DNA of 64,000 nt, taken from positions 32,001 through 96,000 of IMG/VR virus record IMGVR_UViG_3300032286_001377; one strand, given 5' to 3'. A model generated the notes under the pieces. That model had not been told where the DNA came from. It worked only from the letters and a program-made list of their open reading frames with translations, and ran no database searches. The stretch is from a virus. Both the position numbers and the translations under genes were made by a program. Below are positions 1 to 64,000 of the stretch, piece after piece (positions within the stretch are counted from its first letter, which is position 1; every line of letters begins with the position of its first letter).

Positions 1-55
1 CCATTTCAGTAAAAATCTTTTCAAAGTCTTTATTTTCATTATTTTCGTTTGACAT
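1..55 (-). CDS. 5' end of a hypothetical protein running off the window (MSNENNENKDFEKIFTEM...)
   Basis: ATG at 53-55 (minus) preceded by AGGA a few nt upstream, immediately after the nrdJ stop; frame open to the window edge. Confidence 0.6.
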   Translation of the reverse strand, partial: MSNENNENKDFEKIFTEM

Positions 56-61
56 TTTTTC

Positions 62-2176
62 CTATTGTTTAGCGTTTTCTTTCACAAACTTTATTTCGCA
101 ACTATCTGTTGTACAGTAGTTTTCGCCAATTGCATCGGCTGCCAACCCAGCATACACTCCAGTAAGATCAATTGGAAGTATATTTAGAGAAATTTGATTA
201 TATTCTTCTTCTGAGATCTGAGTATACGGCATTTGGGGATATGTAAAGTTTCCCTGAGGTAAGAATGATACAGTCTTGAGTTGTCCATCATACATATGAA
301 GAACAGTTCCGACATGATCTTTTTCTGTTTCTGAATCAAACGAAATTGTTACAGACACCGAATTATCTGACCAGTATCTTTGTGCTGCAGCGGCTAAAGC
401 CATTTTCTCAAAGATTGTCACATCTTTCTCTGATCTAAGTGCATCAGATTTTATCGGAAAGAACACAACAGATGTTGTAGCAGGAGACTCTGATGCGGGC
501 TCCACTCTATAATTTGCCATTCTAAAGAGCGGTAACATTGGATCATCATTAGAGAATCTAATTGCTCTCATGAAGTATTGGCCACCAGGAGTCCAGTGAA
601 CACCAGGAGATTCTCCTGCAAGGATAGAAACGGTACCAGAAGGCTTTACCGTAGTTGTTTTAATTGACTCACGAATACCAAGCCATTCGGAATAGATATT
701 ATCATATCTTTGAACAGTTAAATAACCTTGATCTAGCCACTCTCTTAAAGTTGGCATGCCGACTCGATCTGCAAAGTTTGCGACACCAGAAACTGAAGTT
801 CCAATTCTTCTATTTCTTTGCATAATTGCATTTGTCTCCTCCCAGTGAGTAGGAAGAAGTGTCACAGTCTTAGCATATAAATAGGCAAACTTTAAAGTTC
901 TCTTAAAGTCATCTAAAGAATCATGTCTATTAAGATAAGTCTCCACTAGTGTGCAGCATTCGTAAGATTCTAGAGACTGCTCTGCGCAAGGATTATATCC
1001 AGCTACACGCCAATCTTTATTGTTTGGAGCATCAGCCAATCTTCCATACTTACGCGACATGTCCATCCAGATAACACCTGGTTCACCATTTCTAGCAATA
1101 CCATCAACTATCTCAGAAAGATCTGAACCAACAGAAACCTCTACTGAGTTATTTGACATCCAGCCCCAACCAGGAGAATTTGGATCGTATGAATTTCTCT
1201 CAGGAAAACGGTCAGCATTCTTAAGATTCAGGAAATTATCATCGTCCAATCTTCCAATAAGTAACTCTGCAGATCTGCGCACATTACCAGATACAACACA
1301 TACTCCAATCGTATTGCCAATATCTGCAATATCTACTCTAGTGAGCTTTTCTCCCGCTCTCCCATCAAACATCTTTCTAATATGATCATGAAGTTTAATC
1401 AGAGGATCTGCACCAGCGGCTGTGCCTCCAAAAGTTTTAATCGGAGTTCCAGCTGGACGAATTTCAGAATAGTCAAAAACAACTGGATTTTGATCAGGCT
1501 TCAAATATGAATTTATTAACTGAACAGTTGAGTTAACCCAGCCCTCACGAGAATCTTCTATATTCTCAACAATTGTGGGCCTACTTGATTCGTAGATGAC
1601 AAAATCTTTATCAGCACCTTTGTCATCAAACCCAACGCCAACACCCAACATCGATGCTTCCATAAGGAAACCAAATGGCTTAGCTGGATTATTTTTTGTC
1701 ATTTCAGCTGTACTTACAAAAGCACAATTCTGAAGTGCTGCAGAGTTCTTCTGAACCATAACAATTGGAGTTCCCATTACCCACAGTCCACGGCCAGGAG
1801 GAGTCCACTTAAGATTAAATAGACGATCAAAAGCCTCTCTTGCTGATGACTGAGCCTTGATATCATTCCAAGGTAATCTACTCTTTTTGCAATGCTCTTT
1901 TTGCAGAGAGTACATTCCGTTAATCACTCTCTCACAAACATCGACCCAAGTTTCTTTTGTGCCATCATCTTTTAATCTAGAATAGGTACGCAAAAATGTT
2001 ATTTCACCTACAGAGTTACCAGCTGCGTCAGCATAACCGAAGGGGCTTTTTTTGGTTCTATAAGAATCAACAAAGTCTTCATTCAATTTGAATACTGTTG
2101 CAGATGTTATCTTAAAATAGTTTGTACTCACTTTATCTGCAGAAATTGAAATACTACCGACATTGTTGTCATCCAT
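62..2176 (-). CDS. nrdJ: Class II (adenosylcobalamin-dependent) monomeric ribonucleoside-triphosphate reductase
   Basis: Motifs PPGRGLW, NCAF, GVGVGFD, VVSGNVRRSAE, NPCAEQ (thiyl Cys), CCTLVE, TTVKPSGTVS, SDNSVSVT and C-terminal Cys pair YCTTDSC; no intein-sized insertion. Confidence 0.95.
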   Translation of the reverse strand: MDDNNVGSISISADKVSTNYFKITSATVFKLNEDFVDSYRTKKSPFGYADAAGNSVGEITFLRTYSRLKDDGTKETWVDVCERVINGMYSLQKEHCKKSRLPWNDIKAQSSAREAFDRLFNLKWTPPGRGLWVMGTPIVMVQKNSAALQNCAFVSTAEMTKNNPAKPFGFLMEASMLGVGVGFDDKGADKDFVIYESSRPTIVENIEDSREGWVNSTVQLINSYLKPDQNPVVFDYSEIRPAGTPIKTFGGTAAGADPLIKLHDHIRKMFDGRAGEKLTRVDIADIGNTIGVCVVSGNVRRSAELLIGRLDDDNFLNLKNADRFPERNSYDPNSPGWGWMSNNSVEVSVGSDLSEIVDGIARNGEPGVIWMDMSRKYGRLADAPNNKDWRVAGYNPCAEQSLESYECCTLVETYLNRHDSLDDFKRTLKFAYLYAKTVTLLPTHWEETNAIMQRNRRIGTSVSGVANFADRVGMPTLREWLDQGYLTVQRYDNIYSEWLGIRESIKTTTVKPSGTVSILAGESPGVHWTPGGQYFMRAIRFSNDDPMLPLFRMANYRVEPASESPATTSVVFFPIKSDALRSEKDVTIFEKMALAAAAQRYWSDNSVSVTISFDSETEKDHVGTVLHMYDGQLKTVSFLPQGNFTYPQMPYTQISEEEYNQISLNILPIDLTGVYAGLAADAIGENYCTTDSCEIKFVKENAKQ

Positions 2177-2870
2177 TACTAGCTCCTAGTTTTCTAATAT
2201 ACTTTTGATTTGTTTTATTTAGTTCCGCTGTTTTAATTTTAACTATTTGATCCATCGAATAAACTTTATGAACCTGCTTCTCAAAGAAGTATCCACTTCT
2301 CCAATTCAATACCTTATCTATATTTAATTTATGATTGATAAACATATTACAGATAACCGCACCACCGTACGCTCTAACAAGGTTTATCAATTTTTTCTCA
2401 AGTGATTCATCTATTCCATCAATCTGACTGCTGTTAGCTTTATCGTGAAGCCAGTTATATGCTTGACGAGTTATCGGTGAAACATCAATAGGATCAATAA
2501 CTCCAATGCTGAGTATGTTATTCCGACTTTCTGAAATAATTATATCTTCTTTAATTACCGTTAACAACATGTCGAACCAATCGTTTTCATGAAACTCTTT
2601 CCAACCAGTACACCAAAATAAAAGATTGCTTACTGGATCTGGTATCGAAGTTTTTTTCACTAACGGAAGGAGCACTGCACAAGAGATTGCTCTCTTGACA
2701 TGCTCTACTGCCAGGTTCTTATCTTTAAACTTGTTCATTGCATTGGAGAACAAGTCATCAATATGTTTAGCCCAATTACTTTCTCCAACATATAGATCTA
2801 AATATTTCTTAGAAACAGTTCCAGGAAGAGATCCTGATGTAACTGCAGTTTTCATATCTTCGGCTAACAC
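2169..2870 (-). CDS. Hypothetical protein, 233 aa, apparently co-transcribed with nrdJ
   Basis: GTG start with AAAGGA upstream; overlaps nrdJ start by 8 nt; no motif recognised. Confidence 0.75.
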   Translation of the reverse strand: MLAEDMKTAVTSGSLPGTVSKKYLDLYVGESNWAKHIDDLFSNAMNKFKDKNLAVEHVKRAISCAVLLPLVKKTSIPDPVSNLLFWCTGWKEFHENDWFDMLLTVIKEDIIISESRNNILSIGVIDPIDVSPITRQAYNWLHDKANSSQIDGIDESLEKKLINLVRAYGGAVICNMFINHKLNIDKVLNWRSGYFFEKQVHKVYSMDQIVKIKTAELNKTNQKYIRKLGASNG

Positions 2871-2928
2871 ACTTAATCCTTTAAAATGATTTATAAATCT
2901 GATAAAAGGTATATACTTACCCCTAGAA

Positions 2929-2961
2929 TAGATAAACCCCGCCCTAAGGCGGGGCCATCTA
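2929..2961 (-). terminator. GC-rich hairpin, terminator-like or leader structure
   Basis: Minus strand CCCCGCC-TTAG-GGCGGGG (2937-2954), extendable via TAGATGG/TTTATCTA, followed by a weak U-tract TTTATCTATT. Confidence 0.6.
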
Positions 2962-2979
2962 CTGCTGGCCTATACGTGT

Positions 2980-3008
2980 ATTATACCACGTACTGGTCAA
3001 GCTGTCAG
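2980..3008 (-). promoter_or_regulatory. Sigma70/SigA-type promoter
   Basis: Minus strand CTGACA (3003-3008), 17-nt spacer, TATAAT (2980-2985) with extended -10 TGnTATAAT; intergenic, pointing toward the hypothetical-nrdJ genes. Confidence 0.8.
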
Positions 3009-3016
3009 ATTATTAT

Positions 3017-3217
3017 TCAACTCTTTAAAAAGGCAGCACTTTCTGGATCTCCAACCTTGGAAGCGGCGATTCCTTTAATCGCAGCGATAACCGCTGCGGC
3101 TGCGGCAACACCTGCAGACTTTAAAGATGACACATCAGTAATAACAAAAACGGCAAGGAAAGCCTGTACAGCTGTCCAAAAAGTTCTTTCAATTATATCT
3201 TTAGTCAATTTACTCAT
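3017..3217 (-). CDS. Holin, r1t-like family
   Basis: 66 aa with two hydrophobic segments; DIIERTFWTAVQAFLAVF resembles the ERAxxTxxQ N-terminus of r1t-type holins common in actinobacteriophages; AAAGGA RBS. Confidence 0.7.
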   Translation of the reverse strand: MSKLTKDIIERTFWTAVQAFLAVFVITDVSSLKSAGVAAAAAVIAAIKGIAASKVGDPESAAFLKS

Positions 3218-3229
3218 ATATTTTTCCTT

Positions 3230-3517
3230 TTAGTTTTGAAATAATTTTCTAAGCGACTTCTCTATAAGAAGATGAAAGGTTAAACCTAACCACACTCCGA
3301 CTGTAATACTTCCAATAATAGGTTTTTCTGTTGTTCTCCAAAAGAATTTTGTTAATGTTTCAATTCTTTTGGTTTTTATAGCATACGCATCGTATGCCAC
3401 TACCCCTACAACAATCGCCAACCAACCTAAAAATCCACTCAAAGATGTTTTCTCAAGGATGAGCGGTTCATCAATTAGGTCAGAGAGCGCGCGCCGAAGG
3501 GAGACCTCTGTACTCAT
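3230..3517 (-). CDS. Small two-TM membrane protein (possible lysis accessory)
   Basis: WLAIVVGVVAYD...ETLT...W...VWLGLTFHLL pattern resembles small membrane proteins found beside lysis/tail genes in actinobacteriophages (recalled similarity, not searched). Confidence 0.6.
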   Translation of the reverse strand: MSTEVSLRRALSDLIDEPLILEKTSLSGFLGWLAIVVGVVAYDAYAIKTKRIETLTKFFWRTTEKPIIGSITVGVWLGLTFHLLIEKSLRKLFQN

Positions 3518-4103
3518 TTACTTTATTTTTTCCATAAGCGTTATTGTATCCAACAGGTAGGCCCTGTCCGTATCCACTAGTAAATACTGTAGTGCTTGTT
3601 ACACCATGGAATTCTTCGGGAATAAAATATCCAAATGAGCTAGCAACACCAGCTGAACCATATGCTCTAACTCCATGGCCAACATTAGTCATAACATCAG
3701 CAGATGGGACACCATCAAACTTAAAGTTACTGTATAGCGAATAACGACTTACAGCATTTGCGTCATGACCATATCCACTGGTGAAAGCTGCAGCTCCAGC
3801 AAGTCCTTTGTATTCAAGGGGGCGATATCTTGAACCGGTATACTTAGAGCCATTTTGGAATGTCCCAGAAAGAGGGTGAACATAAAGAACTGTACCGTTA
3901 AAGATTTGCGAAAGCAGTCTGTTACCAGGATACTTTCCAGTACCTGGGATGTAGTTATTGTCAGGCGCACCATCTAATACGTGAGATGTGCTCCAGTTCT
4001 CCCAAAAAGAATACTTACCAACAGTCCCCTTATAGGGGTGAACCATTCCGGCGGTAGTCCGTCCCTTCAGAACTGGTCTAGGCCCTACATAAAAAGTTGC
4101 CAT
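3480..4103 (-). CDS. Gly/aromatic-rich protein with internal repeats, probable virion protein
   Basis: 207 aa, strong AAGGAG RBS; four copies of [EK][YF]xG[LV]; lies at the end of the structural module. Confidence 0.6.
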   Translation of the reverse strand: MATFYVGPRPVLKGRTTAGMVHPYKGTVGKYSFWENWSTSHVLDGAPDNNYIPGTGKYPGNRLLSQIFNGTVLYVHPLSGTFQNGSKYTGSRYRPLEYKGLAGAAAFTSGYGHDANAVSRYSLYSNFKFDGVPSADVMTNVGHGVRAYGSAGVASSFGYFIPEEFHGVTSTTVFTSGYGQGLPVGYNNAYGKNKVNEYRGLPSARAL

Positions 4104-4161
4104 CTTATTTCTCCTTATTAGAAATCATATGAATATAGTAATTTTAATTTATGGTTTTAAC

Positions 4162-5415
4162 TTAAATATATTCAATAATTAAATCACTCAAAACCGGAGG
4201 AGTTTTATCATCTAGCATATTTAAAGTAATTTCAATCCAAACAGCGTTTGATGCACCAGGGTTAGAAGTAGTATAAACACCAGCATCACTGTAAATCACC
4301 CTATAAGAAAATGCGGTTGACAAAAGACTCTGAGGAACATTGTAAATTTTTGGTGTAACATTAGTAATCTGAGAAATAACATCACCATTCGTTGGTGAAA
4401 ATTTAATAATAGTTTTACCAGAAGTCAAATATTTATCATATCTAATATCAAGATCAGATAGACCATAAGTATAAACATATTTGCTTAGCTCTTGGAAATA
4501 ATTTCTCTGTATAAATTTTATTCTGATAGCTGTTATATCTAACTCAGAAAAAACGAAAGCCAATGGAGGAGAATTTCTTATAGCATCTGCCGCAACAACA
4601 TCCCAGCCACCAGGGGGAACCTTTCCTATTGCAGATAATTCACCATCATAATATCCAAATCTGTTTAATGGAAGCCATCCATCGCCGGAGTTAAGACCAG
4701 GATTCTGCTTAGTGGTATATTCAACAGATAAAATATCGGTACCAAAAGTAGGGTATGGATTAAATTTAATCATATTAGTTTTTGCCGAACCGGATGACTC
4801 ATTCGGCACTTTTATATAAAGCCACATTTGAGCCCCTGCTGGAGAACTACTAGAGGAAATAATATTTCTTTTCCATATCTTCTCTGGTGAGTCCAATATC
4901 GCATTATAAATTGGAGTAGTATCAATTACTGCACCAGATGTGTCAACACCAGGAAGATTATTTTCAACCTTAGCTTTAAAGAAGTCAGGTATTATCTGTC
5001 CCGCATTGGCGCTAGAAAACTTTAATTTACTAAAAGAACTACTAGCAACTTTTGGTAAAGTAATAATATTATAAATAGGATCAAAACTTAAAAGATCTGT
5101 TGTAGAAACAGCAAAAGATGTATTCACAAAAGAAGAATAGTCTAACTGACTAAAAGAATGAATAGATATTACATTTGAAGCGGACTCTAAAGCTTGAATT
5201 CTGTCATCTAAATCTTTGATAGCTGCAGCAAGAAATTGGTGATCTTTTAATACTCTTTCAAAAGCTTGAGAAAGCTTATTATCAATGATATCACTCTTGT
5301 TATATAGATATACTAAATCTTTATAATTCTCTTCGATACGCGCATTGTAATCTGAGCTTTCTACTGGACCATTATATTGATAGTCTCGTTTTTTAGTATT
5401 TAAAATTTCACTCAT
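4162..5415 (-). CDS. Virion structural protein (fibre-like paralog family): N-terminal coiled coil plus beta-sandwich
   Basis: 417 aa; N-terminal GPVESSDYN...DL heptad region; YVYTYGL and C-terminal TPPVL motifs shared with the 713/734/877-aa neighbours. Confidence 0.65.
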   Translation of the reverse strand: MSEILNTKKRDYQYNGPVESSDYNARIEENYKDLVYLYNKSDIIDNKLSQAFERVLKDHQFLAAAIKDLDDRIQALESASNVISIHSFSQLDYSSFVNTSFAVSTTDLLSFDPIYNIITLPKVASSSFSKLKFSSANAGQIIPDFFKAKVENNLPGVDTSGAVIDTTPIYNAILDSPEKIWKRNIISSSSSPAGAQMWLYIKVPNESSGSAKTNMIKFNPYPTFGTDILSVEYTTKQNPGLNSGDGWLPLNRFGYYDGELSAIGKVPPGGWDVVAADAIRNSPPLAFVFSELDITAIRIKFIQRNYFQELSKYVYTYGLSDLDIRYDKYLTSGKTIIKFSPTNGDVISQITNVTPKIYNVPQSLLSTAFSYRVIYSDAGVYTTSNPGASNAVWIEITLNMLDDKTPPVLSDLIIEYI

Positions 5416-8400
5416 TTACAATCCACTCTCTAGTCTTTGTACTGTTTTAAGTATTCTAGCAAGTTGAGCACTCAATTTATTCATTGTATCAACTTTAACA
5501 ATAGTACCATTCAATTGGTAGTAATTAGCAATTTCCTGTATTTCATCTTGAGTTAAAGCTCTTCTCCAAATAGCAGCACCGAAGAACTCAAAATCAACTC
5601 CAGATGTAACATCAGATCTTGCCCCAACCCTTAAAGGATAAGAGTTGGCTAAAGATCCTACGGAAACATCGGTAGCTTTATTATCAAAAGTTCCATTAAC
5701 ATACACACTAAATGAATCAGAAGTTACATCATGAACAAAAATATAATTAGTCGCATTCTCGATAAAAGTTTTACTTGGAGTAGTAGTAGATCCGCCAACT
5801 TGACCTGAAAGGTTACCTTTAACATTCAACATAACAGAATTATCTGACGCATTAGTCATTATTTCATATCCGGGATTAGTTTGATTATCACCTTTACTGA
5901 GAAGTCTTGAGTATCCCGCTATATTATTCCAAAATCTAGCTGAAAAGAAAATTGTATAAGAATCTTTTATACCGAAATCTAGAAGAGAATTATCTGGAGT
6001 TTCTAACCAAGTGGTTCCACCACCCATCAATAGTGTTGGACGAGTAACAGCAACTGTTTTCTTATTAGTATTAGATCTAACAATAGCTCCTGCTTGAGTT
6101 GGATTAGCTGCATCTAAATAAAATACTGCCTCCTTCAAAAGTGCAGTAGAAGCGGCCGTTATTGTGCCAGAATAGTGAGCATTGATTAATGCTACCTCTG
6201 CTGTCGATAAAGCTTTTCTAAAAATAAGACCTGCATAGAATTCAAAGTCTTGATAGTTAGAAAGCGAAGCTCCACCATTCACGCCAATTCGGACAGTATT
6301 CCCATTGGACAAGTTTCCAATAGTTGTTGTAGGTGAAGTGGCGCTAAACGTATTGTTAGAAAATGTTTTAATTGTGTTATTAGATCTATTAACTATTCCA
6401 CCAAACACACTAAAGGCTCCAGCAGTTACTGCAGGTCCCGTCTGGTTAGCTGCATTAGTTCCATCTCCAATAAAAAATCCAGGACTTACAGATGTAGTAT
6501 CATTAGAAAGGCTCCATCCCTGAGCTGCTGCACCTCCGCCCTTGCAAATATATCTACCATAACTTGCAGCAGTCCCCCACTGCCTCACCACTGCTACAAC
6601 AGAAACAGATTCAGTGTAGCTGAAATCTAGATTAGCATTATCTGCTATTTCCATATAGCTATTAGAACCAAAGAGCCAACATGGACGGCAAACAGCTACT
6701 GTCTTTTTACCACTAGTTCCTCTAGTAATTGTTACCGTAATATTATTTGCTGACTCAGTAAAAGTAGATTGAACAGTAGAGGATAAACTGGTAGCAAAGT
6801 TAATATCAAAAACTTTTGTTCCGCCTATACCATTTCGCCAAATAGCTCTATAAAATTTACCTGCGGCTACAGTATTTGCATTTCCACCAATAACCACACC
6901 TGGAGATGATGCTAAAACCGGAAATGCAGTAACACCAAGCTGAGAAACAGTTGAACCTAATTGAACCCAAGAAGTCGGCTCTGTAGTCTGATCCTCTGCA
7001 TAATAAAACTTTAAATCATGTCCACCTAAACCATTATCGACATCTATAGTGACTTTAAGCCAATAAGCTTTGCCGTCAACAAAGTTTCCAGGGACAGTAG
7101 ATTCTCTTGCCATCAAAGTAGAGTTTGACCCAGTTGGAAACCATTTTAAAAGAAGCTTTCCAACACCTGTTACCATAAATGTAAAACCACGGTTAGGGTC
7201 AGTGGATTCTCTTTCTATCAAAGTATGATTTAAACCACTAGTCCAATCATCTATCGCAACCCTACAAACTAATTCCATATCACCAGTAACATTAAATGCG
7301 GCATTAAAAGCTACATCCGCACGATTACCTGAAACTCCTGGAATATATAAATAATTCTCACCCGTATGAGCCAACCATTTCGGATCCGTAGTTGATGTTG
7401 AATTTGCAGTAATAGCGGCAGTATTATCTGGACCAAAAGTTGCTCCTGGACGAGCATTTAAAACCGCTCCTCCAGAACCTAGATTTTGCAAGTATAATGG
7501 TTTATCAACGCTATTCTTTGTGACTGTAGGTAAATCTATTATTTTTTGAGATCCACTAGAAATTGCTTTAGTAAAATTAACATCAGAAACTGTAGCTCCA
7601 CCAATACCATTTCTGACAATAGTTCTAAATACTTTTCCAGCAAAAGGTCCAGTATTAGAGTTTACGTTTCCTATTCCATAGATTCCACCTATTTCGAGGA
7701 AACTTGTATTAGGAGAAATTGAAGTAATGTTTGCGGTAGTTACAGGACCACCTATTTGAGTCCAAACTGTTGGCTCATCAACTTGATCTTCAGCATAATA
7801 AAAGCATACATCATTTCCACCAGTGCCATTATCTACATCTACAGTAACTTTAATCCAATATGTAGTCTTATCCACAAATGGAGGTATAGATGGACTAGAT
7901 TTAGAAAGAAGTGAACCACCAGCACCATCGGGAGCAATTCTAACATTTAGTCTTCCTGTATCAAGAATAGATAACGCAAAAGATCTCTGATTAGCATAAG
8001 GTCCAGTTGCATGTGTATTATACTTACCAAAAAAATACTGCTCAGTTGCTGGCGTCCAATCATCCGCGGCAACCCTGCAAACAAATTCAATATCTCTATT
8101 TCTTTCAATGCGAGCATTATTTAAAATACCAACTGAATACGCATTAAAAGAAGACTCCATGAATGAAGAGCAGAATTGTAGCTGTCTAGTAAAGTTAACA
8201 TTTACTACTTCAGATCCACCTATCCCATTTTTAATAATAACATTAAAAATCTTACCGCTAAAGGCATCAGCTGCGCCGCTATAATATGCGCCTATCGCCA
8301 ACTGCTCAGAGTTTACACCAAGACTAATATTACCAGTGCTATTTCCTGATCCTGAAATAGTAGAACCTATTTGAATCCATGTAGTTGGCTCAGAAGGTTG

Positions 8401-11400
8401 ATCTGGTGCCCAATAGAACTTAGCATTGCAACCAGTAGTTAAATCTACAGTATCGATTGCAGCCCTAACCCAACAAGGCTTACCTAGTAAAACTCCAGCT
8501 GCAGCATATGTAACGTCTCCAGTTAGAGACGAAACAAGTGATCCATCAGAAAATCTAAAAACTGGAAAACCAGAATTATTTACGAATAACTGATAACCAC
8601 CCATAACAGATGAACCAGATCCTTTACTTACAAAAGCCTGGGAAGCAGCAAACGTATTAAATTGCACCCGTGCGCAAATATCAATATTTCTTTCTCTCTC
8701 AATTCTAGAACCAGAACCAACCATTGTTACAGTCATAGCATTAGATGAAGACTCTACAAAAGAGCTAGAGAACTGTATTAGTCTAGTAAAATCTACATCA
8801 AGTACTTTAGTTCCGTTTATGCCGTTTCTAACTATTGCTCTAAAATATCTCCCGCCCATAGGGGAATATAGTGATGGGGCACCATTTGTTCCAATACCAA
8901 TACCAAAGGGTTGTACACTGGTATTTAAATTTCCAGTAGTATTTCCAAAAGATGTACCAATAGTTATCCATTGTGCTGCTGTTGGCTCAGCTTCTTGATC
9001 TGGGCAATAATAGAATATAACATCACCAGAAGTTGCGTTTCTTGTCGCTTTTAACCAGAGTGGAGTACCACCAACTGTTGGCCTACCAGTAGTCCAGTTT
9101 ACTGATGCGAAAAAGTTTGTAAGACTCGTTGGCGTCAATCCAAGTGCTAATGCATTAGACGTAATATACCAGTAATATTGCTGTCCATATCCCTTACCCA
9201 TAAGAATAACCGGTGAAGATGGTGACCAAACTTTTGGCGCTATCTTACAAACAAGTTCTAAATCTCCAGTAATATTTAACGCAGCATTGTCTGGCAACGT
9301 GGCGTAATTATCATAACGGAAAGTCACAGTGGTAGCAGACATAGCTGCAAGTGTTCCATTATTAATTGTTACTGTTGTTCCAGAAAGATTAGTGATAAAA
9401 GTATTTTCTGCAATAAAACCAGTAGCCATAACGCGCTGGCCTATAAAAAGATTAGAACTGCTGGCTACAACAATTGTAGTAGCGCCTACTGTAGCCTGTG
9501 TAGCTGTAGTAGTGATGGTAGTCGCATCTTGATACATATATGTAGTTCCATCAACAATCCTTGCTGCAGAACCAGTAACTGAAACTACTTTACCAGTTGA
9601 TTCTGTGAAAGATGTGGTCCCAATTCCCACTGAACCAAAGTTTGCATTAAAAACTGTTGTTCCATTAATTCCATCTTTAACTATAGCGTTATAAAATTTT
9701 CCTGCAGACATTTGAGTACCGCCATTTACGCCACTGCCAATATAAAGATTAGCACTTGTAGGGTCTATCGTTGAAGCCGCACCAGGAGGACTTGTATTTA
9801 TAAGTGTCCATTGTGCAAGAGTTGGCTCTGCTGTTTGCGTTGAATAATAAAAGGATGCTTGGCTCGTAGCGACCGAAACTGCACATCTTAACCAACCAGC
9901 TTGACCATTCGTAAAAGGTGGTGCACCTGTAGCAGTGATCACTGTTTGTCCACCAGTAGTCCACCAAACAAATTCTGGAAATCCGCTCCCTGTATTGTTA
10001 ATACGGAAAGAGTAAGCTGCGCTACTAAGGCTCCTTTTTGCTACAAGACCTTGATAGTCTAATGAAGATTTCCAGTTATCTAATGCTACCCTAACAATAA
10101 TATCGATATCACCAGCAATATTTAATGTCGATACACTTGGCGTAGATGCATAATTTCCAGAAGTACCAGGAAGGCTCAAAAATTTACTACCCTCGGTACC
10201 TAAAATATCTAACTCGCAACTAGTTCCAATACCTTCATTACGAAAGTACATAGTCGTAGATGTGAAAGCGGCAATCGTGGGATTGCTAATTGTTATAGTC
10301 GTTCCAGAAACATTAGTGACAAAAGTATTATCAGGAATAGACCCACTCAATATCGCTCGTTGCCCGACGACAATTCCGGTTGCACTAGTTACAACAATTG
10401 TAGAAGAACCAACCGTAGCCTGAGTTCCTGTAGCTTGAATCAAACCATTAAATACGTCAGTTACATAAGCATAACTATTTGGACTAGTTAATCCAGATCC
10501 AAACATATAAGTTGATCCATCAACTATTTGAGCTGATTGAGAACTAAGAATTACAGAATGTCCAGTAGAGCTAGTAAAAGATCTAGCTCCAATAGCGGCT
10601 TTAGTAAAATCAACATCTAAAACTGTTGGTCCATCAATTCCATTTTTCAATATTCCACGATAGATTTTTCCAGCCATTCTTTCGCCACCGGAGTACCCTG
10701 CGCTTTGTGTACCTGCGCCGAAACCAACGATAAATCCAGATGCCGTTGCCGCACCAATGTATCCAACAGAAGATCCAATTGAAATCCAATTAGAAGGATA
10801 AGATGTACTATCTGGTGCATAATAAAATCTCACAATACCCGTACTAGCTTCACGTGTTACTCTTAACCAAACAGTTTGACCATCACTTGGCCTTCCTGCA
10901 GCTGTAGTCCAAGTTATACCAATAGACCTTAATGTGCCACCACCCATAAAGTAAAATCCAACATTAGACGAAGAGGCAGAAAGCCAAAATTCTCCAGCAT
11001 ATCCTTTGCTCATTATGATCTGATTAGCTGGATAAGAGTTCCAGTTATCTAATGCTACACGACAAATTACTTCAATATTACCAGTAATTTTTAGCTCTGG
11101 AGAATCTGGAACATAAGCATAAGAGAATCCTGGACCTCTTGCTACTGAGAGAAAATGTTCGCTTTCAACACCTAAAATATTTAGACTATCATCAAAAGGA
11201 ACAGAAGCGTAGTTACCAGAAATTCCTGGAGTATACAAATAGTTTTCGCCAGAATGACCTAATAATACTGGCGAACCATTATATGTTGCATTTAAAGCCG
11301 CACCTCCCCACCCCTTATTTTGCATAACCGTTTCTCCAACGGTAGATTTATCTACATCCAACCAATACACAGCGTCACTAAATACAGAAAGATCATCACG

Positions 11401-11685
11401 CATAAAAAGACTGACATCACTAACATCATAACTTAAACCATCATTCAATAATGATGCCGCAGTAATGTCATCTATGTCACCAATAAAAAGCTTGACATCT
11501 TCAAGGATAGAAGAATCAATAGAATCAAGTTGATTTTTAATTCTAGTCAAATCCAACTTTAAAAAATTTGTTTCAGCGTTCTCTAATTCACTACTTCTTG
11601 GTCCGCGATATTTCATTCTATTTACTTGGAAAAGTGGTTCTTTAAATCTTTCCACTTTATCTTGATTTGTAAATGTTTTTGACAT
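5416..11685 (-). CDS. Tail fibre/adhesin with multiple nested LamG/ConA-like domains
   Basis: 2089 aa; repeated LNITGD.E..CRVA.D.W ... NGI.G..V.DV.F units and LamG end motifs WRRALTQDEI and FRKALSTAEV; short coiled-coil termini. Confidence 0.8.
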   Translation of the reverse strand: MSKTFTNQDKVERFKEPLFQVNRMKYRGPRSSELENAETNFLKLDLTRIKNQLDSIDSSILEDVKLFIGDIDDITAASLLNDGLSYDVSDVSLFMRDDLSVFSDAVYWLDVDKSTVGETVMQNKGWGGAALNATYNGSPVLLGHSGENYLYTPGISGNYASVPFDDSLNILGVESEHFLSVARGPGFSYAYVPDSPELKITGNIEVICRVALDNWNSYPANQIIMSKGYAGEFWLSASSSNVGFYFMGGGTLRSIGITWTTAAGRPSDGQTVWLRVTREASTGIVRFYYAPDSTSYPSNWISIGSSVGYIGAATASGFIVGFGAGTQSAGYSGGERMAGKIYRGILKNGIDGPTVLDVDFTKAAIGARSFTSSTGHSVILSSQSAQIVDGSTYMFGSGLTSPNSYAYVTDVFNGLIQATGTQATVGSSTIVVTSATGIVVGQRAILSGSIPDNTFVTNVSGTTITISNPTIAAFTSTTMYFRNEGIGTSCELDILGTEGSKFLSLPGTSGNYASTPSVSTLNIAGDIDIIVRVALDNWKSSLDYQGLVAKRSLSSAAYSFRINNTGSGFPEFVWWTTGGQTVITATGAPPFTNGQAGWLRCAVSVATSQASFYYSTQTAEPTLAQWTLINTSPPGAASTIDPTSANLYIGSGVNGGTQMSAGKFYNAIVKDGINGTTVFNANFGSVGIGTTSFTESTGKVVSVTGSAARIVDGTTYMYQDATTITTTATQATVGATTIVVASSSNLFIGQRVMATGFIAENTFITNLSGTTVTINNGTLAAMSATTVTFRYDNYATLPDNAALNITGDLELVCKIAPKVWSPSSPVILMGKGYGQQYYWYITSNALALGLTPTSLTNFFASVNWTTGRPTVGGTPLWLKATRNATSGDVIFYYCPDQEAEPTAAQWITIGTSFGNTTGNLNTSVQPFGIGIGTNGAPSLYSPMGGRYFRAIVRNGINGTKVLDVDFTRLIQFSSSFVESSSNAMTVTMVGSGSRIERERNIDICARVQFNTFAASQAFVSKGSGSSVMGGYQLFVNNSGFPVFRFSDGSLVSSLTGDVTYAAAGVLLGKPCWVRAAIDTVDLTTGCNAKFYWAPDQPSEPTTWIQIGSTISGSGNSTGNISLGVNSEQLAIGAYYSGAADAFSGKIFNVIIKNGIGGSEVVNVNFTRQLQFCSSFMESSFNAYSVGILNNARIERNRDIEFVCRVAADDWTPATEQYFFGKYNTHATGPYANQRSFALSILDTGRLNVRIAPDGAGGSLLSKSSPSIPPFVDKTTYWIKVTVDVDNGTGGNDVCFYYAEDQVDEPTVWTQIGGPVTTANITSISPNTSFLEIGGIYGIGNVNSNTGPFAGKVFRTIVRNGIGGATVSDVNFTKAISSGSQKIIDLPTVTKNSVDKPLYLQNLGSGGAVLNARPGATFGPDNTAAITANSTSTTDPKWLAHTGENYLYIPGVSGNRADVAFNAAFNVTGDMELVCRVAIDDWTSGLNHTLIERESTDPNRGFTFMVTGVGKLLLKWFPTGSNSTLMARESTVPGNFVDGKAYWLKVTIDVDNGLGGHDLKFYYAEDQTTEPTSWVQLGSTVSQLGVTAFPVLASSPGVVIGGNANTVAAGKFYRAIWRNGIGGTKVFDINFATSLSSTVQSTFTESANNITVTITRGTSGKKTVAVCRPCWLFGSNSYMEIADNANLDFSYTESVSVVAVVRQWGTAASYGRYICKGGGAAAQGWSLSNDTTSVSPGFFIGDGTNAANQTGPAVTAGAFSVFGGIVNRSNNTIKTFSNNTFSATSPTTTIGNLSNGNTVRIGVNGGASLSNYQDFEFYAGLIFRKALSTAEVALINAHYSGTITAASTALLKEAVFYLDAANPTQAGAIVRSNTNKKTVAVTRPTLLMGGGTTWLETPDNSLLDFGIKDSYTIFFSARFWNNIAGYSRLLSKGDNQTNPGYEIMTNASDNSVMLNVKGNLSGQVGGSTTTPSKTFIENATNYIFVHDVTSDSFSVYVNGTFDNKATDVSVGSLANSYPLRVGARSDVTSGVDFEFFGAAIWRRALTQDEIQEIANYYQLNGTIVKVDTMNKLSAQLARILKTVQRLESGL

Positions 11686-11694
11686 TCTACCTCT

Positions 11695-13836
11695 TTACGA
11701 TACATCGTTATGTTTAAATTTAATTCTTATTGCGTCCAAGATAGGAGTTTGAAGTGGATTAGAGTATCTATTAAAATCTACACGATATCTAACAGCACTA
11801 ACTTCCTGAGACTTATCTGAATAGTACTTCAAAATACTTCTTTTAGAAATTTCTTTTGAAGCCAAAAGATATTTAGAACCATAAAATGAATCTATAGTGA
11901 AAACATTTAAACTTGAATCAACTTTATTTCTAAATTCAATAGGATCTAAATATGAAAAATATTCCATAAATACTGTACCATAATCAAACAAGTTTGCTCC
12001 AACCATTAGATCTAGACTTACTCGGTCATTAGAACTATTATCATAAGCAAAAGTTATAGTATTAATACCTTTAACAAATTTCCATTCTAATCTAGAAACC
12101 GTTTGTCCAGATGGAAGCTCGCCAATAATTGTACCATTTAAATATATAGAAAGATTAAAAGTACCAATTTTAGTAATAGTATGAGATACAGTTCTTTCCT
12201 CACTTGATAAAAGCTTAGTTTCAATTAATTCAGAACAAGGGCCAGAAAAAGCTGAAGTAAAAGATGACGAATAATTTGTAAAAATAGTTTTTCTTAATTC
12301 TAAATATGTTGAATCATTAATAATCTCAGCCCAACCCTGTAAAGAATTTGACAAATTCGAACTAACACTACTAAGCGATGGAATTGAATAAGATTGAAAA
12401 TTATTCAGACCAGAAATAACATAAGGTTGCAAATATGTAGTCGTATCACTCAAAGACGCCACACGATATGCCTCCCTATCCGAAAAAGGTAAAGTAATAG
12501 GATTTAATTCGTTTGCATTAGGTGAGGTATTATTAAGTGGAATCAAAACATAATCAACATCGAGGGTATCATCAGCTATATCTATATATTCAGAAACTGC
12601 ACTAGAACCAACTAGTGAAACTACATTTGGGATTGCTCCCGCATCAGAACTACTAGGCTCAATTGGTATCCAACTAAAATCATACACCCCGACAGCTGAC
12701 TCTGAGTCGACTGCAACATAATAAGATAAACTTGTACCTGAAACAGTTTGCTGCTTAGCGTCAAGTGCAACTGAACTAATAGATAGTAAACTATTATCGG
12801 AAATCGGAATAGATATAGGCTTGGATATTAACGTAGCTCTTTCATCGTAGTAATCTGCACCGATAGAAAGCTCTCTAAAACCAAACGTATAAACATATGG
12901 TGCAGTAGTGCTTTGCACTACTTTGTCTGGTTCTTCTTTATATAAAGTCAAATAGATTGCACTATATGAATCATTAGGTAACAAAAATGCAAATCTATTA
13001 TAATCTTCCTTAGAAGTTTTGCTACGTATAACTTCTGGTTTATCAGCAGAAACTGGAACAGCTTTCATAAAAATAGAACAAGGGGATTGGCTTAAAATTG
13101 AACCCTGTATTTTAGATATACTAAATCCAGTATTAATTGGAATATTAAAAGTAATAGAAGCTATACCTGGAGCATCAGAAGTGTGATCGTGAGACCAATA
13201 GGTGTCATTTAGCCCATCAAAAACGGCATCAAAGTTAGATACAGTAGTTGGACCATATACGATTGAATTATTAAACGTTACAGTAGCTTTCACATTAGAT
13301 AAAATCATTGATTTAGTTGTTATCTGATTAGATATTTCCGAAGTAACTTTTGGAATAGTCACATGATTATTAATAATATCAACAAACGCAGAAGTTTTTT
13401 CTAGATCAATAAAAGTTGTATTAGAAAAATTTTCTAAATAAGAATAGAAAAATCCGTCAGAGTTTGCATTGGCGAAAAGAAGTTGATCTATTTTAGATTC
13501 AATTTCTTTTCTTTTAGCTCTTAAATTATCAAGCTTCATATTCAAAGCATTAACGACAGAAAAAATTTGTTCATTATTTTCCATTACACAATCATACAAT
13601 GTTTCTAAATTCAATAAAGTATTTATCATCACCTCATTTAAAGCATGATGGCTAACAGTATTAGTGGACTGTATCCTATCTACATCAATTGAAACTGGTT
13701 CGCCTAATTTGTTATAAGAAAAATATTGATTATAAAGTTTTTTAATTTCATGATCAGATGGCTTATTTCCCGTAGAATAAAATAACTTATAAATATTATA
13801 GAGAAATTTTCTTTTTTGAACTGTTGAAATATTCAT
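11695..13836 (-). CDS. Virion structural protein (fibre-like paralog family)
   Basis: 713 aa; N-terminal coiled coil (LNMKLDNLRAKRKEIESKIDQL), discoidin-like AVFDGLNDTYW, YVYTFGFREL, C-terminal TPIL. Confidence 0.65.
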   Translation of the reverse strand: MNISTVQKRKFLYNIYKLFYSTGNKPSDHEIKKLYNQYFSYNKLGEPVSIDVDRIQSTNTVSHHALNEVMINTLLNLETLYDCVMENNEQIFSVVNALNMKLDNLRAKRKEIESKIDQLLFANANSDGFFYSYLENFSNTTFIDLEKTSAFVDIINNHVTIPKVTSEISNQITTKSMILSNVKATVTFNNSIVYGPTTVSNFDAVFDGLNDTYWSHDHTSDAPGIASITFNIPINTGFSISKIQGSILSQSPCSIFMKAVPVSADKPEVIRSKTSKEDYNRFAFLLPNDSYSAIYLTLYKEEPDKVVQSTTAPYVYTFGFRELSIGADYYDERATLISKPISIPISDNSLLSISSVALDAKQQTVSGTSLSYYVAVDSESAVGVYDFSWIPIEPSSSDAGAIPNVVSLVGSSAVSEYIDIADDTLDVDYVLIPLNNTSPNANELNPITLPFSDREAYRVASLSDTTTYLQPYVISGLNNFQSYSIPSLSSVSSNLSNSLQGWAEIINDSTYLELRKTIFTNYSSSFTSAFSGPCSELIETKLLSSEERTVSHTITKIGTFNLSIYLNGTIIGELPSGQTVSRLEWKFVKGINTITFAYDNSSNDRVSLDLMVGANLFDYGTVFMEYFSYLDPIEFRNKVDSSLNVFTIDSFYGSKYLLASKEISKRSILKYYSDKSQEVSAVRYRVDFNRYSNPLQTPILDAIRIKFKHNDVS

Positions 13837-16037
13837 CTCTTTTTTACCTTTGCTATCAATTTATAAGAATAAACTACAGGAGTAATATTATAATTTCTAT
13901 CTTTAAACATTTGTATCTTAACTTTTACCGAGTTTATTTCAGTTGGAACTTCTGGATAATTGATATACGCAACACCTGGTATTTGATAGTTTATCGGGAT
14001 ATTTTTATTAAAAACCAAAACTTCAGCTATACCATTAGCTGATAGCTGAACAGGAGAAATTTGAATCCAGCTAGAATCATTAACTGATATAAAATAATTT
14101 AAAATTACTTTATCACTATATGAATTATCTACATTAGTTTCAGAAGAAATCATCAAAGATTCAATAGGAGTATCAAAATTATAAGAAGTAGAAACAACTT
14201 CTGCAGCATCTGCGTATGTTTCGTATGTAAAAGAAATATCTCTAATACCAATAGATTTCCTTTTTGCTTTATATAGCTCCTTTTCTAATGTGATTGGAAC
14301 AGAATAGCCAAGCACTTGAGTGACAGCAGTGTAAGTTACAGGCTCTATAACAATATCGCTAAATCTATATGTATTATACCCTGTAGTTGCCGTTCCATTA
14401 GGAAGACTGGCAAGATAGCTATTTACTGAAGCTAAATCATCAACAAGTTCTGCGGAACTAGGCGCATACTTTGCCGAACCAGCTAACTGAACATCGCCTG
14501 CAGATGGCTCAAACAAAGAGGCTGTATCAGGAACCCAAACAAATGATCTATTACTTCCACTTCCAATAAAATTATAAAAGTAAACTTTTGTTGAATTAGG
14601 CGAACCATTAACATAAGTTTTCATACTGATAGCATAAGCATCATATCTGACTGGCTTTTTCTTTAATCTAACTCTAACAACTTTAGAAATTCTATCTTTA
14701 TCTTTAAACTCATTAGGATTAGTTATCTGCGGAACAAGCGAATATTTATCATACTCAATTAACTCATAAACATCCGAACTAAACGCGCTCGGATTAAATC
14801 TAGATAAACCATAAAATGGAGAATCAATGCCTTGATTTGTTTGATAATTAGGCTTCCAATACGCATGAAGAATATCTACATCTTGATAAGCGTCTTGCTC
14901 AATGCTGACTTCAAACTTCAAAACTCTTAATTCAGAAAATCTAATTGTTGCTTTATTATAAAAATAATTATTTGCTATTTGCAAATTAAGCGGAGAAAAA
15001 GAAGAACCGACATATATCGTACCATTAAGAACTTCAGTAACATCACCATTTTGAAGAGTAGCTTTAACTGAAGTAACCTTGATTAAGCCCGTTGATCCAA
15101 AATAAGGTAAAATTGTAAAAGTATTAGCTAAGGTTGGTGCACCACATTCAAAGATCAAACTAAGCTTAACAGGATTAGACATATCAAAAGAGGACCAATC
15201 AATAAGTTCTCCTTCCGTTTTTCCAGCTACAACTTTTCTATTAGAAAGATAACCAAACTCATCATTTGATATGACAGCGCTATTAACAGCAGCGTTGCTT
15301 GACCTGTCAACATTAATTGCATCATACTCGAAATAAGTTAAAGGATTCTCATCACCTATTCCAGAAAGAGAAGCCAAAGTTCTGTTTGATTTATATATAT
15401 ATTCATAAACTTCTGTCTGATCTGAATTGACAGACTTAACTACCTGATGATTATTTCCAAGAAACCCATTAGATACAGACTGATTAATCTTTATAGACCT
15501 AGGAGACCAAGGTCTAATTCTTGATATCGGTAGTGTAAAAGATCCATTCTCAATATTGGGATTCATCCCAACAGGAATCAAACTTACATTTACTTGATCC
15601 TGATTATCAAAAGAATCACCCAAATAAACCAGATCATCAGCTGGTGCTTGAGAATACATTTGCAAAATTTTAGCTTTAGAAGAAATTCTTTCTAAATAAT
15701 TTTTCTCAGCTTCTATTTCTTGTACAAAAAGATTATACGCATTAACAGTCTTAGCATTCAAATAGTCTAACTGCTTAGATACAAGCGCAAAATCATTTCC
15801 AACAGATGCAGAAAAGGAATTATATTTACTAGATGTAGGAGGCTCTCCCTTTATATAAGGGACAAATTGAGTAACAGGACCTCCTACTGTCTCATATATA
15901 TCTGAGACAAGTTTTTTATATTCTTCAATTTTTTGTTGATTAGTTGCAAATTGATTTCTAACTTCTTTTGAAAAATAGTCTCTTACCTTTAAGTAAACTT
16001 GATCATAGGTTAAAGTATTGGAAGATATTTGAGTCAT
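13833..16037 (-). CDS. Virion structural protein (fibre-like paralog family)
   Basis: 734 aa; GEPPTSSKYN...DF coiled-coil start, IGDENPLTYF, SIGIRDI, C-terminal TPVV; ATGA overlap with the next gene. Confidence 0.65.
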   Translation of the reverse strand: MTQISSNTLTYDQVYLKVRDYFSKEVRNQFATNQQKIEEYKKLVSDIYETVGGPVTQFVPYIKGEPPTSSKYNSFSASVGNDFALVSKQLDYLNAKTVNAYNLFVQEIEAEKNYLERISSKAKILQMYSQAPADDLVYLGDSFDNQDQVNVSLIPVGMNPNIENGSFTLPISRIRPWSPRSIKINQSVSNGFLGNNHQVVKSVNSDQTEVYEYIYKSNRTLASLSGIGDENPLTYFEYDAINVDRSSNAAVNSAVISNDEFGYLSNRKVVAGKTEGELIDWSSFDMSNPVKLSLIFECGAPTLANTFTILPYFGSTGLIKVTSVKATLQNGDVTEVLNGTIYVGSSFSPLNLQIANNYFYNKATIRFSELRVLKFEVSIEQDAYQDVDILHAYWKPNYQTNQGIDSPFYGLSRFNPSAFSSDVYELIEYDKYSLVPQITNPNEFKDKDRISKVVRVRLKKKPVRYDAYAISMKTYVNGSPNSTKVYFYNFIGSGSNRSFVWVPDTASLFEPSAGDVQLAGSAKYAPSSAELVDDLASVNSYLASLPNGTATTGYNTYRFSDIVIEPVTYTAVTQVLGYSVPITLEKELYKAKRKSIGIRDISFTYETYADAAEVVSTSYNFDTPIESLMISSETNVDNSYSDKVILNYFISVNDSSWIQISPVQLSANGIAEVLVFNKNIPINYQIPGVAYINYPEVPTEINSVKVKIQMFKDRNYNITPVVYSYKLIAKVKKR

Positions 16038-16053
16038 TGAATTCCTATCCTAA

Positions 16054-18666
16054 TCAAACTTTTGAAATATAATTAAGTTTATCATAATATGGATCAAAGT
16101 AAGTTGTTTTCATTTTTAACAAAACTGAATCAGCTCTACCAGGTATGTCTAAATTAAGTATATTTTTTCTCATAATAAATCTAAATCTTAAACTATATGG
16201 AACATACTCATAATATACTGTAAAAGATGAATTTAAAGCTTTGTTAAAAGTAATGTTTTTTCCATTTTGAAAGAATTGAACCACATTAGAAGAAGTAGAA
16301 AATCCTGTATCTTGAGCAGAATTTGTATAATTTGTTAAATTTGTAGCAAAACTTCCATCAGACAATTTGATTTTAATTGGGCTATATCCAGATGCGTTAT
16401 CCGATTGGAATATAGTACCAAAATATTTATCGTATCTAGAGTTCTCTGCAAACGTTTTATTAATATACGGTGTAAAATCTAACGCAATCGTAGCATCAGA
16501 ATTTGTTCTACTAAAAATTTGTCCTAGTCCATTATTATTTCTATATTGCTTAATTGATTCATTGTAAAGATTTCTTTTAACAAAATCTAATTCATAAGGA
16601 TTATATATTGACGAATCAATTTCATAATAAACGCAAAATATGCTGTTCCCAGAATAAACTGACTCTTCGGTGAGTTTTAATTTTCCATTTGAAACACTAT
16701 AAGAATATTTAGATGGATTAACAATCATTCCATCTTTATACAACAATATAGAATCAGGCCTTGGAGGAAATCTTAATGCTGAAGTAAGATCTGTTATATC
16801 AAAAAAAATAATTTCTGAATCTATTATTGTCTGATTATTAAAAGCTAAAGGAATCCAATCTGACTCTAAGCTAGGAAAATCACTATTGGAAACTGATAAT
16901 TCATATGATGTTAAATTTTTTAAATCATAATTAGTATCAGTAGATAGATTGGAATTTGCTAATTCAACTTTTGCCTTAACACCTAAGATCTGTCCATCTG
17001 TAGGAATTTTTTTACTTATAAAACAAGCCTTATATGTATTAGATGCATTAGTATTAATAAAATCAATAGACTTCAACGAGAAAGAATATTCATAAGAATC
17101 AGATGGTTCATTGACCAACAAGTTCTTAATAGCATTAACAACTGTACCACTTCCGATATTGCCACTATAAAACTGGTGACGTGGATCATCAATTGAAGTA
17201 GTCTCTCTGTTAGCCAAAAACCCTGGATGATCCATAAAGATTGAACGCATACTAGTTGAATTAGAATTAATAAAAAAGTTAGAATTAAATATTCTAGTAT
17301 CTGCACCAACTGCAGACATCATATTTTTAATAAGATCTATAAAAATAGGAGAATTTATAAAAAGTGGATTATCTTCTTTTGAAAAAGAGGAAGATTTAAA
17401 TAACTCATTTTTAACTTTTGTAGCATAGGCGTGAAGTTCCTGAGGAAACCTGTATGAATAATATTCTATATCTTTTGTTTTATTCTGCTTGATTCCATCA
17501 ATAGAAAAGTTTCTATTAAAATACCAATATGACATATCTTGTATCTTACTAAAAGATTCTCTTCTTTCTTTCAATCTCTGCCCAACAAAAGAGTTTAAAA
17601 CCTTAGAATTTAATTCTGATACTACAGCATCTTTCTTAGCACGCGAGTAAGTTGATTGATTAAATATAAAAATAATCTTATTAACAACACTTTTCTCAAA
17701 ACTGAACTCAATAGAACTAGATAAAACTTTACTAGAATTTAAAAGAAGCTTATAAGATGCTGAAGAATTAGCTCCAGCTGCGTAATTCGTTACTGGATTA
17801 AAAACAACTACCTGCAAAAGCTGAAAATCATTACCAAGATTAGGATTAAATTTTATTGTATCCATCTCAATAGATGAGTTAAATTCAACTTCAACTGCTG
17901 TCTGCGCTCCTTTGATTGACGAAACATCGTAATTAAAATATTCAGAATACTTACTCAATAAGGCATCAAGGACTATAGGACTCTTTACTGTCACGCTCCA
18001 AGAATCGAACAGGTTGTCATTAAAAAGATTTTTAAAATCACTATCATTTGTTATGTATGATGAATAATTATTTTCAATTTTAATTGATTTAATTGCCCTA
18101 ATAACATTAATGTCAGACTGTGCCGATCCTATCTTAAGTGTTCCGCTCTTAGAGTCAATGAAGGCTCCGCCGTTAGCTGGAAAGTTAACACTATCTCTAT
18201 CTACTAAAGGTAGATCATATCCATCATATTTGTAATCACTAGAATTATTATCAAATTTCTCTAAATAGTTTGCATTATATAAATCATCTTTGCCTGATAT
18301 AAATTCATAATTATCAATAAATAATTGAAGATTTTGAATATCATTTTCAACTTTTTCAATCTCTGAACCCAATATAGATACCATTGAATCTAAAACTATA
18401 CTATTGGCATTTGCAGCATTATATAGCTGTTTCATCCTTGCAGAAGAATCTCGAAAAAGATCAACAATCGCTTCCTTACGAAGAGGTCCATCTGCAATAA
18501 CTTGAGAAGTAGAAAAATCATTGAATCTAGAACTACCAGCTAACTTTGACATTAAAGAAGTAAAGTCAGCTTTATCTACTTTCATCTCATTGATAAGTTG
18601 TGAAACTTTTACTCTACTTGATCCGAAAAATGTGTTAATTGAATTGTTCAATGTGGTGTTCAGCAT
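16054..18666 (-). CDS. Virion structural protein (fibre-like paralog family)
   Basis: ORF 16054-18687; ATG at 18666, just after the upstream stop, is the likelier start; coiled coil, LFNDNLFDSW, YEYSFSLKSI. Confidence 0.65.
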   Translation of the reverse strand: MLNTTLNNSINTFFGSSRVKVSQLINEMKVDKADFTSLMSKLAGSSRFNDFSTSQVIADGPLRKEAIVDLFRDSSARMKQLYNAANANSIVLDSMVSILGSEIEKVENDIQNLQLFIDNYEFISGKDDLYNANYLEKFDNNSSDYKYDGYDLPLVDRDSVNFPANGGAFIDSKSGTLKIGSAQSDINVIRAIKSIKIENNYSSYITNDSDFKNLFNDNLFDSWSVTVKSPIVLDALLSKYSEYFNYDVSSIKGAQTAVEVEFNSSIEMDTIKFNPNLGNDFQLLQVVVFNPVTNYAAGANSSASYKLLLNSSKVLSSSIEFSFEKSVVNKIIFIFNQSTYSRAKKDAVVSELNSKVLNSFVGQRLKERRESFSKIQDMSYWYFNRNFSIDGIKQNKTKDIEYYSYRFPQELHAYATKVKNELFKSSSFSKEDNPLFINSPIFIDLIKNMMSAVGADTRIFNSNFFINSNSTSMRSIFMDHPGFLANRETTSIDDPRHQFYSGNIGSGTVVNAIKNLLVNEPSDSYEYSFSLKSIDFINTNASNTYKACFISKKIPTDGQILGVKAKVELANSNLSTDTNYDLKNLTSYELSVSNSDFPSLESDWIPLAFNNQTIIDSEIIFFDITDLTSALRFPPRPDSILLYKDGMIVNPSKYSYSVSNGKLKLTEESVYSGNSIFCVYYEIDSSIYNPYELDFVKRNLYNESIKQYRNNNGLGQIFSRTNSDATIALDFTPYINKTFAENSRYDKYFGTIFQSDNASGYSPIKIKLSDGSFATNLTNYTNSAQDTGFSTSSNVVQFFQNGKNITFNKALNSSFTVYYEYVPYSLRFRFIMRKNILNLDIPGRADSVLLKMKTTYFDPYYDKLNYISKV

Positions 18667-18667
18667 A

Positions 18668-21600
18668 TCAGTTCCAACTATTTCCATCCATATCTTGGAG
18701 TTCGTAAGCTATACCAGCAGTAAGGTTATTAGAAATTATTTGATAAATTTCTTTTTCATCCAAGAAATTATCTTTAACTTCTTTAGGAATCCTAATTATC
18801 ACATAGCCTCCCTTAGTATAAGCCTCACCAGATGGTGGATAAACATCCCAATGTGATAGTACCCCACTTATTGAGTCTTGCAACTCACTATTTGGACGGT
18901 CACCAGTAACCCCGCCTCCTCTTAACCTTACATCGGTTAAGTCTGGGACCTGCTTATACGGATTGCTTGTAACATATACAATAGCTATCGGTAACGCAAA
19001 AGGATCAAAAATAGAAGATCTACTATCAAAGATCCTTTCATCATAAGTAAAATTCAAAACAGATGTATAAATATAATCTGAAACACGAAGTTTATCAGAT
19101 GATACACTATAGTTATTTGATCCAGAATTAGAAGTATTATTTTTATAAATAACTTTCGGCATGAGGTAAACATACAGTGGCTGATCAAAATCTATAATAT
19201 CAGAATTCAATAAAGGATTAAGGGGGATAGGATTTCCATTTACCTGTTTAACTAAATTATATTTAGAAGCGCTAACATAAGAGACTTTAATTAAAGAAGA
19301 ACCAGAAGGAACAATAGGTGTTCTAAATTGAATAATTCCAGTTTCTGAATCAATATCTTTAATATTGTACTTACTTACCTCAACCCAAGGAGAAATGGAA
19401 GATTCTCTAGTATATACATTAATTTCCTGCCTAATGACACCAGCTGTGTTGTCAAAGTTATCAGTAGGATACCAAGCGTTCATTAGTGGAGTTCTTCTCA
19501 GGCGAATTGATCTTTCATCCAGAATAACTGGAGTCTCATCGCTCACATCATAAAATCCATTACCATAAATATTGGACCAAGAAGACCTTAGATCTGATTC
19601 AGTTGTATACAATGCTGTCAAATCTTGACCCATATATTCTTTCTTCCAATCAAACCAGCTACGCTTATTTGAAATATTAATAGTTTTCCAGAAGCTGCCA
19701 CTTGAAACCGGTAATTCCCATACATCAAACTTTGAAATATCTGGATCTAAATTACCAACTCTAATTGAAGTAGAGTTATTCATCTTTACAGAAAAAATTG
19801 GATATATAGCTTTAAGAGGTAAATTAACTGGCTTAAAAAGCGTAGAAGTTTTAGGGCCTATAAAATCATTACTGTTTTTAGTGTTTCCATCAGCATCGAT
19901 AGCACACACGGAAATAAATATATTGCTAGGACCACGATCTATATATTCTAGATATAACATTGTTTTACCTAAAATCTCTTTTTTAGAAACATCGTAAAAT
20001 CCGTATATTAAACCTTCTTTTTCCAATTTATTAGATACACTTAAAGTTCCATACCTAGCATCAATTTCTGATCTAAATTTTATATTAATTGAATCTATAG
20101 AATTTAATATATCAGAAGAAGTTGGAAATCCAAAATGCGCACCACTAGAATCACATAAAAGAAGTATACCATCAGTAATATCAACTGTATTAGTATTACT
20201 TGGATATAGTCTATTAGCAAGATTCTTTAATCTAAATCCAGAACTAAGTTTGTTAACTTTAACATGCGCACCAGTTGTAGCATAATAAGAAACTGATGTA
20301 TTAGCACTAATAATGAGACCATTATTACTTAAAGAAATAGTTGAAGTAGACAAAGATTTGCCCGCATCATTCACCAATACAACTGATCCAGAAGTATATG
20401 TTAACTTTACTCTTTTATTTCTATTTGTGAAATCAAAAGATGAATCATATTTAAAAGATAACTCGTATGAACCATTACTATAGTCTGCCTTATCAAGAGA
20501 TATAGGAGAACTTAAAGTTGGACGCAAAACCTGTCCATTAGGAAATGGAGACCCTCTATCTATATTCCCCTGATAATCACAACCTATATATAGATCGGTA
20601 ATATATGAACTTGTTGATGGTAAGTTGCTAGTAGAATATTCTTTTGTAAATGGAGTAGAAACATTTATTCCTCTAAACGTATCCGTAACAGTCACCTTAG
20701 CTAAAGCCCATATATCATATGTGTCAACAACAGTAGTCGGAACATTAGATCCTGGAGTAGTAACAGTTTCCAATAGTTCACCATCAACTTGAATAGATGC
20801 AATAGAAAAACCTTCGGCATAACCGTAACCAGGTAAGCCTTTACCTCTAATCTCTATCCACATATAGCGAGCTTTGTCGGCATTTATTCCATTTAGAGAA
20901 AGCTCCACCTGACCATTAACAGCCTCTCTGTTTGGTGCAAAGTTAGTTGTTTTAAAAATATCTTGATAATTTAAATCAGAATATCCATATTGATTAATAG
21001 AAAAGTCTTTCCAAGCGACAGCACTACTTGCTTTGATGATTATTTTATGAACTTTTTTAATCTTAGAAGGAACTTTAAAGAAAATAAAATCTTCAGCTTG
21101 ATTAGGGCCGTTAAATCCAGAAAAACTTATTTTCTTATAAGTCTTAGTTCCTATCTCCGACACTAATCCAATAGTATCAGTTGCATTAATGTACTTAACT
21201 ACACTTGCAGTGCTTGGATTTCCGGCAGCCCATGCTTTAAGATCATTATATCTACTAAGATTAGAAATCTTTAATTTTTTCCAAAAGAATGCCAAAAATG
21301 ATTTAGTTTCGCTATCGACTGTTCCATCCAAATATCTTTGATTACCACTTACCTGAAACTGTTTAACTGCAGCTGCAGTCTTCGCTCCATATAAGCCATC
21401 AATTTTCACACTAATACCCAACGCTGCAGCTACAGTATACTGAATATATTTAACATACTCGTGAGACATTCCAGACTTCCAAAGTCTTGCATCTTTGTGT
21501 ATATCAATATCTCCAGAATACAAATACGCATTAAAAGAGCTCTTAGAAGAGGTTGCTTTCAACTTCAAATCATCAATTGTTGAAATAAAATCTTCACAAT

Positions 21601-24175
21601 TAATTGTCGTTCTTACATAGTGAGTACTAGAAGTTGGAGGAGTCGTAACATAGGTGACCGTTTTCCTTTTAGCTGTACCCTTCACTACCATATCAAAGTT
21701 TAAGTTAACCTTCGCATCAAGGAATGGGCTTTCCTCACTACCTACAGAGTATGAATAACTGCTATATAAATCAAAAGGATATGATTTAAAAGAACTTAAA
21801 ATGTTTAATTTATCATTTAAAACTTTTGTATTAGAAGAACTTATCGTCTTATCAATAATAGCATACGGACCAATCCCATCAGGAATAGTTAAAGTAGGTG
21901 ACTCCTTCGTTGTATATGCGAATGGTTTAATGTTATTATCATCAATTTTGAAAAGATAATAAGAACTAGCAATATTATCATTCTCACTAGAAAAATTAGA
22001 AGTGTCAATTTTAGTAGCATTAGATATCTCTACATCTGGATTAGTGACTTCAATAAAAAATTCTACCTTAGAAGTATTGAACCCAAAAACTTTATCTTTA
22101 TGATGCTCTGGAAGTACAGACGACAATCCATTTTTATAAAAAGAATCTAAAGAATTAACAGATATCAAGTCTATACCAAGTTGATCCATATTAGGAATAT
22201 CTTTAAAATATTTAGATTTTTCATCTGCAAGAAGTACATCTTGACTCATAACCCAAGATGAATTCCAATCAGAAACATAATTAAAAAGAGAACTTTTAAT
22301 ATCTTTAACTCTACTCGCACTTATTCTACAGTAAGCTGCATAAGAAGCTATATTATACAATAGCTTAAATGGACCTTCAACTATGCCTGGATAAATGTTT
22401 GCTCCAAAAGTAATACTAGAATCAGTAGACCCAACATTCTCGTCAACAACAATATCAGTTCCATCTATATTGTATATATCATTACAATAAGATAAAAGAG
22501 GAAAAGTTATAGCAATTATATTGCCCTTTACAAGCTCAGAGGCATTAGGTGACATAACAGGAATTATCAATCCAAGACTGGATGTCGAACTAGAACTAGT
22601 TCCACCTTTTATAAAAGAGTTACCGGCAGGATATCCAGTAAATTTCATATAACTTTTATATGTATTTGAACTAATAAATTTATTAGATCCAAAAATTCCA
22701 TAATAATCTTTTTCAAATAAATCAGGATCCGATCTAAGATCCCATCCACCATTTTTATTCGGATCAATTAAAACACTTGAGTCATTAATTTCCGTATAAG
22801 AACAGCGAGTAAGTGTTTTATTCAAATTTATATTAACACCGAGCAGCCCGGGATCAGCCCCATTCGATAGATCTAATAGTATTGTGCCATTATTTTTAGT
22901 GAATTCATGAATCTTTCTAGCTTGGGCAGATGTTATATTTGAAATAGGTGACCAAACAACAAAATCAAATTCATTTAAATTTAAATCATCAGAGTCTATA
23001 TCCAATTTCCAATAGCTTGCTTTTTTCTTATCCGGATTGGGACCAGATTCATTGATTGGATTTATAAATCTATATTGTGTTAAATTAAATGGAGAATTAT
23101 TTAATCTGTTAAAAACATATGGATTACAAGTAACATTCGTTTCGCCTGATTTTGAACTATATAAAACAGCAACCTTGAAAGTTTTGGCAATTATATTATG
23201 AATAGAATCGTATTCTGAACTATTATTTATTTCATTTAAATTAATAGAATTCTTAGTTCTAGCAATAAGTCTCCAGTTAAAAACCTCAAAATTTCGATTA
23301 TCATCTAAACCTTTTGCTGGAGTAACTATTTGATACCCATTTTCTACTCTTTGACCAGAGATTAAATCAGAATATTTTTGATTAATTTTTTTAACAGCAA
23401 ACTTGTTATCATTTCTATAATTAGGATCTATAACAAAAGCTTCTTCTGGAACATCCTGAAATAATTGAACAGAATTAATTGACTCCTGATAATTTATTTG
23501 CATATTAAAAGAGTTACCCCTAGCATCGCATTCAACCTTATCGTAGATAAGTTTTAATCCACTAGGAGCAGTGCCATCTAAAAGAACAATTATCCTACAT
23601 GGGAGTTCAGGTCTATTATAATTGATGCTAGTTTTAAATGGTTCTAAAAGTATTCTATATTTCCTTCTACCAGTATTAGAATCAACATAGTCGTTACCAT
23701 TTCTATCTACAACTTTTATCTTAATATTATTAAACTTTTCAGGAGTTTCATATTGCTTTAAAGAAGTAAAGGTAAACGCATAGGATACTACGGTGAAAAA
23801 TCTACTTATATAATAATTATGAACAAAATCGTTTGGATTTACAGAACCAATATCTACTGCTCCAGTTGTAGTTGCTTTACTCATAAAAATATTTGAAATA
23901 CTAACATTATCACTATTAAAAGTATAGCTACCATCAAGCGTTCTAAGAAATCCAAGCTCGTCCGCATAAGCCAAAAATGCTTCATTGTCAGACTGAACAA
24001 ATGTACTTCTATTTTCTAAAATAGTTTCTGATAAATCAACCATAACAACATTATTGGATGGAGAAATTTCTTTAGTAGAAAACCAAGATAAACCGATAGA
24101 TCCACTTGGTACCGTATTACCAATTTTAAAAGCTTTTTCTTTTAAACCTGATGTTATGTTTACAAATTTTTCCAT
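18668..24175 (-). CDS. Large baseplate/tail protein with a peptidoglycan-binding domain
   Basis: 1835 aa; PG_binding_1 signature VKYIQ...IDGLYGAKTAAAVKQFQ...DGTVDSET (~21290-21480); lies within the baseplate module. Confidence 0.7.
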   Translation of the reverse strand: MEKFVNITSGLKEKAFKIGNTVPSGSIGLSWFSTKEISPSNNVVMVDLSETILENRSTFVQSDNEAFLAYADELGFLRTLDGSYTFNSDNVSISNIFMSKATTTGAVDIGSVNPNDFVHNYYISRFFTVVSYAFTFTSLKQYETPEKFNNIKIKVVDRNGNDYVDSNTGRRKYRILLEPFKTSINYNRPELPCRIIVLLDGTAPSGLKLIYDKVECDARGNSFNMQINYQESINSVQLFQDVPEEAFVIDPNYRNDNKFAVKKINQKYSDLISGQRVENGYQIVTPAKGLDDNRNFEVFNWRLIARTKNSINLNEINNSSEYDSIHNIIAKTFKVAVLYSSKSGETNVTCNPYVFNRLNNSPFNLTQYRFINPINESGPNPDKKKASYWKLDIDSDDLNLNEFDFVVWSPISNITSAQARKIHEFTKNNGTILLDLSNGADPGLLGVNINLNKTLTRCSYTEINDSSVLIDPNKNGGWDLRSDPDLFEKDYYGIFGSNKFISSNTYKSYMKFTGYPAGNSFIKGGTSSSSTSSLGLIIPVMSPNASELVKGNIIAITFPLLSYCNDIYNIDGTDIVVDENVGSTDSSITFGANIYPGIVEGPFKLLYNIASYAAYCRISASRVKDIKSSLFNYVSDWNSSWVMSQDVLLADEKSKYFKDIPNMDQLGIDLISVNSLDSFYKNGLSSVLPEHHKDKVFGFNTSKVEFFIEVTNPDVEISNATKIDTSNFSSENDNIASSYYLFKIDDNNIKPFAYTTKESPTLTIPDGIGPYAIIDKTISSSNTKVLNDKLNILSSFKSYPFDLYSSYSYSVGSEESPFLDAKVNLNFDMVVKGTAKRKTVTYVTTPPTSSTHYVRTTINCEDFISTIDDLKLKATSSKSSFNAYLYSGDIDIHKDARLWKSGMSHEYVKYIQYTVAAALGISVKIDGLYGAKTAAAVKQFQVSGNQRYLDGTVDSETKSFLAFFWKKLKISNLSRYNDLKAWAAGNPSTASVVKYINATDTIGLVSEIGTKTYKKISFSGFNGPNQAEDFIFFKVPSKIKKVHKIIIKASSAVAWKDFSINQYGYSDLNYQDIFKTTNFAPNREAVNGQVELSLNGINADKARYMWIEIRGKGLPGYGYAEGFSIASIQVDGELLETVTTPGSNVPTTVVDTYDIWALAKVTVTDTFRGINVSTPFTKEYSTSNLPSTSSYITDLYIGCDYQGNIDRGSPFPNGQVLRPTLSSPISLDKADYSNGSYELSFKYDSSFDFTNRNKRVKLTYTSGSVVLVNDAGKSLSTSTISLSNNGLIISANTSVSYYATTGAHVKVNKLSSGFRLKNLANRLYPSNTNTVDITDGILLLCDSSGAHFGFPTSSDILNSIDSINIKFRSEIDARYGTLSVSNKLEKEGLIYGFYDVSKKEILGKTMLYLEYIDRGPSNIFISVCAIDADGNTKNSNDFIGPKTSTLFKPVNLPLKAIYPIFSVKMNNSTSIRVGNLDPDISKFDVWELPVSSGSFWKTINISNKRSWFDWKKEYMGQDLTALYTTESDLRSSWSNIYGNGFYDVSDETPVILDERSIRLRRTPLMNAWYPTDNFDNTAGVIRQEINVYTRESSISPWVEVSKYNIKDIDSETGIIQFRTPIVPSGSSLIKVSYVSASKYNLVKQVNGNPIPLNPLLNSDIIDFDQPLYVYLMPKVIYKNNTSNSGSNNYSVSSDKLRVSDYIYTSVLNFTYDERIFDSRSSIFDPFALPIAIVYVTSNPYKQVPDLTDVRLRGGGVTGDRPNSELQDSISGVLSHWDVYPPSGEAYTKGGYVIIRIPKEVKDNFLDEKEIYQIISNNLTAGIAYELQDMDGNSWN

Positions 24176-24176
24176 T

Positions 24177-27100
24177 TTATTCTTCCCCAGAATCTGGACG
24201 TATATTGCTGTAATTAACTATATAATTTGGAGTAGTTCCAAAGAGTCCCATCTGATACTGTTGTAGTCTATTTAAAGGAACCCAAGATGGAGGAATCCAA
24301 TTTGGAGTACTGTTAACCGAGTAAACATCAATGCTATTATAATGCTTAACAACAAAATTTGGAGTAGCAATAGGATTAGAATTCAACTGCGTTGCTGGCA
24401 TAAAAGCCGAAGGCAATGCTGAAGCTTCGTTCGCATAGTGTATATTGTCATATTTTTCATTCCAATAAGCTATATCACCAGTTATAGTAATGTTAGAAGC
24501 CAAAACAGTTTCCCCTAATGCAGCCAGTTTTGTCTGTATCTGGTTTGCTGTTTCATTTATTTCAACGGAAACAAACCATATTCCTGGATCACTTGCATCG
24601 CTATAGCTATTTATAGTTTCAAAAATATTAAAATATCCATTTGAGTCAGTTTGAGTATACGAGTAGCTTGCAGTGTTGAAAAGGTCATAGAGAGTTCTAG
24701 CTTTTCTATATTTGATAGCAACAGAAGCCAATAGTGGATTATCTTTCCAATAAATTTTTCCAACTATTGCAAGCTTGCTAATTCCATCTGTATCTACAGT
24801 AAATCTAAGTGGAGCCGCTTTAACTTTAAGATCAAAGGTTTTATCACGTATAATCTTATATGTTAACTGCTGAGAATAGCCTTGAGTCATACTATTGGCC
24901 GAGCTATTAGGAGTGCTGTTGGATAGCCCATTGGGTGTAGCAGAGCCGATTCCAGAAATATTAATTGTTCCACTAGAAGTTGTTGACAATATAGAACCAT
25001 TATATCTAACAGTTGTTTTAGCAAAACCATTATCATTAGTTGTCACATAAGGATCTGCTACCAAAATATCATTGCCACTAATATAGAAAGTTTGACCTGG
25101 TTTTAAGTTTCCATTTGTATCATAAGAGATAATAGATAGGTACATTAAATCATTAGAGGAATCAGTAATAAAATTGGGAGACAGATAAGCGGAGATTGAA
25201 CTGAAATTGAACTCATCTTTGGTAAGATAAACATATCCTTCACTAATTGGTGAGTCAATCTGACTTAAATTCAATCCACTATCAATAAAGTTATCCTTAT
25301 ATGAATTCTCATAAGTCACATAATAATATGAATTAGTTGAAGGCGTTGTACTAAAGTACGCTTTGGACTGGTAGTCATCTATTGAACTATTATAAACATC
25401 ATTCTCAACGTAGAATGCATCATTCACATAATAAACAACTTCATATTCTCTATCTACAACAGATGGAGTTGCCTGACTAAAAGGCGAAATAACATTCGTA
25501 CTGGAAGATAAGTTGCTAAATAACCGCTTACCAGTATATACATCAGTGACTGAAGCATTCTTGATATTTTGGTAAGACAGATAAAGAGAATTACTCTTTC
25601 GACCCAAAACTGTTTCCGTATTATAGAATGATCCATTACCTGGAGTAGATGAGTCCTCGAATACAAGATTTCTATACTCCTTACCTCCAACATTAGCGAT
25701 AATGGGTGCACCTTTTCTTGGAGAATTTGGTAGAGTTAAATCAAAGAATCTTCCATTATATGTTGCTGTCTCAGGATTAACATAAATGTATTGATCTTTT
25801 TCCTTAATATAAATCCAACCAGCATTAACGCCTAATCTATAATCATTTCGTCTAACTTCATCTGCTTCTGAATATATATCAACTTCAACATTATTTAAGT
25901 CACTATCACCCAAACTAGGAACTATACCATCTACCAGATATTCTTTAACTATTTTAATTTCTTGATCAGTTAAAACTCTTCTCCATATTGCCACGGCAGC
26001 CAATTCCATATCAGCATATCCTGAGTTGTTATAATACTGAGAGCCAATAGTCAGAGGAGTGTTACTGCTTAAAGTCCCTATAGTTGAGTCTGTAGCAGGG
26101 ACGCCCATTGTTGTATTAGCGTAAACATAGGTAGTGTCTTTTGAAACATTTCTTATACCAGTATGTGCCATTAGTGACCCAGCAACATAACCTGGGTTAG
26201 ATGCCCCTCCAGAACCACCTGCGCCTGATACGAAGTTTAGAGCAGCTACGCCAGTGTTTGCTTTAGAGAGGTAGTATCCACCAGTCGGATCCCACTTCAT
26301 AATAAAGCGTTGATCTGTTGCAGGCACTGACCAAGATCTTGCTACAGCCATAAGTGTAAATGAATCATTTAAACCGAAGTTCACAAGGTCATTATTGGGA
26401 ATAATAAAATAATCTGCCGCACCAGCGTCTGCGCCAAAAATCCAAACAGATCTACCACCATTAGCCTTAGATGGCATAACTACCATTCTACGACCAGTAG
26501 TTCCTCTATTCATAGTTACTAATTGGCCGGTATTGCAAGTAAAACTAACCTGTGCCGGATAAGTGATTGAATCAAAGTCAACATCTAAAACTGGATTACC
26601 AGCAAAAGAATCTGTATTCCAAATTTTTGCCCGATAATACTTTCCCTCAGGTCCAGCTAAGCCCGTATTAGAAGCTGCTATATAATTAAACGCAGCGTTC
26701 GAACGCAAAGACAATGCCGTACCACCAGGGTTAGCTGTTACAACAGTATCAAAAAGTGTCCAGTTTACGCCATCTAATGAAGTATAAAATTTCACGGTAT
26801 GCTGGAAAGTTGTATTGTTTATTGTGAGGGTAGCGCCAAACCACGCCTTAGTTCCAATTGGAATATTATGACCCTTAGTGGCGTAAACTAAACGAGAAGT
26901 TGTATCCGCACTAGAGGTGTAAGAGAAAAACATATTAGGACCAGGGGGTGTGCCTCCATTAAATCCTATTGAGTAGTTAGTAACCGAACTATCTACGCCC
27001 GATTGTCTCTTTCCTATAAGAGCTTTAGGACTAGCTACATATGTCTCAAAAGGTCTAATCTGCACGGCTAATGCAATATTGCCAGTAATATCAGTAGACG

Positions 27101-30100
27101 ACCCCACTGCTGATGGTATTGTGGCACCATTAGTGCCAGCTGAGATACTAGGTTGATAGAAATACCCTTTGTCCTCAACATCCAATAAGGTTGGATCAGT
27201 GTTAATCACATTGGTGCCATTAATCGTTACGACACTCTTATATATTGAATCTTCATTGAACTCAATTGTCCAATCTTTTTGCTTAGAAAAATCTGCATCA
27301 AAGACGGTAGGACCACCAATTCCGCCACGAATAATGACTCTATACAAAGAGCCATTAATTACACCGGCACCGCTGTCACGAGATCCAATTTCCAAATTAC
27401 CCGTTGATGCAGGTAACGAAACTGTTGGATTTAAAGTTGTTGTTCCAACTAATATCCAAGAATTCGGCTCTAAATCTTGACTTGAATAATTAGCATAAAA
27501 ATTAACAATACCTGTACTTCTAACTCTAGTAATTTTTATCCACTGAGTTTTTCCAGCGATGATAGCTCCACTATATGTATCTATCTCTGACCAAAAACTT
27601 CCAGTCCAATATCCAAATTTAACCTTACTAGGATCTGGATTAGCAAGAAGGACCCTATATGCTCCACTCTTTGAGAGAATGCTAACATCTGAAGTTAATG
27701 TATTTAAGTTTAATTTGAAAACTATTTCAATATCACCAGTAACATCAAGTCCATTATGATCATAAACACCTGCATAGTTGGATGTAATTCCAGGAAGATT
27801 AAGTGCACCATTTCGAATATGTGCTGAGCCAACATAAGACATAGAGCCAACCTGTGCGTCTAATACTGTGCCACCAGTACCAAGGTTGCTTATCATCTGA
27901 GCATTAAATGAAGCCGACTTAGCGTCTAGGTAGAGGACCGCATCTTTAAGTGGCGTAACCTTATGGCTCAATGAATTAGGATCTGCGGCAAAAGCTGTAT
28001 TCAAATCAGAAACAATTGCATCATTGCTATAGGTAAAAGAATCTATATAGTTAGGTGTAGTATTGAATTTAACCGAATCTACAATATAAGGAGTTGCAGC
28101 AGCTAGACCAAATGAGTTTCTATTTAAAGTAACTGTTTCTAAAAATTTATCTTCCAACAAGAATGAATTATTATATTCTTCCTCGTTCTTAAATACTCTA
28201 TTATTTTCGTCCAAGAAACCATAGAAGGTATTAGGTGCGGTTTCTGCTTCAAAATGTTCATAATTAGTTCTAACAAAAGGATATAAAACGCTATCTTTTG
28301 TATAGACATCAATATAATAAGGAGTAGATGAGAAGTTGATAGTAGCTTGATCAAAATAATCAGGACTTGCACTAACAGCTCCAGATAGATTACGAGGCTG
28401 CCATAAAATATTTGGAGAAGAAGGCACCAAATAGGTATCATCACTAATCGGATCTGTCGAATAGCCACCAGTAGCCTCAACATTTGAAGAGCTACCATAT
28501 GTAGGATATGATTTAATTTTATTAGGAGAAATAAATAAATACTGCGGAGTCGCCTTTTGATGCTTTAAAACTGTTTGCTTAACAAGTTCTTCTATTTGAA
28601 TAAGCGCATTAGAAACTCCGCCAACATTTAAAGTATTTGGAGTATTTAAAGCAATAGTGCCTTTATAAGTGTCAGAATTAAAAGACGCCTGCTTAGTTAC
28701 GTAAACATTTGAACCTAAATACAGACCCGCATTATATCTATCCAGATTAGGGGTAGACAAAGTCATCGTTGTACCAATTGTTGGATTAGATTTCCATATA
28801 GGTGTAGAACGACTAAAGTCTATCTTATAATTACCAACTGAAAGATTAGTATATGTTGGACTAACGCCTGTTGTAGTTAATGACCTTCCAAAAATAACAT
28901 TAATTGAAGCGGCCTCTGCAATATTAATGCTATTCTGCTTAGAAGTCCTTGTTGAATTGTAGTATCTCTGATTGAAAACCTTATCCCTGAATTCTAATTC
29001 AGCCAAAGTCATCCCTTGCTGATCAAATATTGGGATATAAGTGTACTCAGGGCTTGTTGGACTATTGGAAAGAAATTGATTACCTACAATAAAATCACTT
29101 CTATTATTATAGTTTAAATTTGCATAGAATGTAGATGGTGTAGCATAGTTGCCGTGGTTAGGCATGCTGATCTCATACACGACACCTGCTTGAACCTTTG
29201 ACGAATCATAATCTGCAACTGTAGCAAGATAATTGAAATACCAAGTATAATCTACTACTACTGGAGCATAAATTGTATTCGTGCTAATTGCTTTAAATCC
29301 AGAAATTTTAATGTTTCCAGAAAAAGAAACGGTTGAAGCTTCAGCTGGATATATGTCCACCATCGCATCATCAAAGTCTCCAACTCCAGGCTGATAAAAT
29401 GAACCCAATGGACTTGAAGCCTCATCATATACAGCTGGAATTCGAGAAACGCCCTCGCCATTTAACCCGGCATAATCCCAAAGTCCTTCATCCCACTTTA
29501 CATAGCCAATGTTAGATGGATATTTAAAGTTGAGATCTTCAACTAACTGTCTGAACTGCTGGGTGGGTTGTCCTGCATCAGTGAAATATGGTGTAGAGTT
29601 TTCAATATCTGATATCTCTAATATTTCTGGAGTCGCACCTGAGTAATCTGAATTTGGAGTAGCGCCATATGCTCTCCAAATGTCTAACTCTCGCCGCAGA
29701 GTACGCTTAAGAGCCTCATTTGATACCCCCGGCATATTTTTAGTTACATCTAAAATCCTTTTCTTATAATTAGAGTTAGATTCTAAATAAAGTCTTGGCA
29801 AGCTGACTCTTGCGCCAAACTCGTCAAAGTCATTAAAAATATTAATTGCTTCTTGGGTATATGAAATATCATTGACTTTAAGAGATGAAAACTGACGAAG
29901 AGTAAAAAGCTGTCTATCAACAGGACTATAATAGAAAGAATAATCGGTTGATCTACCATCCATTAGATCTGCGAAAGATCCAACCCTGGCAAGCTGGACA
30001 CTATCTCCTGATATTAAATTTATATTTTGAGGCACATTATATGCAACAAACATCCACGCAGTCATATCTTCATCTGCGCTAGCTATAAAAGAATCAATTG

Positions 30101-30851
30101 AATTTAATTCAACATCTGACTGATAATCGTCAAGACTTTCTTGTAGAATTGCAGTCAAAAACTTTCCACCAACAGACTGTGGAATAGCTAAAGAAGGAGT
30201 AGCAGGTTCGACAGAATCTTCAAAGATAGAAGTCCAGCTCGGAAATCTTTTTAATACGCTTCTAACAGAAGAGGAAATAACAGGTGAAACTGGATCATAA
30301 ATTCCAACTTCTAAATAGAACAATAAACCAACTGAACTTAAATCAACATCTTGAGTAAAAATCTCTAGTTCAATCTTAACAAACGGTTTTGCATTCTTGA
30401 TAAAAACAATATTAGAATCTGAAGAAACAGAAGATCTTAACCAGGGTCCAGCACTTGAATCGGATTCATAAAAGCTTATAGTAAAAGAAGGAACAATCAC
30501 ACCTGGAAGATTAGTGAAAGTATGACGATATGTAAGAATATCTATCCTGGAAGTAGTGTCAATAAATCTTCTCAATGAAGGAGTAGCTGGTTCGTAAATA
30601 ACCTCACCAACATCTGTCTTATGAGTAACATTAGAACTATACGGAGTTGCATGAATTCCAGTGTAAGACGGTGAAGTTACTTCAGTCCCAACATATGTTC
30701 TATCCCCTATAAGATTAAGACCATAAGCTGATCTGCTATAGGAATAGTTTTTAAATTGTGAATTTGAATATAGGTTAATAGGATTACTAGTCCAAATATT
30801 ATTTGATTTACTAAAATCTGAACTTTTAAGCAGTAATAAATATTGCTTCAT
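24177..30851 (-). CDS. Giant baseplate wedge/fibre protein with inserted LamG cassette and Ig-like domains
   Basis: 2224 aa; FDEFGARVSLPRLYLESNSNYKKRI resembles the D..G...L.R..ES...Y..RI wedge motif; LamG block at ~25930-27950; Ig-like YDTNGN...TNDNGFA near the C-terminus. Confidence 0.65.
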   Translation of the reverse strand: MKQYLLLLKSSDFSKSNNIWTSNPINLYSNSQFKNYSYSRSAYGLNLIGDRTYVGTEVTSPSYTGIHATPYSSNVTHKTDVGEVIYEPATPSLRRFIDTTSRIDILTYRHTFTNLPGVIVPSFTISFYESDSSAGPWLRSSVSSDSNIVFIKNAKPFVKIELEIFTQDVDLSSVGLLFYLEVGIYDPVSPVISSSVRSVLKRFPSWTSIFEDSVEPATPSLAIPQSVGGKFLTAILQESLDDYQSDVELNSIDSFIASADEDMTAWMFVAYNVPQNINLISGDSVQLARVGSFADLMDGRSTDYSFYYSPVDRQLFTLRQFSSLKVNDISYTQEAINIFNDFDEFGARVSLPRLYLESNSNYKKRILDVTKNMPGVSNEALKRTLRRELDIWRAYGATPNSDYSGATPEILEISDIENSTPYFTDAGQPTQQFRQLVEDLNFKYPSNIGYVKWDEGLWDYAGLNGEGVSRIPAVYDEASSPLGSFYQPGVGDFDDAMVDIYPAEASTVSFSGNIKISGFKAISTNTIYAPVVVDYTWYFNYLATVADYDSSKVQAGVVYEISMPNHGNYATPSTFYANLNYNNRSDFIVGNQFLSNSPTSPEYTYIPIFDQQGMTLAELEFRDKVFNQRYYNSTRTSKQNSINIAEAASINVIFGRSLTTTGVSPTYTNLSVGNYKIDFSRSTPIWKSNPTIGTTMTLSTPNLDRYNAGLYLGSNVYVTKQASFNSDTYKGTIALNTPNTLNVGGVSNALIQIEELVKQTVLKHQKATPQYLFISPNKIKSYPTYGSSSNVEATGGYSTDPISDDTYLVPSSPNILWQPRNLSGAVSASPDYFDQATINFSSTPYYIDVYTKDSVLYPFVRTNYEHFEAETAPNTFYGFLDENNRVFKNEEEYNNSFLLEDKFLETVTLNRNSFGLAAATPYIVDSVKFNTTPNYIDSFTYSNDAIVSDLNTAFAADPNSLSHKVTPLKDAVLYLDAKSASFNAQMISNLGTGGTVLDAQVGSMSYVGSAHIRNGALNLPGITSNYAGVYDHNGLDVTGDIEIVFKLNLNTLTSDVSILSKSGAYRVLLANPDPSKVKFGYWTGSFWSEIDTYSGAIIAGKTQWIKITRVRSTGIVNFYANYSSQDLEPNSWILVGTTTLNPTVSLPASTGNLEIGSRDSGAGVINGSLYRVIIRGGIGGPTVFDADFSKQKDWTIEFNEDSIYKSVVTINGTNVINTDPTLLDVEDKGYFYQPSISAGTNGATIPSAVGSSTDITGNIALAVQIRPFETYVASPKALIGKRQSGVDSSVTNYSIGFNGGTPPGPNMFFSYTSSADTTSRLVYATKGHNIPIGTKAWFGATLTINNTTFQHTVKFYTSLDGVNWTLFDTVVTANPGGTALSLRSNAAFNYIAASNTGLAGPEGKYYRAKIWNTDSFAGNPVLDVDFDSITYPAQVSFTCNTGQLVTMNRGTTGRRMVVMPSKANGGRSVWIFGADAGAADYFIIPNNDLVNFGLNDSFTLMAVARSWSVPATDQRFIMKWDPTGGYYLSKANTGVAALNFVSGAGGSGGASNPGYVAGSLMAHTGIRNVSKDTTYVYANTTMGVPATDSTIGTLSSNTPLTIGSQYYNNSGYADMELAAVAIWRRVLTDQEIKIVKEYLVDGIVPSLGDSDLNNVEVDIYSEADEVRRNDYRLGVNAGWIYIKEKDQYIYVNPETATYNGRFFDLTLPNSPRKGAPIIANVGGKEYRNLVFEDSSTPGNGSFYNTETVLGRKSNSLYLSYQNIKNASVTDVYTGKRLFSNLSSSTNVISPFSQATPSVVDREYEVVYYVNDAFYVENDVYNSSIDDYQSKAYFSTTPSTNSYYYVTYENSYKDNFIDSGLNLSQIDSPISEGYVYLTKDEFNFSSISAYLSPNFITDSSNDLMYLSIISYDTNGNLKPGQTFYISGNDILVADPYVTTNDNGFAKTTVRYNGSILSTTSSGTINISGIGSATPNGLSNSTPNSSANSMTQGYSQQLTYKIIRDKTFDLKVKAAPLRFTVDTDGISKLAIVGKIYWKDNPLLASVAIKYRKARTLYDLFNTASYSYTQTDSNGYFNIFETINSYSDASDPGIWFVSVEINETANQIQTKLAALGETVLASNITITGDIAYWNEKYDNIHYANEASALPSAFMPATQLNSNPIATPNFVVKHYNSIDVYSVNSTPNWIPPSWVPLNRLQQYQMGLFGTTPNYIVNYSNIRPDSGEE

Positions 30852-30866
30852 CTATAATCCTTTAAA

Positions 30867-32078
30867 TTAATCTAACCAAATTGAATACTCTGAAGTAACA
30901 CCTTGCTCAGGGTGAATGTACATTAAATGTTGAGATGGACGACTCATTGAATTAAAATACTCTTGAGCATACGTATTATAACTTTCTGGGGACCCAGAAA
31001 CTCTCAAAACAGTAGTACCAATAGACATTTTAAAACTCTGATGATAGTGACCCATGAAAACATCATCAAAATGCTCGGGGATGGCACCATCTTTCCATCC
31101 AAAGATTCTTTTATAGTAACCACTGACAGAGCTAGGATGAGGTAATTGATCCCCATGGATTAAAAGTGTTTTATAATTACCTATCGCATCCACTGCATAC
31201 CAATTTCTTTCTCCTCTTCCATCAGGAATGTTGAAAGTTATTCTAGGTTCTTTTGTGAAAATTAAATTGACAATCTTATATAAGAGCCTATCCATATTAG
31301 TTTCAGGATCATACTGTCGCCTATTTCTTCCACCTACTGAACCATGGTTGCCAATCACCCCAGTAACATGAACATGTTCGAAGTTCTCTAACGCAGTACT
31401 TAAAAAGTTGCCTAATATTTCAGGACCATTAACACCAACTTGACGATACAAGCCAGAATCAATAAGATGACTCTGACCAGGAAAAATTTCTTCACCCTCA
31501 ACAATATCGCCTAACAGCCAAACATGTAAATCATTTACAGGATGATGAGCTCTTTGAATCTCAGTGATCTCTAATAATTTTTCAGTATATTGCTCAATTC
31601 TCTGGGCAGCTACTTCAGAATTGTAATCAGGAGTAACTTTCCCCAGTTGCCAATCAGCAAAAACTGCAACAGCTGTCTCTGAAGCTTTTGAACTTTTTGG
31701 AAAAGAAGGTCTTTTAATCTTAGGCAGATCAAAATTACTAAACGCATCAAACGCTGCACGATACACTGCAAAAGAAGCTTCTGTATTTACGTTCTTATAA
31801 CGATCTGCCAATCTGCCAAGTCTTTTATTCTCTGCTCTAAGAAAATCAACAGTAGAAACTTCTTTAATATCCGCTTCAACTAGATCTTCTTGATCAATTT
31901 CATCAGCCCACTTTTCTAGAACATAGGCCCTATCTTCGTTAGACGCACCTTCTTCAATTGAGGAAAGTGAATCTAATAAATCACCAACACCATCTAAACC
32001 CTCGACTATTTTTCTAGCTTCCACCATATTTGGGGCGCGAACAATTGATTTCTGTACAATAGTGTACATCTTAGTCAT
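30867..32078 (-). CDS. Calcineurin-like metallophosphoesterase (nuclease/phosphatase) with N-terminal coiled coil
   Basis: All five motifs present: ADWQLG, LGDIVEG, GNHG, HGD, GHYH. Confidence 0.85.
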   Translation of the reverse strand: MTKMYTIVQKSIVRAPNMVEARKIVEGLDGVGDLLDSLSSIEEGASNEDRAYVLEKWADEIDQEDLVEADIKEVSTVDFLRAENKRLGRLADRYKNVNTEASFAVYRAAFDAFSNFDLPKIKRPSFPKSSKASETAVAVFADWQLGKVTPDYNSEVAAQRIEQYTEKLLEITEIQRAHHPVNDLHVWLLGDIVEGEEIFPGQSHLIDSGLYRQVGVNGPEILGNFLSTALENFEHVHVTGVIGNHGSVGGRNRRQYDPETNMDRLLYKIVNLIFTKEPRITFNIPDGRGERNWYAVDAIGNYKTLLIHGDQLPHPSSVSGYYKRIFGWKDGAIPEHFDDVFMGHYHQSFKMSIGTTVLRVSGSPESYNTYAQEYFNSMSRPSQHLMYIHPEQGVTSEYSIWLD

Positions 32079-32092
32079 AATTCACCTATCTA

Positions 32093-33262
32093 TCAGTAGT
32101 TAGATGTACCTATTATAACAGCATAAATGTTAACATTTCCAGCTGCAGCATAACGTTTTACAGTATTTAAATCAAAATCTTTAAGTGGCAGCTCTCCGCC
32201 ATCTGCGTTGAAGCCGCTTATAGTAACATTTCTAATTAGATCAGAAGAAAGCTTTATCTGTTGTTCGATAGTGGCAATAGAAACAACATCTCCAATTGAT
32301 AAAGAATTTAGATATCTTTTAACAAAAAGTTCCGCTTGTCTTCTTACTCCAGTTATCATATTGGTTGTATTTCCACTTGGAACAGTAATAGTAGCTGAAA
32401 GGTTTATCGACACCTTTTCAGCTATGCGAACATTAAATCTCACACCAACTGGCTTAACTGCATAAATAGCAGAAAGTATTGCTTCTGGCAAAGGGCGGAG
32501 AGCAACAGAAGCTTCCGGCACAACAATAATATCGCAAGAGCCTATACCATAGCTTGCTTCTCTAATCCTAACATCTCTTACGCCCTTAACTGCCAGGGCA
32601 GCAAAGCGAATAGATTCTGCAGTTCCTGCTGATTTAGATTTAAGTGAAGCGATAATTCTTCTGCGATAGTTTGAATCAGACTCAGAATTAGGGTCAGCAT
32701 AAATTTCTTTTGGATTTGAACAGAAAACTACAACAGCAGATGGCCCAATATAATTATGTTTAGTTAAACTGCCAACTGGAGCAACGTAAGAATTATCGGT
32801 AAAATTAGGCTCAACCCTTCCATAAGCCTTAAGCGTACCTGCTGTTATAACAATGGGTCCAGAAAGCTTAAAACTGTATTGCCTTATTGTGAAAGCTGAA
32901 ACATCAGTATATATTAAAGTATCTTTTGGAATAGTTATATCTGTACTATGAACTTTATCTAGAAAAAATTCAATATTATAAGATTGTCTCTCTTGAGAAA
33001 CTACAGATGTAACAGATTTTCTTGGTATGCCATAAAGATCTCCAATTAAATCTAAATTTCTACCCATTGCAGTACTAAGATTATTTTGATTAATAGAATA
33101 TCTCAGAGCCTCATATAGGTCAGAAACTTCTGAACTAAATGCTTCTGCAAAAGCTCTAGCAATAGAACCAGGATGAGTAGCAGTGATGCCTGCATTTTTT
33201 TCTAGATTATTAAGAACAGAAACTAAAACATCTGACTTACTTTTAACTCCATAGACTGGCAA
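32093..33262 (-). CDS. Baseplate J-like (P2 gpJ/Mu gp47) wedge protein
   Basis: TAMGRNLDLIG, ESDSNYRRRI, GTAESIRFAALAVKGVRDV; TTG start with AGGAG RBS; follows the gp25-like gene. Confidence 0.85.
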   Translation of the reverse strand: MPVYGVKSKSDVLVSVLNNLEKNAGITATHPGSIARAFAEAFSSEVSDLYEALRYSINQNNLSTAMGRNLDLIGDLYGIPRKSVTSVVSQERQSYNIEFFLDKVHSTDITIPKDTLIYTDVSAFTIRQYSFKLSGPIVITAGTLKAYGRVEPNFTDNSYVAPVGSLTKHNYIGPSAVVVFCSNPKEIYADPNSESDSNYRRRIIASLKSKSAGTAESIRFAALAVKGVRDVRIREASYGIGSCDIIVVPEASVALRPLPEAILSAIYAVKPVGVRFNVRIAEKVSINLSATITVPSGNTTNMITGVRRQAELFVKRYLNSLSIGDVVSIATIEQQIKLSSDLIRNVTISGFNADGGELPLKDFDLNTVKRYAAAGNVNIYAVIIGTSNY

Positions 33263-33263
33263 T

Positions 33264-33644
33264 TTAGTCTCCTAATGTTTGTGTTACAGAAAGTGTTATG
33301 GGCTGATCTATATCAGATATAACATGAACGTCGAATCTAATAGTATCCCTACTTGTAGGAATTGCATCAATTCTAATATCCCTGCCTTTAAACAATCCTT
33401 CTCTTTGAAGGCCTGTTCTAATTAATCTTTTTCCAAATTCGCCAGTCTCTGGAGTTTGTGGCATCCCATATAATAACGAAAGATCAATACCAAGCTGAGG
33501 ATAAATGTAGAAATCGCCAGGTTCAGTCATGAGCCTTAAATACACCTGCTGAATATCTGACTGAAGCGATGAATTAACCATTGCGATATCCATGTTTCCA
33601 TTTATTACAATATCACCAGTTAATGTAAAGTATAAATCACTCAT
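33264..33644 (-). CDS. Baseplate wedge/sheath initiator, gpW/gp25-like
   Basis: GDIVI...QQVYLRLMTEPGDFYIYPQLGIDL matches the gp25 pattern; likely start MSDLY at 33644, overlapping the upstream stop. Confidence 0.8.
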   Translation of the reverse strand: MSDLYFTLTGDIVINGNMDIAMVNSSLQSDIQQVYLRLMTEPGDFYIYPQLGIDLSLLYGMPQTPETGEFGKRLIRTGLQREGLFKGRDIRIDAIPTSRDTIRFDVHVISDIDQPITLSVTQTLGD

Positions 33645-34272
33645 TAGTTTCCTTTGAAGCCTGCGCATGTGCCTGATCAAAACTTAAACCTTGTCTTAAA
33701 TGCTTCACAATAAGAGCGATATGCAACTCGGAATAAGAAGATGCATAAGCTTCCAGAAGACCAATCTCTTCAAAGCTTAAATCTGATATATCATAATCGG
33801 ACACATATTTTTGTTGAGGAATAGTTTCTCTTGTAGAGAATTTGTTCTCAGCTAATATAGTAATTGGTTTCTGTTTTTCTTCCCGTTCAATCATACTTAC
33901 AGTATCAAGATAGTAAGATGCTCCGTTTTGTGCGGTATGAATATCTTTCAAATTTATTTTAACTAAAGTAGGCTCAGAAAAAGAAGAAGCTGAATAATTA
34001 AAATAATAGCTATTCCACTTCAATCCATCTTCTTTGCAACTGAATTTAATTGTATCCGCAAAAAAAGATATACTTTTGGACTTCGCACTAATAACAATAC
34101 CAATACCTGGAGTAGCAAAAATTTCAATATCACCTTGATCATTTAGTCTCATAAAAGATTCATTATCAGGATGATTAAATCCAACTTCTCTTTCCGAAAA
34201 TTTTCTTCTTTTGGAAAGTTCTTTCTCTACAGGTATTTCTCTTCTAAAAACTGCATTTTTGTTAACATCCAT
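33637..34272 (-). CDS. Baseplate spike-associated protein (beta-strand repeats), putative
   Basis: 211 aa; SFMRLNDQGDIEIFA...GIVIS...SISF resembles the spike beta-helix strand pattern; lies between the OB-fold gene and gp25. Confidence 0.5.
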   Translation of the reverse strand: MDVNKNAVFRREIPVEKELSKRRKFSEREVGFNHPDNESFMRLNDQGDIEIFATPGIGIVISAKSKSISFFADTIKFSCKEDGLKWNSYYFNYSASSFSEPTLVKINLKDIHTAQNGASYYLDTVSMIEREEKQKPITILAENKFSTRETIPQQKYVSDYDISDLSFEEIGLLEAYASSYSELHIALIVKHLRQGLSFDQAHAQASKETNE

Positions 34273-34640
34273 CAGTGCACCATAAATCTAGGAATTCCAG
34301 TACGCATAATTGAATTATGGAAACTGTTTGTTCTTGTATCAGAATCGTCAAAATAATTTAAAACATATGGATTAGATTCATTATTGTCTCGAAATCCAAC
34401 TAAACACCGTGTACCTATGGTTGGAGAAACGACTTGTACACCCCTTATAGATGGGCACGGTACTGAACGAATTACATTACCGGGAGAGTTAGTGAATTGT
34501 TCATCTAATATTATGGTGGCTAAATTAGTAGAACTGTCATATCCCATTATTGTGCCAGGTCTAGTTTTTGAAGACTTATATAGAGAGTTATCTATCTGCT
34601 CTTGTATTTTTTTATCAAACTTTGGATAATTAACTGGCAT
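34272..34640 (-). CDS. Baseplate spike N-terminal OB-fold protein (gpV/gp5/gp138-like)
   Basis: PGTIMGYD...ATI...VPCP...PTIGTRCLVGFRDNNESNPYV matches the gpV OB-fold pattern; AGGAG RBS. Confidence 0.7.
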   Translation of the reverse strand: MPVNYPKFDKKIQEQIDNSLYKSSKTRPGTIMGYDSSTNLATIILDEQFTNSPGNVIRSVPCPSIRGVQVVSPTIGTRCLVGFRDNNESNPYVLNYFDDSDTRTNSFHNSIMRTGIPRFMVH

Positions 34641-34696
34641 TATGCTCTCCTAACTTTACGTAATTGTGTATGAAATAAACGATTTACTAACATTAT

Positions 34697-37102
34697 TTAA
34701 ACCCTGAATTCTTCACCTTCAAGCCATCTAGCCGCATATGGAGCTGCCTTAGAGTTTTTGCCTGAGGTCTGAAACATTTTTAAAACCCAATCTTTAAGTT
34801 GCTGCTCTGTTTTACCTAAAGATACATATAGATCTCTTGCTATTGAAAACTTAATATTACTAAGAAATCCATAAGTTGGACCTCCACCATAATCGCCCCA
34901 TGGCTTAAATACATATCCAGTCTCAGCAGTTAGGCCTAATTTAGTTCCGCTAAAAATGGTACCGCCAGTAGCTACAGTATAGGTTATATAAGCTTGGTTA
35001 ATGGGTATCCACATTCTTGAATCAAAAAGAGACCATCGATCACCCTTAGAAAGTGCCTTAGCTTTAGGTAATGCTTTGGCATTAAAATTACTTAAGTCTA
35101 CATCATCTTTATCCCAATCCTTATAGCCTATTTGCCAACCAGCCATTTGAGTCTGACTAGGAAGAGGAATGAAAAATGTATGCCCACCATTGGCCCCAGG
35201 AAGGAGATTGCATTGAAACATTCCACCAGACCAGTCACCAGTGACATCTGACACATTGCAGGCACGAGGTTGCAAGCCGCCCTCTCTAGTAGCAATAGAG
35301 CAGAATATGGCAGCCGCCTCATCAGACATGACAGTAAGCCTCAGAAGAGCAAAAACTTCTTCTCTAGACAACTTGCCATTAGGTTCAGTTGAATAACCTT
35401 TACTAAACTTAGCATCACTTAAATCTGTTGGGGTTACAAATTCTCCAGTCACGCCGGAAGAAATGGTAGTAGAAGTGGGAGAAGTACGATTTGTATTAGG
35501 TGGATAGAAAGGGCTATTACTTCTAGTTTCCCTATGATATGTAGCAAAATCTAAACCTGCGGGATCAGAAGTGGTATCGGATGGAGTAGGTGTCACCGTA
35601 TCTACGGGAACATCTGGTTCACCAGAATCCACAATACTGCCTGCAGGAGGTGTCACTGCAGTAATGTTGCTTCTCTGCCTAGATGCACTATCCTCATTTT
35701 TATCTGGAGCACGATTTACGGTAGTGCGAGTACCGGCTCCTCCCATTTGTCCACCTGGACCAGTATATATCCCTGATCTGACTCCACTGAAACTCATATG
35801 AATGTGAGTTCTATGAACCTCATCTGCAGAAAAGTTTGCATACTTGATAGCAGGATACATAGTTTTCATTTTACAGGTGTCTGGTTCAAAACCTTTAGTT
35901 TGAATTCCAAACTCTTGAGCTAAGTCTATCGATATAGCAAAATGATCAGGGATTAAATGAATAGGAGCATCCGAAAAGGCTTCCATTAACGTAGTTAGGG
36001 CAATTAGATACCTATTTCTATTTCCGCCCTCTTTCCCTAAAATTACTCTATTAGGAGAATTTGAACTATTAAGTGGACCAATAACATCTATATCAAATGC
36101 CCTACCGAGAGCATGATCAGTTATTGTGCCACCTTCTGTTAGTGATGAAAGATTTGGACCTTGTGTATTCTGATTCTCTCCACGTTCCCAACCAAATCCG
36201 CCACGAATCTCTATTTTACTATTAAGATACAACATAAGCTCAATCATCGCCGGACAAATATATGCTTTTTGACTAGGTTGATCAATCAACTCTTTTGACA
36301 CTTTGTTGCTTCCGGTAATCCCAGGATAATTACTCCCAGTTGTATCTAAATCATTAAATTTATTATTAATGTCAAAATTATAACCATATGTAAGAACACT
36401 AGAACTATAAGTTGTGTTTAAATTTTTTAAAGTCATCGACCTATCTAAAAGCCAACCTTTTTCCTCTGGAGATAATGTTGATTCTACTGTAATCACCCTT
36501 GAGCCAGCGCTAGGATTAGAAGAATCTCCAGTATAAGTACCAGGGTTAGTGCCAGCACTATTGCCTGCGCCATTATCAATATTGCCACTAGGCTGACCAG
36601 GAACTCCACCAGGTGGTTCATCAGGATAAGATAACTTAATGCTATAATCAGCTGAAATGCTTTCAGCAGCATTTAAAACAAAATCGGAAGCGGCTTTTTT
36701 ACCAGCAACACTGTCAACATAATGCCGAGCTGTAGCAGACCCTCCTTTAAGTTCTGTTTTACCAATTCCATCTTCTGGATTATCAATCTTGTATGTATCG
36801 TTTGTAGTGTTTGCTGCAGCAGATACTGTTCCTAAAACGTTATTTAAAGATGGTATCAAAGTAGAGTTATAAAAATTTTGACTATAAACCGGACTTCTAT
36901 AAAGAACATCTCCAGACATCGCACGAGATAAACTGGTTGAAGAAAGAGTTTTCTCTCTGCTTATCTTGTTCCCATATTCCTTAGAATAATAAGAAGTATT
37001 ACGTATTACTACTTCACCTGCAGGATAATAGCTTCCGTGAATGGAATTTGCAATAGTCGCAAAATCAGAAACTGTCTCATTATTAAAATTAAAATTAGAC
37101 AT
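34697..37102 (-). CDS. Tail-associated peptidoglycan hydrolase: M15-like Zn peptidase plus lytic transglycosylase/lysozyme-like domain
   Basis: HALGRAFD (H-x6-D) and HIH Zn ligands; IATREGG...GMFQCN (SLT-like catalytic Glu and GxxQ); P/T-rich linker between them. Confidence 0.75.
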   Translation of the reverse strand: MSNFNFNNETVSDFATIANSIHGSYYPAGEVVIRNTSYYSKEYGNKISREKTLSSTSLSRAMSGDVLYRSPVYSQNFYNSTLIPSLNNVLGTVSAAANTTNDTYKIDNPEDGIGKTELKGGSATARHYVDSVAGKKAASDFVLNAAESISADYSIKLSYPDEPPGGVPGQPSGNIDNGAGNSAGTNPGTYTGDSSNPSAGSRVITVESTLSPEEKGWLLDRSMTLKNLNTTYSSSVLTYGYNFDINNKFNDLDTTGSNYPGITGSNKVSKELIDQPSQKAYICPAMIELMLYLNSKIEIRGGFGWERGENQNTQGPNLSSLTEGGTITDHALGRAFDIDVIGPLNSSNSPNRVILGKEGGNRNRYLIALTTLMEAFSDAPIHLIPDHFAISIDLAQEFGIQTKGFEPDTCKMKTMYPAIKYANFSADEVHRTHIHMSFSGVRSGIYTGPGGQMGGAGTRTTVNRAPDKNEDSASRQRSNITAVTPPAGSIVDSGEPDVPVDTVTPTPSDTTSDPAGLDFATYHRETRSNSPFYPPNTNRTSPTSTTISSGVTGEFVTPTDLSDAKFSKGYSTEPNGKLSREEVFALLRLTVMSDEAAAIFCSIATREGGLQPRACNVSDVTGDWSGGMFQCNLLPGANGGHTFFIPLPSQTQMAGWQIGYKDWDKDDVDLSNFNAKALPKAKALSKGDRWSLFDSRMWIPINQAYITYTVATGGTIFSGTKLGLTAETGYVFKPWGDYGGGPTYGFLSNIKFSIARDLYVSLGKTEQQLKDWVLKMFQTSGKNSKAAPYAARWLEGEEFRV

Positions 37103-37114
37103 AAAATTTACCTT

Positions 37115-40100
37115 TTAATTAGATACTGATGTCGGCATTGGTAGAGAATCATTGGCATCAATAACGGAAGATGACTCTTTTTGTAAATCTTTCACAAAGA
37201 CTTTTGCTAAGTTGTTGACAACTAACTCCCAATTTAAAGTAACGGGATGTCCATCAGGGAAATATTCATCCCAACTTACCCTAGGCCATTCGGATGCTTT
37301 GTCATATATTTCTTCTAGTACTTTAAAATAAACAAATCTAGAATAAAGTTTCCTTTGATCATCTGTAAGTAAATATAGACTATCCGCATCATTTTGAATA
37401 TTAAAATATTCGTCATTAATTATTGACTCTACGCTTTCAAAAATTGAATCAAACTTTGTGAAGAAAGCTGATTTGTCATAGATGTCATTTTTTAGCTTGT
37501 CTTTAATTGATTCAAGAGCTGTCAAATTAGATCTAAACAAATTAGCAACGTACGACAAAATATTGTCAATTTTTTCTTGAGGCAAATAATAAAATATGGT
37601 TGCCATAACACGTGATCCAGTTACATCGCCCTCATTTTCCCTGTCTCCACTACCAAAAATATCTAGCTGATAATTTTGAATTGTATTAAGTTGACTTCCG
37701 GCTTCGAAATCTTGTTCAAGTACAGCTTTTCCGCCAATTGCATTGGAGCCTTCAGTTCTAGTCTGATTTATTCTTAAAACAATTAATTTATTTTCTAAAG
37801 CTTTCTTTACGAAAACTTTTGCTTTACCACCAGGAGTAGAAATATCTAAGAAGCTCAAATTTGTTGGATTTGTACTACTAGGATAATCAACTGTACCTTG
37901 TATTGTATTTGTTTCTGCTGCGTTAATACCATCAAAGCGAACTCTAAAATTTACCCCAGATATAATATCCGTGACATCGATTGTGTCACCGTCTAAAACT
38001 GAGTTAACTTGACAGATAACTCTGAATTGCCATTCAAAACCAGCTTTTTCTGGACCAAGACCAGATAACTTAAGAACCTGCGCATGAACTAGTGCTGACT
38101 CATAACTAATGTGTCTGTAGATATCATTAATAGCTACCTCATTCCAACCAAGGCTCTTAAATAGATCGTCACTTCTAATAAATGAATTCCCTTCTGGAGT
38201 TCTAGCTTTTACTCTTGTTCCAAGAATTCCAGGGAGAAGCGCCTTACTATGATGCTGGCCTACCACCATTCCTTGATTATAGGACAATCCAGCGTCCATA
38301 GGCTGACCGTTCTTATTGAGATATTGTACATAACACCCATGTTGGTCAAGCACATTATCTCTCACCCATTTCCAACCCTTCCAAACAAGTTGACCAATTC
38401 CAGGAAGCACTTGAGCCATAATGGCAAAAGTTGGAACTCCACCACCCTCTTCTTGACCTGCAGCATTGAGAAGTGAGCTATTGACGCCTGGAGCAATCAT
38501 TGCTGTTTGATTTGCCATTATGTCTTTAACAAGGGCTGACGAACCATGGGTAAATTGGAATCCGCCAACAATTTGAGTAGTTAATATTTCACCTAATCTA
38601 TCAACAGAAATATTTCCGCCAAAAGATAAACCTGAATTAGCATTTCTAATATTGTCAATATAAATTCTGGCGTCATTTCTAACATTCTGAACGTGCATCC
38701 AAGACTGCATCCAGGATGTCATAAACCATCTTGCAGGATCATTAACAGTAACTAAAGCATTAGGTGTAATAGAGGTAATGAATCCAAGTTCAGGAGTGAA
38801 ATGATGAATGACTTGTTCTACTTCAAAAATCCCATACATTCTTTCATACACATCAGAAAGATACACTAAGTCGTGAGGCCTAATGTCACCATTCCCTATA
38901 ACTAATAGCTCTCCACCATAAATATCTTTAATTGATTCCTTAAGGTGCGATAATGCAACTCTTCTAGCACTCAGTTCATCTGGAGCACCTTGAATAGCTT
39001 TTGCTACACCTCTAAAGGTTTCCATCGGATGCATAAGTGGATGTAAAAACCCAGTAAAACCAGATCCAACTATATTATCAAAATAAAGACCAGTTTCTAC
39101 TGTTTTTTCAACCTGCCTTTCAGCAGGCGCGCCTTTATCTAAAGCTACTGTCACTGGATATTTTCCATCAGATACGGCTGTTATTTGTGTCGCCACATTA
39201 TTTAAATTTTCTTGAATCTGATTAGATAAAATATGAGAAAAAGAACTGATGTAATGAATTCTTTGAAATGGCTCTCTAATTTCAACTACTGGCTCACCGT
39301 ATTCGCGAGTGAAAGGATTATCTACAGCTCTTAGAAGTGTTCCTGGTCGACCAAGAGAATAATAAATAGAATCATTTAATGCTTTGTTTAAAATATTTGC
39401 TTGCTTTTTAAAGTTTCCAACTTCAGACAATGCATAACCCAACTGTTGCATCGTTGTTTTGAACATTGATATTAAACCAGAAAGTGCATCACCGACAGCA
39501 GAAACGATTGGACCAATGGTTCTTGATGCAAATTCGGAAACATCTGAAACTACTTCAGAAAAATAAGTATTAGAACTATTACCCTCCCCTCTAGTGCTGA
39601 CTAATAGTTGCAAAAACTTTGCTTTCTTACTTGGCTTTGCATAGTCTGAATTGGGATCAATATACGCTCTAAATACTTTATCTACAGGCTTAAAAGACCA
39701 TCCGTCATCAGCGCTAAACCAACCGGCTTTCTTATCTGGCTTCAAAACCAACCATGCTCGCGCATATGGGTCTTCCCACAGTCTCTGCCTAAATAATCCA
39801 ACCATTAAAAGGAATAACTGTTTTGGTGTTTTAATATTCTTTTTTAATATATCTGAAACATCAATAACCGCATTATCGTCTTTATTTGAAGCTTCTATAC
39901 TAAAATGTAAAACACTTAAAACACTTTCTCCAGCAAAAAAACTTTCATAAATTTTAGCTAAATTTTTAGAAAAAATATTATTAAAATAAGATAAGAGACC
40001 ACCTTCATCCAAGGGTGCGTCTATATAATTTTTTCTCATAAATTCAATGGCTTCTGAATAATCTTTACTAGGATTAGAAGAACTAGAGCCACCGCCACCA

Positions 40101-43100
40101 CCATAGTCTGAGCCAAATAATATCGCAAATTCATCTTGGGCGCTATTATTTCCTGCCCCAAAGTACTTAAATGGATCATTAACATCTTGACCAGATATCA
40201 TGTTACTAAATTCTGGTGGAAATTCTTCTTCTAAATCTGGATCTAATCCATAAACATCAAAAAATATTCTTTTAACACTTTCATAGTTATGATATTCAGC
40301 CCTGAAATAGTCCCATATATCTTGCGCTTCTCTATTTGTTCTACCATTACCGGCAATAACGCTAACGCTAGTGTCAAAATTTTCGTCAAAATAACTTCTT
40401 GCCTGAATACTAACAATATCTGAAGGATCATAAACGGCAGAGAAGGACGTTCTTACATCCTCTGCTTCTCTCCTCTTTTTAAGCTCTTCTGATGTCAGAG
40501 ATGCAGTATCTTTATCTATTGCTAGTTGAAAATAACTTTTACCATCTTTAACATTTAAAGCATTTCCGCCAAACGCAAGAGCATCTATCGCAGATTGAAA
40601 TTCTGAATTATAGGGAGCATACCAATCAAAAACACTATTTGATTTACCTATTGCATTAACTACATCTATTGCTTCGCTGCCTATTTCTCTAGCAATATAA
40701 TCTTGTCCCTCATTGATTTTAAAATTTCCAAACCCAACTATATACATACTTTCACTTTCCGCTACAGTATCCAACTGATCTTCAGTAGCGGCATTTTGTA
40801 ATTTAAACTTATTAATAGGAAGAACTGTAGTGCTTATGACTCCGACTGGAATATCATCTGGAACAAATGAGAACATACATTCTTGAGGTATAGGTGCAGT
40901 CCTATATCCTGAATCTAGCTCTGCAAAAAATTTAATTCTATTAAAACCATTGACATTAAATGTCGCCTCATCTGCTTGTAACATTGGGAAATTCAATGCA
41001 TCAAGTGTAGAATCACTTTTCTCTAAAAGTCTTTTTGCTTCAGCAGAGGTATAAGTTATAACACTTAAATAGAACGCTGCATCGGGGGAGACTAAAGCCG
41101 ATAATTCATTGCCATCAATGTAGTTTGCATCAGAATTAGGAATAACGGCTTGAATATCTGAAGTGAGATTTTCTTTACCCCACATGAAATATGCTGGCTT
41201 GCAAACAACAGCTCTACCATTGTTAGGGTTATAGACAAGAACTTTACGTTTTTTATAATCTTCTGCAGTACCGTATAGATTAGTGAATCCATATTCTGAT
41301 TTAAATTTACTTAGTGTGGCATCGTCTGCTTCGCCAGAAGGATTGTATGGCCATTTCATAGCAATGTAGAATTGTTCATCTTCAGGAGTTTCTGGAGCGC
41401 CCCACTCTCGATATGTTAGCTCTCCATAATTGTCTTTTTGATATTCAAAACTAAATGAATCTGGATCATCATTAATCTGTTGAATAGATATATTACCACT
41501 TAAACCACCTTCAGACGTAAGACCTATCTGTGGTAGTGGCATAATAATTTTTTGATCCTCAATTTGAATAATGCCCTCTATCTGATCATAGAGCGGAGAA
41601 AAATCCAATGGTGAATCAAAGTTCACAGTACCCTCTATATCCCCTCCGACAGAGGGCATCAGTGAGAACTTAGTTTTTGCATAGAAGTCTAACTCTAAAT
41701 TAATAACATCATCTAAACCATGATAAGTATTAGCGTTAACCCCCTCTTGCAACACTACCCACCCCTGCCTCATTTTAACTGTGCTGGAGTTCTCTAATTT
41801 ATATTTTTCAGTTACCGTAAAAAATGGAAAACCATACCTTGGTGGCAAATTGCCTATCTGCTTGTGTAAAGTCTTTTGACTTTCCATAGTAGATTCTGTA
41901 AAGAAGGCCTCACTATTTGAAGCTTTCATGTCCCTAGTTATAATTGGAAGGTGAGGGCCAATGCCAACCATACCTTTGCTAACTGGAAGTCTTGCAGATA
42001 TTTTTGCTCCAGATTCTAAATCAAAATATTGATAAGCCTGTGGAGAATAAAAGTTAATTAATCTACCAGTAAAAAATTTAGTAGGAGAATAAATACCAGT
42101 AGATTCTGTTATCGCTTTTGAAACAGTTTGAAATGATTCATTAGGTTCAAATGACTGAAAGAACTTCGCGTAATCTGCCAAAGGATTACTATCCTTATTT
42201 ATTGTTTCTAAAATAGTATTTAGAACTTCATCTGGCCCTAGAGGTCTTGGCCCTGAAGAGGTTCCATCTTCTCTAGCTTTTTTCTCTCCAGAAAAACCAG
42301 TAGTCACTGGAACTACACCTGAAGTGTAAAGCCAATGTGGTTTACCATAGAATACGGTAGACCTATCCTCAAATGGGCGTACCGCAACAATATAATTAGG
42401 AAGTAATCTTGCACAAATTTGGAACATATCCCAAACAGTTCTCATATATGTTTGTGCCCTAAATGATACCTCGTCAAATCCTGGAAGATCATCATCAGCA
42501 TTAGGTGCAAGTATGCCCATTGTTTTAAAAATACTAGTTCCACCACGACCGCTCAACACTCCAAGTAGGCCAAGACCAGCAAGTGCGCCAGCAGCTGGGC
42601 CAGCTAAAGCTGCAGTTATGCCAGTCATACCAATACCTATCGCACCCTGAACAAGGCCCGACCTGCCCTGAGCTTGAATTAGCTTATTGGATGCTGTTAA
42701 GTTTTCAATTGTTTCTTTGGCTGAAGAATCATTTTGCTGATACTTTTCCATCAACTTATTATAGGTTATATCGGTTAACCTACCGAGATATCCTTCAGTT
42801 CTATCATTATATGATTCTTCGGGAACTAAAGATGATGCCGTAGACCAGCCATCATCAATATCCCCTCCCATGAACTGTGCAATTCCGAGACCGTTTCCAG
42901 CATAGATGTTTCTCTTAAATATCTCAAGATCTGTTTGAGCGCTGAAGTTAGCCCACAATTGTCCAATAAGAGGAACAATGCCACCTCTTAAATTTGAAGA
43001 AAATCCCTCTGGTACAGACTGGCCACCACCAATATAGGTGAATGCTGCGCCAACTTTTTCTCTAATCCCGGCATTTTTGGCTGCTTCATCAGGATTTAAT

Positions 43101-46100
43101 GGCTCATAAAGAACATTTCCAAAGTGTTTAATGCCAAACTTGTTTTCAGAAAAAATAGTTCCCCTAGTTGCATGAGCGAAAGCTTCTCTAGTTCTAGACG
43201 AACCCATAGACAGCAGTCTAACCATTAGATCTCTTGGCTCAGACATATACATTCCAGTGTCTACGCCACCATCTATTTTTCCACTATCGCCTTTTTGCTT
43301 AGTTGAGTTAATCACGGCACCAAGTTCAATCGCATCAGATTGAGCTGTAACTGTAACTATTTCTCCCTGCTCAACATTTGTAATAACACCATTAAATAAT
43401 GTCTGCAGGGAGTTAGGATTAGCTCCGTATCCACCCCTTAAGTGAACTCGTACTCCAGGCTTTAGTCTAATGTTAGCTATATCAACAATGTACTCATTTC
43501 TTAATCCAGATAAAACATTTCTGGACATATTAATAGCTCGCTCTACGATACCTTGAAGCCCCTCAGATAAACTTAGTGAGTCAGTATTCATAGAATCGCC
43601 ATCTGTAGAAAATATCGATGATGATTCTTTTTTTGTTAATTTAGAATAAAGATTAGAAAGTCTAAATATTAAAGTGTCACCCAAAAGGTCTTCAGAAGAT
43701 ACTACAGAAAAATCTATAATAGATTGTAATCCATAGAAATTATCAAACATTTTAACGCCAGCAAAATATCCACCCTCATCAATAAGCCACAACATATAAG
43801 TAGGGAAAGCTCTAATCATTCTTCCAGATATATCCCTATATCTAGTATCTACTAACATTGTCTCCCAATGAGTATATGCATTCTTGTTATGCGGTTTCTG
43901 ATATCCTGACAAAGGAGTCACTCCACCAACTCCGGTAGTAGACTGTGTTGTGCCTTTATCTGGGGTTTGGGTATCTTCAATAAGATTAGCTTTAAGCTTA
44001 TAACTAGATGTATTTGACCCACTGGTTACATTATCTCCAGCCAATGTTAAATAGAATCTTCCAGTAGTCTTATCAATATATCCAAAATGAGTACCCAATG
44101 CTGTATGCATAATGGCGGGCATTCTGTTCGGTGATTCATTATTGGGATCAGAAGAAGGAATGATAAATATCTGCTTATGGAAATCTACCTCATCAGGATG
44201 AAAACTCACCTCATCCTCAACAGCAACCACTTGTTCGTTGCTATCATATATTTGCTGATTATACTTACCTTCTAATGCGGCCTCTATTGAAGATAGCATC
44301 GCATAGTCATTAGGAGACACGTTTCCTACTTGATATGACGCAGGATTGACTTCCAGCATAAAAAAGGGATCATCCTCACCATTAGCTGGGTCTAAAGATA
44401 TAAAATCAGTTAAAAGTTTTAGTTCAGTATCTTTATTGGCTTTACTTTCTTCTCTATTTATAATTTTATAAAAAATTCTAACAAAATCTTTTTTAGATAT
44501 ATTTTCAACTTTAAGATAATCAACCATCTGATCCAATAAATCAGCATTACTTCGAAGTGTGGCGGAATCGTTCGGATCTATATTATAAAGTCTTATAAAA
44601 TCTAAAATTTTATTTGAGATTTGGCTTTCTTTTGCAGCCCTAGCAGGGCCGTCCATTCCATCCATTCCAGTCAAACTTGGATCTTCAAAATAATAATCTT
44701 GAATTTTTGGAGTCTGATCAGTAATGTTATTGATAACATCATTGTCAAACATTTCAAAACTTCTAAAGTAGAAATCTGGATCTAGACATCCTACAGTTTC
44801 ACCTACGTCATTTTTAATAAAAAGTGGAAAATCCGGATAAGCATTAAACGATCCCCAGAGCTGCTTTATTCTTAAGAATGGATTCTTCTTAGTTCCAAAT
44901 TCTTCAACCAATTGCGCCTGTTGTCTGCTACTTAATTCTTCTCTCTTTTGTTGGAAGATATCAAAATCTATCAAAGTAAGCTCAACATCATATATATGAG
45001 GAAAATTAGGCTTAGTGCTTACATTATAAGTGAGCGGCATTACATACTTAATACCAGCTAAAGCTGTTATAATATTTTTAATCCCTAGAAATCCAATAAC
45101 ACCGGAGGCGTGTTCTAATCTAGCTAAGCCAGAGATGTGATCAAAAAGACTTCTAAATTTGATTAACTCTTTTTCGCCAACAACAGTCATTGATATATTT
45201 ATAAAGCTATCTTTACCGCCAATATGCTGATAGGTTGGCTCATCTTGCATCTGGACTTGTAGCTTAACAAGATTATTTGCCAAAGAAACAGTAACACCAT
45301 TAATAATTACTGCCTCTGGATCAAGATCCATTCTCACCATTGGAACTTCCCACTCATTAAATTGGAAAGCCCCTGTTCGTGCTCTTGCAGCTTCCATTAG
45401 CGATTGAATTGGTCCACTCTGGAAGAATCTCTGATATATAGCTACATTAAATGCGCGTGAAACTTCACCTTTGACCGTATCTCTATCTGGATATTTGCCA
45501 TTTCTATAATATTGATCATTATATTGCTTATCTACTAGATAATTTAGATACTCCTGAGGATTATTGGAAATAGCTTGGAAACCTCTTTTAATTGAATTTA
45601 AAGAAGTACTATCAATAAACTTTCCTTGAAAGCGATATAATTTTGTTTGCGGATACTGAGTTGTATCCGAATTTTTATTCTTTAACCACTCTTTTTCTTC
45701 ATCAGTTAAAGTATTCTCTCCAATAAAATTAGCAATCAAGAAATCGTAAGACTTATCTTCCATTGATTGAGAGTTAGATCCGGCGGTAATCATGTTTATT
45801 TCATCTAATATAATCTTATTAATAGATTTTGAATAAGAATTATTCAATGAAATATCAATAGTTTCCGCCAATGAAATACCATAAGAAGCTGTTTGATTAA
45901 TATCAATACCGATAGAATTCAGCAACCCCTCCCATGCAGACTGTCCAAGATCGGTAAACATCTTTTCTTGCTCAGTTCTAAATGAAGAGGTACTAGGAAG
46001 AAATAGTTTAGTCTGAGATTCGGCGGGTGCAAATAAAGTTAGGTGATTGCCATCTTTCCATTGATCAATAATATTTGTGGTAAGTGTTCCAGAAATTACA

Positions 46101-48139
46101 TCATCTGAAGCATTAGTTGTTGGAGCAGGTGGCGGCGGAGGAATATAGGCAGTATCTCCAGGACCAAGCGCTCCCACAGGGCGATACTCAAAACCATTAT
46201 AAACAACCTGATTAGAACTTAAATTGGCATCTTCGATAGTAGTTTGACCAGTTTGATCAATCTCCTTTACATCAGAAGTTTTTAATAAAAATTCTTCATT
46301 AACATATTGATTAAGCTGACCAGCTGCCTTACCCATATATTGTCTATATTTACCCCAATGTATAGCCTGATTAAAATCAGATATCATCGGTAGAAATGGT
46401 TTGTGATTATAGTTAAGCAATTCTAGATCTACTGAAAGTGCAAAAGGGAAATTTGGTATAGTTGAAATAGTCATATTGGCTAAACCGACTGCTGTAATAC
46501 CATGCACCGAGTTAAGATAATGGCTCTTTACCGGAAGAATTGGCGAATATTTAAAGGCTGCAATGAGACCTCTTAAAGATGATAAAAATTTATCAACTTT
46601 TTCTTCTGAATCGCCATTCATTTTAAAATCAATTTTGAATTCTTCATTTAATTTCAACGTAGCTGCATTATCTATTGATATTCCCCAAATCTCTTCGTAG
46701 TTAGGGAAAAATAATCTCATTCTAATTGTAGTTTCACGATATCCAGAATTAAACTTTGGACTATTCTTTTGACGAATAGCTCCAGGCATCATCGATCCAG
46801 CTTTAAAAGATGAGTTTACATCTATGGATACTGGAGGAACATAGAAATTAGCGGCTCCTAATCTTAGATGAAATATATCCGGATTTTCTGGAGAAATATT
46901 TGGTCTAAAAGGAGACTTTCTAAGAACTTCTTCTATTCTTTTTGATGTCTGCATACCTCTAAAAGCCAAGGTAAAAGAAGCTTTTCCATCGGCACCAACG
47001 CCGAATGCCCTTTCTAAAGAATCAAGAAAAGCTTCCTCATTATTAACTATATCCTCCTGTCCACCACCTTTTCCATAATTTGAATAATCTCCAACTAAAG
47101 CTAGCGCATCAAAAATAAAAGTAACTAAACTTGGAAAATAATAATTTAGATTGGCAAAGAAGATAGAATCTCTTTTTAAAAAAGTTATAATTTCATTAAG
47201 CAGTAAAAGCCATGGTGTGTCAGCAGTTTCTGAAATTGAATCAGCTGCAGATTTTTTTATAGTAGCAAGATTTGCTGTTCGCCTTTTTCCATAACTAGCA
47301 ATATCTGCTGCATACCCGGCGAGCGTTAATATTCCTATTTCTTCCATTTTCTGAAAAAGAGAATTTGTAGAAGCATTGCTTAATCCACCCGCTTCGGCAG
47401 GATTGATTACTGCTGCATTAACTTTTTGAAATACTCTGAAAAAAGAATTAGTCTGAGCTGCTGTGGGATCTCCATTAGGGAATGCTGTTGCATAAATATC
47501 ATAAAAGTAACTTCTATCTACTGAATCATATTTAGAACCAAATGATTTTGCATAGAAGGCGAGAACATTTGCTTCACCGACAATACTAGGAGTAAGATCA
47601 ACCGAACTAGTTACTGGATTCTCAGATTGAGCAACTACTTCTTGAGTAATAAGTTCATCTATATTGAATTCAACGAATTTACTACCGAGATAGTAGTCTC
47701 TCCAAATTTTCAACCGCAAAGATGCTCTAACGCCATACACTCCAATTGATGCACTATCGGTGAAGATATAGCGATTGTTATAAAAGTCAGACCTTACTTC
47801 AGCTAAGGTAGATGGAGTAATGTTTCTATTATAAGAAGTCTTTACTTTTGAAATATAAGCAGAAATTATAGCTGGAGATATAATTGGATCACTAACAAAT
47901 ACTGATAAGCAGGCGTTAATAGCATCTACTGCGAACGCATCATTTTCATCGAGCTGAATAACCTCACTCCCGGTAAACCCATAAAGATCGGGGATATCAG
48001 AGGTACCATTAATGAATGATAAAAGATCAGATTCCTTATATGGAACATCCAGCATATAGAGCGCGAATACTTTATTATACAGAATATCCGCGCTGACAAA
48101 GTTAACTAGGAAACCTTTTGTAGTGTTATTTATCGACAT
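37115..48139 (-). CDS. Giant baseplate hub-like protein with C-terminal thermonuclease (SNase) domain
   Basis: 3674 aa; hub motifs LKPGVRVHLRGGYG...LFNGVITNV and GELLVIGNGDIRPHDLVYL...GIFEVEQVIHHF...GFITSI; SNase motifs VLDGDT, VRFDGINAAE, LNWELVVNNLAKV. Confidence 0.7.
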   Translation of the reverse strand: MSINNTTKGFLVNFVSADILYNKVFALYMLDVPYKESDLLSFINGTSDIPDLYGFTGSEVIQLDENDAFAVDAINACLSVFVSDPIISPAIISAYISKVKTSYNRNITPSTLAEVRSDFYNNRYIFTDSASIGVYGVRASLRLKIWRDYYLGSKFVEFNIDELITQEVVAQSENPVTSSVDLTPSIVGEANVLAFYAKSFGSKYDSVDRSYFYDIYATAFPNGDPTAAQTNSFFRVFQKVNAAVINPAEAGGLSNASTNSLFQKMEEIGILTLAGYAADIASYGKRRTANLATIKKSAADSISETADTPWLLLLNEIITFLKRDSIFFANLNYYFPSLVTFIFDALALVGDYSNYGKGGGQEDIVNNEEAFLDSLERAFGVGADGKASFTLAFRGMQTSKRIEEVLRKSPFRPNISPENPDIFHLRLGAANFYVPPVSIDVNSSFKAGSMMPGAIRQKNSPKFNSGYRETTIRMRLFFPNYEEIWGISIDNAATLKLNEEFKIDFKMNGDSEEKVDKFLSSLRGLIAAFKYSPILPVKSHYLNSVHGITAVGLANMTISTIPNFPFALSVDLELLNYNHKPFLPMISDFNQAIHWGKYRQYMGKAAGQLNQYVNEEFLLKTSDVKEIDQTGQTTIEDANLSSNQVVYNGFEYRPVGALGPGDTAYIPPPPPAPTTNASDDVISGTLTTNIIDQWKDGNHLTLFAPAESQTKLFLPSTSSFRTEQEKMFTDLGQSAWEGLLNSIGIDINQTASYGISLAETIDISLNNSYSKSINKIILDEINMITAGSNSQSMEDKSYDFLIANFIGENTLTDEEKEWLKNKNSDTTQYPQTKLYRFQGKFIDSTSLNSIKRGFQAISNNPQEYLNYLVDKQYNDQYYRNGKYPDRDTVKGEVSRAFNVAIYQRFFQSGPIQSLMEAARARTGAFQFNEWEVPMVRMDLDPEAVIINGVTVSLANNLVKLQVQMQDEPTYQHIGGKDSFINISMTVVGEKELIKFRSLFDHISGLARLEHASGVIGFLGIKNIITALAGIKYVMPLTYNVSTKPNFPHIYDVELTLIDFDIFQQKREELSSRQQAQLVEEFGTKKNPFLRIKQLWGSFNAYPDFPLFIKNDVGETVGCLDPDFYFRSFEMFDNDVINNITDQTPKIQDYYFEDPSLTGMDGMDGPARAAKESQISNKILDFIRLYNIDPNDSATLRSNADLLDQMVDYLKVENISKKDFVRIFYKIINREESKANKDTELKLLTDFISLDPANGEDDPFFMLEVNPASYQVGNVSPNDYAMLSSIEAALEGKYNQQIYDSNEQVVAVEDEVSFHPDEVDFHKQIFIIPSSDPNNESPNRMPAIMHTALGTHFGYIDKTTGRFYLTLAGDNVTSGSNTSSYKLKANLIEDTQTPDKGTTQSTTGVGGVTPLSGYQKPHNKNAYTHWETMLVDTRYRDISGRMIRAFPTYMLWLIDEGGYFAGVKMFDNFYGLQSIIDFSVVSSEDLLGDTLIFRLSNLYSKLTKKESSSIFSTDGDSMNTDSLSLSEGLQGIVERAINMSRNVLSGLRNEYIVDIANIRLKPGVRVHLRGGYGANPNSLQTLFNGVITNVEQGEIVTVTAQSDAIELGAVINSTKQKGDSGKIDGGVDTGMYMSEPRDLMVRLLSMGSSRTREAFAHATRGTIFSENKFGIKHFGNVLYEPLNPDEAAKNAGIREKVGAAFTYIGGGQSVPEGFSSNLRGGIVPLIGQLWANFSAQTDLEIFKRNIYAGNGLGIAQFMGGDIDDGWSTASSLVPEESYNDRTEGYLGRLTDITYNKLMEKYQQNDSSAKETIENLTASNKLIQAQGRSGLVQGAIGIGMTGITAALAGPAAGALAGLGLLGVLSGRGGTSIFKTMGILAPNADDDLPGFDEVSFRAQTYMRTVWDMFQICARLLPNYIVAVRPFEDRSTVFYGKPHWLYTSGVVPVTTGFSGEKKAREDGTSSGPRPLGPDEVLNTILETINKDSNPLADYAKFFQSFEPNESFQTVSKAITESTGIYSPTKFFTGRLINFYSPQAYQYFDLESGAKISARLPVSKGMVGIGPHLPIITRDMKASNSEAFFTESTMESQKTLHKQIGNLPPRYGFPFFTVTEKYKLENSSTVKMRQGWVVLQEGVNANTYHGLDDVINLELDFYAKTKFSLMPSVGGDIEGTVNFDSPLDFSPLYDQIEGIIQIEDQKIIMPLPQIGLTSEGGLSGNISIQQINDDPDSFSFEYQKDNYGELTYREWGAPETPEDEQFYIAMKWPYNPSGEADDATLSKFKSEYGFTNLYGTAEDYKKRKVLVYNPNNGRAVVCKPAYFMWGKENLTSDIQAVIPNSDANYIDGNELSALVSPDAAFYLSVITYTSAEAKRLLEKSDSTLDALNFPMLQADEATFNVNGFNRIKFFAELDSGYRTAPIPQECMFSFVPDDIPVGVISTTVLPINKFKLQNAATEDQLDTVAESESMYIVGFGNFKINEGQDYIAREIGSEAIDVVNAIGKSNSVFDWYAPYNSEFQSAIDALAFGGNALNVKDGKSYFQLAIDKDTASLTSEELKKRREAEDVRTSFSAVYDPSDIVSIQARSYFDENFDTSVSVIAGNGRTNREAQDIWDYFRAEYHNYESVKRIFFDVYGLDPDLEEEFPPEFSNMISGQDVNDPFKYFGAGNNSAQDEFAILFGSDYGGGGGSSSSNPSKDYSEAIEFMRKNYIDAPLDEGGLLSYFNNIFSKNLAKIYESFFAGESVLSVLHFSIEASNKDDNAVIDVSDILKKNIKTPKQLFLLMVGLFRQRLWEDPYARAWLVLKPDKKAGWFSADDGWSFKPVDKVFRAYIDPNSDYAKPSKKAKFLQLLVSTRGEGNSSNTYFSEVVSDVSEFASRTIGPIVSAVGDALSGLISMFKTTMQQLGYALSEVGNFKKQANILNKALNDSIYYSLGRPGTLLRAVDNPFTREYGEPVVEIREPFQRIHYISSFSHILSNQIQENLNNVATQITAVSDGKYPVTVALDKGAPAERQVEKTVETGLYFDNIVGSGFTGFLHPLMHPMETFRGVAKAIQGAPDELSARRVALSHLKESIKDIYGGELLVIGNGDIRPHDLVYLSDVYERMYGIFEVEQVIHHFTPELGFITSITPNALVTVNDPARWFMTSWMQSWMHVQNVRNDARIYIDNIRNANSGLSFGGNISVDRLGEILTTQIVGGFQFTHGSSALVKDIMANQTAMIAPGVNSSLLNAAGQEEGGGVPTFAIMAQVLPGIGQLVWKGWKWVRDNVLDQHGCYVQYLNKNGQPMDAGLSYNQGMVVGQHHSKALLPGILGTRVKARTPEGNSFIRSDDLFKSLGWNEVAINDIYRHISYESALVHAQVLKLSGLGPEKAGFEWQFRVICQVNSVLDGDTIDVTDIISGVNFRVRFDGINAAETNTIQGTVDYPSSTNPTNLSFLDISTPGGKAKVFVKKALENKLIVLRINQTRTEGSNAIGGKAVLEQDFEAGSQLNTIQNYQLDIFGSGDRENEGDVTGSRVMATIFYYLPQEKIDNILSYVANLFRSNLTALESIKDKLKNDIYDKSAFFTKFDSIFESVESIINDEYFNIQNDADSLYLLTDDQRKLYSRFVYFKVLEEIYDKASEWPRVSWDEYFPDGHPVTLNWELVVNNLAKVFVKDLQKESSSVIDANDSLPMPTSVSN

Positions 48140-48147
48140 TAGTTACC

Positions 48148-48588
48148 TTAAAATAATGAGTTATTTCTAATAATGTTAGATAATCTATCACTAGAGGAAT
48201 TTTCAGAAGTAATAGAACTGTAATTATTCATTATACTATATTTGTTATTTGAAGTAAATGATTTATTAGAAAAAGAATGACTATTATTTGAAATATGTTT
48301 ATCACTAAATCTAGCTATCTGATTTTTCTTTGAATCATATCCAACATTCTTAAACTGCAAAATAGTACTTGAACTGGCATGATAGCCTTCTAATGATCCT
48401 CTAGGAACTTTTTTTGTTTGCTTAGATGCTTGACCGCGAGATTCAGCTAAAACTTGCTTATTCGTCATCTTGGATGAAGAGATTTTCGCAGAATACTTTT
48501 GAGAATCAGCGTTACGAGAAGATGTATCTTTTGGTGTTTTACCGGCTTCGCTTAAAGATTTATTCTGATCAACAATATTACCAATCAT
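48148..48588 (-). CDS. Small basic Ser/Asn/Lys-rich hypothetical protein
   Basis: 146 aa ORF filling the gap between two large genes on the same strand; low complexity. Confidence 0.6.
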   Translation of the reverse strand: MIGNIVDQNKSLSEAGKTPKDTSSRNADSQKYSAKISSSKMTNKQVLAESRGQASKQTKKVPRGSLEGYHASSSTILQFKNVGYDSKKNQIARFSDKHISNNSHSFSNKSFTSNNKYSIMNNYSSITSENSSSDRLSNIIRNNSLF

Positions 48589-48600
48589 CTAATTCCAATC

Positions 48601-51600
48601 TCAATAAGACGACGCCAAAGAACCATAAGGATTACGGCCAACATCAGCAATCCTGTTATACATAGTAGTGGAAATATTACCGTTAACGAGTCCACCAGCT
48701 TGTTTGTTAAATTCTGAAACTGATTTCCTATCACCATATAAAGATACATTATAATTTATACCAGGATTATACCCACCCATATCTGGAGATCCAAGATTCG
48801 GGATCCTAGTTGGCATCCCACCTTCATAGGCTGAACCTCCAGGCAATAACGGTGGACCAGACATGTCATCATGAGTCCTATTCTTATAGGCCTTATATGC
48901 AAAGCTACCAACTATTAAAGCTGACATGCCAATAAGTCCTTTCTTCATTCCAGGACTACTAATTAAATCAAAATATTTGCCACCTTCTTGAATATCCTTA
49001 AGGGCAAATCTTTTATATTTTGCGGGAGTAAACATAGTTGGAACTGCGGACTCCCCTATGCCAACAGATTCAATCATTTCTTTTTCAATACGAGCAAGAT
49101 CTGGAGCACCGACTGTTTGCGCTAAGTCTGAAATAGTCCCTTGCGCATCAAGCCTCTGAGATACACTAGCTAAATCTTCCGCTACATCAGAAAAAGGAGA
49201 TTTGATCCCTTCTGCAGAAAGTCTTTCGTATTCAAGCCTAGCTCTTACAACATCCGCTTGCTGAACAGCTTGTTGACGGGCGGCATTATCAGTTATCTCA
49301 GAACTTCTTTCCGAAAGAGCCTTCAATGTATTTGACTGAAGATCCGTCAAAGTAGTACCAGAACCTGGAGCTATCAATGCGTCAGCAACATCTTTAAGAT
49401 TGTCAGCTTTAAGTTTATTAGCTGGACCGTGACCCATAATTGACAAAACACTTTGTGCATTGGCTTGATCCAAACTACGAAGATGATCCAATCTTCGCAA
49501 CTGCCTATTTGCCATAATATCAAAATGTGTCGCAGCCGCCGTATCACTCATGGAATCAACGCCTACTGCTTCTGCGACAAACCTTAACGCACCAATATCA
49601 AAACCGGCCTCTGCACCAAGTTTATCCAAAGCGTTAAAAAGACCTTTCTTTTCAACACCTGAAACCTGAGAAGCTGCATGGATATCACCAAGAACATTTT
49701 CTCCAATCTGATTTATCTTAGCAGTCCAGTTATACAACTCTAAAGCCGAACCCTCCTTCAGAACCTTAGATGTCATTGCTGAAACGGTAGCTAGATCTTG
49801 TCCGTGCTTCTGAACAATATACCTAGCTAAAGAATCTTCTGCCACAGATGACTGGGCTAATGCAAGCACTGGATTAGATTTTAGGCCAGTAAGCCCCTTT
49901 TTTCTTATAGTATCTAAATATACATCAGTCTGCCTTGCCAGATAATCTAGTTTAGATAAACTAGCAAAAGCGTGATCTCTAGAGAGAGCAACATTTTTCA
50001 TTAAAACATCTTCTATTTGTTTATCATCTCCAACTAAAGCCTTTTTGTACTGCTGCAACTCTGCTTCAATATCGGCCCTAGCTGCTACAGCTTGAAAAGC
50101 GCCAGAAGAAGTGCCTTGCATAGCATCTTCCATTCCGGCAATAATATCTTCCAAAAGCCGTTGTCTATCTCCAGCGTTCATTTTATTCTTAAGAAGAAAT
50201 TCGTCAATCCCGGCAATGGTGTTCTGATTTGTGGAACCAATAGCTCTAGTAAAGCCAATTCTCCTTCCAAGAGAAGAGATTGCAGCTTCGCCAATCGTAT
50301 TCAAACTCACGGCAGATTTTGTGCCAGCTGTTTTATATAAATCAAGAATCGCCTTACTAACTTTAGTTTCATCCAAAACTCCCATATTGTTAGTAAGATA
50401 TTGTTGAACTCCAAGATTGACAGTTTTAGAAGTAGACAAGTTAACTGTTAAGTCAATGCCTTCTTCCTGAGCAATCAGACCTGCACTATAATTTATATTC
50501 TCTGGATTTAAAAGATAGTCACGCACAGATTGGCTAGCATTCTCCAGAAAGGCAGAATACTGATCCAGTGTTGACCCAACAATCCCAGATCTATTAACAT
50601 ACATTCCAAGGTTGCCGGAATTTTGTTCTATTTTTTTCAAAGTCATTTTATCTAACGCCGAAGCAATCAATGCGCTAGATTCTCTACTGTCGGAATGATT
50701 CGCCAAGACCTCTAGCATAGAGTTGAAATCAGTAGCGGAACTAAGGCTTGATCTTAATTCATTGCTGATATTAGGTGATGCAAGTAAGCTTTGAATATCT
50801 TCTGACATATCAAACTTCGCACCAGACTCTAAAAATGCCTTATATACACCTCTTTGAGTATACTCTGGTATAATTTTTTTTCCAGATTTATCAACCAAAT
50901 CTGTTAACATCAAAGTAGAACTACCCGACTCAGCGAACCTGGCCATTCCTTCTCTAGTTAAAGTGTATGAATTTCCAACTCTTTCAGATACTGCCACAAT
51001 AGCTGACTCAATTTCATCTGGATTTTTTATTCGGAGAGTTCTATTTCCTTTTGTTGGAGTGAATTCTATAACATCTTGCAACTGTGCGAATTTTGCTGCA
51101 TCAGCGCCAGTAATATTATTTTGAGCATTTTCTTGCATGATGGCTGCTAATGCATTTTTAAACCTATCATTACCAAACATACTTTTGATTGATTCTTGGT
51201 CCATATTCATTCTCATAAAAATAAATTCTTCTGGACCTGATGGTTGACGGAAAGATAGAAATCCAAGTCTTTTCATTCCAGCGCTATCTTCAAATGTAAC
51301 AGTTCTTGCTATACCTTTATCGTCTAGGTCGAATCCACCAAGAGAGTGATGGAATTGACCAACAGCTATATTAGGAATAAACATTGTATGACCTTTAATT
51401 CTAAACTTTAGAGCATCTGTGGACATCCTGTTTCCGCCACTTCCAAATAAATCTAAAGTCTCAAAACCATATGAACCATTTCTGCTATTTCCTAAAAGAT
51501 ACCCTGCATCCGTGGTGCCCATCAGTCCTCTTTCGGTATTGATGGCAAACCTATGTGTCTCAGGAAGTGCTGGCTCAAAAAAGGACACACCGTTACCATA

Positions 51601-53586
51601 TCCTTTTTCTTTGAAAGCCATAGTAGCAGTTGCTGTATGTAGCAAACTCATCAAATATGGAGAATCCTTTGGACTGGCTCCAGAGTGGAGCATGTCCATA
51701 ATAGATTGGGCAAACTCTTTATTTCTAGCTCCAGAAAGTCTCTTGCTCACTGGAAGAGATTCAATATCAGCGGATGCCTGATATTCTAACATTTTTCTTA
51801 ACTTTTCCGGAACAATTCCACTTTCAATCGACTCTCTGAATTGTTGAACAACCTCATCTTGATTTCGTTTAATTATATCTATGCTTCCAGGATCAGTGAA
51901 AAGTTGAGCATTAAAAGCTGCAGCAACGGGATCTACATAAACAGTTTCATTTTTTCTACCAATACCACTTAATATAAGACTTTCTATATCACCAGCTATT
52001 CCAGATTCACCCTTTACGGAATGTCTGCTTATAACCATTGCGTAACCTTCAAGATTTGGATCAAATTTACTATCTAATCCAAAAGCGTTTTTGATATTAA
52101 GAAACCTATCCACTGCTCCAGTATAAGTTCTTCCTCTGCCAGTCACCTGAGAATAATCGCCAGATGAAAGTCTGGCTATTTTATCATCTAACTCACTCAT
52201 TATCGCTAGAGCTTTTTGCTTTTTGTGCGCATCAGAAGTAGATCCAAGCTGTGTGGCTATATCCTTTTTTTGAGCTCTTAATTGAGCTATGTATGTATTT
52301 AAGAATTTTTTATTCATTATATCTGCACCATCGAAAGACTTTTCAATACTCTCAAAAAGACCTTCAATAGCTGCAGAACGAGTAGCAGATCTGCTAGGAT
52401 CAGAAACAGCAAAACCTGCTTTTAAATGCTCTTTAAGTTCCTTGCCTAAAAATTTGTTTCCAGTACCACCAGGAAAATTAGTTATTGCTTGTTGAAGTTC
52501 AGATGTCTCAGATTGAGTAAGTGCATTTTCGGTAAAACTACCTAAAATACCTCTAACCTCTTTATCTGCGTTCATGCTCTTATAATAGGCTTGCAAAGCT
52601 TTATTGCCATCAAAATTATAATGTCTTCCATGAGCAAACTTTTTCAAAATTTCATATTCAGGATCAACAAATAAAGTTATATCCGATAACCTGCCTGATT
52701 GACCTAGTTTTGATTTAGTGCTTTTAGAAAATTTTTTAACCAAATCAGAGAGTTCATCTCCGGCCAAAGATATCTCTCTTGGGGCCAAATATGCTCTTTG
52801 TCTCTTTCCTATTTTTTCTACCATTTTAGCCAAAGCTTCACCAGTTCTTTCGCCAGTTGAACTAGGCCCCAGAGCATCAAGAAGATCTCCTTCATCATAA
52901 AATCCGTGACCGGTCATTGATAAAATAAGATTTGTTTGATATGTATCTAAAGATTTTCCACCATTAACTAAACTCAATATTCTCGCACCTTCATCGTCTG
53001 GCATAACAATTCCATCAACCATTCCAGATTGTTGCATTCTTTGAATTTGAGCAATTAACTCTGATGGAGAACCCTTCTTCTCCATTGTGTAAAGTCTTAG
53101 TTCAAGGTCTGAAAGATCTCCAACATTTATATTCGCTTTTCTTAAAACTTCTAAGTCATCAGAAGAAAGACTCCGCAGCTTTGTATGCATGTCTTCAAAT
53201 ATATTTCTTGCCGCACCATAGTTATCTGAAGATCGCGATGCTCTTTCCATGGCTTTACTTAAAGAGTCTGGAACGAAAGAAGTTCTCTTTCCAAAAACTT
53301 TTACATCAGCGATAGCCATCTGATTCACCTCATCGACGGCGTCTTCCATTGTATCCATTTTTTGACCTGTTGTGGCTATAACAAATTTAATCTTAGAACC
53401 AGGATCTGTTGACTCTGGTTCCAGTTTAATAAGACCACCTCTACCGTATGGAGTAAGTTTAAGTGCAGCTTCTGCTGCAGACATCCTTTTAGCTAAAGTA
53501 TCATAAACTGTATTCACATTAAAAACAGGATTACTCAACCGTTCTCTTTTGCGAAATTCTCTAATAACATCTTTAATATCTCTCAT
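48601..53586 (-). CDS. Tape-measure-associated protein; candidate single-chain two-barrel virion RNA polymerase
   Basis: 1661 aa; motifs FDG, QVTGR..IK, HSVK, GGFDLDD, RQP, NLGMYVN, QEEGID; C-terminal TM segment; ATGA overlap with the tape-measure gene. Confidence 0.55.
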   Translation of the reverse strand: MRDIKDVIREFRKRERLSNPVFNVNTVYDTLAKRMSAAEAALKLTPYGRGGLIKLEPESTDPGSKIKFVIATTGQKMDTMEDAVDEVNQMAIADVKVFGKRTSFVPDSLSKAMERASRSSDNYGAARNIFEDMHTKLRSLSSDDLEVLRKANINVGDLSDLELRLYTMEKKGSPSELIAQIQRMQQSGMVDGIVMPDDEGARILSLVNGGKSLDTYQTNLILSMTGHGFYDEGDLLDALGPSSTGERTGEALAKMVEKIGKRQRAYLAPREISLAGDELSDLVKKFSKSTKSKLGQSGRLSDITLFVDPEYEILKKFAHGRHYNFDGNKALQAYYKSMNADKEVRGILGSFTENALTQSETSELQQAITNFPGGTGNKFLGKELKEHLKAGFAVSDPSRSATRSAAIEGLFESIEKSFDGADIMNKKFLNTYIAQLRAQKKDIATQLGSTSDAHKKQKALAIMSELDDKIARLSSGDYSQVTGRGRTYTGAVDRFLNIKNAFGLDSKFDPNLEGYAMVISRHSVKGESGIAGDIESLILSGIGRKNETVYVDPVAAAFNAQLFTDPGSIDIIKRNQDEVVQQFRESIESGIVPEKLRKMLEYQASADIESLPVSKRLSGARNKEFAQSIMDMLHSGASPKDSPYLMSLLHTATATMAFKEKGYGNGVSFFEPALPETHRFAINTERGLMGTTDAGYLLGNSRNGSYGFETLDLFGSGGNRMSTDALKFRIKGHTMFIPNIAVGQFHHSLGGFDLDDKGIARTVTFEDSAGMKRLGFLSFRQPSGPEEFIFMRMNMDQESIKSMFGNDRFKNALAAIMQENAQNNITGADAAKFAQLQDVIEFTPTKGNRTLRIKNPDEIESAIVAVSERVGNSYTLTREGMARFAESGSSTLMLTDLVDKSGKKIIPEYTQRGVYKAFLESGAKFDMSEDIQSLLASPNISNELRSSLSSATDFNSMLEVLANHSDSRESSALIASALDKMTLKKIEQNSGNLGMYVNRSGIVGSTLDQYSAFLENASQSVRDYLLNPENINYSAGLIAQEEGIDLTVNLSTSKTVNLGVQQYLTNNMGVLDETKVSKAILDLYKTAGTKSAVSLNTIGEAAISSLGRRIGFTRAIGSTNQNTIAGIDEFLLKNKMNAGDRQRLLEDIIAGMEDAMQGTSSGAFQAVAARADIEAELQQYKKALVGDDKQIEDVLMKNVALSRDHAFASLSKLDYLARQTDVYLDTIRKKGLTGLKSNPVLALAQSSVAEDSLARYIVQKHGQDLATVSAMTSKVLKEGSALELYNWTAKINQIGENVLGDIHAASQVSGVEKKGLFNALDKLGAEAGFDIGALRFVAEAVGVDSMSDTAAATHFDIMANRQLRRLDHLRSLDQANAQSVLSIMGHGPANKLKADNLKDVADALIAPGSGTTLTDLQSNTLKALSERSSEITDNAARQQAVQQADVVRARLEYERLSAEGIKSPFSDVAEDLASVSQRLDAQGTISDLAQTVGAPDLARIEKEMIESVGIGESAVPTMFTPAKYKRFALKDIQEGGKYFDLISSPGMKKGLIGMSALIVGSFAYKAYKNRTHDDMSGPPLLPGGSAYEGGMPTRIPNLGSPDMGGYNPGINYNVSLYGDRKSVSEFNKQAGGLVNGNISTTMYNRIADVGRNPYGSLASSY

Positions 53587-56500
53587 CGCACTCCAGCAGA
53601 AACGCTAATTTGTTGCGAGCCGAATGGAGTACTCACAGGCGTAATGGTTCCAGTAACCCCGGTTCCAGCCATCAGTCTTTCCAATCTAGCCCTAATATCT
53701 CCTCTACTACTAGTACCAAAGAAATCTGGATAACTGGCATTTGCGAGATTTGCTTCCTTGATTTGCTGCGGATAATATCCCATTTGAGACATATCCAATC
53801 CCATATGCTGGCCTGTTTTAATTTTGACTTGATCTAAGTTAGTATTAGGATTCCAGCCTTCCCAATCTTCACTGGGGAGTTCATGACTAGTAAAGTATTC
53901 ATCCAAATCAGGAAGTTTTTCAACATCCATACCCCAAGCTGCTTCGTACATTCTTCTCTCAAGTCTTCCAGCGGTTGAAAGTATTTTTCCTCTTTCCTGA
54001 ACTGGTGCGTCCATCATTGCCTTAAAATGTTCTCTTTTACGTTTTGGTAAAGCGAATGATAGATTTTCAACATTAGGATTATCAATATTTGCACCATACA
54101 TGGTACGTCTAGCAGCAGATCTAAACTGAGTGGCAGCTGCCATATCACCAGAAGCTGAAGCCATATTAGCAAGTCGGGTGTTCTTAACATAACTTAAGAT
54201 ATCAGAATATTCCTCAAGAGCTAATTCTTCTTTCCTTTTCTTTGGAATATATCTTTCTCCAGAAATAAACTCCTGAACCTTTCCGCCAGTTGATGACAAA
54301 GCACCCGCTGCACCTCCGACAACAGTACCAAAAAGTTTTGCTCTTGGAGTTCTACCGAAAAAGGCACCCGTTGTTGCTAACGCTGCAGATGCAAGAAGTG
54401 GATTCCTTTGAGTACTTTCTTGCAACATTGGTTTAATGTAACTTTCTACCGGATTCTGCCATTGCGGGAAAGTAGTTCCATAAACGTTGCTTCTCTCCCA
54501 ATCCTCTAAGGCCGTTCTTTTTCCAATAGCTTTTGTTAAGATAAAGTTATCGGAGTGAGCTAGCATCTCCCCAATTCTTCCCATCCCAAATTTAATTGGA
54601 TGCATCGCAGCTTCTTCTGGGCTTGAATACTTATATTTATATTCAGAAAAATCATGACGTACAGTCGTATCTTCAGCTTGCTGTCTAATTGTAGCAACTT
54701 CGACTTTTTCCTCTGGAGTTAAAGCCTTTTTATTTATTAAAGAATTAACTCGTTTGAACTGCTGCGAATATGGTGCAACATCACCAAGAATATTTAACTG
54801 ATCTATTAATCCATATCTTCCAGTTTCATCTGGATGTAATTTATTAAATCTTTCATAAGCTACACCAGGAAGTCTTAATTCGCCTTCTTGAACTTTAGTA
54901 AAAGGGTCTCCAGTTCTAAAGTTCATATAATACTCTGCGCCAGGAAGCCATGGATTTTCTTTACCCATCCTATTTTGAATAGGATTTAAGTAATCTACAC
55001 CAGTTCTATCTTTTGGAATAAATCTTCTAACTATTTCAGAAAATTCAATATTACCAATACCTTCAGATCCGCCAATTGGAACGTCACCTAAACCACCAAG
55101 ATTTAAATCCCAGAATGCTCTAGATGAGCCATAAGCTTTACTAGCAGACTGTAAGACTGCTCTTTGTGGATCTAAATCAGATTTTCCAAAACCCAAACTT
55201 TCACGAGCAGATCCGAAAGCAAAACCATAAATACCTAACATTTCTTGAGCGCGATATCCTGCTTCGGTTGCTTGAAATTCACTTCTTCCCGGCATGAGGG
55301 GGGTTCCGGAAGGTACAATTCTAGGATTCATAACCTTAGAAACTTTAGGTGGACCATAGGCTAGTTGTGAATATCCAGAGTTTATGTCTGAAATCTTATT
55401 TCTTGTCATGCCTCTTGCCATAAACGTGCTACCGGCACGTGATGCCATATCACTATTGTATTGTCCTTGGTATCCGCCACCGCCAAATCCAGACGATCCA
55501 CCACCAAAGCCAAATCCACCTCCATATCCACCACCTCCATATCCGCCACCGCCGCCATATCCTCCGACTTGCGTGCTAGATGTATACGCAGTAGCATCAT
55601 ATGCTCCAAACTGACCTGCAGGAGCATAAGAAGCTAATCCTGCTGTTAATTCTTCTCCGTGCATGATCTTTTGTGGTTTTAGTATTCTTCCTAATGTAGC
55701 ATTTGCGATAGGCACGAGGGGTCCAAATGGGCCAGAAAAATATTCTCCAGTTACAGGATATGGTCTATCTTCATAATGCTTGCGTTCAAATCTATAAGGA
55801 TCTAATGGTCTCAATGGAGAAATATCATTATCGAACAAGAATTTTTCAGCCGGACTACCATATGTATCGCTGGTAAACATGGCTCCACCTTGAAGTTTTC
55901 GATACCAAGATGGGCGATAATACATAATCTTTCCGCCCTTAAAAGGAGTATTTCCCAATGGCCAGAAGCGACCTTGCCGAATTGGAACCTCTCCCTCAAC
56001 TAACTGTTCTCTTTTTTCCTGATAGCTCATTCCACCAGGAATAAGTCCAGCTGCAGCAGCGTGAGCTTCCACTCCAACCTTTGCAGCGGTGCCAAGAACA
56101 AGTGGAGAATATACCCTTTCTCCATTTTCATCTTTTTCATTGACCATTCCTCCCATTGTTCTGTCTATTGTCATAGCTGCGGTACCTGCCGCATATAATG
56201 GGAGAACTCTCTTTCCAGCCATTCCTCTAGCGAATAAATCTAGAGGACCATTAAACTTGGATACATCTAACTGCATACCTAAAGTTCCGAAGTACCTGTT
56301 TAATCTTTCTACACCCTGAGACGCTGGAACGCTAGCTAATGAAAATGATTCTGGATCAGAATAAGTTGTAAGCCCTAACGCACTCTTTATTGCGCCCTGT
56401 GGATTTCTTCCAAATACTGTACCAAAGGTTGGAACTAAAGTAGTATATTGTCCAGACCCTAATGGATCAGTAGTCATGCTATCTGGCCTATATGGAGCCG

Positions 56501-59500
56501 TTCCAAATGCTCTTTTAGCTGGCGTTAAAAGAGGCGAAAATCTTTTTCGAATCGATCCACCAATTTGAGCTATATCACCCTTAATGAATGGGTCATACAA
56601 ACTTTTTGCACCGGGCGCTGAACTCAAACCCATAGCCTGAGTAATAGCTAGACGGGCACTTTGAATGTTAGAGTCCCCCTGCTTATAGCTCATATAAGAA
56701 CTAAGATTGAAAAGAGTACCCAACCCAGCAGCTTGTGCTTCAGTTCTCTGAGCTGGACTAATCGCACCAGACTTAACAAGATCATCTACTGCTGTCTGAA
56801 TCTTTATAAAGATTTCATCTTTATTAACACTACCAGAAGTTAACTGATTTGATTGAGCAATATATCTAAAAATTTCATTTTTTAATTCATCATATTTAGT
56901 AGAAATAGTAGGAGATTTTTGAGCCATCATCGAAACAGCACTTAGGTCAGCCTCATCCATTAGTCTACTCATTCTGGAAGCTGAAGAAAGAATTGGTGTT
57001 GGATCTTGCCCTGACGATCTCAATTGCCTAGCTAACTGAGACTGAGTTTTTTCAATTTGCCTACCAAAATCAATTAAATCCTGATGACTCTGTATCTCAG
57101 AAACGCCTTTGCCTCTAAAAGTAAATAAATCTGGAGTCTTATCTTCAAGCTCTTTCATCAACTTAACTGGCATCCCGGCTTCAGATAGTGTTCTATCTCT
57201 TAATGACGAATACGCCCTTATTAAATCAGCCTCCTGGAATCCAGAGATTATATTATTAGATCTATCTACAAGAGAAATAGATCCATCCGGCATCGTGGTC
57301 AACCGTCCCGAAGTTTTAGCAGCACCTCTCGCTCCTGGTATTGCAATTTCTTCTCCAGCCAACAATCTTGACATAACTTCAGGATTATATGGATCATAAT
57401 TTCTTCTTCTAAATCGAGATAACTGACCAAAAATAGAATTAGGCTGATCTGAACTAACCGCCATTCTATCTCTAATCTTCAACATCCTATCTTGACCAGA
57501 AGGACTTAGTATTCTATTCAAAAAATTAGAATTTAATTCCTCCCTAATCTGCTCAGGATTCGCACCCTGCAGATCAGAGGCATAACGTGTATGCCTGGTC
57601 AGTAAATCCATAGCATTAGTCGGCAATGCGCGATAAGAACCCTTAAGAGTTTCACTAACTAACTCTCCAGTATTTTCATCAGTCCTAAAAGCAGTAACAG
57701 CGCCTTTCAATCCTTTAGTTCTATTGAACATATAGAAGTCAGGACGCACTGCCCCTTCTTCCAAAAATGGTTGCACAGATCTGGAAGAAATATATTGAAC
57801 AGATGGTCTTCTATACATCTCTTTAAAAGAATTGTATCCAACAAGATCTGTTGGATTAAAACCTAAAATAGGAATCTTAAACTCTGATGCTAAAAAGTTA
57901 CCAATACTAGACGCCGTTGACCTAAGAGCAGTGAAGTCAAGTATTTCACCACGACCGCTCTTATAGACGCCATCTAATCTACTTAAGCCTATTGACTTTG
58001 AAACAGGGTCCTGAATAGCCATTCTTCCAGCAAGCTGTCGAATGATGGCCTGGTCTTCATCGGGAATATGTTTGAACATTCCACGATCTTGCGCCTCGTC
58101 AATTGTAACTTGCTGTAATCCAAAAAGATTTTGACCACCACTAAAAACACCTGATGTCATCTTCTTATTCTTAATCAAGAATGCACGCAAATCAGTAAAA
58201 TTACTAGGATCTATACCACGATTTCTAAGCTGATCAAGAACCATATCATTGGTAACCATTTGACCATTTTGATGCGTCAGTTTAATACCTAATGTTTCAG
58301 CAGTTTTTCTCTGCATGAACTCTAGCTTTGCGTCGGTTGGCTCGCCAATGAAATCTTGATAAAGAGCTTTCTTTGGCTTTAAAATCCCGCCTGCAGCTTG
58401 ATGCAGATCTTCTCTTTGGAACTTATTCCAAGAATTTGCAATACGATTATTTAAACGCTTTTGAAACTCCGTACTAGTGAAAGCATTTCTTGATCTTTCT
58501 ATTGCATCAGCTAAAGCATCAGCGTTAAAGTTTGGATTCTCTACAAGATTTTTACTACCTTTTATTTGACTATATCTTTTGATTATCTGACCAAAAAAAT
58601 CTTCAGATTCAGACTTAGCTGTCGAACCCTGCTCTAATATCTGAGCTTTTCCAATAGAAACAATCTTAGTCATATCGCTAGTTGACCCAGGTATAGATAC
58701 CTCTAAATGCGCAATAAATCGTTCCGCGTCACGCTTATTGATACCTTTATTAATTAACTGTTTTTCAAGTAAATCTTTATAGGCGTCCGTTTGCATGCCA
58801 TTATTAAATTGGCTCTTAGCAAATGTTTCAGAACCAGGGCCTCCACCACCAAGTATTCTAATATCTTTAGCTAAATTAGACAATCTTGATGAGTGCTGAG
58901 ACTGAATCTTTTTAATAGATTCCGCTAAAGCATTCTGCCCATTATTGCCAGTAAAAATTCTAGAATTATCAATAACCTTCTTAAATGCCATAGGACTTTG
59001 CATGGCATCATAAGCCTCACCAAGGCCCTTAAATTCCTTTACGCCGACTGATATAGCAGAACTGGTACCCCTGAAGGCGGGAATGAGGTCTATTGCTGAA
59101 CCGTATTTTTGCTGTCCATCAGAATATCCTGTAAAAAGATTTTTAAATTGAGTCTTCCTCAACTCCGCTTTAGAGGAGTTGGTCAACAAAGCCTTCTCTT
59201 GAGCCTTATCCCACCCCGCCCTCAGGTTATGCAAGGTTTGAACAAAACCTGATTCTTGCGTTCTAAATTCAGTAGCGGCAGCATTGAAAGCGCCAGATGT
59301 TTGAGCACCTTTTTTCAAAAGTTTATTTGTCAGAGAAGCAAAATCGTGACCAACTTCAGCGAGAACTTCAGATACGTTAACAAAATTCTGATGGAGCTTT
59401 TGCCTAGCCGGTGTTAAACTTCTAATATCAGACTCTGCATACTTGAGTGTATGAATAGAACTTTTTAAAGTAGTTCCCGCCGCGCCTGCTGCCTCAAATG

Positions 59501-60224
59501 GAAGAATCATTGTAGTCATGGACTTTACTGATTCAGTAGTAAAGTCAGCAACAACATCTACAGGATTATACCATTTTGTTTTAGGCTTTCCCTCTTCACG
59601 CTTACCAAAAACGGGATCTACAATAGCTTTTTGGCCAATATAAAAAGCCGGTAACTCATACGGCATTCTTCTTCCAGCTCTAACTAACCTTTGCTGAAGT
59701 TCATCCCTATATTGCCAAACTGCTGTTGGTGAACCAAATCCACTTTTATTGCCAGCTAATCGACGTTCTTCTTTGGTTAAAAATCCAAAACCAAATCTTT
59801 CACTAGATACACCATCATATCCTGTTGTTAATTTATCCGTACCATAAACTAACTTGCTATATGGATTGCTCTCACCATCAACATATCTACTTACGCCTTC
59901 AAGTTCATCAAGGTGTCTGCGAATTTGCTTTCCAGTTTGCACTGCTCTAGTAACAACATCTGGAGCAGTCTTGTTCGCAACTTTTTCTTCTGCAAACTTG
60001 ACTAACTTAAGACCGCCCTCTTTTACCACCTTAGAGAGTACTGCTGCGACAGCCATTGTTGCCGCCGATGTAGCAACAAAGCGCATAAGGGGATGGTCGT
60101 TTAGAGCTCTTGATATAAAACCAGAATTAGGTGCATCGCCCTCATCTTCGCCCTCCTGTATAGGGACATCGCGAGACATGACGCCATTACCTAAATTATA
60201 TAAAGGTCCAGGATCTCTTATCAA
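53583..60224 (-). CDS. Tape measure-like protein
   Basis: 2213 aa, mostly helical-looking with several Ala/Gly-rich hydrophobic segments; directly follows tube and chaperone genes; TTG start with AGGA RBS. Confidence 0.7.
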   Translation of the reverse strand: MIRDPGPLYNLGNGVMSRDVPIQEGEDEGDAPNSGFISRALNDHPLMRFVATSAATMAVAAVLSKVVKEGGLKLVKFAEEKVANKTAPDVVTRAVQTGKQIRRHLDELEGVSRYVDGESNPYSKLVYGTDKLTTGYDGVSSERFGFGFLTKEERRLAGNKSGFGSPTAVWQYRDELQQRLVRAGRRMPYELPAFYIGQKAIVDPVFGKREEGKPKTKWYNPVDVVADFTTESVKSMTTMILPFEAAGAAGTTLKSSIHTLKYAESDIRSLTPARQKLHQNFVNVSEVLAEVGHDFASLTNKLLKKGAQTSGAFNAAATEFRTQESGFVQTLHNLRAGWDKAQEKALLTNSSKAELRKTQFKNLFTGYSDGQQKYGSAIDLIPAFRGTSSAISVGVKEFKGLGEAYDAMQSPMAFKKVIDNSRIFTGNNGQNALAESIKKIQSQHSSRLSNLAKDIRILGGGGPGSETFAKSQFNNGMQTDAYKDLLEKQLINKGINKRDAERFIAHLEVSIPGSTSDMTKIVSIGKAQILEQGSTAKSESEDFFGQIIKRYSQIKGSKNLVENPNFNADALADAIERSRNAFTSTEFQKRLNNRIANSWNKFQREDLHQAAGGILKPKKALYQDFIGEPTDAKLEFMQRKTAETLGIKLTHQNGQMVTNDMVLDQLRNRGIDPSNFTDLRAFLIKNKKMTSGVFSGGQNLFGLQQVTIDEAQDRGMFKHIPDEDQAIIRQLAGRMAIQDPVSKSIGLSRLDGVYKSGRGEILDFTALRSTASSIGNFLASEFKIPILGFNPTDLVGYNSFKEMYRRPSVQYISSRSVQPFLEEGAVRPDFYMFNRTKGLKGAVTAFRTDENTGELVSETLKGSYRALPTNAMDLLTRHTRYASDLQGANPEQIREELNSNFLNRILSPSGQDRMLKIRDRMAVSSDQPNSIFGQLSRFRRRNYDPYNPEVMSRLLAGEEIAIPGARGAAKTSGRLTTMPDGSISLVDRSNNIISGFQEADLIRAYSSLRDRTLSEAGMPVKLMKELEDKTPDLFTFRGKGVSEIQSHQDLIDFGRQIEKTQSQLARQLRSSGQDPTPILSSASRMSRLMDEADLSAVSMMAQKSPTISTKYDELKNEIFRYIAQSNQLTSGSVNKDEIFIKIQTAVDDLVKSGAISPAQRTEAQAAGLGTLFNLSSYMSYKQGDSNIQSARLAITQAMGLSSAPGAKSLYDPFIKGDIAQIGGSIRKRFSPLLTPAKRAFGTAPYRPDSMTTDPLGSGQYTTLVPTFGTVFGRNPQGAIKSALGLTTYSDPESFSLASVPASQGVERLNRYFGTLGMQLDVSKFNGPLDLFARGMAGKRVLPLYAAGTAAMTIDRTMGGMVNEKDENGERVYSPLVLGTAAKVGVEAHAAAAGLIPGGMSYQEKREQLVEGEVPIRQGRFWPLGNTPFKGGKIMYYRPSWYRKLQGGAMFTSDTYGSPAEKFLFDNDISPLRPLDPYRFERKHYEDRPYPVTGEYFSGPFGPLVPIANATLGRILKPQKIMHGEELTAGLASYAPAGQFGAYDATAYTSSTQVGGYGGGGGYGGGGYGGGFGFGGGSSGFGGGGYQGQYNSDMASRAGSTFMARGMTRNKISDINSGYSQLAYGPPKVSKVMNPRIVPSGTPLMPGRSEFQATEAGYRAQEMLGIYGFAFGSARESLGFGKSDLDPQRAVLQSASKAYGSSRAFWDLNLGGLGDVPIGGSEGIGNIEFSEIVRRFIPKDRTGVDYLNPIQNRMGKENPWLPGAEYYMNFRTGDPFTKVQEGELRLPGVAYERFNKLHPDETGRYGLIDQLNILGDVAPYSQQFKRVNSLINKKALTPEEKVEVATIRQQAEDTTVRHDFSEYKYKYSSPEEAAMHPIKFGMGRIGEMLAHSDNFILTKAIGKRTALEDWERSNVYGTTFPQWQNPVESYIKPMLQESTQRNPLLASAALATTGAFFGRTPRAKLFGTVVGGAAGALSSTGGKVQEFISGERYIPKKRKEELALEEYSDILSYVKNTRLANMASASGDMAAATQFRSAARRTMYGANIDNPNVENLSFALPKRKREHFKAMMDAPVQERGKILSTAGRLERRMYEAAWGMDVEKLPDLDEYFTSHELPSEDWEGWNPNTNLDQVKIKTGQHMGLDMSQMGYYPQQIKEANLANASYPDFFGTSSRGDIRARLERLMAGTGVTGTITPVSTPFGSQQISVSAGVR
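55470..55566 (-). repeat. Gly-rich low-complexity coding tract
   Basis: Encodes GGYGGGGGYGGGGYGGGFGFGGGSSGFGGGGY within the tape-measure ORF. Confidence 0.85.
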
Positions 60225-60237
60225 TTTAAAATCCTAT

Positions 60238-60867
60238 CTATTTCATTCCCCATAGTTTTTGAGCGATTGGGTCCTCATATGCTGCTTCGCCTTCTTTCTT
60301 AGAAAGGTTATGCCGAGCTGCTCGTACCTTCTCTTTTTCTTCTTCTTCTTCAGGATCAATTAACTGCAAAGTAAGATCAGTGGACTGAATGCCATTAATT
60401 CCCTGTTTAATTTCTATAATCTTTTCTGCAAGAGCGACTTTTTCAGCCAGTTCACTAAAAGTCATATTCTCTAAATCCTCTGGAGAATAAGAAGCAATAG
60501 CTGCCAACACAAAAGCCTTCATAATATTTTTAACTTCAGATGCTTCAGCTCTTTTTAAGTCTAATGTTTGCTTAGCAATCTTTGCTGAAGTTATTCCAGA
60601 TAAATCTAAAATATCTTGAGCAAGCGAGGAAACATTGCCGGGTGGAATTTTATATATATCAAAATCTTCTGGATAGATAATTCCAAAAGATAAAATTAAA
60701 TCTTCTAAATCGGCAGAAGAGGAATCATCTAGATCTTGATATGACAATACCTGACTATATTCTTTAAAGGTCAACTCTCTAAAAATAAGAGTAATATTCT
60801 TTATATCTACAGAATATATATTTCCATACTTTTTCTTAAAATTAAAAATTAATTCAGAATCAATCAT
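60238..60867 (-). CDS. Tail assembly chaperone-like protein (second paralog)
   Basis: FKKKYGNIYSV...IFRELTFKEY...PGNVSSLAQDILDLSG, similar to the upstream 176-aa ORF; precedes the tape measure. Confidence 0.65.
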   Translation of the reverse strand: MIDSELIFNFKKKYGNIYSVDIKNITLIFRELTFKEYSQVLSYQDLDDSSSADLEDLILSFGIIYPEDFDIYKIPPGNVSSLAQDILDLSGITSAKIAKQTLDLKRAEASEVKNIMKAFVLAAIASYSPEDLENMTFSELAEKVALAEKIIEIKQGINGIQSTDLTLQLIDPEEEEEKEKVRAARHNLSKKEGEAAYEDPIAQKLWGMK

Positions 60868-60869
60868 TT

Positions 60870-61400
60870 CTACAATTGTCTTACCTCAAGAGCTACGAAA
60901 CCTGAAGCCTCTAAAACCTCTTGCGAAATCAAAGAAGGTAGGCCAGCCATGGCTCCCGATAAAGATCCACCATCAAGCTTGGGGTAAAGAATGCACAACT
61001 CCGCAATAGCTTCTTCGTTCCACATGTTTGCTTCAGCAGAACTCAACTGTCCACCCTGAATAAGCTGTTCCATCTTCTTAACAATCTGCTTATATTCCAA
61101 TCTTGACAAGACTCTCCATACCACATGCTTATCAAATGTGATTGAAGTAACATATACGTCCTCATACTGCTGCTTCCATGCCTTAATCATTCCAGCCGTA
61201 GGACCACCATCCCATATTAATTCATCATCATCTAGATCTTCAACAGACTGTGCTTGATCGTCATCAAAATCACTGTCATCGCCAACCTGCACCTCTACAG
61301 TGCCATCATCTGACATTGTAAAACTAGCAATGTCGTCATACTCTAACTTATCTGCAGCCTCAGGAGTATCTACTACTGAAACTTTTCTTTGATTAGCCAT
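60870..61400 (-). CDS. Tail assembly chaperone-like protein (first paralog)
   Basis: WKQQYEDVYV...WRVLSRLEY...AGLPSLISQEVLEASG; acidic N-terminus; AGGAG RBS. Confidence 0.65.
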   Translation of the reverse strand: MANQRKVSVVDTPEAADKLEYDDIASFTMSDDGTVEVQVGDDSDFDDDQAQSVEDLDDDELIWDGGPTAGMIKAWKQQYEDVYVTSITFDKHVVWRVLSRLEYKQIVKKMEQLIQGGQLSSAEANMWNEEAIAELCILYPKLDGGSLSGAMAGLPSLISQEVLEASGFVALEVRQL

Positions 61401-61456
61401 TATTATCTCCTAAAATATTTTTTTATTATACATGATATCAAAAACACATAATTTAA

Positions 61457-62374
61457 TCAACTCTTAAACCCAGTAACAGTAGAGCCAGTGCTTGTATTGG
61501 TCGGCGCATCACTATCTGAATTATTTCTTGCTTGCAAACTCTTAACAAAACCAAGATCTGCTTGACTATAATAGTAGTCTCTAGCGATGAATTGATAACT
61601 CTCAGCTAATGGCTGTCCACCAGGGGTGTAAGCTGTAGCCATACTCATCAACTGCACTTGTTGCAATATTATTTTCATTGGACTAACAATATTATCAACC
61701 CTAACACTGCGCTCGTTTACGTCAGAATAGATCATTCTATCCAAATCGTCTGTTATCACATAAGACTCTGATTTAAGTGAATTAAAAGGAGTAAGTGCAG
61801 TTTCTTCAACTCCATACAAGATCACAAAATTAAAAGGCGGATGCGCACTAAATATATTTTTTTCTCCACCAGATCCTGCTGGATCTAAAGTAATTCTATC
61901 TAATTGGTTATATGCCCAGTATTTTTGTATATTCTTTTCATCATCAGTAGAGCCGTATTGTGACCCCAACTTAGAAACTATTGACTGATCACTACTTCTA
62001 TCAGATGGATTAGTAGCCCTAGCTTTTGCTGCTCTTTCTAAAAAGTCTGTCATTCTTCTGGGATATCTACTAAAAATAGTGAATTCTCCAGAAATTAATC
62101 TTGTACCATACATGATGGCATCATAATTGTACGACCAAAATCCATAAAGTGGTTGCTTCTCTTGTTTAATCGTATAAGCAAACGAAGCTAAATCTAATTC
62201 ATCTTCTGGATTAAAAAGTCCATCTATAAACACCTTAACATCTTCACCACTAAAATAATAGTCATAATAATTACTAAAACGAGTATCGTTATCAGATGCT
62301 GTGCCAGCCCATTTAAGATCTATGTCTTTATCTAATGGATTGAAAATAGGGGGAGTAGGTTTTTTATTAGCCAT
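61457..62374 (-). CDS. Tail tube-like paralog
   Basis: FSGED, QEKQPLYG, GTRLISGEF and PPFNF match the motifs of the 224-aa tube protein. Confidence 0.7.
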   Translation of the reverse strand: MANKKPTPPIFNPLDKDIDLKWAGTASDNDTRFSNYYDYYFSGEDVKVFIDGLFNPEDELDLASFAYTIKQEKQPLYGFWSYNYDAIMYGTRLISGEFTIFSRYPRRMTDFLERAAKARATNPSDRSSDQSIVSKLGSQYGSTDDEKNIQKYWAYNQLDRITLDPAGSGGEKNIFSAHPPFNFVILYGVEETALTPFNSLKSESYVITDDLDRMIYSDVNERSVRVDNIVSPMKIILQQVQLMSMATAYTPGGQPLAESYQFIARDYYYSQADLGFVKSLQARNNSDSDAPTNTSTGSTVTGFKS

Positions 62375-62375
62375 G

Positions 62376-63122
62376 TTACGGTTTTACAATCTCATCCACA
62401 GTATTGAACTGATAAAGCTTAGCAAGATTTGTCATAACCTTATCTCCAAATACATTCTGCATGTTTTTAGATATTTGTATATTTCTATCTTTTAACGCAG
62501 GATCCAAAGTAGAAGAATCAGCGTCTTTGCCTGGATCCATTTTCACCATCGGCTGTATTCCTCTTGCCATATACGTATATGTTTGTTCTGTTATTAAGTC
62601 ATCAATAGATATTGTTTGACCTTCATCGACAATTGTTACTCCAAAAATTTTCATCTTTGAACCTTGACCATATTCATTGAAAAAGCTAACAACGATATCA
62701 AAAGGAGGCAACATGTCGGCAAGCGGTGCAAAGAAGCCATTTTTCTTTGCTAGGTAATCTTGATATTGAGATATCCTATAGAATACATATTCATTAAAAA
62801 CAGTAAAAATTAAACTGCCAGCAATAGTTCTTCCACCCTTAATAAAACCACGAGGATTCACATGGCCTAAAGTTCGAACAGGAGAATTCTCTCTGTGAAT
62901 AGAATAAGACAAAGTTTGAAGTTCGCCCAATACCAGTGTCTCTCCAGTACCAGTCATCTTTCCATCTTGTCCAAAATTTGGAATAATAATTGTAGCTACC
63001 GCATCAACACCAGAAAATGAAATATTCTTTAAAGCGTAAGCTGGATTATAGTTACCCTTTTCCTCAACTTGTTCAGGGGGAGGAATTGTTTGAGTAGGTT
63101 TACCAATGAAAATCTTTGCCAT
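62376..63122 (-). CDS. Tail tube-like paralog
   Basis: FSGVD, RENSPVRTLG, GGRTIAGSLIFTVF, PPFDI..F.NEYGQ, SIDDLITEQTYTYMAR. Confidence 0.75.
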   Translation of the reverse strand: MAKIFIGKPTQTIPPPEQVEEKGNYNPAYALKNISFSGVDAVATIIIPNFGQDGKMTGTGETLVLGELQTLSYSIHRENSPVRTLGHVNPRGFIKGGRTIAGSLIFTVFNEYVFYRISQYQDYLAKKNGFFAPLADMLPPFDIVVSFFNEYGQGSKMKIFGVTIVDEGQTISIDDLITEQTYTYMARGIQPMVKMDPGKDADSSTLDPALKDRNIQISKNMQNVFGDKVMTNLAKLYQFNTVDEIVKP

Positions 63123-63132
63123 ATTTCACCTA

Positions 63133-63176
63133 TAAAAAATAATACGCACGAGAGCATTTGCCCCCGTGCGTATTAT
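63133..63176 (-). terminator. Intrinsic terminator after the sheath-tube genes
   Basis: Minus strand ATAATACGCACG-GGGGCAAATGCTCT-CGTGCGTATTAT (12-bp perfect arms plus a GU-containing inner stem) followed by a T run. Confidence 0.85.
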
Positions 63177-63195
63177 AGTAACGATTAAGCTAGTA

Positions 63196-63870
63196 TTATG
63201 GTCTAATTATCTCAGGATTTAGACCAGCTGGCTGAATATTGGTAAGATTGGCTCCAGCCTGAACATCAAGCAAGGAGTCAGTATTGATGGTATACATTGG
63301 GCCAAGTTCTCTGGCTACATATGTCATTGTCTCTTCGATAACAATGTCATCCATCGAAGCGCCAGAGCCTTCATTCAAAAGCTCTACGCCATAGATGGAA
63401 CGTACTGCAGACTGACCATATTCGTTCACAAAAGTTATTGTGATATCGAATGGTGGAATCTGGTCAGCGTAGTACGGAACCTTCTTAGAAACACTCACGC
63501 CATCAGTATTTACATCGGCTATACCGCGAGACTTGAACGTGGTATCGCCAGGTAGGGCGTTATGTGATCTGGTGTAGAACCATTGCTGAGTATCGCCACT
63601 CTGGTGATTCACTTCCAACATCTTATAAAGTGCTGGACGATCAAATACGGTGAAGATGAGAGATCCAGCTATACCACGCTTACCTCTTGAGAAGGAACGA
63701 GGATTAGGTGAACCCATTGTGTAGATAGGGGCCTTTTCTCTTGTTACAGAGAAAGTAATTCCAGAAAGCGCACCAATCGATACACCACCAAAGGTAGCTA
63801 CGATATCGGCTCCTGAAAATGTAGTATAAGTATTAAGATACTTATTTACTGGTGAATAGTCATCTGCCAT
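63196..63870 (-). CDS. Major tail tube protein (probable)
   Basis: Immediately after the sheath; GGAGG RBS; followed by a terminator; FSGAD, REKAPIYTMG, GKRGIAGSLIFTVF, PPFDI. Confidence 0.75.
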   Translation of the reverse strand: MADDYSPVNKYLNTYTTFSGADIVATFGGVSIGALSGITFSVTREKAPIYTMGSPNPRSFSRGKRGIAGSLIFTVFDRPALYKMLEVNHQSGDTQQWFYTRSHNALPGDTTFKSRGIADVNTDGVSVSKKVPYYADQIPPFDITITFVNEYGQSAVRSIYGVELLNEGSGASMDDIVIEETMTYVARELGPMYTINTDSLLDVQAGANLTNIQPAGLNPEIIRP

Positions 63871-63898
63871 TTTTATTTACCCTCCAATCGGTATTAAA

Positions 63899-64000
63899 TT
63901 ACAATGTAATGGCGACCTGGACTTCGATTGTCTTAAGTTCGAAGGCAGGAGTTAAAACGAGGTCAATTATTGCCTTGTTTTGTGATGGCACATATGTGAC
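63899..64000 (-). CDS. Tail sheath protein, C-terminal fragment
   Basis: Translates as VTYVPSQNKAIIDLVLTPAFELKTIEVQVAITL*, a typical sheath C-terminus; directly upstream of the tube gene. Confidence 0.7.
   Translation of the reverse strand, partial: VTYVPSQNKAIIDLVLTPAFELKTIEVQVAITL

Follow-up and report, generated by a model that had tools for sequence, protein, structure and literature searches.

Probable recursive nesting of LamG-like jelly rolls within a small virion protein of a jumbo phage

Si3 of the cyanobacterial RNA polymerase beta' subunit consists of recursively nested sandwich-barrel hybrid motifs (SBHMs) (PMC10895346, PMC13114784), and the 'evolved' Dit and Tal proteins of siphophages carry carbohydrate-binding modules (CBMs) inserted in their loops (PMC6669499, PMC7533335). 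The nesting principle itself is thus already known, and the value of the locus described here lies in its depth, its clean evolutionary controls and its phage context. A literature search for nested LamG domains in phages found nothing. The locus is an open reading frame (ORF) at 5416..11685 (minus strand) in the window, i.e. the whole stretch of 64,000 nucleotides that was analysed, and encodes the 2089-aa virion protein P0001. Our main reading, to which we give a probability of about 0.8, is that P0001 is a ~130-aa virion protein with a nested cluster of 1,959 aa, which has grown by in-loop insertion and forms a multivalent lectin head.

As in Si3, where up to six levels occur, a fold is inserted in loops of its own copies at several levels and the discontinuous domains are predicted to close; Si3, however, is a case of the SBHM fold in a cellular enzyme, whereas P0001 is one of the LamG jelly roll in a virion protein. 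Moreover, inserts that have been surveyed are usually smaller than their hosts, whereas P0001 has 1,959 aa inserted in a host of only 130 aa. With Dit and Tal the locus shares in-loop lectin modules in structural proteins and slots that are empty or filled among relatives. In Dit and Tal, however, the structural fold receives an unrelated CBM at one level only; the insertions in P0001 are recursive and of the same fold, and they belong to a myovirus-like jumbo phage.

Domains and segment order of P0001

The ORF is assigned to PHROG 5313 and Pfam Laminin_G_3. Self-BLAST recovered eight LamG/pentraxin-like jelly rolls, six of type B and two of type A, the same two repeat types that had been recognized in the initial annotation; the inventory given there had missed the 130-aa host protein and two small inserted beta domains of ~66 aa each, S1 (aa 418-487) and S2 (aa 728-791), the latter a repeat of S1 by self-BLAST and segment HMMs. 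A8 is the only domain to pass PF13385 (Laminin_G_3; aa 1889-2050, 32.8 bits against a cut-off of 27.6, E 9e-8), and A7 is its paralogue (BLAST E 6e-13). ConA-like lectin domains of this family occur in phage tail and adhesin proteins; their usual members are contiguous and in tandem, whereas here hairpin and edge strand lie whole domains away from the body. Units of both types, B and A, have a predicted two-sheet jelly-roll fold in the AF2 models, where they match solved chains of LamG, pentraxin and CBM40 proteins in superposition (Z 15-19). The B units superpose full length on pentraxins and LNS/LamG domains (PTX3, SAP, CRP, neurexin LNS) with Z 17-19 and rmsd 2.5-3.4 A over 170-185 residues at 7-17% identity, a likeness of fold only; B has no Pfam family match. 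Pfam and PHROGs gave nothing above threshold for the B unit, the S domain, the N-module or the short orthologues described below, and megablast against phage records gave no match; ESM Atlas likewise yielded no usable hit for the 135-aa orthologue. The neighbours in BFVD come from uncultured phages and are ConA-like. The label 'fibre', under which the protein had been listed, is not supported here: no fibre family was found in Pfam or PHROGs. The models are compact (pTM 0.70-0.82).

Segment HMMs were built for head strands (N), bodies (C) and tail strands (P). Head strands were found at aa 147-172, 176-202, 500-525, 782-807 and 1443-1468 (HMM E 1e-8 to 1e-15) and bodies at aa 203, 526, 808, 1000, 1198 and 1469 (1e-37 to 1e-57), and every body is followed by tail strands. 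All segments lie on the minus strand. The protein begins with a conserved, anchor-like host module (aa 1-104, 11374..11685), followed by P1, an edge strand AVYWLD plus the hairpin QNKGWGGAALNA (aa 105-146, 11248..11373), which would be the N-terminal piece of A8, and by N1, the head strands of B1 (aa 147-172, 11170..11247, HMM E 9e-15). The complete inserted jelly roll B2 (aa 173-392, 10510..11169), delimited by self-BLAST, HMMs and virtual splicing, separates N1 from N3, the head strands of B3 (aa 393-417, 10435..10509; strands predicted at 392-397 and 405-408). Within N3 lies S1 (10225..10434), after which ELDILG (aa 488-495, nt 10201-10224) closes the head; in the orthologues P0003 and P0004 S1 is missing as a clean 66-aa gap, and N3 adjoins LNILG without interruption. 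Two further jelly rolls follow, namely B4 at the innermost level (aa 496-715, 9541..10200; pentraxin and LamG chains on model 145..358-362, Z 17-19) and B5 (aa 716-997, 8695..9540), which was delimited by HMMs and by the CRP chain 1lj7_H on model 359..644 (174 residues) and contains S2 between its first two strands (9313-9504).

Directly after the tail strands P4 comes a body without a head, assigned with its tail strands to B3 (aa 998-1195, 8101..8694), and this is followed by the body and tail strands of B1 (aa 1196-1391, 7513..8100). The remainder consists of the hairpin H2, LQNLGSGGAVLNA, with a linker (aa 1392-1440, 7366..7512; VIA rows from model 1-6, pLDDT 89), which would be the N-terminal piece of A7; the complete jelly roll B6 (aa 1441-1665, 6691..7365; VIA rows on model 47-52..272-280); the body of A7 (aa 1666-1851) with the C-terminal edge strand EAVFYLDA (aa 1852-1859), together at 6109..6690 (VIA rows 274..466-473 and 1-6..444-473); the body of A8 (aa 1875-2056, 5518..6063; VIA rows 481-492..661-670); and the C-terminal helix tail of the host protein (aa 2063-2089 plus stop, 5416..5499). 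The boundaries set in the initial annotation agree with these within a few bases (N1 end 11170, ELDILG end 10201, B3 body ~8694, B1 body start ~8100, A[B6] ~7512-6109).

Closure of the split domains

Two heads, aa 147-172 and aa 393-417/488-495, have no adjacent body, and two bodies, aa 998-1195 and 1196-1391, directly follow a P segment. The head lies upstream of its body by ~600 and ~1,020 residues in the two split domains, and B1 and B3 are interrupted at one and the same loop, between L[ND]ILG and D.E..CRV, as had been noticed earlier. When spliced in silico, both can be aligned over their whole length with B2, B4, B5 and B6, which are contiguous, at 26-44% identity. In segment HMMs and virtual splicing alike, the sequence of a host domain is thus interrupted by complete domains. 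The conservation rate of N1 matches that of the B1 body and not that of the neighbouring B2.

The earlier proposal that N1 pairs with the distant B1 body is borne out by complex prediction. Fragments aa 100-176 and aa 1160-1440 scored 0.70, whereas the best of three controls scored 0.00; of 80 solved complexes, 58 attained the score mark used, as did two of 110 mismatched pairs, counts that are only roughly valid here because our own alignment was used. Separate runs share at least 38% of contacts, and the pLDDT of the partner is low (~38-47). The predicted interface is exactly aa 147-172 (147-164 and 167-172) against 1197-1199, 1323-1353 and 1366-1375, the closest pairs being 149-152 with 1350-1353, and aa 100-146 fall outside B1. 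As the complex is a split jelly roll, its resemblance to LamG folds already solved may account for this score.

For B3 we modelled aa 355-1200 with AF2 (pLDDT 86.6, pTM 0.82). VIA assigned 145..360 of this model to B4, 359..644 to B5 and 35..823 to B3, domain membership being taken from the residues at which the alignment of each VIA row starts and stops, so that stray residues are possible. The span of B3 comes from one row (5w6p_A on model 35..823, Z 13.1, 181 aligned); with this row and the segment grammar, support for B3 is thin, but it agrees with the original suggestion that aa 393-417 and 998-1195 form one domain around B4 and B5.

The AF2 model of aa 1393-2089 (pLDDT 84.7, pTM 0.70) yielded three classes of single-domain VIA rows, B6 at 47..275, A7 at 1-6..444-473 and A8 at 481-492..670. 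In this model A7 is predicted to comprise the hairpin at aa 1396-1413, the body and EAVFYLDA after the body, with B6 inside; ~17 rows span 1-6..444-473 and others 274..466-473, in line with the A[B6] unit described before. That unit had also been called circularly permuted: the edge strand does lie at the C-terminus, but the permutation is limited to this single strand. In their rate of conservation aa 1852-1874 follow A7, not A8. Altogether, the pieces of B1, of B3 and of A7 are each predicted to form one fold in space.

A canonical P-N-C reading, in which the tail strands (V.DV.F) start the next domain and the last three domains are sequential without a wrap, was rejected, because pentraxin chains run through the tail strands of B4, the complex prediction places VSDVNF (1366-1371) in B1, and the VIA ranges assemble A7 across B6.

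Relatives and the outermost level

Ten proteins of 129-135 aa lack the cluster and have aa 1-104 joined straight to aa 2063-2088; their identity to P0001 is 55-60% over aa 1-103 and 50-58% over the last 26 aa. One such gene, of 135 aa, occupies the same locus in the syntenic related phage contig L010. Since this orthologue lacks the cluster, the whole cluster must be one insertion whose two ends meet. On these sequence comparisons the cluster is one ~1,959-aa insertion in a ~130-aa host protein, and the host adds an outer level. The outermost closure proposed initially, of aa 104-140 with the last A domain, is indirectly supported by this, and the 'four levels' given there fall short by the outer level, the nesting being about five deep. 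Among 48 homologues the C-terminal tail co-occurs with the N-module in exactly seven. The empty 130-aa and the filled 1,880-3,090-aa forms constitute a natural before/after pair, in which a virion protein can grow >10-fold with its ends untouched. Relatives with an empty insertion site exist for the cluster, for S1, for the paralogue cassette described below and for B3, whose headless body aligns with an uninterrupted domain in a 1330-aa family.

Of the 36 homologues with orphan heads or headless bodies, 26 have the two in balance and in proper nesting. Among the remaining 10, surplus headless bodies, i.e. heads missed by the HMM, occur in all except P0009, which has one surplus head and a cut-off N-terminus. 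The module N(NCP)(NCP)C is widely recurrent. Hairpins equal A domains in number and are nested across homologues, in the patterns (()), ((())), ((()())) and ()(). A hairpin as N-terminal extension of a top-level B was rejected, because B-only proteins have none and because P0006, with five top-level B units, has only four hairpins, as many as it has A domains.

If the cluster entered at a single point, residues 105 and 2062 have to lie side by side, and we infer from the sequence a contact of aa 105-135 with A8. It is unlikely that true nesting is confined to the B level and to A7[B6], with aa 105-146 belonging to the host fold or to a flexible leader and A8 folding without those strands. Proteins of the 1330-aa family begin with the hairpin, lack the edge strand before it and end right after the A helix, so that an A domain can lack the edge strand; A8 is confident without P1 in the fragment model, and P1 is better conserved (53-56%) than A8 (39-43%), which is neutral at best for their pairing. 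However, P1 is homologous to the hairpin and strand used by A7 (self-BLAST, VIA), hairpins never outnumber A domains, the six B-only proteins lack hairpins, P1 lies outside B1 in the complex prediction, and insertion at a single point makes the ends of the cluster adjoin.

We regard as improbable that orphan heads complete headless bodies in trans, by 3D domain swapping between different chains of an oligomer. Cis and trans are indistinguishable in the complex test on separate fragments, and the coiled-coil-like helices of the host module speak weakly for an oligomer, but B3 comes out closed in cis when aa 355-1200 are modelled as a single chain, no spare linker exists where insert and host loop join (172/173, 1195/1196), and the brackets are always properly nested, as cis closure but not trans swapping requires. 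The chance is very small that P0001 is a plain string of domains, with surplus heads as dead recombination remnants and headless bodies folding alone. Its history is hard to read because the DNA repeats are only old, diverged copies; nevertheless, orphan heads are conserved to the same degree as their inferred bodies, are balanced in number and order across dozens of homologues, and are predicted as paired strands. The nested cluster is thus preferred, and the earlier picture of in-loop insertion and a branched cluster rather than beads on a string is largely supported by the segment grammar, the AF2 models, the complex prediction and the empty-slot relatives. Segment order, indels and synteny are documented here directly, and the structure predictions are consistent with strand complementation.

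Proposed growth and a second slot

In the proposed nested cluster, the host would consist of the N-terminal module and the C-terminal helix, with one permissive point holding all eight jelly rolls. The host would enclose A8, and A8 both B1 and A7; B1 would enclose B2 and B3, A7 would enclose B6, B3 would enclose S1, B4 and B5, and B5 would enclose S2. B domains would be opened between the two head strands and the body (between LNI.G and D.E..CRV), and A domains behind the N-terminal hairpin. An inserted unit would begin and end at neighbouring strands and thus enter and leave the host loop at one spot; insertion would be tolerated because the ends of the unit adjoin and leave the host domain able to close. 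Incorporation into the virion may depend on the N-terminal as well as the C-terminal end of the host protein, in which case new binding domains could be added only internally. Repeated insertion would give a compact, branched, doubly tethered and multivalent structure, its interior turning over between related phages. The cluster is probably a compact host-binding head, with a putative role in recognition of host-surface glycans and a putative position on the virion.

Giant phage 'fibre' genes that are read as strings of lectin repeats can be closed, branched clusters, with consequences for annotation, for domain splitting in structure prediction and for engineering. The two defined insertion-tolerant LamG loops could serve for domain-insertion engineering or phage retargeting.

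More tentatively, LamG cassettes with self-closing ends might be a general plug-in system of this phage lineage, pasted at single points of two or more unrelated proteins of the virion, the 130-aa protein and the 1520-aa baseplate protein among them, as well as recursively into the cassettes' own loops; we consider this rather doubtful. If true, the depth of nesting would reflect acquisitions made one after another, and swaps of the interior, with the virion-binding ends fixed, would retarget host range. In its boldest form the idea invokes a dedicated recombination mechanism at conserved junction motifs. The DNA repeats found at the junctions are only copies of conserved motifs at 60-83% identity; none is both long and exact, and there is no sign of recent or active recombination. 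A second protein of the same phage has a comparable slot: a 2224-aa baseplate-type paralogue, encoded by ORF 24177..30851, contains a related cassette (edge strand, hairpin, B, B, A; aa 958-1656, 25884..27980, minus strand) at a single insertion point, and in its ~1520-aa homologues without the cassette the flanks are joined.

Segment order and split domains in the 2089-aa protein

The ORF at 5416–11685 (minus strand), which encodes a protein of 2089 aa (P0001), lies within a series of large structural genes on the minus strand that includes a baseplate wedge gene (32093–33262). Its neighbours match "virion structural protein" PHROGs, and a neighbouring ribonucleotide reductase shares 80% identity with its counterpart in the lake metagenome phage DSL-LC01; the 115.5-kb IMG/VR viral contig containing the window (contig positions 32001–96000) is judged ~55% complete. 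Pfam recognizes only one Laminin_G_3 domain in P0001 (aa 1889–2050), and PHROGs place six stretches in family 5313 (function unknown).

Self-BLAST identified six B-type and two A-type repeats, A and B being two LamG/pentraxin-like jelly-roll types. The B unit was cut into three segments with one HMM each: N, the head strands (YL..PG..NYA..P...LNI.G); C, the body (D.E..CRV ... GK.YR.IV.NGI.G); and P, the tail strands (V.DV.F, SF.ES, ..V.V. and A.IV). Their order in P0001, with small beta domains as S, is N147 N176 C203 P355 (N393) S418 N500 C526 P678 S726/N782 C808 P961 C1000 P1160 C1198 ... N1443 C1469 P1625 A1689 A1905. Two heads have no adjoining body, and two bodies directly follow a P segment with neither spacer nor head; taken as brackets, the order is properly nested. 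When spliced in silico, B1 (147–172 + 1196–1391) and B3 (393–417 + 998–1195) align end to end with contiguous units, the closest to B1 being contiguous B6 (44% identity). Repeats, segment order and splicing thus bear out the nested repeats described in the initial annotation.

We scanned 47 homologues (1191–3086 aa, nearly all metagenomic) with the segment HMMs. The N(NCP)(NCP)C module was found again in a 1330-aa family and in P0006, P0008, P0009, P0030 and P0045; P0019, P0023 and P0041 have deeper nests, and P0015, P0032 and P0034 are wholly sequential. Heads and bodies balance exactly in 26 of the 36 homologues having any orphan head or headless body, and the remaining 10 reflect heads undetected by the HMM (e.g. 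N3, the B3 head, broken by S1) or a truncated N-terminus (P0009). The bracket grammar is a family-wide property.

Predicted structures and conservation rates

Complex prediction of fragment aa 100–176 with fragment aa 1160–1440, using an alignment that we built, scored 0.70 versus 0.00 for the best of three controls, with contact agreement between runs of at least 38% and partner pLDDT of at least 38. Of 80 solved complexes, 58 attained the mark for this score, as did 2 of 110 mismatched pairs; these counts are rough, our own alignment having been used. The confident interface comprises exactly residues 147–164 and 167–172 on the side of N1, the B1 head, and the body start (1197–1199), last strands (1323–1353) and tail strand VSDVNF (1366–1375) of B1; YLYT (149–152) pairs with GKVF (1350–1353), and residues 100–146 take no part. 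Because the two fragments are parts of one jelly roll, the pass may reflect likeness to solved folds; the model shows complementarity of N1 and the B1 body, not binding in the cell. The predicted interface (147–172 with 1197–1375) agrees with the earlier claim that B1 is split, its head strands joining a distant body.

An AF2 model of aa 355–1200 has a pLDDT of 86.6; its pTM of 0.82, high for 846 residues, favours a fixed cluster over beads on a string. Structural alignment to solved chains (VIA), whose ranges give first and last aligned residues only, matched complete pentraxin and LamG chains to model 145..358–362 (B4 including its tail strands; Z 17–19), CRP to 359..644 (B5 across S2) and a tailspike lectin domain to 35..823 (Z 13.1, rmsd 3.5 Å, 181 aligned). 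The last range, from a single row, covers N3 and the B3 body and favours the proposed split of B3 around inserted units.

For an AF2 model of aa 1393–2089 (pLDDT 84.7, pTM 0.70), VIA gave three consistent classes of single-domain rows: B6 (model 47–52..272–280), A7 (1–6..444–473; ~17 rows, 182–196 residues aligned at ~3 Å) and A8 (481–492..661–670), which begins only at KKTVAV/TLLMGGG. A7 consists of the hairpin 1396–1413 and a body, to which several rows add strand FYLD (1855–1858); rows 274..466–473 place EAVFYLDA in A7. As had been proposed, A7 in this model encloses B6, its edge strand lying C-terminal to the body.

The conservation rate of N1 tracks the B1 body, not adjoining B2 (p 0.007 in P0004), and that of aa 1852–1874 tracks A7, not A8 (p 0.0015 in P0003); that of the first edge strand and hairpin (aa 105–146) is uninformative. 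Conservation rates thus also group the distant pieces together.

The outermost level and empty-slot orthologues

In every protein with complete detection, a hairpin HMM (NLG.GG..L.A) found hairpins equal in number to A domains, and nested; hairpins never outnumber A domains among the homologues, and the HMM found none in the six proteins having B but no A domains. It follows that in P0001 the partner of the hairpin at 118 should be A1905.

The N-terminal module is found together with the C-terminal tail in exactly 7 of 48 homologues. Ten distinct short relatives of aa 1–118 (129–135 aa) match P0001 at both ends: residues 1–103 with aa 1–104 (55–60% identity), and residues 104–129 with aa 2063–2088 (50–58%). 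One is a 135-aa gene at 9001–9408 of the 55.8-kb viral contig L010 (IMGVR_UViG_3300047564_005519), from a phage syntenic with the window. The order there is homologues of the window's 1835-, 877-, 734- and 713-aa genes, the 135-aa gene, then homologues of the 417- and 207-aa genes, with the reductase later in the same order; identities to window genes are 47–90% (reductase, 90%). The start of the 135-aa gene overlaps the end of a 712-aa gene, and its end the start of a 421-aa gene. Given the two-end matches and synteny, the 2089-aa gene and a 130-aa gene are positional orthologues, the longer one carrying a single-point insertion of 1,959 aa. For the host fold to survive, residues 105 and 2062 must adjoin, as they would if the first strand and hairpin close A8.

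Other insertions, proposed growth and precedents

S1 and S2 (~66 aa; aa 418–487 and 728–791; 10225–10434 and 9313–9504, minus strand), with no Pfam match, interrupt the head strands of B3 and B5, respectively, at positions that differ between the two; S1 is missing as a clean 66-aa gap in orthologues P0003 and P0004. A 2224-aa baseplate-type protein (ORF 24177–30851) equals a ~1520-aa protein, with dozens of homologues of 1508–1545 aa, plus a ~700-aa LamG cassette (strand, hairpin, B, B, A) at a single site (aa 958–1656; 25884–27980, minus strand). These indels point the same way as the insertion reading. P0030 and P0048 carry different B cassettes in the same slot. P0067, P0112 and P0113 have additional sequence at another site, near aa 552; taken as whole proteins, they contain PF07603, PF02018 and PF14312, respectively.

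The conserved ends of P0001 look like a virion-attachment part. The N-terminal ~50 residues of P0001 and its 130-aa host weakly resemble the N-terminus of phrog_19670 (E 0.002), the family of the adjoining 417-aa protein, and neighbouring structural genes (4162–18687, minus strand) may share an attachment motif. Orthologues that share these ends range from 1882 to 3086 aa and differ greatly in their interior. Both ends presumably being constrained, binding domains would be addable only inside. Units with neighbouring first and last strands could be dropped into a loop, and repeated insertion would produce a nest. The product would be a multivalent lectin head, compact and tethered at both ends, with putative sugar binding. 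Nothing supported the original label of fibre.

Recursive same-fold nesting has been documented in the Si3 region of cyanobacterial RNA polymerase (PMC10895346, PMC13114784), as well as in a survey covering insertion architectures, and siphophage Dit/Tal proteins provide known cases of lectin insertion at a single level (PMC6669499, PMC7533335); a literature search for nested LamG domains in phage proteins found no paper. P0001 is notable for its approximately five nesting levels, an insert fifteen times the host size and clean empty-slot controls. The same phage encodes a third paralogue, P0040 (1197 aa; G000:C1, ~99.6–101.5 kb, outside the window), which has no A domain and no hairpin and contains a B domain split around two B units.

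Follow-up and report, generated by a model that had tools for sequence, protein, structure and literature searches.

The closest described relative of the protein discussed here is gp147 of Bacillus phage 0305phi8-36, which was characterised by HMM-HMM comparison as a 'hyperplastic' hub of the T4 gp27 / P2 gpD type with exchangeable lytic domains (PMC2147016). It consists of 1,903 amino acids (aa), with a transglycosylase at the N-terminus and NlpC/P60 and M23 peptidases at the C-terminus, and has no nuclease. Its prophage-like homologue BtI1 bears a staphylococcal-nuclease (SNase) domain, located N-terminally, the purpose of which was described as 'not obvious' (Hardies, Thomas & Serwer 2007, Virol J 4:97, PMC2147016). 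This is the only report found in the literature on tail- or baseplate-associated thermonucleases. That is to say, an SNase on a gp147-type hub has already been known since 2007, and the fusion itself is not new; the present case differs from the known one in that the domain is C-terminal, contains an insertion and is widespread in lake phages.

S. aureus nuclease A (micrococcal nuclease or thermonuclease; e.g., PDB 1SND and 3T13) is a secreted, stand-alone enzyme, whereas the domain considered here forms the end of a structural protein of 3,674 aa. In SNase, the Ca2+ ligands are Asp21 and Asp40, together with the backbone of Thr41, and the catalytic residues are Arg35, Glu43 and Arg87. In contractile machines such as the type VI secretion system (T6SS), with its 'evolved' VgrG, and phage T4, with its tail lysozyme gp5, the hub or spike carries a C-terminal enzyme which acts on the target cell. 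The hub nuclease may be analogous to these in function, as a C-terminal enzyme on the hub of an injection machine. The cargo of evolved VgrG and gp5 is lysozyme, an actin cross-linking domain (ACD) or lipase, while here it is an SNase-type nuclease; moreover, evolved VgrG is a spike core that fuses gp27-like, gp5 OB-fold and beta-helix parts and is encoded in a T6SS locus, whereas the present locus is a phage structural module in which a gpV-like gene of its own encodes the spike. The hub protein has no sequence relation to VgrG or gp5.

The DNA analysed (the window) is a stretch of 64,000 nucleotides, positions 32,001 to 96,000 of IMG/VR record IMGVR_UViG_3300032286_001377, from an uncultured freshwater phage of about 200 kb. 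The carrier gene and the parts of its product that are similar to gp147 are as follows:

37115..48139, minus strand: giant tail protein of 3,674 aa, homologue of the gp147-type 'hyperplastic' baseplate hub (ORF list and translation; stop codon at 37115-37117)
46253..46885, minus strand: gp147-homology block 1, aa 419-629 against gp147 258-458 (BLASTP E 9e-14)
44930..45388, minus strand: gp147-homology block 2, aa 918-1070 against gp147 485-630 (BLASTP E 4e-11)
43112..43864, minus strand: gp147-homology block 3, aa 1426-1676 against gp147 834-1065 (BLASTP E 3e-23)
42332..42478, minus strand: gp147-homology block 4, aa 1888-1936 against gp147 1120-1169 (BLASTP E 4e-7)
38738..39283, minus strand: gp147-homology block 5, aa 2953-3134 against gp147 1191-1415 (BLASTP E 1e-16; phrog_8809 E 2.8e-17)
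42548..42658, minus strand: hydrophobic Gly/Ala-rich 'glycine zipper', aa 1828-1864, a candidate membrane-inserting segment (Kyte-Doolittle)

The five BLASTP blocks (E 3e-23 to 4e-7) are collinear and cover about 1,150 residues of gp147. Among them, block 3 is the strongest match to phrog_20474 (E 2e-119), and its tblastn matches are in five Bacillus jumbo phages and Moorella phage MTATph1, while block 5 is the last conserved core block ahead of the C-terminal module. The carrier thus shares with gp147 and its BtI1/BwK1 homologues the protein family, the place in the tail module ahead of the gpV-like gene, and the principle of a conserved assembly core carrying exchangeable enzyme domains; the core is expanded here, and the hosts are Bacillus for the gp147 family versus those of uncultured lake phages. 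More than 120 full-length homologues of the carrier were found, each of 3,300-4,000 aa and with end-to-end identities of 45-69%, and a homologue in UniProt is named 'Baseplate hub protein'. At 50% identity, the nuclease-bearing hub family comprises about 100 protein clusters, drawn from metagenomes of lakes and other aquatic habitats.

The neighbouring genes were identified as follows:

34272..34640, minus strand: P2 gpV-like spike protein, 122 aa (BLASTP against 0305phi8-36 gp148, 'P2 gpV-like', E 2e-6)
33264..33680, minus strand: gp25/W-like baseplate wedge protein, 138 aa (phrog_120, E 2.9e-5)
32093..33262, minus strand: Baseplate_J / gp6-like (gpJ-like) wedge protein, 389 aa (PF04865, 50.2 bits, above the cut-off; phrog_6 E 6.5e-41)

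A sheath gene lies upstream of the carrier gene, which is also preceded by ORFs of 2,213 aa and 1,661 aa, and the gpV-like, gp25-like and Baseplate_J genes follow downstream, arranged as in ORF147-151 of 0305phi8-36. This is the position expected of a hub, after the sheath/tube and tape-measure candidates and before V, gp25/W and gp6/J. An additional ORF of 801 aa is found between the carrier gene and the gpV-like gene; since it has no similarity to gp147, it was rejected as a split-off piece of the hub.

The first-pass annotation had called the carrier a baseplate hub, and this name is supported by the collinear gp147 homology and by synteny, but the direct tests of a hub profile or fold came back blank or unusable. 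The hub models PF05954, PF09097, PF21683 and PF22255 of Pfam matched nothing on the contig; the alignment of full-length homologues gave an hhalign probability of 0.1% against P2 gpD; and in the AlphaFold model of aa 2900-3674, everything upstream of the nuclease (aa 2900-3340) has pLDDT <50 and is unusable for recognising a hub fold. These blanks speak for the carrier being instead a tape-measure-like or internal ejection protein, with the nuclease inside the tail tube or head and not at the tip, and the great length of the protein, its TM-like glycine zipper (both typical of tape measures) and the unexplained 801-aa ORF also point in that direction. Such a reading is nevertheless very improbable in our estimation, for it has to set aside the homology that links about 1,150 residues of gp147 to the carrier; in 0305phi8-36 the tape measure (gp146) is a separate protein encoded ahead of the hub, and here, too, the two large ORFs precede the gene. 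In addition, the ESM Atlas leads of block 3 are all hub families (GpP, Gp44 and GPD; 0.87-0.89, below the lead threshold of 0.9), in agreement with the UniProt name. From its homology to gp147, we infer that the carrier is the central baseplate hub of the virion. In the GenBank record of 0305phi8-36, the note on virion mass spectrometry stands on gp145, gp146 and gp151-155, and not on gp147.

The C-terminal module of the carrier is divided as follows:

38033..38140, minus strand: conserved helix and GLGPEK linker into the nuclease domain, aa 3334-3369 (conserved alignment columns; structure prediction)
37586..38032, minus strand: N-terminal part of the SNase domain, beta-barrel strands and helix 1, aa 3370-3518 (carrying D3383, D3385, T3386, R3401, N3406, E3409 and R3510)
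37310..37585, minus strand: clade-specific helical insertion in the SNase loop that joins strand 5 to helix 2, about aa 3519-3610 (predicted helices, pLDDT 81-95)
37175..37309, minus strand: C-terminal part of the SNase domain, aa 3611-3655, with the hub-specific motif SEWPxVSWDEYxxDG followed by TLNWELVVNNLAKVF, a helix that corresponds to helix 2 of SNase

In the prediction, the linker begins with a helix and continues into a loop of low confidence, and its columns are highly conserved in two homologue alignments. An SNase domain at 37190-38035 (aa 3369-3650), at the C-terminus of the 3,674-aa ORF, had been proposed in the first-pass annotation from the motifs VNSVLDGDTIDV, VRFDGINAAET, GGKAKVFVKKAL, DIFG...RVMATIF and TLNWELVVNNLAKVF, all of which are present in the translation, and the proposal agrees with both Foldseek and hhalign. 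When the predicted domain model was compared with the PDB by Foldseek, every top match was a staphylococcal nuclease (E ~1e-3, probability 1.00), with Tudor-SN at rank 12. The model forms an OB-type five-stranded beta-barrel packed on helices, superposable on S. aureus nuclease, and the structural alignment reaches model residue 316-322; since the region after the helix-2 equivalent is of low confidence, helix 3 of nuclease A is not confirmed in the hub domain. The nuclease domain is C-terminal, and is the end of the protein, in every large homologue. The SNase-fold domain at the extreme C-terminus is genuine, and its likeness is beyond chance.

The order of motifs is the same as in S. aureus nuclease A, from which the hub domain differs in having three expanded loops (by about 25, 40 and 110 aa), with the two smaller expansions in its N-terminal part. 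The largest, which had also been noticed earlier as an insertion of about 110 aa ahead of the last motif, indeed sits before the last helix: the gap from ATIFYY to DG..TLNWE is 109-163 aa in 55/55 homologues, compared with about 4 aa in S. aureus nuclease, and in the more distant hubs of 2,300-3,250 aa the gap from strand 5 to DG is only about 35-40 aa. The helical insertion (dN/dS 0.07-0.43) and the WPxVSWDEY motif are features of the lake-phage hub domain and not of gp147 or BtI1, and W3618, P3619, W3623, G3630, N3636 and E3638 are invariant among 31-55 homologues. The insertion may be a regulatory lid; more generally, the three expansions could occlude or regulate the active site.

The domain is poorly visible to profile searches. 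PF00565 (SNase) gave no match at E<1 on the 3,674-aa protein or its C-terminus, Pfam gave a single SNase match (E 0.023) among 55 domain homologues and none in four distant compact-domain hubs, and a six-frame PF00565 search of the contig detected only a stand-alone gene and not the hub domain. Likewise, phmmer with the domain and hmmsearch with the homologue profiles found no SNase or hub match among PDB sequences, and tblastn with the nuclease domain found no match in 50,697 phage records. Since the fold, the motifs and hhalign agree despite the missing Pfam score, the domain is filed as a divergent member of the SNase superfamily, not as a Pfam-defined one.

The stand-alone gene on the same contig (G000:C1:28588-28950) encodes an SNase of 120 aa which has the GINAAE motif in common with the hub domain, and the stand-alone SNases of this lineage, found in the source contig and three relatives, are 120-146 aa long and score 33-52 bits with PF00565 (cut-off 21). 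The hub-domain profile aligns to the Pfam-positive SNase of the same contig with an hhalign probability of 94% (E 1.2e-7), and the hub domain matches the stand-alone SNases by BLASTP at E 6e-7. Both forms have a near-identical RVRxxG-I/V-N-xx-E motif and Asn at the position of Asp40; however, the stand-alone SNases are compact, lack the insertions, the WDEY motif and any fusion to a structural protein, and align significantly with the hub domain only over the N-terminal ~70 residues. This likeness fits the idea that a stand-alone gene is reused as virion decoration (PMC2147016). Short homologues of 168-536 aa were also considered as stand-alone forms and rejected: most of them lie on contigs of 1-7 kb and were taken as gene fragments, and one, encoded on a long contig, begins within the DGDT motif, so that it represents a mis-called start and not a free-standing gene.

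As for the active site, the residues equivalent to D19, D21, T22, R35, E43 and R87 of S. aureus nuclease A are kept in the hub domain as D3383, D3385, T3386, R3401, E3409 and R3510, whereas the position of Asp40 is occupied by N3406. The earlier assignment, in which Asp40 is replaced by Asn and the remaining catalytic residues (D3385, R3401, E3409, R3510) are present, was correct. All six equivalents are intact in 51/55 homologues, D3385 is invariant (55/55), and the catalytic-site equivalents are invariant in 31 full-length proteins. At position 40, those 51 homologues have N in 38 cases, D in 7 and Q in 6; E occurs only in a four-member subclade without the other catalytic residues. Since Asn40 is also found in the Pfam-positive stand-alone SNases of the lineage, it is tolerated within the family. 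The domain is under purifying selection, with dN/dS of 0.03-0.21 in the 40 of 54 pairs listed. Judging from these sequences, it is probably catalytically competent.

The four-member subclade, in which D19, T22, R35, E43 and R87 are all replaced, is itself under purifying selection (dN/dS ~0.10), so the fold must have some value without catalysis. It was therefore considered whether the domain is a catalytically silent OB-fold, structural or nucleic-acid-binding, which would plug the tail tip, take part in assembly or clamp the leading end of the genome there. The top invariant residues are non-catalytic (W3618, P3619, W3623, N3636, W3637 and E3638), the insertions are large and the domain is invisible to Pfam, all of which would suit such a role, and inactive SNase-like domains do exist, as in Tudor-SN. 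Set against this are the full catalytic set in 51/55 close homologues and the canonical G-I/V-D-T/S-P-E motif (GIDTPE) in the distant 2,300-3,250-aa hubs, whose retention would be difficult to account for unless the domain catalyses or at least binds metal or phosphate; a silent domain is thus unlikely.

The first-pass annotation had offered three roles, namely clearing of extracellular DNA, delivery into the host as an effector, and inactive binding of nucleic acid, among which the sequence does not discriminate. If the domain is active, its place of action has to be considered. By analogy with evolved VgrG, the nuclease might be an injected effector, carried into the cytoplasm ahead of the phage DNA to attack host DNA or RNA: after contraction, the glycine-zipper segments of the hub would insert into membranes, and the purpose would be early shut-off or nucleotide scavenging. 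The zipper at aa 1828-1864 is strongly hydrophobic (Kyte-Doolittle maximum of 1.8 with a 19-residue window, the peak of the whole protein), the nuclease stands at the extreme C-terminus in all homologues, and contractile systems do deliver nucleases, for example the T6SS and MAC effectors. Moreover, no signal peptides were found in the stand-alone paralogues, so that Asn40-type SNases of this lineage may work in the cytoplasm, which favours this explanation. However, SNase-type enzymes have almost no activity at the Ca2+ level of the cytoplasm, a non-specific nuclease would put the phage's own entering genome at risk, neither an immunity gene nor an inhibitor gene was identified, the passage of a folded domain of ~35 kDa is supposition, and the equivalent position in gp147 is occupied by envelope-acting enzymes. 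Injection of the nuclease is accordingly regarded as unlikely, and its more specific form, in which glycine zippers open a path through the envelope and an Asn40-type SNase suited to cytoplasmic metal enters first and degrades host nucleic acids, as more unlikely still.

The preferred explanation, to which we would give an even chance, is that the C-terminal ~300 residues are a thermonuclease-type OB-fold domain, probably catalytically competent, which sits on a giant central baseplate hub and cuts nucleic acid during entry. The nuclease would fill the exchangeable 'enzyme head' slot C-terminal to the conserved hub core, which in gp147 holds the NlpC/P60 and M23 peptidoglycan hydrolases. The hub would be part of the tail tip and, like gp27, presumably trimeric; upon adsorption and sheath contraction, the C-terminal module would be exposed or released, and would then cut nucleic acid at or inside the host envelope, with D3385 and N3406 as the putative metal site and E3409, R3401 and R3510 as the putative general base and phosphate clamp. 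Since SNase requires roughly millimolar Ca2+, action outside the cytoplasm is favoured, and among the scenarios with an active nuclease, extracellular or envelope action is placed slightly ahead of cytoplasmic delivery. We know of no DNA barrier around planktonic freshwater hosts, which counts against this preferred explanation. Also counted on that side are the replacement of the Ca2+ ligand Asp40 by Asn, the invisibility of the domain to Pfam and the four catalytically degenerate homologues.

To our knowledge, the enzymes that virions carry at the tail tip nearly always degrade the cell wall or capsule. A nuclease conserved at the tail hub across ~100 clusters would therefore imply that nucleic acid must be cut by these phages during entry, and the target may be DNA outside the cell, in aggregates or sheaths, DNA or RNA of the envelope, or the host genome, a question which dates from the BtI1 hub of 2007. 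The domain is small and self-contained, and it could be produced and assayed with no phage in culture. In practice the benefit is modest: a very large family of uncharacterised proteins receives an annotation, and a divergent SNase scaffold with a natural tether becomes available. If the injected-effector explanation were true, delivery of a toxin-like nuclease on the tail hub would be shown for the first time in viruses, namely in these lake jumbo phages.

The hub ORF (3,674 aa; window 37115-48139, minus strand; from the ORF list and translation) lies on a viral contig of 115.5 kb that is 36% GC, 55% complete (CheckV) and carries nearly all of its ORFs on the minus strand. Window 37190-38035, in which the first-pass annotation saw a staphylococcal-nuclease (SNase) domain, corresponds to hub aa 3369-3650, and the five sequence motifs quoted there were all located in the translation. 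The C-terminal domain was aligned with those of 54 related loci from viral and metagenome contigs, and AlphaFold2 on this alignment gave a model with pLDDT 77.8 and pTM 0.75, the beta strands and most helices being at 85-95 pLDDT. Staphylococcal nuclease made up all of the top 50 PDB matches of the model (Foldseek, E about 1e-3, probability 1.00), which bears out the SNase domain at the level of predicted structure. In BFVD, a homologue that carries the name "Baseplate hub protein" and belongs to an uncultured phage of the Caudovirales ranked first with E 5e-27, ahead of viral TNase-like nucleases. At the sequence level, Pfam PF00565 had no match on the hub protein and matched 1 of the 55 domain homologues (E 0.023), sequence and profile searches of the domain against PDB sequences had no match, and phrog_452 "endonuclease" (E 7e-6, covering the first ~70 residues) was the sole sequence-profile match.

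It had also been claimed that Asp40 is replaced by Asn with the other catalytic residues apparently retained, and this is what the hub protein contains.

Active-site positions of the hub domain (hub full-length numbering, with S. aureus nuclease equivalents)
D3383, equivalent of D19
D3385, equivalent of D21
T3386, equivalent of T22
R3401, equivalent of R35
N3406, at the D40 position
E3409, equivalent of E43
R3510, equivalent of R87

Among the 55 homologues the pattern is DDTR-N-ER in 38, DDTR-D-ER in seven, DDTR-Q-ER in six and GDYK-E-RN in four; thus, the catalytic set is intact in 51 of the 55, and position 40 has an oxygen-donor side chain in every one. Pairwise dN/dS of the domain is 0.03-0.21 among the 40 pairs listed of 54. 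In the four-member GDYKERN subclade (L002:2001-3131, L034:1501-2643, L036:1501-2670 and L038:1501-2631), five catalytic positions are replaced, yet purifying selection still acts on it, at a dN/dS of about 0.10, and it therefore looks like a case of catalysis lost and fold retained. The constraint on this subclade favours a non-catalytic role as a candidate explanation for the domain, as does the location of the most invariant residues, which are in the WDEY/NWE motif and not in the active site.

A six-frame search of the contig with PF00565 located a 120-aa stand-alone SNase (G000:C1:28588-28950 in whole-contig coordinates, equal to L086:1498-1860, minus strand). It lies outside the window, some 3.0-3.4 kb ahead of the first window base, and its score of 32.8 bits exceeds the cut-off of 21. 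Its motif RVRLNGINAAE resembles RVRFDGINAAE of the hub, with Asn at position 40 in both; the two share 48% identity over 40 aa (BLASTP, E 6e-7), and the 55-domain alignment matches it with 94% probability (hhalign, E 1.2e-7). Three related records (L087-L089), two of which are complete genomes of 205.9 and 210.3 kb with terminal repeats, also have stand-alone SNases (about 52 bits) with Asn40. Since these PF00565-positive proteins share it, Asn40 is a normal variant among bona fide SNases of this phage lineage, which retains two copies, one free and one hub-borne. No signal peptide was found by direct reading in the stand-alone SNases of the contig and the three relatives; these Asn40 paralogues, together with a strong glycine zipper at hub aa 1828-1864, speak for delivery of the nuclease into the host cytoplasm as a further candidate.

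Relative to SNase, the hub domain has three expansions, the last of which agrees with the ~110-aa insertion previously described before the last motif.

Expansions of the hub domain
An extra hairpin of about 25 aa that follows E43
A stretch of about 40 aa ahead of R87
A stretch of 109-163 aa from strand 5 to helix 2 (n=55 homologues)

The helical insertion has dN/dS of 0.07-0.43, somewhat above the values for the domain. A profile search over 1.84 billion representatives (E ≤ 0.001) recovered 117 proteins, and in every large one the nuclease domain is the end of the chain. More distant proteins of 2,300-3,250 aa (P0177-P0242) carry the same C-terminal domain in compact form, with a strand 5-helix 2 gap of about 35-40 aa, the canonical G-I/V-D-T-P-E motif in many of them, and a common WPxIxWDxY...DGxPxTxNWE motif. 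Because these compact domains share the latter motif without the helical residues, it is probably a hub-specific signature, the comparison with the distant set covering the C-terminal domain, and the remaining ~75 helical residues were inserted later, in the clade of 3,300-4,000-aa proteins.

As for the carrier, the mid-region of the hub protein matches Bacillus jumbo phages 0305phi8-36, WH1, KLEB27-3 and Edson and Moorella phage MTATph1; the matched gene in 0305phi8-36 is ORF147, "baseplate hub protein", whose product gp147 aligns in five collinear blocks (BLASTP).

Collinear blocks of the hub protein and gp147
Hub aa 419-629, gp147 258-458
Hub aa 918-1070, gp147 485-630
Hub aa 1426-1676, gp147 834-1065
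Hub aa 1888-1936, gp147 1120-1169
Hub aa 2953-3134, gp147 1191-1415

Hardies et al. (2007, PMC2147016) classed gp147 with T4 gp27 and P2 gpD as a "hyperplastic" homologue, and read its transglycosylase, NlpC/P60 and M23 domains as exchangeable decorations replacing the T4 tail lysozyme. They also reported a homologue in the prophage-like BtI1 with an SNase domain whose purpose they called "not obvious" and which was possibly taken from a stand-alone phage gene; that domain is N-terminal, whereas the one here is C-terminal, in the same place after the last core block as the gp147 peptidases. Pfam hub models on the contig, the hhalign comparison with P2 gpD and the full-length hub profile against the PDB gave no match, a separate AlphaFold model has pLDDT <50 upstream of the nuclease, and the ESM Atlas neighbours, all hub families (0.87-0.89), are a lead only. 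As direct tests were blank or weak, it is homology, synteny and the literature, rather than a fold comparison, on which the earlier baseplate-hub claim is accepted. A weaker second hydrophobic stretch (VPTFAIMAQVLPGIGQLVW; window 38380-38500, minus strand, about aa 3214-3252) lies ~120 aa upstream of the nuclease and is followed by a very conserved WKGWKW...DQHGCYVQYLNKNGQPMDAG block, with AF2 pLDDT below 50.

The gene order is sheath upstream, then 2,213-, 1,661- and 146-aa ORFs, hub, 801-aa ORF, gpV-like, gp25-like and Baseplate_J, and this tail-gene synteny agrees with the hub assignment. The gpV-like 122-aa gene matches gp148, the P2 gpV-like protein of 0305phi8-36 (E 2e-6). The 801-aa ORF (window 34697-37102, minus strand) has no Pfam or PHROG match and no similarity to gp147, and 0305phi8-36 has no counterpart at that position. 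Directly after Baseplate_J, inside the structural module, is an exonuclease-like 403-aa gene (window 30867-32078, minus strand; phrog_284, E 8e-44), an odd spot for a DNA-metabolism gene. Two adjacent paralogues of 248 and 224 aa (window 62376-63122 and 63196-63870, minus strand) both match phrog_9206, labelled "major head protein"; their position right after the sheath gene suggests that they are tail-tube paralogues and that the label is wrong. In a 1,835-aa structural protein (window 18668-24175, minus strand), the segment aa ~843-996 is endolysin-like (phrog_1493, phrog_2649, phrog_1224), so the wall-degrading activity of the virion may sit on this protein rather than on the hub.

SNase requires roughly millimolar Ca2+, and this requirement, together with a domain position equivalent to that of the gp147 wall hydrolases, makes action at the envelope or extracellularly another candidate. 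In the best-supported reading, which has about an even chance of being right, the tail hub bears at its "enzyme head" position a nuclease module that is active and depends on metal.

The combination of hub and SNase was already published in 2007 (PMC2147016), and public-database homologues are named "Baseplate hub protein" and "endonuclease YncB (thermonuclease family)". What is new here is that active-site conservation and purifying selection are put into numbers, together with the collinear map onto gp147, the degenerate subclade of hub nuclease domains, the wider 2,300-3,250-aa set of probable hubs with compact domain and canonical motif, and a conserved stand-alone paralogue with Asn40, through which the hub domain connects to Pfam SNase.
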